Source of the DNA: an uncultured virus (IMG/VR IMGVR_UViG_3300016486_001479)
Taxonomy: Duplodnaviria > Heunggongvirae > Uroviricota > Caudoviricetes
Length of the DNA: 20,000 nt
Virus record (IMG/VR): IMGVR_UViG_3300016486_001479
Direction: 5' to 3' (one strand)
Shown: piece by piece, positions 1 to 20,000 of the stretch
Position numbering within the stretch: the first letter of the stretch is position 1
Layout: every line of letters begins with the position of its first letter
Translations under genes and position numbers: made by a program
Notes under the pieces: model-generated
Told to the model about the DNA's origin: nothing
The model's database searches: none
Seen by the model: only the letters and a program-made list of their open reading frames with translations

Positions 1-351
1 CATTCAAAAGTGAGAGAAAGAGTTACACGAGATGGTTTATCTATCACTCACATGATTGGAAGATATGATTCTGGAAACGGAAGAAGAATTCCACTAAGTG
101 ATATATTAGTCGAAAATTCAACTTACTCTAATATTGCTAGACTGAAAATTAGGTTAGTAAATGAAGGGTTTTTAGAGTATAAATGTGTCAGTTGTAGTAA
201 TGAAGGCGATTGGATGGGTAATCCAATAGTTTTGCAATTAGACCATAAGAACGGAGTTCGTGATGACCATAGGTTGGAAAATTTAAGATTTATGTGTCCT
301 AATTGCCACAGCCAAACAGCAACATTTGGAGGTAAAAACTGTAGAAAATAG
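1..351 (+). CDS. HNH homing endonuclease, 5'-partial (frame is open to the window edge)
   Basis: CxxC (CVSC), LQLDHKNG..DHRLENLRFMCPNCHSQT: classic HNH motif of phage tRNA-cluster-associated endonucleases. Confidence 0.9.
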   Translation, partial: HSKVRERVTRDGLSITHMIGRYDSGNGRRIPLSDILVENSTYSNIARLKIRLVNEGFLEYKCVSCSNEGDWMGNPIVLQLDHKNGVRDDHRLENLRFMCPNCHSQTATFGGKNCRK

Positions 352-377
352 TCAGTTCGAACCCTACTATGCCCACA
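351..377 (+). pseudogene. 3' remnant of a tRNA (T-loop plus acceptor 3' strand)
   Basis: gtcag-TTCGAAC-cctac-tatgccc-aca directly abutting the HNH stop; the T-stem 5' strand is mismatched and no 5' half is visible. Confidence 0.55.
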
Positions 378-389
378 CTACAACTTTAT

Positions 390-518
390 GGGGAGTGTTT
401 TATTACACTTACTCTTTCTAGCGTTACCTGCATAGCAGTGTTGAAGAACAGAGTTACTTCGGTTCAATTTTTTGCTAAACACAAGAATAGATAGGTTCGA
501 TTCCTATACTCCCCACCA
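390..518 (+). ncRNA. tRNA-shaped, circularly permuted Y-RNA-like RNA (copy 1)
   Basis: Acceptor GGGGAGT(390-396)/ACTCCCC(508-514)+ACCA; perfect T-arm ATAGG-TTCGATT-CCTAT; no D or anticodon arm. Instead ACTCTTTCTAGCGTTACCTG-cata-GCAGTGTTGAAGAACAGAGTTACTTCG, a motif repeated at 2243-2293 and 2360-2422. Confidence 0.7.
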
Positions 519-581
519 TCTTGCTATGATGGATTGTGACCAAGAGGGGCCACCCGATGACAATCACAAACAGGGTTTGAC

Positions 582-1358
582 GTGCTCCGAAACGGAGATT
601 TGTTTAATGAGATGCCGATACCAGAGCTAATGCGTATGGTTTCTTCTTTTTCAATTCAAAACATGCTATCCAGAGACGCATTTAAAGCTAGAATGGACCG
701 AGAGCAACCAATTGCTATCCACGAGCTTTTAGTCCCAATTCTTCAAGGCCATGATAGCGTCCATTTGAGGACTGAGATTGAAATTGGAGGTTCAGACCAA
801 TTGTTCAACTTCACCATTGCCAGACGAATGCAAGAACTTGATGGCCAGAAGCCGCAAGTGAGTTTGATGGCTCCAATTATTCGAGGAACAGACGGAAGGA
901 AGATGTTAAAATCATTCGACAACTGTATCTTCCTTGATGGAACCCCAGGAGGCACTTTCGGGGCCTGTATGAGCATATCTGACGCTGTAATGGACGAAGA
1001 GTTCATTCCACTCCTAACAGACCTAAAAACCTTTCCTGAGAGCCCCGTATTGAGAAAGAAAGCTATGGCCAAAGATATTGTTCGCCAGATTCACGGCCAA
1101 GAGGCTGCAGAGCGGGCTCAATCGGGATTCGAGAACCAGGTTCAGAAGAAAGAAATCCCAGCTGTTATTAAAAATATTGAAGCAAAAGACTTGATTCAAG
1201 CTGTAGTTGCAGTCAGAGATTGTAGCAACTCAGCAGCAAGAAGATTGATTTCAGAAGGAGGTGTTCAGGTGGAAGGAGGTGCGGTAACTGAAAACGGCCC
1301 AGTAGAGTCGGGTCAGGTTGTCAAAGTTGGCAAAAGAGAATTCGTTAAGATTTTATAA
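582..1358 (+). CDS. tyrS: Tyrosyl-tRNA synthetase, N-terminally truncated (no HIGH motif)
   Basis: PILQGHDSVHL..EIEIGGSDQLFN, KMLKS (KMSKS-like), C-terminal S4 domain (SNSAARRLISEGGVQV..VKVGKR); in-frame TGA at 558-560 limits upstream extension. Confidence 0.85.
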   Translation: MLRNGDLFNEMPIPELMRMVSSFSIQNMLSRDAFKARMDREQPIAIHELLVPILQGHDSVHLRTEIEIGGSDQLFNFTIARRMQELDGQKPQVSLMAPIIRGTDGRKMLKSFDNCIFLDGTPGGTFGACMSISDAVMDEEFIPLLTDLKTFPESPVLRKKAMAKDIVRQIHGQEAAERAQSGFENQVQKKEIPAVIKNIEAKDLIQAVVAVRDCSNSAARRLISEGGVQVEGGAVTENGPVESGQVVKVGKREFVKIL

Positions 1359-1611
1359 GTATCAACCCCTCTGATTTATTGACCTAATAAGAGCTGTAGA
1401 AACACCATTTATTGATTGAATTTGACTCAGAGTTCTTTGGCTTTTAGATTGAATACCAGATATTGGAGCTATTTCTTGACTATCGGTATAATAAACTTTC
1501 AATGCACAACCACGACTTGCATTGCAATTGGTGTTCCCACACAGAGAGACTTCTATGTCAATCCAAATCTGCCTGGTCACATCTGCCCAGATAGCAGACA
1601 GTCGTTGGGGC
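1132..1611. repeat. ~480-bp direct duplication, copy 1 (copy 2 at 3474-3963)
   Basis: Near-identical sequence from agaaccaggttcag onward; copy 1 accumulates single-base deletions just before the N gap at 1612-1631. Confidence 0.95.
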
Positions 1612-1650
1612 NNNNNNNNNNNNNNNNNNNNTCAAAACAAAACACATTCA

Positions 1651-1776
1651 ATGTTCAACTTTACAGACATAGCGATTTCAAACCAACCGATGCCGATGGC
1701 AGCGACTGGCTGTGCGCCCGATTATAGCGGGAGCAAGCAGAATGACCTGGTTATGTCTAAACTGAACAACAGTTGA
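1651..1776 (+). CDS. Putative 41-aa leader peptide of an attenuator
   Basis: ATG after an A-rich leader; MFNFTDIAISNQPMPMAATGCAPDYSGSKQNDLVMSKLNNS; its 3' end overlaps the antiterminator strand. Confidence 0.6.
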   Translation: MFNFTDIAISNQPMPMAATGCAPDYSGSKQNDLVMSKLNNS

Positions 1777-1817
1777 TGTAGAGACATAAACCATTAGGGA
1801 AAACCCCCAGGTCATTC
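1740..1817 (+). promoter_or_regulatory. Antiterminator hairpin, alternative to the terminator
   Basis: GAATGACCTGG (1740-1750) is an exact copy of the terminator 3' arm (1826-1836) and is complementary to CCAGGTCATTC (1807-1817). TGGTTATGTCT (1748-1758) pairs with AGACATAAACCA (1782-1793). Confidence 0.7.
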
Positions 1818-1847
1818 AATCAAACGAATGACCTGGGGGTTTTTTTT
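1800..1847 (+). terminator. Rho-independent terminator (attenuator) upstream of the tRNA array
   Basis: AAAACCCCCAGGTCATTC-aatcaaac-GAATGACCTGGGGG-T8. Confidence 0.9.
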
Positions 1848-1893
1848 GTTTCTGGACTCAACGGAGCCAGAAGATTAATTGAAATATTAATAT

Positions 1894-1967
1894 CGGGAGG
1901 AAGTGCAGTCAGGTAGCACGGGGCATTTGGGATGCTCAGGTCGAGGGTTCAAATCCCTCTCTCCCGA
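1894..1967 (+). tRNA. tRNA-Pro(UGG)
   Basis: Acceptor CGGGAGG/TCTCCCG, anticodon arm GGGCA-TTTGGGA-TGCTC, T-loop TTCAAAT. Confidence 0.9.
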
Positions 1968-2036
1968 CACAAAGTGTTAGTTTACAAGAGTTTCTAGTAA
2001 ATGTCCACACGAGTAGGAGTTTTTGAAAACAATAAG

Positions 2037-2052
2037 AGTTCTTTGACATATT
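2037..2052 (+). promoter_or_regulatory. boxA-like antitermination site
   Basis: GAGTTCTTTGACATAT resembles rrn boxA; a similar AGTTCTTTGAA precedes the large RNA at 17912. Confidence 0.5.
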
Positions 2053-2120
2053 GATAATAAAGTTAATTAAAAAACCCAAGATATTACACCGATGTAATCG
2101 TCATAATATCTTGGGAAAAT

Positions 2121-2194
2121 GGTGGCGCATCATATTGGCGCATGTTGCCTCCCTGTCACGGAGGAGATTGAGGATTCGAATTCCTTCGTCACCG
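2121..2194 (+). tRNA. tRNA-Asp(GUC), atypical D-arm
   Basis: GGTGGCG/CGTCACC+G, CCTCC-CTGTCAC-GGAGG, T-loop TTCGAAT. Confidence 0.85.
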
Positions 2195-2226
2195 CTTTGG
2201 TGCATTAAAGTACCACAATTTATTAT

Positions 2227-2345
2227 GGGGAGGAATAATTAATACTTTTTCGCTTTTTACCTGGCAACAGTGTTGATAGAAAGAGTTACTTCGAAAATTA
2301 GTATCATAAACTATAATTGCAGATTAAGACCTGCCCTCCCCACCA
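2227..2345 (+). ncRNA. tRNA-shaped, circularly permuted Y-RNA-like RNA (copy 2)
   Basis: Acceptor GGGGAGG/CCTCCCC+ACCA; degenerate T-arm GCAG-attaagac-CTGC; internal TACTTTTTCGCTTTTTACCTG-GCAA-CAGTGTTGATAGAAAGAGTTACTTCG closed by a GNRA tetraloop. Confidence 0.65.
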
Positions 2346-2355
2346 TATTTAAAAA

Positions 2356-2426
2356 TTTTCAGTGTTGAAAGAAGAGTTACTTCGTTATAGGAACATAAAA
2401 TCACTCTTCTTAGAATTACCTGAAAA
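2356..2426 (+). ncRNA. Minimal Y-RNA-like RNA in canonical (non-permuted) order
   Basis: TTTTCAG/CTGAAAA terminal stem, CAGTGTTGAAAGAAGAGTTACTTCG...CACTCTTCTTAGAATTACCTG; AAGAAGAGT/ACTCTTCTT is a perfect 9-bp helix. Confidence 0.65.
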
Positions 2427-2429
2427 AAT

Positions 2430-2503
2430 GGTGGCGCATCATATTGGCGCATGTTGCCTCCCTGTCACGGAGGAGATTGAGGATTCGAATTCCTTCGCTA
2501 CCG
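2430..2503 (+). tRNA. tRNA-Asp(GUC), near-identical paralog of 2121-2194
   Basis: Identical except the acceptor 3' strand CGCTACC vs CGTCACC; both pair. Confidence 0.85.
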
Positions 2504-2550
2504 CCCTTGGTCATTTACGCTTATGACCTTAATAAACAAAAAAACGACAC

Positions 2551-2626
2551 GGTGTGGAGGTGTTGATGGTAACATTTGTCCCTGTCACGGATGAGATTGT
2601 GGGTTCGACTCCCATGCACACCGCCA
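2551..2626 (+). tRNA. tRNA-Asp(GUC) with encoded CCA
   Basis: GGTGTG/CACACC+GCCA, TGTCC-CTGTCAC-GGATG, GTGGG-TTCGACT-CCCAT. Confidence 0.85.
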
Positions 2627-2750
2627 ATTCAATCTTAGGTGCCTTAGGTAGCCGAGTCGCTTCGTCAGCGAAAAAGGACTCACTGAGATGTAGGCGCATT
2701 GAGCGTCGCATTAAAGGCTTGGGGATGACGCCCTGAGATTGATTGTTTAT

Positions 2751-2825
2751 GGGGTTGAAGCATGTGCTGGCTAATGCATCTGTCTGGCAGACAGAAGACC
2801 GTGGGTTCAATTCCCATCTTCTCCA
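2751..2825 (+). tRNA. tRNA-Ala(GGC)
   Basis: TCTGT-CTGGCAG-ACAGA; G3:U70 Ala determinant present; two U-U mismatches in the acceptor stem. Confidence 0.8.
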
Positions 2826-2918
2826 CAATAAAAGATTAAAGAAAACAGGATATGCGACGAGCGTCTGGTGGGTATTCCCCTCATCAGGTTAAGCCGTTGG
2901 GGAACATGTCCTGCTAAT

Positions 2919-2993
2919 GGGGATGTAGCTCAATTGGCTGAGCGGCTGCCTTGCACGTAGCGTCGTATGTGGGTTCGAGTCCCATCATCTCCA
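2919..2993 (+). tRNA. tRNA-Ala(UGC)
   Basis: GGGGATG/CATCTCC+A with G3:U70, canonical D-arm, GCTGC-CTTGCAC-GTAGC, TTCGAGT T-loop. Confidence 0.92.
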
Positions 2994-3097
2994 CAAATTC
3001 CAAAACGGCTCGAATCCGTTGCAGAGAGAAGGCCTCTACTCTGCCCAGTTGTTCGCGACATGCTGGTCCTTGGTTGGTGAGGAATCAATTTTTAAAT

Positions 3098-3187
3098 GGG
3101 AGTGAGGCAACTATCGGTTGTGTTGTGCCAGGTTGTAACCCTGGTCCCTCTGGGTAAACGTTGGGGGTTCGAGTCCCTCCACTCTCA
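3098..3187 (+). tRNA. tRNA-Tyr(GUA)
   Basis: GGGAGTG/CACTCTC+A, CCAGG-TTGTAAC-CCTGG, long variable arm CCC-TCT-GGG. Confidence 0.85.
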
Positions 3188-3251
3188 CATGGCAGTCATG
3201 CCACTTTCTTCGGAAGTAACCTCAATAGGGGTTGTGAAAAATGACTATTAT

Positions 3252-3342
3252 GGAAGTGAGGTCGACTATCGGTTGTGTCGCACTAGACTGTAAATCTAGT
3301 CCCTTTGGGTAAACAATGGGGGTTCGAGCCCCTCCGCTTCCA
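3252..3342 (+). tRNA. tRNA-Tyr(GUA)
   Basis: GGAAGTG/CGCTTCC+A, CTAGA-CTGTAAA-TCTAG, variable arm CCC-TTT-GGG. Confidence 0.88.
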
Positions 3343-3473
3343 CTTTGATTTCATAAACAAAAGTAACAGTTATGAAATCTTTGTTACTTTTGTAGTCTAT
3401 TTATAGTAAATTAAAAACTTGTGAGTAGAAAAGGAAAGGTTGACCTACAGTCAGTAAGTGATTTTAAAGTCAT

Positions 3474-3963
3474 AGAACCAGGTTCAGAAGAAAGAAATCC
3501 CAGCTGTTATTAAAAATATTGAAGCAAAAGACTTGATTCAAGCTGTAGTTGCAGTCAGAGATTGTAGCAACTCAGCAGCAAGAAGATTGATTTCAGAAGG
3601 AGGTGTTCAGGTGGAAGGAGGTGCGGTAACTGAAAACGGCCCAGTAGAGTCGGGTCAGGTTGTCAAAGTTGGCAAAAGAGAATTCGTTAAGATTTTATAA
3701 GTATCAACCCCTCTGATTTATTGACCTAATAAGAGCTGTAGAAACACCATTTATTGATTGAATTTGACTCGGAGTTCTTTGGCTTTTAGATTGAATACCA
3801 GATATTGGAGCTATTTCTTGACTATCGGTATAATAAACTTTCAATGCACAACCACGACTTGCAATTGCAATTGGTGTTCCCACAACAGAAGAGACTTCTA
3901 TGTCAAATCCAAAATCTGCCTGGTCACCATCTGCCCAAGATAAGCCAGACAAGTCGTTGGGGC
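3474..3963. repeat. Direct duplication copy 2 (tyrS 3' end plus 3' part of the 3704-4336 gene)
   Basis: Matches 1132-1611; this copy keeps the minus-strand gene in frame. Confidence 0.95.
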
Positions 3964-4336
3964 CTCCGAGTGTGCCGCCGTAGTAATCGTTCCCACCAAC
4001 AAAAGTGTTTGTGTAAAGTATGTTTGAGTATGCTGTTCCATTATACAGGCGAATATTATAAGTTGCCTCTTCATTGGCTCCAGTGGAGCCAGCTGTCCCA
4101 ATCGCATTAGATGACGTGCTTCCCGTTAAAACTAATTCTACGCCGTCTATGGTGGCGCCTTCTGGAATCTGAGAGGAATCAAAACAGTTATACCAAGTAT
4201 TCCGTCTATTAGCTGATACAGTAAAGGCAACAGAAGAACCCGCTTGATTTCTGTGTAAACGGATTGCTTGACCCCAAGAACTTGACCTCCCAGGCACAAA
4301 ATTTGAAAGAGGTCCCAAAGTTAATGTCTCAGCCAT
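3704..4336 (-). CDS. Hypothetical protein, probably virion-associated (start re-assigned to ATG 4336)
   Basis: G/S/T-rich beta-type sequence; MAETLTLG start overlaps the methyltransferase stop (coupling). Confidence 0.7.
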   Translation of the reverse strand: MAETLTLGPLSNFVPGRSSSWGQAIRLHRNQAGSSVAFTVSANRRNTWYNCFDSSQIPEGATIDGVELVLTGSTSSNAIGTAGSTGANEEATYNIRLYNGTAYSNILYTNTFVGGNDYYGGTLGGPNDLSGLSWADGDQADFGFDIEVSSVVGTPIAIASRGCALKVYYTDSQEIAPISGIQSKSQRTPSQIQSINGVSTALIRSINQRG

Positions 4337-4886
4337 GATGGGTATATTTAGGCATGTGATACTCCTTATGGTTAAAGTAATCATTCTGAGGAGGGTTCAC
4401 ATGCAGTGTTTCAAACTCTACATTTTTAAACTTATGCTCATTCCAGTCTCTAGGAAGATTGTTCCACCAAGTCACTTTAGCTTGGTCATTGCATATTTTA
4501 GGAATCAATTTTTTAAAACTACTTGCCTTTGCATCAAGGTATGTATCAAAAAACACTCCATCATAAGCCTCAAGAAGCTCTCTATTCTCCCACCAACACC
4601 CAGTAATGATTTTAACATTTTCTCTATTATCTGCCCATTCTTCCAATAATGGAATTACTTCTGAATGAATCTCACATATAGTATGCGATTTAATGTGGTG
4701 CTGTTGTATAAAATTAGCTGATATTCCCATGCCAAATCCCATTTCTATTATATCACCTCCGTCTTGACAAACAAAATTTGCCACATGCTGCATGATAGGA
4801 GACTCCCATTCATGCATAACAATGTTGCCTCCTTCAGTTTGAATGCTCTCTTTGTTAAATAATATTTTTGAGTCTTTATAAATCAT
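4329..4886 (-). CDS. SAM-dependent methyltransferase, GAMT/Rmt2-like
   Basis: VMHEWESPIM, motif I IIEMGFGMGIS, HTICEIH, YDGVFFDTY. Confidence 0.85.
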   Translation of the reverse strand: MIYKDSKILFNKESIQTEGGNIVMHEWESPIMQHVANFVCQDGGDIIEMGFGMGISANFIQQHHIKSHTICEIHSEVIPLLEEWADNRENVKIITGCWWENRELLEAYDGVFFDTYLDAKASSFKKLIPKICNDQAKVTWWNNLPRDWNEHKFKNVEFETLHVNPPQNDYFNHKEYHMPKYTHHG

Positions 4887-6235
4887 GAAATAACAAAATA
4901 ATCATGGCTTGGGTTAAAATAGATACTATAATAAGCGCTTCTGCCAGAAGAAAAGTCCTCTATAAAATGTCCAACCGCCCTAACAACGGCCCCAGATGTT
5001 GTTGGTGGAGCAAATGTGAATTTAGACGTTGATTCACTTAGGTAAATAGTGCCCCCAGTAACAGCAGTGCCATCAAAGTTTGAAGAATCAATTAACACAA
5101 TCCCACTAGCTAGCATGCCTGGGTTGTCCGAAGACGTAGTTTGCGCCATACCAAGAAAACCTATTGAGGTTCCAGACGCAGAAGCATCTGCTTGATTCCA
5201 AGTTCCGTTTGTAGACAAGTAATAAACTCCTCCAGCTGAGACAGCTGTTGTTCGAGTCGTCCTAATTAATATAGGATTCTCTGTGGCCTCATTTAATGTT
5301 GTGTAATTAACTAAATTTGTTACCCAACCAGCAGCATCTCCTGCTCCTCTAAACAACGCCGAAAGGTCTGTTCCTCCAGAAGATATTGTTGTTGTCGCGT
5401 TTATTGAGCCCGTCACAACCAAAGCTGACCCATTGAAAGTTAGGTTGGATTCTCCATTTATACCGTTTGCGGCAGTCGAAGTTATAATCCGATTATCAGC
5501 TCCATTAGTGTATGTGGACAAAGGGCCTGCGGCGTTTGAAAACAACACCGAAAGGTCTGTTCCTCCAGAAGATATTGTTGTTGTCGCGTTTATTGAGCCT
5601 GTCACAACCAAAGCTGACCCATTGAAAGTTAGGTTGGATTCTCCATTTATACCGTTTGCGGAAGTCGAAGTTATAATGCGATTATCAGCTCCATTGGTGT
5701 ATGTGGACAAAGGACCTGCGGCGTTTGAAAACAACACCGAAAGGTCTGTTCCTCCAGAATATATTCTTGTTGTCGCGTTTATTGAGCCTGTCACAACCAA
5801 AGCTGACCCATTGAAAGTTAGGTTGGATTCTCCATTTATACCGTTTGCGGAAGTCGAAGTTATAATGCGATTATCAGCTCCATTGGTGTATGTGGACAAA
5901 GGGCCTGCGGCGTTTGAAAACAACACCGAAAGGTCTGTTCCTCCAGAAGATATTCTTGTTGTCGCGTTTATTGAACCCATCTCAACTGGGCTTGTAAAGT
6001 CTACATCTCCTTTAAACAATACACCACCATTTACAATCCCGCCAGCAATCGGCAGATATTCACCAGGTGTTGTGGAGCCAGTCCCAATAAACTGAGTCTG
6101 AGAAACGCTTTGACCCTGGTCCCCACGAACCTCCATCAACCCATTTTGGTCCAAAGTCAAATAGTATTGACCCTGCTTCGGTTTAACAAAGCTATTGTCT
6201 CGTGGGTCTTTATAATATATGTATCCTTTTCTCAT
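4883..6235 (-). CDS. Tail-fibre/virion-like protein with 63-aa tandem repeats
   Basis: YLPIAGG and NGADNRIITST..INGESNLTFNG motifs typical of phage fibre proteins; ATGA overlap with the next gene. Confidence 0.75.
   Translation of the reverse strand: MRKGYIYYKDPRDNSFVKPKQGQYYLTLDQNGLMEVRGDQGQSVSQTQFIGTGSTTPGEYLPIAGGIVNGGVLFKGDVDFTSPVEMGSINATTRISSGGTDLSVLFSNAAGPLSTYTNGADNRIITSTSANGINGESNLTFNGSALVVTGSINATTRIYSGGTDLSVLFSNAAGPLSTYTNGADNRIITSTSANGINGESNLTFNGSALVVTGSINATTTISSGGTDLSVLFSNAAGPLSTYTNGADNRIITSTAANGINGESNLTFNGSALVVTGSINATTTISSGGTDLSALFRGAGDAAGWVTNLVNYTTLNEATENPILIRTTRTTAVSAGGVYYLSTNGTWNQADASASGTSIGFLGMAQTTSSDNPGMLASGIVLIDSSNFDGTAVTGGTIYLSESTSKFTFAPPTTSGAVVRAVGHFIEDFSSGRSAYYSIYFNPSHDYFVIS
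5351..5974. repeat. 189-bp tandem repeat, ~3.3 copies, in frame
   Basis: gaaaggtctg recurs at 5361, 5550, 5739 and 5928. Confidence 0.95.
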
Positions 6236-6454
6236 GGAAGTAAGCTTCTTTTTATAAATAGTTTGAAACCTTTTCTTTAATTCAGCGCATATCTAAATTA
6301 CTCACTGCGTTACTAATCTTGTGAGTAATCAGAGTGTTAATTATAATTAACCGACCCATACCTTAACTGTAAAGGTTCATCGTTAGTATTTCACAATCGG
6401 TCTACAAGGTAAAACTTTTCATGATTAATGATTATTTATAAGAAACATCATCTT

Positions 6455-7288
6455 ATGAAAAAAATCATATTATTTGTAGCATTTGCCCTTCTTGTGACCC
6501 AAGGTTGCCAGAAGGAAGTGTTTGAAGAAATACCTTTTTCTCAAGCAGAAAATAAGGAATATCAAATCACATTTGAGACTCCTGAAGAAATGGCTGTGTG
6601 GTTCAATGACAAACTTGATGAGGTAAGATTTGATGCCGAAATGTTTGAAGAAGCATTCGCTAGAAGTCGAAGACCTCTTTGTTATAATACTGAAGATTTG
6701 CTTAGTTTTATTTCTCAGTACAGAACAAGAGTTCCAGATTTCATTCCAGTATGGAATAATTATTTTCAAGACGTAAACTGTTTTGACTCACGGTGGGAAT
6801 TTTTCCTGTACGAAAGACAGCAGGACGGCACAGCTCCACCTCCTGCAGTTACTGAATTGGTAGATAATGTTGAATGGAATGTTTCAGGAGCCATAGTTAA
6901 TACAGATGGGGATTTACAGTTTGCCACTTATTTCATAACGGAGGGTGACACAATTCTTAACCCAAACTGTCCAGGGACATTTCAGCCACCATGCAATGGG
7001 GCACATGAAGTCGTTGTGACTGTTACAGTTGGAGGAGCGACCTACCAAAGGTCCAATATTAGCTTTGGCCGAGTAAACAACGTCCCTGCATCTATAGCCC
7101 CGCTATGCACTGAATTAACCGTTTCGGATATAACAGATTCTGGTCAGTTTGACCAGGATTGCCCCTGCCCTACTGTGTTTGATAGTTATGAATTCTTGTT
7201 GGATTCAGGTCTTGAATGGGATTTGGACAATGATGGAGTAGTAGAGCTTCTAGATTTGCTAATATTCTTTGAGAATTACGGCTGTTAA
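6455..7288 (+). CDS. Lipoprotein with C-terminal dockerin/EF-hand-like motif (start re-assigned to ATG 6455)
   Basis: Lipobox signal MKKIILFVAFALLVTQG|CQKE; C-terminal DLDNDGVVELLDLLIFFENYG; TATTTATA just upstream. Confidence 0.7.
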   Translation: MKKIILFVAFALLVTQGCQKEVFEEIPFSQAENKEYQITFETPEEMAVWFNDKLDEVRFDAEMFEEAFARSRRPLCYNTEDLLSFISQYRTRVPDFIPVWNNYFQDVNCFDSRWEFFLYERQQDGTAPPPAVTELVDNVEWNVSGAIVNTDGDLQFATYFITEGDTILNPNCPGTFQPPCNGAHEVVVTVTVGGATYQRSNISFGRVNNVPASIAPLCTELTVSDITDSGQFDQDCPCPTVFDSYEFLLDSGLEWDLDNDGVVELLDLLIFFENYGC

Positions 7289-7312
7289 ACACAATGGCTA
7301 CACAAGGTTAAG

Positions 7313-7335
7313 AACCCTCTTCGGAGGGTTTTTTT
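7313..7335 (+). terminator. Rho-independent terminator
   Basis: AACCCTC-TTCG-GAGGGTT followed by a T tract. Confidence 0.9.
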
Positions 7336-7398
7336 GTTTTACACAAATTATTTTTTAGTTTTTGAAACCAAAATAAAAATTCATCGTATATTAAAACG

Positions 7399-8046
7399 AT
7401 GAAATTCAACAACAGAGACAATGAAGTCGTAGAAGCAAAAGATGGACGCAAATTCTGGAACTCTAGAAGCTGTGCAGTAACGTCAATTGTGATAATGCGA
7501 GTAGGCAAGTGGTACCAGAGAAAGAAGTATTTCCTACTGACCACTCTAAGAGGTAAAGACACACCTGACTTTCAAGGTTATAGATGTTGCCCATGCGGGT
7601 ACTTAGATTGGGATGAGCCACTTCATTACGCAGCCGTTAGAGAGACAGAAGAAGAAACCACGTTCAACCCAATCGACGCTTGGTCATCCAAGACGTATCC
7701 ACTTGATTCTAATGATGATAATTCTAAAAGAGTCAAGATGGGGCTGATTTATGAGAAATATCGAAACGGGCAGCCATTCTATTTAAGTTCGGAGCCATCT
7801 GCGAACAAGCAGAATGTCACAGCTTGCTTCGGAGTGGTGTTTTCAATTCCTGACGAAGAAAGCTTACCGTTGATTAGCGGAGCAAATGTAAACAAGGCAG
7901 ATTTTGAAGAAGTAGCATCCGCAGAATGGACACCTTTTGAAGAGGTAAAGTCCAAAAAGCATAAGTTTGCCTTCAATCACGACAATAGAGCATTGAGTTT
8001 TTTCGATATCTACAAAGCCGCACAAAGTTGGCGGAAACCGTGGTAA
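7399..8046 (+). CDS. Nudix hydrolase (ADP-ribose pyrophosphatase-like)
   Basis: Nudix box GYLDWDEPLHYAAVRETEEETT; C-terminal FAFNH. Confidence 0.85.
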   Translation: MKFNNRDNEVVEAKDGRKFWNSRSCAVTSIVIMRVGKWYQRKKYFLLTTLRGKDTPDFQGYRCCPCGYLDWDEPLHYAAVRETEEETTFNPIDAWSSKTYPLDSNDDNSKRVKMGLIYEKYRNGQPFYLSSEPSANKQNVTACFGVVFSIPDEESLPLISGANVNKADFEEVASAEWTPFEEVKSKKHKFAFNHDNRALSFFDIYKAAQSWRKPW

Positions 8047-8095
8047 AAGAGTTTAAATTATTGTAGCTAACGGATAAATACAAACAAAACTTAAC

Positions 8096-8290
8096 ATGGA
8101 AGAAATAACAATTTACAAATATCAATTAGAAAAGATAAAAGAAGCGTTGAGATTAACAAAGAACATTTATGTAAACAATAAAGATGGCGAAGAAACTTGC
8201 TATGATAGACAAGTGAAATTAGCAGCTTTATATGCTGAGAATGCTTTAAACAACGATAAGGATAAGAAAGTTGATTATATGGGTAATTAG
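8096..8290 (+). CDS. Hypothetical 64-aa phage protein
   Basis: AT-rich ORF with A-rich leader. Confidence 0.65.
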   Translation: MEEITIYKYQLEKIKEALRLTKNIYVNNKDGEETCYDRQVKLAALYAENALNNDKDKKVDYMGN

Positions 8291-8404
8291 CAGTTATTGC
8301 TTACAACGATTTCAACGTAGACTGGGATTCAAAGATTCGATAACTCTAAATCTTACAGCGCAAAAATGATGTATTTTTCACCAAAACAAGTTCAAACATA
8401 AATT

Positions 8405-10552
8405 ATGAGACGAGTACTAATGTTTCTGTTGTTAACAGCAAGTTTTCCTTTGTTTTCACAAACAGACACGACTATTCAAAAAATCGAAATAGCGACTGTG
8501 ACTGCGTATCGCGCAGACCTCAGAGCACCTGTGACATTTAAGAACATCGATAAACAAGAAATCGATAAGGTGAATATGGGTCAAGAGCCGACGGCAATAT
8601 TAAATTACACACCGTCTGTTACAGCTACATCAGACGGAGGAAACTTCTTTGGGTACTCCAGTTTTAGAATTAGAGGAATTGACCAAACCAGAGTCAATGT
8701 GACGCTAGATGGCATCCCTTTAAACGAGCCAGAAGACCAAGGGCTCTATTTCAACAATTATCCAGACTTTTTTAACTCTGTGAGTTCAATTCAAATTCAA
8801 AGAGGCGTTGGAACGTCATCAAACGGAGTGTCTGCATTTGGCGGAAGCATTAACATGACGTCCGCTGACATTTTCGCCCCAAAAAGCCTAGGAGGCGGAT
8901 TTGGGTACGGCTCATTTGGAACTGGTCGGATATATGCGGAATACAACACTGGAAAGAGTGAAAAGGGTTACGGAGCCTATGTTAGAGTTTCCAGCATTGC
9001 AACCGATGGCTTCGTTGATAACGCAAGTCACTTTGGGAAGTCTGCATTTTACGGCGTCGGAAGACAATGGGGTGACAACACGCTGAAGCTGGTTGGATTT
9101 ATTGGAAATCAAGAGAATGGAATGGCCTGGTTGGGTGCGACTCAAGAAATGCTTAACGAATCCCCAACAACCAACGGAAACACTATAGATGAAGACGACA
9201 ACTTCACAAACAGCCTAACATCACTTCAGTACACAAAGTTGACTGGAAACACTAGAGTGAATGCCACAGCTTATTATAGTTACCTAAACGGGAACTATGA
9301 CATCAACCTACGTAACTTTGGAATAGAAGCTTCTCAGAACATTGCATTGCTTCATCATTATTACGGAGGACTTGTTAATGTCACACACTACCTAGACAAG
9401 TTCCAAGTAACATATGGTGTGCATGGAAACCAATTTGACAGACGTCACACAGGTTCTTCCGATATTCCAAACGCAGAAGCGGAAACTGATTCTGATACTC
9501 CAGAATCGGAAATTGATTCTGGTACTCCAGAAACAGAAATTGATTCTAACATTCCAGAATCGGAAATTGATTCTGGTACTCCAGAAACAGAAATTGATTC
9601 TAACATTCTGCCACCTCCATTTAGAAATTATGTGAATACTGGAAACAGACAGACGTTTAGTGGATTTGCGAAAGCAAGCTATGAAATAGGGAAGCTTCGT
9701 CTTTATGGGGACATTCAACAAAGACTAACGAGTTTCACTTATGAAGGAAATCAAGAAATGCCTACACAAGACTGGGCTTTCTTAAACTATCGTGGTGGAG
9801 CAAACTACGAAATAAACAAAAGATACAGCGTTTACTACAGTTACGGCAAAACATCCCGTGAACCAACTAGAAATGATTTGTTTATGGGGAATGATAATTT
9901 AGATTTATCTCTTTACAACGGTGGGATATTTCAAGAAATAACACCAGAAACCGTGCAGGACCATGAGTTGGGGATTAAATTTAACTCAGGTAAATTAGAC
10001 TTTCAAATCAACGGCTACTTTATGGGCTTCGAAAACGAAATCACCCTCTTAGGCGCTATTGGTCCAAACGGATTACAGCTTAGCGGAAACGTAGACAACT
10101 CCTACCGTTCTGGGGTGGAGCTAGACCTAGGCTATAAAGCAACAGAGAGACTAAAATTTACAGCACAACTGACACAGTCTCAAAACAGAATTACTCAAGA
10201 CGATGTGGAGTTCAATCACGTATTGACCCCGAACACCATAGCAAACGCAAGTGTGGAGTACGACATAAAAGACTTCACGTTGGGTATGAGTACAAAATAC
10301 CAAGGAGAAGCGTATTTAGACCTGGCCAACACAGAGCAGATTGATGGGTTTAGTTTATTGAATTTAAGAGCGACTTACCACGCGGAGAGTACAATAGACT
10401 TTTCTTTATTTTTGAACAACGTCACCAATCAAGTTTATAACGCCAGTGGATACACGGTTGATTATGGAGACGGTGGTGTATCCGCTGATGAAGTGAGGTA
10501 TTTTAGGCAAGCAGGATTCAACGCATTTGTGAGCATATCAGTCAAGATTTGA
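8405..10552 (+). CDS. TonB-dependent outer-membrane receptor (vitamin/nicotinamide-riboside uptake type)
   Basis: Signal peptide, plug motifs IRGIDQTRVNVTLDGIPLN and IQIQRGVGTSSNG..GGSIN, beta-barrel ending NNVTNQVY...ISVKI; coupled to pnuC. Confidence 0.92.
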   Translation: MRRVLMFLLLTASFPLFSQTDTTIQKIEIATVTAYRADLRAPVTFKNIDKQEIDKVNMGQEPTAILNYTPSVTATSDGGNFFGYSSFRIRGIDQTRVNVTLDGIPLNEPEDQGLYFNNYPDFFNSVSSIQIQRGVGTSSNGVSAFGGSINMTSADIFAPKSLGGGFGYGSFGTGRIYAEYNTGKSEKGYGAYVRVSSIATDGFVDNASHFGKSAFYGVGRQWGDNTLKLVGFIGNQENGMAWLGATQEMLNESPTTNGNTIDEDDNFTNSLTSLQYTKLTGNTRVNATAYYSYLNGNYDINLRNFGIEASQNIALLHHYYGGLVNVTHYLDKFQVTYGVHGNQFDRRHTGSSDIPNAEAETDSDTPESEIDSGTPETEIDSNIPESEIDSGTPETEIDSNILPPPFRNYVNTGNRQTFSGFAKASYEIGKLRLYGDIQQRLTSFTYEGNQEMPTQDWAFLNYRGGANYEINKRYSVYYSYGKTSREPTRNDLFMGNDNLDLSLYNGGIFQEITPETVQDHELGIKFNSGKLDFQINGYFMGFENEITLLGAIGPNGLQLSGNVDNSYRSGVELDLGYKATERLKFTAQLTQSQNRITQDDVEFNHVLTPNTIANASVEYDIKDFTLGMSTKYQGEAYLDLANTEQIDGFSLLNLRATYHAESTIDFSLFLNNVTNQVYNASGYTVDYGDGGVSADEVRYFRQAGFNAFVSISVKI
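9482..9609 (+). repeat. 27-bp (9-aa) tandem repeat, ~5 copies, within the TonB receptor
   Basis: ETDSDTPES EIDSGTPET EIDSNIPES EIDSGTPET EIDSNIL. Confidence 0.9.
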
Positions 10553-11193
10553 AAGAATTATTTGACATAGAAAATGTGCTTATTGACTTCGGACTCTATC
10601 AACTGAGCTACCTAGAGACCATCGGGACCATCTTCGGACTGGTTTGCGTGTGGCTCGCAGCAAAAGGAAATAGGCACACTTGGACCACTGGCATAGTGTC
10701 AGCTAGTGCGTTTTTTTATCTGTTCTATCAGATAGCTCTTTACTCAGATATGTTTCTGCAGGGCTTCTTCTCCATTACCAGCATATTTGGCTGGTTTATG
10801 TGGAAGCATAAAAAGCATGAAACCCCAATAACCACAGTTAATTTAAAGCATCGATTATTTTTTATGATGCTTATTGTGGTCGCTAGTGTGATATTGGCGA
10901 AACAAATTCAGACTATTCACGTATATTATAGTAGCTGGTTTCCAGAGCCAGCTGCATTCCCTGTAGCTGACGCATTCACAACAGTGTTAAGTGTGGCAGC
11001 TACTTTCTTGTTAATGAATAAGAAACTGGAAGCATGGATTCTCTGGATTATAGTTGACATAATTTCCATCTGGATTTATTTCCAAAAAAGAGTTTGGCTA
11101 GTAGGGGTTGAGTATTGCATATTCTTGTGCATAGCTACTTACGGCGGATACAGATGGTTTAAAATACTGCAAAATGATAAAAGAGATACTTGA
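10549..11193 (+). CDS. pnuC: Nicotinamide riboside transporter PnuC
   Basis: Multi-TM; LETIGTIFGLVCVWL, LYSDMFLQ, DAFTTVLSVAATFLL..KKLEAWILWIIVD. Confidence 0.9.
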   Translation: MKELFDIENVLIDFGLYQLSYLETIGTIFGLVCVWLAAKGNRHTWTTGIVSASAFFYLFYQIALYSDMFLQGFFSITSIFGWFMWKHKKHETPITTVNLKHRLFFMMLIVVASVILAKQIQTIHVYYSSWFPEPAAFPVADAFTTVLSVAATFLLMNKKLEAWILWIIVDIISIWIYFQKRVWLVGVEYCIFLCIATYGGYRWFKILQNDKRDT

Positions 11194-12592
11194 CCAGATT
11201 GCTCAAGAGCCAGGAGACAACGCCAAAGTTGACATCCTGACTTCACACCAAGAAAACACCTTGCTTCAAGAGGTTCTTTATAACGCTCTTTCAAAGCGAG
11301 TTAAGTTTTACATCAAACAGATTCCAAGTTATTCCAGCAATGGAAAAAACATGGGAGTCTCGTGGGGGTTAGAGCAGCTCAAAGAGTTATCCAGGAAAGG
11401 CGGTATAAGAGGCTCTGTGGCAGTTTCACACCTAGCTTATATATTGGCTTCGCTTAGTGATGATGATGCGTATGTCATCGAAAGGATAATTGATAAGCGC
11501 CCAAAGATTGATATGGGTCGAACTCAAATTAACAAAGTGTTCAAAGACCTTATTGAGAAGACTCCTTATATGGGAGCTAAGTCATATGCTGAAAACCTTG
11601 TTAGAGCCATCTTGAAATCAGGCAGAGCAATCAGTCAAATCAAAATGGATGGCCGTTACGCCAATGCTATCATTCGTGGTGGTGAGATTGAACTTGAGTC
11701 TCGTGCTGGAGAACCAACTGTATTAACTGGCGCAGCATTTCTGGAAGAACTTCGAGTCCTGACAGATGAATATGTCCTCAACGGCGAGTTGACTGTGAGA
11801 GGTGTCCCTGCTAGGTCAATAGCCAATGGAATTGTTGCCTCGCTAATAGACATTCAGAAAAAGCGAGAAGACCGTGGCCCCGCAGAAACTTTAAAGAAAG
11901 AGCAAGCATTCTTGAAGAAGCACGCAACCGATTTTGGAACTCCTGATATGAGTTTTCAAAATGCGCTTGATGCAATTGTGTATACGTGTTGGGACATGAT
12001 TACTGTAGATGAATACTACGACAAAAAGTCAACTAGACCATACGAAGAACGTCTTGCTCAATTAGAGGCGATTATTAAAGAAAAGCAGCCAACACGAATT
12101 GACCTGATTGAGTCTCGAATCGTAACGACGTTCAGAGAAGCGATGGAACACTTTCAGGAAGCTCTGGCGTTAGATTTGGAAGGAACAATCGTGAAAGACC
12201 TGGAAGGAGCCTGGAAGGACGGAAAGCCGAATTGGCAAGTGAAAATGAAGCTTGACATGAACATCGACCTAAAAACTGTTCGATATCTATACGGTAATGA
12301 AGGAACGAAAAACGAGAATGTCATCTCAAGAATTGAACTCGCGAGCTCGTGTGGGCTTTTAAAGACAACGTCGTCCAACATGGATGAAGATATGATGACA
12401 TATGTCACTGAAAACCAGGAGGAGCTTAAAGATGCTATTTGGGAAGTGAACTGTAAAGGCTTGAGTCAAAACTCAAAAGGAGAGTGGTCTCTTGCGCATC
12501 CATCTATTGTTAAGGAGCGTGATGATAAAACCACATTTAACTCCCTAGAGGAGGCTAAAGAAATCGAAGAGGCAGCAAAGAGCATTGTATGA
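11174..12592 (+). CDS. ATP-dependent DNA ligase (T4 gp30-like)
   Basis: Motif I KMDGRY, III LNGEL, IIIa YTCWD, IV EGTIVK, V KMK; N-terminal DNA-binding domain. Confidence 0.9.
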   Translation: MIKEILDQIAQEPGDNAKVDILTSHQENTLLQEVLYNALSKRVKFYIKQIPSYSSNGKNMGVSWGLEQLKELSRKGGIRGSVAVSHLAYILASLSDDDAYVIERIIDKRPKIDMGRTQINKVFKDLIEKTPYMGAKSYAENLVRAILKSGRAISQIKMDGRYANAIIRGGEIELESRAGEPTVLTGAAFLEELRVLTDEYVLNGELTVRGVPARSIANGIVASLIDIQKKREDRGPAETLKKEQAFLKKHATDFGTPDMSFQNALDAIVYTCWDMITVDEYYDKKSTRPYEERLAQLEAIIKEKQPTRIDLIESRIVTTFREAMEHFQEALALDLEGTIVKDLEGAWKDGKPNWQVKMKLDMNIDLKTVRYLYGNEGTKNENVISRIELASSCGLLKTTSSNMDEDMMTYVTENQEELKDAIWEVNCKGLSQNSKGEWSLAHPSIVKERDDKTTFNSLEEAKEIEEAAKSIV

Positions 12593-12770
12593 TTACAATC
12601 CTATGAGTTGCAAACGATTAAGATAGGTTTTTGTACATATTTATATGATTTAGCGCAAAACTCACTCATTACTTTTGCGTGGGTGAGGTGTAAGCTTTTT
12701 TTTTGTATATTTAAAAATAAGTTCTACATAAAGTGATGAAATATCACGTAAAAACACAAAGTTAACGATT

Positions 12771-13178
12771 ATGAACAAACATATTCTATTAAAAGAAGGC
12801 TTAACTATGCATAACGTTAAGCTTGACACAAAGCAGGCAGCTCGTCCACCAGCTCCACCAGCTCCGCCATCTCGTCCACCAGCTCCGCCATCTCGTCCTC
12901 CAGCTCGTCCTCCAGCTCGTCCTCCAGCTCGTCCTCCATCTCGTCCTCCATCTCGTCCTCCATCTCGTCCACCAGCTCCTCCAGCTCGTCCTCCATCTCG
13001 TCCACCAGCTCCTCCATCTCGTCCTCCATCTCGTCCACCAGCTCCTCCAGCTCGTCCTCCATCTCGTCCACCAGCTCCTCCAGCTCGTCCTCCATCTCGT
13101 CCACCAGCTCCTCCAGCTCGTCCTCCATCTCGNNNNNNNNNNNNNNNNNNNNNNNNNATTTGTTATACTAACATATAA
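12771..13178 (+). CDS. Possible Pro-rich low-complexity protein (length unreliable)
   Basis: ATG with A-rich leader and promoter-like TATATTT upstream; spans the gap. Confidence 0.35.
12838..13132. repeat. Low-complexity 9-nt-based tandem repeat (CCAGCTCGT/CCATCTCGT/CCT) running into an N gap
   Basis: Open in several frames (Pro-rich on +, E/D-rich on -); gap at 13133-13157. Confidence 0.9.
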
Positions 13179-13248
13179 TTGGAAATAAAATTTAATGCTG
13201 CGTGAAACTTTGTTATTTATTTTTCGTATTTTTCAAAAAGAACATTAT

Positions 13249-14265
13249 ATGAAAAAGTATAAGCGAGGATTAATACTAGGTAAGTTCATGCCAATCACAA
13301 AAGGCCATGAAGCACTTATAGATTACGGCCTTAAGCTTTGTGAGGAAATTATATTGTTGATTTGCACGACTCCGAATGAACCAATCCCAGGCGAGCTTCG
13401 CTATGAATGGGTGCGCCAGATTTATCGAGATAAGCCAGTCATTCCTCTTCATCTTGTATTCGATGAAAGAGACTTGGCCTCAACAAGCGTCCCAGCAAAA
13501 GACATCTCCAAACAGTGGGCAGAACATATTAAATGGTTTATTCCTGAGGTGGACGTTTTTATCTCTTCAGAAAAGTATGGAGAAATGGTTGCGGGGTATA
13601 TGGGGGTGGAGAATGAGTATTTCGACTTAAAAAGGGTGACGGTGGACATATCTGCGACTGAAATACGACAGAATCCATATCTGCACTGGGAAATGCTTTC
13701 TCAACCAATTCAAGACTATTTCTTTAAGAAAGTCATACTGGTGGGAACGGAGTCCACTGGAAAAACAGAGCTAGCTAAACGATTATCTAAGACTTTCAAT
13801 TCAGATTGGGTTCATGAGGTCGGTAGAGACATTGTGCCAGACGCAAGTGCTTGTACAAAAAAAGATTTAATGCGTATAGCTAAGGAGCACGCAAAGAACA
13901 TTATAATTGCGGAACAGAAACGAAATAGAATTCTATTCATTGATACAGATATCAATATCACCAGGTCATACTTTGCGTATATCTTTAAAGAAGACATGCG
14001 AGTGGACGAGTGGATGAAAACAGCTAATAAAGGAGATTTATACCTTTACCTGGAAGCGGACGCTGAATATGTCCAAGATGGAACGAGGCTACCTAAAAGA
14101 GAGCGACTCATACTCGACAAGAGCCACAAGGAGCAGTTAGCATCCCAGGGGATTCAATATTTTAGTGTATTCGGTAAGGATTGGAAAGAAAGAGAAGAAA
14201 TGGCGATGGATATCATCTGCCGACAAATACTACTCCCGAACACAATCAACAAATTAGATAATTGA
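13249..14265 (+). CDS. nadR: Bifunctional NMN adenylyltransferase / ribosylnicotinamide kinase NadR (no HTH; start re-assigned to ATG 13249)
   Basis: GKFMPITKGH (HxGH-type), SSEKYG, ISATEIR, P-loop GTESTGKT, FIDTD, YVQDGTR. Confidence 0.92.
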   Translation: MKKYKRGLILGKFMPITKGHEALIDYGLKLCEEIILLICTTPNEPIPGELRYEWVRQIYRDKPVIPLHLVFDERDLASTSVPAKDISKQWAEHIKWFIPEVDVFISSEKYGEMVAGYMGVENEYFDLKRVTVDISATEIRQNPYLHWEMLSQPIQDYFFKKVILVGTESTGKTELAKRLSKTFNSDWVHEVGRDIVPDASACTKKDLMRIAKEHAKNIIIAEQKRNRILFIDTDINITRSYFAYIFKEDMRVDEWMKTANKGDLYLYLEADAEYVQDGTRLPKRERLILDKSHKEQLASQGIQYFSVFGKDWKEREEMAMDIICRQILLPNTINKLDN

Positions 14266-14266
14266 T

Positions 14267-14449
14267 ATAGCCCACGCTAAGCTTCATATTATATGCGGGA
14301 ACTGTGGATGTAATAACATGCTCTCCTATGAGATTGTAAATGACTACAACGACGATAATGAGTGTGAGTATCAAAGAGTATCTATATCTTGTGGTAATTG
14401 TGGCACACTGCACTGCTTAGAGGATAATGCAGATGAACGTAAAAAATGA
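14267..14449 (+). CDS. Small zinc-ribbon protein missed by the ORF track (ATA at the start position)
   Basis: AHAKLHIICGNCGC...SCGNCGTLH: two CxxC pairs, immediately after the nadR stop. Confidence 0.6.
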   Translation: MAHAKLHIICGNCGCNNMLSYEIVNDYNDDNECEYQRVSISCGNCGTLHCLEDNADERKK

Positions 14450-14453
14450 TAGA

Positions 14454-15011
14454 TTAAAAAGCCTGCGGATACGCTTGTCTAAGTTTTCCGTAGTCAATCA
14501 TTCTATTCACTTGAGGTGCATGCTCCAGGTCTGAGCCACTGCTCCACAACTCTTCTGCCATAGCAGGAGTTAGGTGGTACACAAATCCTTCACCAGCTGC
14601 ATACTCTTCAGGAGTGCTGGCTTTACCTTGCTCGATGTGGTCCTCAGCTGCATTCATAATTTGGCTTTGGTCCAACTCAGTGCTTTCGTAATCATAACTG
14701 TCGTATTGACCATCTTCATCTCCCTGGGATTCAGGCGATGCTTCTCCGTACTCAGCGGTTAGACTGCTTTGCAGTTCAGGGTTTATTTTTATGTTCTGCA
14801 CAGAGATGACATAGAATCTACCAGATGACTTCACGAGGAATTCACTTTCAGAGTCTCCAGCTACAAAATTTAAACTATTGCTTATCTTTTTTGAGGACGA
14901 AACAAAAGAGTCTTCTTGGTTCCAAGGAGCATCAGGATTATCTGATGCCCCTGCAGGATAGTTCTCTTCAAGTTTTCTTCTAACAATGGAACGTAGGTCT
15001 TTATGGCTCAT
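14454..15011 (-). CDS. Hypothetical acidic late protein (start re-assigned to ATG 15011)
   Basis: MSHKDLRSIVRRKLEENYPAGA; GCTATTTATTGAAAAGCA directly upstream. Confidence 0.75.
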   Translation of the reverse strand: MSHKDLRSIVRRKLEENYPAGASDNPDAPWNQEDSFVSSSKKISNSLNFVAGDSESEFLVKSSGRFYVISVQNIKINPELQSSLTAEYGEASPESQGDEDGQYDSYDYESTELDQSQIMNAAEDHIEQGKASTPEEYAAGEGFVYHLTPAMAEELWSSGSDLEHAPQVNRMIDYGKLRQAYPQAF

Positions 15012-15067
15012 GTTGATGCTTTTCAATAAATAGCGAAACTTTTGTCTCTATATTTTTTCTTTATATT

Positions 15068-15439
15068 TTAAGAATTTTGCTCTTTCCACTTGTCAAGAGC
15101 CTTGTAGTCGAATTTGTTTTTTTCATTATCATATCCACACTTATGACAAAGCAAAGGATTCTTGTCTTCCTTTTCTCTGTCCCAATGCCATTCGCAATTT
15201 TCACAGTTTATGTGTGAATCTGTAGCTTTCCCTTCTTCCACATTCTTTGGAATTCTAAACCTAAGAAAGGGTTTGTCATTTATTGTGATATCGCCCTTGT
15301 CATTAGTTGATATTTTTTTAACCTCGATTTTTTTATTCTTAAATTTGCCTCCAAGAATTTTATCGCCTATCTTTATAGATATGGTAGTGTCGTCAAAAAT
15401 TACCTTGAGCTCTTCTCGTATTATTTTCCTTATGTTCAT
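15068..15439 (-). CDS. Hypothetical protein with C-terminal CxxC...CxxC zinc finger (start ATG 15439)
   Basis: MNIRKIIREELK; CENCEWHW..LCHKCGYDN; CTATTTATT upstream. Confidence 0.75.
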   Translation of the reverse strand: MNIRKIIREELKVIFDDTTISIKIGDKILGGKFKNKKIEVKKISTNDKGDITINDKPFLRFRIPKNVEEGKATDSHINCENCEWHWDREKEDKNPLLCHKCGYDNEKNKFDYKALDKWKEQNS

Positions 15440-15512
15440 CTTTAATAAATAGATAAACATTTTTCCTAGAGCTTTATATTAAAGGCGAAATTAACAATAA
15501 TAACAAGACAAT

Positions 15513-15641
15513 ATGGGGATGTATATGAATGTGACTGTCGGAATATATTTAAAATTTCCAAAAGTCGCTAAAGACGCGATAGATGTTGCTTGGAAGAGCA
15601 TGGTGACTGGAAGAGAATTCTATGATGCCAAAAATAGTTGA
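15513..15641 (+). CDS. Short ORF or gene remnant (42 aa)
   Basis: MGMYMNVTVGIYLKFPK... with A-rich leader. Confidence 0.4.
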   Translation: MGMYMNVTVGIYLKFPKVAKDAIDVAWKSMVTGREFYDAKNS

Positions 15642-15645
15642 GTAG

Positions 15646-15903
15646 ATGGAATTAATAGAGGAAATAAAAAATATACTCAAAGATGATAAATCGGTTGTTA
15701 TTTCAAACACTGGTGATGACGAGTATCTTTTTTATAGAAAGATAAATGAAGACTACATTAATCTAATTGTTGATGATGACTTGGATATTGAGATTTTGGT
15801 AATTAAAAAAGATAGAACTGAAACGTATAACGAAATATTTTCTCATGGTGAATATAAACTAGAAGATGTCATTGAGAGATTCAACAAATTGTGCGCTGGA
15901 TAA
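15646..15903 (+). CDS. Hypothetical 85-aa protein
   Basis: AT-rich acidic ORF. Confidence 0.65.
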   Translation: MELIEEIKNILKDDKSVVISNTGDDEYLFYRKINEDYINLIVDDDLDIEILVIKKDRTETYNEIFSHGEYKLEDVIERFNKLCAG

Positions 15904-15942
15904 AATCTCTAATTATGGGAATGTATGATACAGTCGTAACCC

Positions 15943-16553
15943 CTAGATAACCTTATATGTTATCCTTACTCTATAAAGGTAATCCCTTCCAAGTCGTTTA
16001 TCAGCAAATTGCTGATTTTGTAGGCCCACAGTTATAATCATGCTCTCAGATACTCTAAACTTATTTGCTACCCCACCACGATACCTATCTAACATGTATA
16101 GACTACCTATTTCATGAAACACTTCGAAGTCCGCTGAGGGTTGAAAAATCCTTCGACATCTTTTGCTTTAAATACAAGAAGATGCCTAATGTATTGCGCG
16201 TTATCTCCAAACTCATCCCACCCCACTTGCAAGCGAAGTCTGCTTTCTATCCAGTCAAAATCATTAATATAATCTACGTTTAACCTGCTTCCAACGACTT
16301 CGTTTAAAATGAACCAATACGATACTCTTAGCTTCGACCTATCGTTAAATAAGAAGCCCAGACTAGGAGCAAGGATGGCTGTGTTTTTCCTGGAGGAGTC
16401 TGAGAAAAATCGAAGCTCTTCTCGCAAGCCGTACTCAACTGATTGTTTTTTTGCAATAACTGTGGCGCCCACCCTAAGGCTGTTGTAGGCATTTATCTGA
16501 CCTAGCCCCAAGAGAGGTAATGTCAGAAAGAGTAAAACCATAAATGTCTTCAT
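15943..16553 (-). pseudogene. Outer-membrane beta-barrel protein (DUF2490-like), frameshifted at ~16144-16148
   Basis: Signal peptide and amphipathic strands. Adding one base in the T5 run continues the frame as ..QPSADFEVFHEIG..DRYRGGVANKF..YLYRVRITYKVI* to a TAG at 15943. Confidence 0.65.
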
Positions 16554-16585
16554 AAAACAATAATACGAAAAATGATTATAATTAT

Positions 16586-16625
16586 CAAAAAGAAAGCCAG
16601 GACGGTAGCGAATCGTTCCTGGCTT
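16586..16625 (-). terminator. Rho-independent terminator after the 16682-17569 gene
   Basis: Minus strand AAGCCAGG-aacgattcgctaccgt-CCTGGCTT-TCTTTTTG. Confidence 0.75.
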
Positions 16626-16681
16626 AGTGTTTGCCGTAAAGCAAACGGTCCTAATCCACAGCCTTAGCTGCGGTCGTAAGA

Positions 16682-17569
16682 TTATAATGAACCTTTGCCA
16701 ACGACGTCGTTAGCTTTGAGGTTTTGAATTTTTGCAATAAGCCCTTTCATGAGCTCTCTATTTTTTTCGTTGTATCCGCCTTGTCTTCCTTGGGCGAAAT
16801 CTTTTTTCAAGCCACCTAGAGCATTTGCTATCATAGGCTTCAAGTCTTTCACCAGCTTGTTTGCGGAAGCTCTGTTTGCAGCCTGGAAAGAGCCAGCGTT
16901 GTCTGCTTTTATAATAGTCTCTGGGTAATTTAGGTCATTCTTTAGGAAATGGATTGATATCTCAACACTAGAGACATAATCGTGAGCTGGATTGATAAGG
17001 TCGAATTCTCCTGAGAAAGAAACCCAGCTATCATCTATTGAAACCTTAACCTCTCCCAGGTTTGGTGAATTGGTTTTAATGAACCACCTTGAAGAATCAC
17101 CTTCTCCACGAGTAAACTCAGGATATACCTTTTCGGCTCTTTGAATTAGTTTCGATTTGATATCATCATGCTTTGGGTGGTTTCGATACTTCCCATCAAA
17201 TTCATAGGAGGTCATATTTTCCTCTAGCGCTCCGTCTTCATCTTCATAGACAATATTCTCGGCGTAGTATTGAGGAGCAAGTCTTTCAGCTTCCTCATCA
17301 GAGGCGAGGTCAAGGTCTCTTATAAATGCTTCTGGGTCTTCAAAAGTTCCTAGAGGAGTGTACTCGTCTCCAACTTCTTTGTCGAAATAATCCAAAGCTG
17401 CTGTGCCGTCATCTCCGAAGAAATCACTAGGATTGAAATCCTCACCTATTAATCCGATTATCTCAGATTCTATTAGCTCCACCTTGAACGTCAACTCATG
17501 AAGTTGGTCCAGTTCTTTTATTTTATCGCTAATTAGCTGAGACAGCTCTTTGTTGCCTATCTTTCCCAT
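16682..17569 (-). CDS. Hypothetical acidic late protein (295 aa)
   Basis: Long ORF; identical 18-bp upstream motif to that of the 15011 gene. Confidence 0.85.
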   Translation of the reverse strand: MGKIGNKELSQLISDKIKELDQLHELTFKVELIESEIIGLIGEDFNPSDFFGDDGTAALDYFDKEVGDEYTPLGTFEDPEAFIRDLDLASDEEAERLAPQYYAENIVYEDEDGALEENMTSYEFDGKYRNHPKHDDIKSKLIQRAEKVYPEFTRGEGDSSRWFIKTNSPNLGEVKVSIDDSWVSFSGEFDLINPAHDYVSSVEISIHFLKNDLNYPETIIKADNAGSFQAANRASANKLVKDLKPMIANALGGLKKDFAQGRQGGYNEKNRELMKGLIAKIQNLKANDVVGKGSL

Positions 17570-17671
17570 GTTTGTTGCTTTTCAATAAATAGCCAGAGAA
17601 ATCGTTCTCATTACAGTAGGGCGTATATTTAATTGTTCATAACACTGTTAATTACTTTTTATAAAAAAAGC

Positions 17672-17701
17672 TTTGATTCTTAAAAGACTGGTGTATATTT
17701 G
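17672..17701 (+). promoter_or_regulatory. Bacteroidota sigma-A-type promoter P1
   Basis: TTTG (17672) - 18 nt - TATATTTG (17694); matches the -33/-7 consensus. Confidence 0.7.
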
Positions 17702-17839
17702 CAACGTCTTTGAGATACGAACAAAGATATGTTGTCAAAACATTCAAGTTCTTTTTTTCTTTATCAATGCAGGTTCTAAAATCAGCTTTACTTTCACAAG
17801 CCCGTTAAAAGGGTGAAAATAAAAAAAGTTAAAACTTGC

Positions 17840-17869
17840 TTGTTAGTTAGAAAAATATGATTACATTTG
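17840..17869 (+). promoter_or_regulatory. Bacteroidota sigma-A-type promoter P2
   Basis: TTG (17840) - 19 nt - TACATTTG (17862); followed by a hairpin (17877-17906) and boxA-like AGTTCTTTGAA (17912-17922). Confidence 0.7.
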
Positions 17870-17939
17870 CCAAGTCGTTTGACACCAACGAGGTGTCGTT
17901 TAAACGGAATAAGTTCTTTGAATAAATAATATTATAATA

Positions 17940-18827
17940 CTTCAGGCCGTTTGGGGTCTGGTGTGAGTGAAAATCTCACACAAGCCTTCGGGAAAATGTT
18001 CGTTGGTGACAGCGGAAAAGAGAGTCAGTTCACTACTTCTCTCGCTAAGCAGAGTTCGCTTTGTTTAGATGACCAAAAATAGCAAGTACACGTTCAGTGA
18101 CCTAGCGGTTTAGAATGTGGCATATATATAAAAGTGTATATGCCTGAGGGTTAATCCCCAAAAAGAAAGCTAAGGATAAAACGACCGATTGGTCTCCGCC
18201 TACGGGTAGAGTCAATGTCGGAAAGTGCGAAGTTGGTAACTAAGTGCTTTATCCATAATTCGGAGGATTCTCACTGTTAAGAAACAAGACGAAAGAGCTA
18301 GAAATAGTTATGGACTCAAAAGTTCTTACATGAATTCAAGGTTTTAATTTGAGTCCACCAGGGCTTGATAGGAAGTTGCGTGGTATTTTATGCCCCAAAG
18401 GTATAAAGCTGCTCCGCATCCGTGACTTCTTAGTGATAACTAGATAGCCTTCGGGTTAACTTTTTCTTCCAAAAAAGATAAAAGCAAAAGTAGGTGCGGT
18501 GTGAAACGTCAGTCTGATAACTTAACTTCGGATTGAAAAACCTCTAATTCTTTCGCCTTCGGGTAAGAGAGGACTGTTGAGTGACGCAATTGCTCACAGG
18601 TTGGTTTGATTGTTGACACAAAAGGTTTGTACAACTTTTTGTAGCATAAAGTCTGCCGAGTAGCGTTTTACATTACGAGTGGTTTCCGCAAGAGACCGAG
18701 GTTGACCCGATACATGCTGAAAGGTATGTGGACAGTGTTGAAAACCCGCCCTGGCAAGGGTTCGTTAATAGCGATAAGGGAATACGCCAACCAAAGATGG
18801 GTTATTAAAGCTGTAGTCTCAAGCTTT
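17940..18827 (+). ncRNA. Giant structured noncoding RNA, GOLLD-like (ends approximate)
   Basis: ~890 nt with no ORF of 60 aa or more. Many UUCG/GNRA hairpins (CCTTCGGG x3, CCGCAAG, TGAAAG, GGCAAG). Ordered blocks GGTATTT..CCAAAGG, GCAAAAG, GAGTAG, GTGGA, GAAA..TAAT and a terminal GTAGTCTCA hairpin recall the GOLLD 3' domain. Confidence 0.7.
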
Positions 18828-18892
18828 TAAAATTTTCAGGTTGCAAGCCTGGAATGGTCGTCAAGTGGCCTTACAAGGCCAACTCGCCAAAT

Positions 18893-18930
18893 AAAGGCTC
18901 TATAGAACTCAGGTTCTGTGGGGCCTTTTT
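18893..18930 (+). terminator. Rho-independent terminator closing the ncRNA unit
   Basis: AAAGGCTCTATAGAAC-tcag-GTTCTGTGGGGCCTTT-TT. Confidence 0.85.
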
Positions 18931-19013
18931 GTGTTTAGTGGTTTATGTGAATAAATCTTGAGTTTGTCTTGGTGTTTGACTACTATTTAGCATTGAACAC
19001 AATACGACTTAAA

Positions 19014-20000
19014 ATGACAGAAGCAAAAATGGTATTTAAGTATGATTTTACTGATGATTTATCTCTAACTTTCTTTGATGACCAAATTTCAGCCCTATGG
19101 GACCTGAATAGAAATTTCAAAGCCATATATAAAGGAGATGATAGCAATATGCCCACATTCAGTTCTGGAATTCAGGTTTCACATCAACCAGTATCGTATG
19201 CATTCAAAACACCTTTCCACGTAGAAAGAGATTTCAAACTAACCCTATCTTTAGAGGCAGACAGTGTCAAAAATATTCCGCTTGTTAAGATTGGCGACTT
19301 TGGCAGTATTGTGTTCACACAGAATTATATGGTTATGTCGTTCGACAGGGCCAATACAACCAAGATTGTATATCCAACCATTATCCACAAAGGCGGATGT
19401 GTATCAATCACTGTGGGCCGTCAAGGTTCAAATTACATCGTTGTAATAACCACATCACAAGGTACCACACAAAAGTCAGTAGAGATTTTGAATCCAAAAG
19501 GATTTGACATCACTGGGTTGTTTGGGGGGGAAACTATAATGGAAATGGAAGGGACCATTTTTGGATTAGAGTTATTCGACAGCCTGACCGATATTATCTC
19601 TGATGAAACAAGAGAGGTTGAGGAAGTGGATGAAAACATAAAGGAAGAGCAGACGCAGGAGGAAGCTATTGAAGCAACCGACGAGACAGAAGATATTATT
19701 AAAAAAACAGAAGAAACAACAGATAAAATGACACCATTTGACAAACTACTTCCAGCAGAAGTGAAATTACTAGCCAACTATGAAGGTTTAGCAGCAGCTT
19801 TTAACATAGCCAAACCTGAGGGGTCAATCGAGGCTCACGCTACAGAAAGTAAGGCATACATCACGAAGTTTATCTACTACGCTCTGACGGCGTTGGTGGA
19901 CTATAAAGGTCAAGACCACAACTTCCTATACCAAAGAGCCAAGTACATCGCACCGATGTTTGGAAAAGAAGTAGTGGAAGAAGAGTTGAGAGAAAGAGAG
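19014..20000 (+). CDS. Hypothetical protein, 3'-partial (at least 329 aa), not in the ORF track
   Basis: MTEAKMVFKYDFTDD... open to the window end; beta-rich N-domain, acidic linker, helical C-region. Confidence 0.85.
   Translation, partial: MTEAKMVFKYDFTDDLSLTFFDDQISALWDLNRNFKAIYKGDDSNMPTFSSGIQVSHQPVSYAFKTPFHVERDFKLTLSLEADSVKNIPLVKIGDFGSIVFTQNYMVMSFDRANTTKIVYPTIIHKGGCVSITVGRQGSNYIVVITTSQGTTQKSVEILNPKGFDITGLFGGETIMEMEGTIFGLELFDSLTDIISDETREVEEVDENIKEEQTQEEAIEATDETEDIIKKTEETTDKMTPFDKLLPAEVKLLANYEGLAAAFNIAKPEGSIEAHATESKAYITKFIYYALTALVDYKGQDHNFLYQRAKYIAPMFGKEVVEEELRERE

Follow-up and report, generated by a model that had tools for sequence, protein, structure and literature searches.

The window analysed here, a stretch of 20,000 nt to which all positions without a contig name refer, belongs to an uncultured giant phage. 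Its host is probably a member of the Bacteroidota, the group from which nearly all named homologues of its TonB receptor come. It carries a short leader ORF, a strong intrinsic terminator and, beginning 46 nt past the T tract, an array of tRNA genes lying amid Y-like repeats (Table 1). ARAGORN predicted 6 tRNAs up to 3341, with the start of tRNA-Pro at 1894, and Rfam added two tRNA matches, one at 2121-2194 and the other at 6416-6489 of the 447-kb gap-free contig L014, which corresponds to 2430-2503 of the window. The Y-like RNAs matched no Rfam Y-RNA family, at the gathering score or at E up to 1. Genome-wide motif and gene searches of the phage were run on a 141-kb record, G002. They gave a TROVE/Ro60-like domain ORF (562-aa open frame, 54.6 bits, G002 51548-52306) some 47 kb from the array, and no RtcB was found in these 141 kb. 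In the accessible part of one study, the YrlA candidates reported are limited to those no more than 4 kb away from Ro60 (PMC4201824).

The surroundings of the leader are not those suggested by the window. The run of N at 1612..1631 is a scaffold misjoin rather than a small sequencing gap, as in all four gap-free assemblies (L001/G002, L014, L015 and L016) the DNA 5′ of 1634 is the spacer that follows a gene of 137 aa. In these assemblies, the leader is preceded by the 137-aa gene, then by a 222-nt spacer with a conserved Bacteroidota-type promoter; this true upstream DNA, namely the promoter and the first 42 nt or so of the 5′ UTR, is missing from the window. The piece found in its place, 1..1611, sits after the tRNA array in the 447-kb contig, where L014 5620-7460 corresponds to window 1634-3474, 7530-9150 to window 1-1611, and 8661-10411 to window 3474-5224. 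The sequence-only reading had proposed to find the promoter by closing the gap, the premise being that tyrS and the promoter lie just across it; both placements were misled by the mis-scaffolded window. The tyrS-like ORF, which lacks the first 90 or so positions of the class-I synthetase profile, is downstream of the array and is mostly lost in a co-occurring variant. In 4 DNA runs (Logan contigs), the leader was present without variants, the promoter block was recovered on further contigs, and the deletion junction was found.

Table 1. Leader, helices, expression signals and tRNA genes at the locus, with a second leader of the same phage. Coordinates are those of the window unless a contig is named.
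Feature	Coordinates	Strand	Description
Misplaced scaffold piece	1..1611	+	HNH endonuclease 3′ part, Y-like/tRNA-like elements, truncated tyrS-like ORF, repeat
tyrS-like ORF	582-1358	+	N-terminally truncated; PF00579 profile positions 90-288 of 292 only
Repeat of window 3474-3963	1132-1611	+	Duplication within the window
Promoter	L014 5540-5573	+	AAAAACTTG, 20 nt, then TATTTTTG; block conserved with L017
End of 5′ UTR	1634..1650	+	Last 17 nt, A-rich, no Shine-Dalgarno-like run
Leader ORF	1651..1776	+	ATG 1651, TGA 1774-1776, 41 codons + TGA: MFNFTDIAISNQPMPMAATGCAPDYSGSKQNDLVMSKLNNS
Region 1	1659..1673	+	1665-1673 (AGACATAGC) pairs with 1750-1758 before region 3 exists
Candidate regulatory codons 13-25	1687..1725	+	PMPMAATGCAPDY; Pro/Ala/Asp/Tyr = 8/13; between regions 1 and 2
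Region 2	1740..1758	+	11-nt copy of terminator 3′ arm (1740-1750) + TTATGTCT (1751-1758)
Region 3	1782..1817	+	1782-1789 pairs with 1751-1758; 1807-1817 with 1740-1750
Intrinsic terminator	1798..1847	+	20-pair stem 1798-1845, 9 pairs G-C; 8-nt loop 1818-1825; T8 1840-1847
26-nt block	1849..1874	+	3 differences from L017; between terminator and tRNA-Pro
tRNA array	1894..3341	+	Pro(UGG), two Asp-like, Asp(GUC), Ala(GGC), Ala(UGC), Tyr(GUA) x2, amid Y-like repeats
Leader-2	L175 7348..7265	−	Same phage; 27-codon ORF, peptide MKTLPNINWSSSRWSSRKNLGPDRVMR

The 41-codon ORF described by the sequence-only reading is present. It looks longer in the window (1522..1776) because the frame continues through the N gap, but in L001, a copy without the gap, an in-frame stop precedes it and the ORF stands alone with its 41 aa, so it cannot be the C-terminal end of a longer gene that the gap interrupts.

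Promoters were sought with the −7 box consensus TAnnTTTG, reported at −12 to −5 (PMC9723704, accessible part). From the upstream gene to the end of the array, a single perfect TTG + TAnnTTTG site exists in the window-type phage, and likewise in the diverged relative L017; in each case it lies upstream of the leader. The combination TTG-N18-21-TAnnTTTG shows no enrichment in G002, with 23 matches versus 16 for the control, and the longer motif CTTGTGAG...TAnnTTTG was found once. Scans of 1846-1893 for the two promoter types that they cover returned no sigma-70-type site and no perfect TTG/TAnnTTTG. A one-mismatch −7 box, AAAATTTG, occurs at L017 5391, just 5′ of tRNA-Pro, and a phage-specific promoter may lie 3′ of the terminator. 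The sequence-only reading had listed boxA-like sites after the terminator; by eye, no likeness to boxA was seen there, and the 26-nt block does not resemble the boxA consensus.

Three predicted competing helices in the leader transcript

The arms of the terminator are perfect over 18 nt (1800-1817 and 1826-1843), and the segment 1795-1848 folded alone reaches −36.1 kcal/mol. The sequence-only reading had pointed out an exact 11-nt copy of the terminator 3′ arm near the end of the ORF, and this copy stands: GAATGACCTGG is found at 1740-1750 and at 1826-1836, with its complement at 1807-1817. Such an 11-mer has 3 matches in the window when 0.02 are expected, and none of 200 shuffles reached 3. 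The ORF, the terminator and the 11-nt copy are not there by chance.

With this copy, region 2 can form the long hairpin proposed earlier across the stop codon, in which 1740-1758 pairs with 1782-1789 and 1807-1817 (2:3, −30.2 kcal/mol) and the stop codon is located in the apical part. Positions 1798-1817 of region 3 are at the same time the 5′ arm of the terminator, and the 7-mer AGACATA of region 1 is present again at 1782-1788. Three mutually exclusive helices result, 1:2, 2:3 and 3:4, the last being the terminator (1798-1845). The fold of 1632-1860 has a z-score of −6.69, and none of 200 shuffles folds as well. No Rfam family, T-box included, matched the leader region at the gathering score or at E up to 1.

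Folding of successively longer nascent transcripts gave 1:2 before region 3 is made, 2:3 as the minimum-energy fold once the terminator 5′ arm is out, and 3:4 together with 1:2 at full length, and this order is common to the window type and L017. With region 3 out, the untranslated transcript prefers 2:3 over the 1:2 state by about 10 to 11 kcal/mol in both phages. When region 1 is omitted, 2:3 is the minimum-energy fold up to 1833 in the window and up to 5356 in L017. The refolding barrier is estimated at 9.7 kcal/mol (window) and 16.3 kcal/mol (L017); a barrier of about 10 kcal/mol, as in the window type, is modest. In equilibrium folds of the whole transcript, the 5′ arm paired with the terminator 3′ arm in all 10 combinations of ribosome mask and transcript length. 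As equilibrium always leads to the terminator, the switch must be kinetic, and masked equilibrium folding cannot test an attenuator model.

It had also been proposed that a ribosome at the end of the leader masks the antiterminator strand. The stop codon does lie inside 2:3, but the 11-mer of region 2 is 24-34 nt 5′ of the stop codon. A terminating ribosome would be expected to cover about 1759-1789, or at most the strands 1751-1758 and 1782-1789, and to leave the 11-nt copy itself uncovered.

Conservation in a diverged relative

The relative L017, whose neighbour protein is 69% identical, has kept tRNA-Pro, the terminator and, apart from in-frame indels, the ORF. The comparison of this leader, called leader-1 below, is one between two independent DNA sequences, the window type and L017. 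Within 1740-1817, L017 differs at 19 of 78 positions, with changes at 4 of the 38 helix positions versus 15 of the 40 outside the helix. All 19 core antiterminator pairs remain standard, the 4 helix changes amounting to 2 compensatory pairs, 1742:1815 (A-U to G-C) and 1751:1789 (U-A to G-C). The chance of such pair retention was 1e-4 by simulation, and 0.003 given 4 helix substitutions; a shuffle control is powerless with n = 2, as 122 of 500 shuffles reached the observed values. The 1:2 helix retains 8 of its 9 pairs in L017, without covariation. In the L017 terminator, 2 top pairs are broken and the changed base of region 3 still pairs with region 2. A change that keeps 2:3 while breaking a terminator pair indicates selection on the 2:3 complementarity itself, which is more than a simple repeat of the 3′ arm.

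All 5 homologues (window, L017 and P0001-P0003) retain the start, frame and stop of the ORF. The indels within the ORF are of 3, 3 and 6 nt in L017, with one extra codon in P0003, whereas those of the 5′ UTR are of 14 and 13 nt. This conservation of frame has to be read with two reservations: in both phages a second sense frame is open as well, and so is the antisense frame, so that in-frame indels cannot separate sense from antisense, and the homologues were found by protein search, which makes relatives lacking the ORF undetectable and introduces an ascertainment bias. Substitutions in the ORF are distributed 4/6/5 over codon positions 1/2/3, with about 2 synonymous versus 9 non-synonymous changes, and argue that the leader peptide is under no purifying selection. 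It has no match to a Pfam family. Two stretches of the ORF, GACATAGCGATTTCA and CAACCGATGCCGATGGCA, are free of substitutions, third codon positions included, and the two internal hairpins of the leader are kept or extended by the indels.

Among 27 metagenome loci, those read in detail were either tRNA-bearing (L028, L029, L033) or leader-like (L014-L017); L033 is the same contig as viral locus L012 and L019 a near-duplicate of L018, and neither was analysed separately. A protein-pattern scan with the leader alignment returned only the same phage. For the DNA patterns CARCCNATGCCNATGGC (at least 120 matches) and TTTCTATTTTTGCCTCG (12 matches), BLAST screening left only the phage itself as related, and a scan of genome contigs with a second alignment gave no matches. 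INPHARED phages have only tRNA-sized pieces in common with the region. A match to the 22-nt core pattern in one Faecousia MAG sits in unrelated sequence and was discarded as due to chance.

Leaders before other tRNA clusters

Counting this array, 4 of the 5 tRNA clusters that were examined have the same layout in front of them, and they come from two distant phage lineages. The second case, leader-2, comes from the same phage and has a promoter, an ORF, the 1:2, 2:3 and 3:4 folds and a terminator; 3′ of it come two elements that resemble the tRNA-Sec model and have a UGA anticodon loop, followed by Ser, Ser, Arg, Trp, Arg and Arg tRNAs. Rfam gave nothing beyond sub-threshold noise for this leader. 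Its peptide carries WSSSRWSSR, ahead of Ser, Arg and Trp tRNAs. In distant phages, an analogous unit precedes a Ser-Lys-His-Asp-Asn-Val-Phe-Met array (leader-3, L012/L029), and another one precedes tRNA-Ile(UAU) (L028/L029), with 3 ATA codons in the leader (p 0.084). No leader was seen at the tRNA cluster L176. The four leaders are unrelated in sequence, and what they have in common is the combination of an ORF and helices, together with a match between codons and tRNAs.

This match was quantified as the number of codons calling for tRNAs of the leader's own array. It is not significant for the window leader (Pro/Ala/Asp/Tyr, 11/40, p 0.14 to 0.19); p is 0.008 for the L017 leader (15/41), 0.0002 for leader-2 (Trp/Ser/Arg, 11/26) and 0.007 for leader-3 (13/17). 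All 8 tests of a leader against a foreign array gave p above 0.05, and the own array was the best match for each leader. Within leader-1, the clustering in codons 13-25 gave a scan p of 0.013 for the window and 0.0003 for L017, with a 13-codon width that was chosen post hoc. The changes seen in the central segment of the relatives mostly add Ala, Tyr or Asp.

Interpretation and comparison with known systems

A translated leader whose end forms an antiterminator, in competition with a terminator placed before tRNA genes, is what the sequence-only reading had proposed, and the 19 pairs kept out of 19, the kept frame and the recurrence of the design point to the same arrangement. On these sequence data, the element that separates the promoter from the tRNA array is probably a transcription attenuator of the ribosome-mediated (leader-peptide) type. 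During smooth translation, the ribosome would unwind region 2, then rest on the stop codon in the apical part of 2:3; with 2:3 prevented, 3:4 would form and transcription would stop. A ribosome stalled between regions 1 and 2 (codons 5 to 25 approximately) would instead block 1:2 and leave region 2 free to capture the terminator 5′ arm before the 3′ arm is made, so that RNA polymerase would continue into the tRNAs.

As to what is sensed, we consider it an even bet that the signal is the supply of cognate tRNAs rather than general translation failure. The most likely signal would then be a lack of aminoacyl-tRNAs of the kinds encoded in the operon (Pro, Ala, Asp, Tyr), and the phage would express its tRNAs on demand, for instance when those of the host are few, poorly matched or cleaved. 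That the leaders form a family of phage 'tRNA-demand' attenuators, with codons calling for the tRNAs encoded downstream in each cluster, is a proposal to which we also give about half our confidence. The codons concerned would be Pro/Ala/Asp/Tyr in leader-1, Trp/Ser/Arg in leader-2, Ser/His/Asp/Asn/Lys/Phe/Val in leader-3, and AUA before tRNA-Ile(UAU). In each case, the stalled ribosome would report a missing tRNA (codon mismatch, starvation or cleavage by an anticodon nuclease) and the exact replacement set would be transcribed.

The same hardware could serve as a sensor of general translation failure, in which a ribosome-free leader would form the antiterminator without codon specificity and the codon likeness would be a coincidence. 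The sequence-only reading had favoured this version, from the lack of a run of one amino acid in the leader. Leader-1 does contain no tandem run of one codon, its codon enrichment in the window is not significant, and the untranslated transcripts of both phages, once region 3 is out, have 2:3 as their minimum-energy fold. We nevertheless regard a general sensor as unlikely, and the argument from the lack of a run as probably wrong, codons 13-25 being rich in Pro, Ala, Asp and Tyr and the sister leader carrying its Trp/Ser/Arg stretch. The enrichments in leader-2 and leader-3, missing in all foreign-array tests, and the Ala, Tyr and Asp codons gained in relatives speak against it, and a conserved region 1 pairing with region 2 has no role in a switch that works purely without ribosome.

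It is improbable that the leader is an independent unit, a small gene or a small RNA whose promoter and terminator serve no other gene, with the array transcribed from an unrecognised promoter and 2:3 acting to stabilise the mRNA or to control translation of the small ORF. Some 255 nt do lie between a conserved promoter and a very strong terminator, the block 3′ of the terminator is conserved, and the near-consensus −7 box precedes L017 tRNA-Pro, in a region where the scans cover known promoter types only. Such a unit would leave unexplained the compensatory upkeep of pairing between the 3′ part of the ORF and the 5′ arm while top pairs of the terminator decay, the layout before 4 of 5 tRNA clusters in two distant lineages, and the codon-tRNA match; in addition, the peptide of this small gene is without purifying selection and without Pfam match. 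A switch made of RNA alone, similar to a riboswitch or binding tRNA in the manner of a T-box, with an incidental ORF, would account for the substitution-free stretches, the two maintained hairpins and the lack of selection on the peptide. It is very improbable given the absence of any Rfam match at E up to 1, indels that are all multiples of three, the kept start and stop codons, and a design and codon match across four unrelated leaders, for which an aptamer offers no explanation.

It has long been asked why phages carry tRNA genes, and the current answers are codon compensation and escape from tRNA-cleaving defences; to our knowledge, hardly anything is known of how phage tRNA expression is controlled. 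If the attenuator reading is true, this expression would be conditional and self-correcting, leader codons would provide a hint, readable from sequence, of the host tRNAs that the phage expects to lose, and a textbook bacterial mechanism would gain tRNA genes as targets and would reach phages and expression signals of Bacteroidota type. It would also give surveys of other large phage genomes a simple rule, namely to look ahead of each tRNA cluster for a terminator with a competing hairpin and for a short ORF whose codons fit the anticodons downstream.

Phage tRNAs have been described as counter-defence against tRNA-cleaving host systems (PMC11555353, PMC10264068, PMC11464382), and T5 has a strong promoter for its tRNA-Tyr against retron-Eco7 PtuAB (PMC11555353). 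These reports provide a reason for a phage to sense tRNA shortage, and Tyr and Asp tRNAs are present in our array; in their accessible parts, they deal with constitutive or strongly promoted tRNA expression and with no sensing attenuator. We did not find a published description of a feedback loop on the tRNA genes themselves.

The Bacillus subtilis antibiotic-resistance gene vmlR is under a ribosome-mediated attenuator (PMC9226507). As far as the accessible part of this report goes, it shares with the phage units a short leader ORF and, on the reading proposed here, a choice between terminator and antiterminator made by ribosome stalling, and is closest to the general-failure version; it differs in that vmlR-type systems respond to drug-stalled ribosomes and make a resistance protein, whereas the phage leaders appear codon-matched to downstream tRNAs. 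With T-box riboswitches, the phage element would have in common that a shortage of charged tRNA switches terminator to antiterminator before translation-related genes; no T-box match was found, and sensing would here occur via the translating ribosome, not by direct binding of tRNA.

In E. coli, the pheST operon, which encodes an aminoacyl-tRNA synthetase, is under the Phe-rich leader pheM. As there, leader-peptide attenuation would bear here on the translation apparatus, and the long variant has a tyrS-like fragment at the far end of its array. Unlike in pheST, the genes directly gated in the phage would be tRNAs, the tyrS-like ORF being truncated and dispensable, as it is absent in the co-occurring variant.

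The classical leader-peptide attenuators are those of the trp, his, pheA, thr, leu and ilv operons of enterobacteria, which serve amino-acid biosynthesis. Strong hints of such attenuation also exist upstream of Flavobacterium amino-acid operons (PMC9723704, accessible part). As in the classical cases, the phage leader has a short ORF after the promoter, regions 1 to 4 forming 1:2, 2:3 and 3:4, with sequence in common between regions 2 and 4, an intrinsic terminator some 70 nt beyond the leader stop, and candidate codons for the commodity in or just after region 1, most clearly in leader-2. It differs from them in its phage setting, its Bacteroidota-type promoter without a Shine-Dalgarno sequence, the mixture of several amino acids in one leader, and the position of its stop codon, inside the 2:3 hairpin and 3′ of region 2, whereas the classical stop is before region 2. 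Above all, the phage leader would gate tRNAs and not biosynthetic enzymes; since the controlled genes are tRNAs, the sensed molecule would belong to the operon's own class of products.

Leader, terminator and genomic context

The 41-codon ORF (leader-1), the strong terminator and the 11-nt copy of its 3′ arm described in the sequence-only reading are all present in the window (see the table). The arms form a perfect inverted repeat with an 8-nt loop, which a terminator scan widened to a 20-pair stem with a T-rich tail after it. Copies of the 11-mer GAATGACCTGG stand at 1740-1750 and 1826-1836, with its complement at 1807-1817: 3 matches versus 0.02 expected over the whole window, a number reached in 0 of 200 shuffles. 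The segment 1632-1860 folds far more strongly than its shuffled versions (z = -6.69). The tRNA array after the terminator was also recovered, ARAGORN calling six tRNAs from tRNA-Pro, which starts at 1894, to 3341, and Rfam adding two tRNA-Asp-like genes.

The surroundings of the leader had to be redrawn. Window 1132-1611 is a duplicate (480 nt) of 3474-3963, and homopolymer errors lie beside the N run 1612-1631. Four gap-free assemblies of the window phage were found, namely G002 (also L001, a 141-kb viral contig, 100% identical across 1634-3480), L014 (a 447-kb metagenome contig), L015 and L016. In all four, closing the gap placed 5′ of 1634 a 222-nt spacer preceded by a 137-aa gene, and not tyrS; genes for a 95-aa protein, a DUF3228 protein and a ClpB-like ATPase come before it on the same strand. 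In L014 the leader is followed by the tRNA array (window 1634-3474) and, after 69 nt, by window 1-1611 and then window 3474 onward. Judged from these assemblies, the 1-1611 piece, containing the HNH gene, the Y-like elements and the tyrS-like ORF, belongs after the array, whereas the scaffold puts it before the leader. A deletion variant lacking 1-1131 was seen in L015, G002 and one contig of run X24, and genotypes with and without this segment were found together in samples. The tyrS-like ORF retains a weak S4 domain and lacks the first ~90 profile positions, where the HIGH motif would be. No N-terminal part was seen nearby, and the ORF, which adjoins the HNH endonuclease, would be a gene fragment or one part of a split gene. 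From the L014 order, the partial profile match and the deletion variant, which has lost most of it, it follows that tyrS is not upstream of the leader and is truncated and dispensable. That leader-1 might be the end of a gene cut off by the gap was ruled out, because an in-frame stop precedes the ORF in L001.

The proposed "Y-like RNAs" are a module, CAGTGTTGA..AGAGTTACTTCG, repeated beside tRNA-like 3′ halves and without an Rfam match. The phage does carry a TROVE/Ro60-like gene. RtcB was not found in the phage (G002). Elsewhere in the window, the ORFs neighbouring a TonB-dependent receptor look, from their translations, like PnuC, DNA ligase and NadR, and a proline-rich repeat ORF runs into the second N gap.

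Positions of the features (window unless a locus is named; L017, a diverged relative; L175 and L176, loci of G002; L012, L028 and L029, loci of distant phages)
Feature	Position	Strand	Remarks
leader-1 ORF	ATG 1651 to TGA 1774-1776	+	41 codons
Terminator arms	1800-1817, 1826-1843		widened stem 1798-1845; T8 run 1840-1847
tRNA-Asp-like genes	2121-2194, 2430-2503		near-identical; anticodon loop CTGTCAC; Rfam 35.8 and 35.5 bits, not ARAGORN
tyrS-like ORF	582-1358		class-I W/Y synthetase profile positions 90-288 of 292 only
TonB-dependent receptor with neighbouring ORFs	8405-14265
Proline-rich repeat ORF	12771-13178
CAGTGTTGA..AGAGTTACTTCG	436-461, 2268-2293, 2360-2384; L017 5940-5965, 6350-6375
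TROVE/Ro60-like protein	G002 51548-52306		562-aa open frame
AAAAACTT(G/T)TG	3413-3426; L014 5540-5553; L175 7487-7479; L012 about 5508-5524; L029 3484-3500	L175 minus
AGTTCTTTGA(C/A)(A/G)T(A/G)TTGG	2035-2055; L017 5604-5625; L175 about 7095-7078; L028 3948-3965	L175 minus
leader-2 ORF MKTLPNINWSSSRWSSRKNLGPDRVMR	L175 7348..7265	minus	27 codons
leader-2 promoter, predicted			AAAAACTTGG..TATCTTTG
leader-2 cluster		minus	Ser(GCU), Ser(GGA), Arg(UCU), Trp(CCA), Arg(UCU), Arg(CCU); leader-2 upstream
Protein genes inside tRNA cluster 2	L175 4528-5547, 5897-6721	minus
136-aa gene to tRNA-Arg(CCU)	L175 3290-3850	minus	~560 nt
tRNA, anticodon TTA	L176 6381-6453 (G002 about 44381-44453)	minus	66.2 bits

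Promoter, folding and conservation of the proposed switch

A block, AAAAACTTGTGAGTTC..TTTCTATTTTTGCCTCGTATTTATT, is near-invariant between the window type and L017, the 5′ UTR after it being variable. It matches the Bacteroidota sigma-A pattern (TTG, about 20 nt, TAnnTTTG); PMC9723704 places the Flavobacterium -7 box at -12 to -5. The phage's TonB-dependent receptor has its named cellular homologues almost exclusively in Bacteroidota. From the upstream gene to the array end, no site other than this block has both elements in perfect form in either phage. Further contigs from the same samples also carry the block, with different sequence downstream, and it is therefore predicted to be a portable promoter. 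No genome-wide enrichment of the motif was seen (23 matches versus 16 in the control), the motif being too loose. Another element, AAAAACTT(G/T)TG then ..CTT.., is found ahead of leaders in the two lineages and once more ahead of the HNH gene; it probably makes up the upstream half of a common promoter.

Nascent transcripts of both the window type and L017 were predicted to form helix 1:2 first, then 2:3 (the antiterminator, region 2 being 1740-1758 and region 3 1782-1817), then the terminator (3:4) together with 1:2. Helix 1:2 pairs AGACATAGC with its complement in region 2; once the terminator 5′ arm is out, both transcripts switch to the long 2:3 hairpin (-57.0 versus -46.5 kcal/mol for the alternative in the window type, -85.9 versus -74.5 in L017), and at full length both fold into terminator plus 1:2. 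With region 1 omitted, 2:3 gives way as the minimum only when the 3′ arm is almost completely exposed, and the barrier from 2:3 to the terminator fold was estimated at 9.7 kcal/mol (window) and 16.3 kcal/mol (L017). The proposed co-transcriptional switch is thus seen in the prefix folds, but when whole transcripts were folded at equilibrium under masked ribosome footprints, the terminator came out in 10 cases out of 10, which counts against the model. This means that antitermination, if it occurs, has to be kinetic.

L017, from a different metagenome (137-aa neighbour 69% identical), keeps the leader-terminator unit, followed by two tRNA-Pro and a tRNA-Asp. In the two-sequence alignment A3, 19 of the 78 positions of 1740-1817 differ, 4/38 in the helix and 15/40 outside it. 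The four helix changes make two compensatory pairs, 1742:1815 (A-U to G-C) and 1751:1789 (U-A to G-C), so that all 19 core 2:3 pairs are still standard. The simulated chance of this was 1e-4, and 0.003 when conditioned on four helix substitutions; with two sequences, the shuffle control of the covariation tool (122/500) gave no discrimination. In L017 a changed base of the terminator 5′ arm pairs with region 2, and two top terminator pairs are broken. On this alignment, what is conserved of the duplicated arm is the 2:3 complementarity, and not the copy of the 3′ arm.

In favour of translation, start, frame and stop of leader-1 are kept in 5/5 homologues (window, L017 and three database peptides of 88-93% alignment identity), the protein search being able to recover only relatives still having the ORF. 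Indels in the ORF measure 3, 3 and 6 nt, with a single additional codon, and those in the UTR 14 and 13 nt; the region upstream of the ORF is A-rich. Counting against translation, substitutions number 4/6/5 at codon positions 1/2/3, with about 2 nucleotide changes synonymous and 9 non-synonymous, and in both phages the antisense frame and another sense frame are open as well. Such a pattern, in which the frame stays open and the nucleotides are constrained while the peptide drifts, would be expected of a regulatory leader, but is not proof of one.

Leaders at other tRNA clusters

The 141-kb contig carries two further tRNA clusters, on the same strand. At the first, leader-2 has a region 2 (CCTAGGGC) complementary to the 5′ arm of its terminator, which ends with T7, and its stop codon lies within the resulting hairpin; it folds through the same 1:2, 2:3, 3:4 series as leader-1, with a barrier of 9.9 kcal/mol. 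Past the terminator, the first two elements score below threshold with the tRNA-Sec model (35.0 and 28.7 bits versus 47), and their UGA anticodon loops would serve the TCG/TCA codons of leader-2. Within tRNA cluster 2, a 339-aa ORF has an N-terminus that we take to resemble RNA ligase, and a 274-aa ORF looks like a homing-endonuclease-type protein; between the 136-aa gene and tRNA-Arg(CCU), no long ORF and no Rfam family at gathering score were found. No leader was found at the L176 cluster (two Leu and a tRNA with anticodon UUA), where the TTA-anticodon tRNA is a possible suppressor that would read UAA.

Two more leader units were found in distant phages (137-aa homologue 45-47% identical). 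Leader-3 (L012/L029) is an 18-codon ORF, MSHDDNKSRFKRVCYDVS, with a hairpin that spans the stop and overlaps the terminator, followed by a tRNA-like gene, then a Ser, Lys, His, Asp, Asn, Val, Phe, Met array. Leader-4 (L028/L029) is a 23-codon ORF with three ATA codons and then a terminator, 10 nt before tRNA-Ile(UAU). A leader unit is thus present at 4 of the 5 tRNA clusters examined. In clusters of both lineages, AGTTCTTTGA(C/A)(A/G)T(A/G)TTGG lies just past the leading tRNA or tRNA-like gene; the next tRNA, ~20 nt on, is too near for this to be its promoter, and the motif perhaps has a role in processing.

Residues matching the leader's own array amount to 11/40 in the window leader (background 0.195, p 0.14), 15/41 in L017 (p 0.008), 11/26 in leader-2 (background 0.131, p 0.0002) and 13/17 in leader-3 (background 0.438, p 0.007), while eight tests against foreign arrays gave p 0.054 to 0.91. 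The match is therefore strong for the leader family and weak for the window leader alone, which at codon level (10/40, p 0.19) is not significant. The ATA codons of leader-4 (3/22, background 0.047) gave p 0.084. Matching residues of leader-1 bunch in codons 13-25 (8/13, scan p 0.013), as in L017 (10/13, p 0.0003), for a width picked post hoc. The leader had been read as a sensor of general translation failure; the family evidence favours instead that cognate aminoacyl-tRNA would be sensed.

Comparison with known attenuators

On the sequence comparisons, a ribosome-mediated attenuator gives the best explanation of the leader-1 unit; it would gate read-through from the conserved promoter into the tRNA array. 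In the literature searched, mainly at abstract level, no account of tRNA genes being controlled in this way was found. The working would be that of the trp/his class, and in classical attenuators antitermination is kinetic too, as required for leader-1. The phage leader units differ from that class in their target, which is tRNA genes, in mixing several amino acids, in having the stop codon inside the antiterminator, and in their phage setting.

Follow-up and report, generated by a model that had tools for sequence, protein, structure and literature searches.

Positions 2,227 to 2,345 of the window, the whole 20,000-nucleotide stretch of viral DNA analyzed here, probably encode a non-coding Y RNA, about 119 nt long and with a tRNA for its frame, in which a closed stem would bind the Ro60 protein of the phage and the tRNA-like end would serve as a handle. 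In this locus, hereafter copy B, the place of the D and anticodon arms is taken by a rod that consists of helix P1, an internal loop or bulged helix in which UUAC lies opposite GUGUUGA, and helix P2 with a GNRA cap. An earlier note on this DNA had read the locus as a permuted Y RNA/tRNA chimera, and that reading is supported by comparison with RNAs that adjoin phage Ro60 genes. Sequence comparison also supports the P1/internal loop/P2 rod as a putative homologue of the YrlA-type Ro60-binding stem, placed in inverted connectivity.

In the minimum-energy fold of copy B (-30.3 kcal/mol, z -3.93) the T-like hairpin forms together with the acceptor stem, P1 and P2, and none of 200 shuffles folds as low; the shuffle comparison gives z -2.98 for copy A and z -2.54 for copy C, the two other copies of the module in the window (Table 1). 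The TTCGA loop has been lost from the T-arm equivalent of copy B. No D arm is found in it by ARAGORN or the Rfam tRNA model, and the arm is likewise missing in the alignment with full tRNA chimeras; ARAGORN and the alignment with tRNA chimeras also detect no anticodon arm in the spacer. Neither ARAGORN nor the Rfam tRNA model reports a tRNA at 2227-2345 or 390-518, and the chimera locus at 2227-2345 has no match in Rfam. ARAGORN finds no tmRNA in the window, and the permuted tmRNA matches of Rfam (22.1 and 13.5 bits) lie elsewhere in it and under the gathering score. A promoter scan returned three sites against 3.0 expected.

Table 1. Module copies A, B and C and the tRNA genes beside them, in window positions.
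Feature	Position	Strand	Remarks
Copy A, design as in copy B	390..518	+	Acceptor GGGGAGT/ACTCCCC; ends in ACCA (515-518)
Copy A, P1	411-419 with 445-454	+	
Copy A, P2	428-438	+	CTGC-ATA-GCAG
Copy A, TGTTGA	439-444	+	
Copy A, TACTTCG	455-461	+	
Copy A, T arm	491-507	+	Canonical, ATAGG-TTCGATT-CCTAT; D arm absent
tRNA-Asp-like gene 5' of copy B	2121..2194	+	Rfam tRNA, 35.8 bits
Copy B, acceptor 5' strand	2227..2233	+	GGGGAGG; 7/7 pairs with 2335-2341
Copy B, linker	2234..2243	+	A/T-rich, 10 nt, at the D-arm place of a tRNA
Copy B, P1 5' strand	2244..2251	+	ACTTTTTC; 8 bp with 2279-2286, one G-U, in the minimum-energy fold
Copy B, internal loop, 5' side	2252..2260	+	3'-terminal TTAC; TTACCT columns the same in 30/30 distinct copies, TTACCT being part of the search pattern
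Copy B, P2 with GNRA cap	2261..2270	+	CTG-GCAA-CAG (2261-2263, 2264-2267, 2268-2270)
Copy B, internal loop, 3' side	2271..2278	+	TGTTGATA; putative Ro60-contact strand, counterpart of the YrlA GNCGAA motif
Copy B, P1 3' strand	2279..2286	+	GAAAGAGT; minimum-energy fold, family covariation
Copy B, tail	2287..2293	+	TACTTCG, with the preceding GT GTTACTTC; invariant; counterpart of YrlA YUAY
Copy B, spacer	2294..2318	+	A/T-rich, 25 nt, at the place of anticodon arm and variable loop; unconserved
Copy B, degenerate T-arm hairpin	2319..2334	+	GCAG-ATTAAGAC-CTGC; minimum-energy fold; aligns to T arms of copy A and the tRNA chimeras
Copy B, acceptor 3' strand and end	2335..2345	+	CCTCCCC (2335-2341), discriminator A and encoded CCA (ACCA 2342-2345)
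Copy C, module alone	2356..2426	+	Canonical Y topology; order permuted relative to copies A and B
Copy C, P2 formed by the ends	2359-2362 with 2419-2422	+	
Copy C, TGTTGA	2363-2368	+	
Copy C, P1	2369-2377 with 2403-2411	+	
Copy C, P1-closing loop		+	25 nt; starts with TACTTCG (2378-2384)
tRNA-Asp-like gene directly 3' of copy C	2430..2503	+	Rfam tRNA, 35.5 bits

Copies A and B were said in the earlier note to share an architecture and to differ in sequence, and every feature listed there is present in the sequence. Acceptor pair 7 is G-C in copy B and T-A in copy A, a two-sided change; P2 is closed as CTG-GCAA-CAG in the one and as CTGC-ATA-GCAG in the other; and copy B keeps its ACCA, with a degenerate T loop. 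Both copies encode CCA, as does only one of the eight ordinary tRNAs in the window (2551-2626, the 3' ends being read in the sequence); six of the eight were called by ARAGORN, and the two tRNA-Asp-like genes by Rfam. The motif GTGTTGA-N2-8-GAGTTACTTCG occurs three times in the window against 0.00 expected, a count reached by 0 of 200 shuffles. All invariant columns of the module are kept in copy B, whose model score of 61 bits is that of a training sequence, as are the 53.8 bits of copy A with model R1. Copy B sits inside a phage tRNA cluster; the tRNA-Asp-like gene upstream and copy B are probably on one transcript, and the RNase P site of the tRNA that follows copy C would set the 3' end of copy C.

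This locus is genuine DNA, not an artefact of assembly. Between 80 and 95% of sampled words of 1640-3500 are contained in each of 24 salt-lake DNA runs, and contigs from four of four such runs span 2178-2454 with zero differences; three of the four extend back to position 2159 or further, and one contig bridges 1822-2447. A separate viral record of 141 kb (G001), which has 27% of the words of the window in common, carries copies B and C identically. The earlier note had also argued against an assembly chimera, from the two diverged copies.

A search pattern for the module found 63 loci in metagenome contigs and, in two scans, 18 and 20 in viral contigs, with no match in 185,579 prokaryote species, each represented by one genome; the module is confined to phage-like DNA. 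AGTGTTGA, within the 3' side of the internal loop, is the same in all aligned distinct copies (n=30). As TTACCT, AGTGTTGA and GAGTTACTT belonged to the pattern, their invariance in this set is not evidence; the helices were left unconstrained by it. Pairing was counted over 14 pairs in an alignment of 30 distinct modules, with partners slid by 1-3 columns and 500 shuffles as controls. Paired cells made up 94.7%, against 45-58% with slid partners; six of the 14 pairs changed on both sides (17 cells), and 0 of the 500 shuffles reached any of five measures. P1 covaries across the family, and the third pair of P2 is C-G in 22 copies, G-C in four, U-A in three and U-G in one. GNRA caps close P2 in 47 of 54 copies. 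The module is a real RNA structure under selection at the RNA level, and the suggestion of the earlier note that its structure is selected is supported. A less biased scan anchored on tRNAs, whose pattern still included TTCG, returned six loci, namely five known copies and one unrelated insert (L108). With blastn, a full chimera matched only T arms among 50,697 cultured-phage records, and covariance-model matches outside the training set are weak singly (14-23 bits, E 0.02-1).

Several known elements were considered for the module and rejected. GUGUUGA resembles the RUGAUGA of a K-turn or box C/D, but by eye the GA before P2 on the opposite strand is absent. A hairpin-ribozyme loop B has only UAUUACCUGG-like letters in common with it, again by eye, and the UAC that adjoins a TyrRS gene, as for a T-box specifier, was seen by eye to be invariant in non-Tyr contexts also. 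As to a TTAC target of the IS608 type, or a transposon with a DNA hairpin, the G-U pairs and the single orientation to tRNAs favor a structure of the RNA strand instead.

The link to Ro60 comes from related viral records. TROVE (Pfam PF05731, the Ro60 ring) is encoded in all five of the module-holding records that were tried first, which are the nearest relative, G001, and four jumbo phages (G002-G005); the G001 protein (a 530-aa ORF, L231) has a Ro60-specific vWA domain in addition. Overall, TROVE is present in six of ten module-holding viral records, against two of ten large records that the search pattern did not match. Completeness is estimated at 12%, 37%, 68% and 94% for the four module-holding records in which TROVE was not found, and in the last of these (G013) a protein search was negative as well, a result that counts against strict dependence. 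There is no TROVE gene in the 20-kb window, and the Ro60 gene of G001 lies about 48 kb away from copies B and C.

Position gives stronger evidence than this co-occurrence does. In G001-G005 the Ro60 gene is immediately preceded, on its own strand, by about 400-700 nt of non-coding sequence with RNAs of the module type, which fold into a terminal stem P2 made by the RNA ends, an internal loop, a 9-bp P1 and a loop that starts with UACUUCG. Their strands read CCAG-UAGUGAG-UUAGAGAGU-UACUUCG and ACUCUUUGA-CAAUUUACU-CUGG, and a compensatory change from A-U to U-A in P1, between G004 and G005, can be read from the folds. By folding, copy C has the same architecture as these RNAs in G002-G005. Their order is P2, loop, P1, UUACUUC(G/A); in copy B the invariant UUACUUCG comes after the P2-capped rod. 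A second RNA upstream of the Ro60 gene carries AGCGAUAGUUUGAGAUACUUCG, and in G002-G005 it has AGCGAU; AGTGTTGA of the module aligns with UAGUGA, AGCGA and UGCGA of the Ro-adjacent RNAs. UUAC is found in the Ro-adjacent RNAs too, which the search pattern had not selected. Across G001-G005, RGWGTTACTTCR has 17 matches, against one for the reversed control, and they lie on one strand per genome. The sites are in Ro-adjacent RNAs, in tRNA-embedded modules and in other copies within tRNA clusters, and one (L243) reads as coding sequence. Two of the phage Y-like RNAs in tRNA clusters (L241, L244) follow the published YrlA order of Y-stem strand, T arm, closed 9-bp acceptor-like stem, D arm and Y-stem strand, and the Rfam YrlA model gives no match to either (159-306).

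It is conceivable, and in our judgment very unlikely, that the module functions without Ro60, as a processing or stability signal in tRNA transcripts, as the site of another protein or as an undescribed ribozyme. G013, with a module and no detected Ro60, would suit this explanation, as would three tRNA-cluster loci (L242, L245, L246) in which the Y-stem strands form the leader and trailer of a tRNA of ordinary appearance scoring 45-51 bits, an arrangement suited to precursor processing. Natural circular permutation is typical of small ribozymes, but the ribozyme families of Rfam give no match to the module. An explanation without Ro60 also has to contend with the position of module RNAs beside the Ro60 gene in seven phage genomes of different lineages and with an order of motifs that agrees with published Y RNAs.

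Homologues of the G001 Ro60 protein were found in 99 cultured or curated phage records. In one of them, LR745206.1 (635 kb; Ro60 50% identity), two matching RNAs lie upstream, as judged from their strands, which were read and not folded. In crAss001, likewise reached through its Ro60 protein (gp96), 900 nt from the TROVE gene to the next gene are unannotated. A covariance model built solely from tRNA-embedded modules, applied with a cut-off of E <=1, has only two matches in the whole 102,679-bp crAss001 genome (E 0.037 and 0.29), both downstream of the TROVE gene, at 315 and 557 nt. They correspond to two chimeras. The first is a tRNA (Rfam tRNA, 46.6 bits) with an 82-nt insert in its anticodon stem, containing P1, a GUAA-capped P2, GUGUUGG and GAGUUACUUCA. 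The second has the acceptor GGGGATG/CATCCCC, the T arm GTTGG-TTCGAGT-CCAAC and the module, with the D arm absent, which is the design of copies A and B. Three control phages gave no match to the model. Two of these (G007, G016) are TROVE-positive, and Ro60 therefore does not need this module.

The D-armless RNA of crAss001 also bears on the unlikely case that 2227-2345 arose by duplication of a tRNA/module chimera and is decaying without a function. Copy B could be decaying because it is known only as identical copies in a single phage lineage, which makes selection on it unmeasurable, and because its T loop is degenerate; its D and anticodon arms are absent, and the 24 runs that contain the locus are DNA, with none on record as RNA. 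Yet the layout without a D arm recurs next to the crAss001 Ro60 gene, and copy B has retained seven of seven acceptor pairs, one of them changed on both sides relative to copy A, the ACCA, and every invariant column of the module, and its fold energy is below that of all 200 shuffles.

Outside the window the module is mostly found within tRNA genes. Of its 57 distinct sequence contexts, 52 are, as parsed, tRNA genes that the module interrupts, and two more (L092, L100) are of this kind but truncated or variant; copies A and B account for another two, and one (L069) is apparently unrelated. The main family has the module after tRNA position 24, with the acceptor GGGGATG or GGGGAGG and the D arm GCTCAGTGGTAGAG; in Asn-GTT, Lys-TTT and one other tRNA it follows position 28. 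The commonest host anticodon is TGA (33/52), on a body without the long arm of the Ser type. As 10 of the 52 anticodon loops differ from 7 nt in length and TGA stands on a non-Ser body, decoding by the host tRNAs is apparently not conserved.

This distribution could mean that the module is a small tRNA intron or a mobile insertion that is removed from the RNA, and that copies A and B are tRNA genes decayed around it, a reading that we regard as quite unlikely. The module interrupts the gene after position 24 or 28 in the 52 parsed copies, and ARAGORN calls a tRNA in two of the 52 with the module in place and in 51 after its scripted removal. The host tRNAs are varied (Asn-GTT, Lys-TTT, Pro-TGG and a class I tRNA with TGA), and other phage tRNAs hold unrelated inserts, as at L108 and in the Lak introns called "enigmatic" in passages of PMC6784885. 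Against this, the module is found without exons, in Y topology beside Ro60 genes and as copy C, and it stays intact in copies A and B, which receive no tRNA call, and in the D-armless second chimera of crAss001. At E up to 10 the module has no match among the group I, group II and self-cleaving ribozyme families, RtcB is encoded in none of five module-holding genomes, and the 10 host anticodon loops of other lengths than 7 nt also speak against this reading. Inspection of the relatives by eye revealed no obvious bulge-helix-bulge at the module junctions. An origin as an insertion and binding of Ro60 are compatible and not mutually exclusive.

Reading copy B as a Y RNA on a tRNA frame calls for a comparison with YrlA (RF02553). 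Y RNAs with tRNA-like domains, and phage pairs of Ro60 and Y RNA, are already known. According to passages of Chen et al. 2014 (PMC4201824), YrlA has GNCGAAN0-1G near its 5' end as the likely contact of Rsr, a conserved YUAY, T and D stem-loops and a place in the neighborhood of a Ro60 gene, with phage examples in Bacillus phage G, CcrColossus and mycobacteriophages. Wang et al. likened YrlA to a tRNA in circular permutation whose acceptor stem is closed; the published RNA has both its ends in the Y stem and no free CCA. For the Ro60-binding stem and the tRNA-like domain of YrlA, copy B has candidate equivalents. The Rsr motif of YrlA is followed by YUAY, as GUUGA(U/A) in the 3' strand of the module is followed by UUAC, 8 nt after GA, and relatives of the module adjoin Ro60 genes (G001-G005, LR745206.1, crAss001).

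There are differences as well. In copy B the Y stem is closed by a GNRA cap and the acceptor is open with an encoded CCA, the reverse of YrlA; neither the pairing of the RNA ends in the Y stem nor the closed acceptor is seen in it, and copy C has the first of the two. The core of the motif is UGA in the module and CGA in YrlA: the counterpart of GNCGAAN0-1G is GUUGAUAG in copy B, GUUGAAG in copy A and GUUGAAAG in copy C, with U for C in all of them and, in copy B, an additional U in place of the second A of the motif. UUAC is in place at 2286-2289 and in 30/30 copies, though it is part of the search pattern. YrlA's T and D stem-loops are represented in copy B by a hairpin with a degenerate T loop and no D arm, and copy A also has no D arm. 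Copy B has no Ro60 gene as a neighbor in G001, being about 48 kb from it, and the Rfam YrlA model (gathering score 69 bits) finds no match in 300-3500 of the window at E up to 10. On account of score, motif, topology and D arm together, we prefer to describe copy B as a Y-RNA-like, YrlA-related topological variant rather than as a member of YrlA. Upstream of its Ro gene, Gordonia phage Neville has four RNAs in tandem. In each of them GAUGCG(A/U)AG is followed after 7 or 8 nt by GUUACUUC, which is common to the window locus and the Neville RNAs; one of the four scores 44.1 bits (E 3.6e-7) with Rfam YrlA, below the gathering score of 69.

Other systems offer further points of comparison. Yrl1 and Yrl2 of the Thermus phage phiLo are described, in passages of PMC12135203, as Y-like RNAs upstream of the phage Ro60 gene, each with a 5'-3' stem and a bulge that holds a motif for protein contact, and in this they are like copy C and the Ro-adjacent RNAs of G001-G005; those passages give CGAA and do not mention a tRNA part, and the likeness is by description. 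Yrn1 of D. radiodurans has partial tRNA features, namely a T arm and an anticodon-like arm of 5 bp whose loop has 6 nt, but both its ends lie in the Ro60-binding stem and it lacks a free acceptor end. The order of its tRNA parts differs from that of YrlA, and topological variety among Y RNAs is therefore already on record. The tRNA-like domain of tmRNA and the tRNA-like structures of plant viruses also join an acceptor stem, a T arm and CCA to a foreign functional domain and can be processed, and in their case charged, like tRNA; they differ in that the Ro60 module is absent. The tRNA genes of Lak megaphages contain conserved inserts and are missed by bacterial tRNA finders, as passages of PMC6784885 describe; these passages draw no link to Ro60, and here too the likeness is by description.

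If copy B is a Y RNA of this kind, it would be cut from a polycistronic tRNA transcript by tRNA-processing enzymes, with RNase P acting at the 5' end and the CCA already encoded. The rod would then bind the phage's own Ro60 protein, and the tRNA-like end may act as effector or handle, tethering Ro60 to a partner that recognizes tRNA or to the host PNPase. A complex of phage Ro60, Yrl and host PNPase has been reported for phiLo, and the tethering of Ro60 to PNPase by a Y RNA has been shown for other Ro60/Y RNA particles, as passages of PMC12135203 relate.

The module stands in several connectivities to the tRNA body. In L241 and L244 it replaces the anticodon arm and the acceptor is closed; it sits atop the acceptor stem as leader and trailer in L242, L245 and L246; in 52 copies it is an added arm behind position 24 or 28 of a tRNA that is complete in other respects; and it joins a D-armless minihelix of acceptor and T arm, with a free CCA in the window copies, in the arrangement that is D-armless in crAss001 also. 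Among the tRNA bodies of the family are both full tRNAs and bodies that end in a free CCA. One could speculate, at a level that we consider rather improbable, that the Ro60-binding stem is a free module placed on tRNA bodies in every connectivity, that the open-ended forms are processed, CCA-tailed and perhaps aminoacylated so as to couple Ro60, and host PNPase by way of it, to tRNAs and the translation apparatus early in infection, and that they are living intermediates in the origin of YrlA from tRNAs.

In the literature searched, mostly without subscription journals, we found no Y RNA topology with an open acceptor, a CCA end and a closed stem, no Ro-type stem inserted in complete tRNA genes, no UGA variant of the Rsr motif, and no Y RNAs in crAss-like or large lake phages. 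Published discussion treats as an open question why bacterial Y RNAs mimic tRNA and what their tRNA-like half contacts. The existence of several topologies of a Ro60-type stem with a tRNA body suggests that their physical linkage matters and not the order of the modules. Neither tRNA finders nor the YrlA model of Rfam pick up these genes, and inventories of phage tRNAs and non-coding RNAs undercount them in consequence. The two unannotated chimeras of crAss001 lie beside a TROVE gene that passages of PMC8375218 describe as early, and they make this phage a culturable test system.

In the tRNA clusters of three module-holding viral records (L242 in G003, L245 in G005 and L246 in G004), tRNAs scoring 45-51 bits have a Y-type stem that is formed by the 5′ leader and 3′ trailer of the tRNA together and lengthens the acceptor stem. 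Two near-identical module-bearing tRNA genes, L070 and L083, have flanks, acceptor and T arm in common. What sets them apart is the anticodon arm, CTGTTAA (Asn) in the former versus CTTTTAA (Lys) in the latter, which looks like an anticodon switch. The anticodon of a copy from the main family, L096, is TTA, and once the module is removed ARAGORN calls the gene tRNA-Stop; such a tRNA would read the UAA stop codon. An insert of another kind was found in a 42-kb viral contig (L108), where about 60 nt unrelated to the module lie between the D arm and anticodon arm of a tRNA-Ile(GAT) and repeat a portion of the anticodon stem-loop sequence.

The cultured phage crAss001 has two chimeras that carry no annotation, and near position 3370 of the same stretch, L248, a third stretch bearing GACTTACTTC is seen. 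Four jumbo phages (L232-L235) have about 200 nt of conserved non-coding sequence, with a terminator after it, in the interval from their Y-like RNAs to the start codon of Ro60; this block gave no Rfam match at E values up to 1. In G016, a control phage lacking the module, the TROVE gene and a tRNA gene are about 600 nt apart, and tRNA clusters adjoining Ro60 genes may be a common arrangement.

Coordinates of features in the window and in the viral records compared with it
Feature	Location	Remark
HNH endonuclease ORF, then copy A, then synthetase-like ORF	window 1-351, 582-1358	gene order
300-nt perfect direct repeat	window 1132-1431 and 3474-3773	flanks the entire tRNA/Y RNA cluster
N run	window 1610-1631	between the two repeat copies
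NAD-salvage-like gene cluster	window 7399-14265	NUDIX, TonB-dependent receptor, PnuC NMN transporter, ATP-dependent DNA ligase
further member of this cluster	window 7399-14265	NadR-like cytidylyltransferase plus AAA_28
ORF of proline-rich repeats	window 12771-13178	enters N gap
Two unannotated tRNA/Y chimeras, crAss001	L248 (MH675552.1) 3528-3671 and about 3782-3922	directly 3′ of TROVE gene gp96
Conserved ~200-nt block and terminator	L232 about 700-880; L233-L235	
TROVE gene and tRNA gene, control phage	G016 C1:105002-105895 and 106505-106639	
tRNA-Ile(GAT) with insert	L108 61-175	

Within the window, the match of the synthetase-like ORF that follows copy A to the class I Tyr/Trp synthetase domain is confined to domain positions 90-288, and it looks as if an insertion carrying the HNH gene split or truncated a synthetase gene; the cluster includes two tRNA-Tyr genes. 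The 3′ end of this TyrRS-like ORF, with 73 nt past it, makes up the direct repeat, which could be the product of an insertion with duplication or an effect of scaffolding. Among the four salt-lake DNA runs whose contigs were compared, those of two end at position 3474, where the second repeat copy starts, and those of the other two cross it.

The NAD-salvage-like cluster, with its TonB-dependent receptor, PnuC and other members, suggests that the host of this phage belongs to the Bacteroidota. The repeats of the proline-rich ORF are of the PPAPPSR type.
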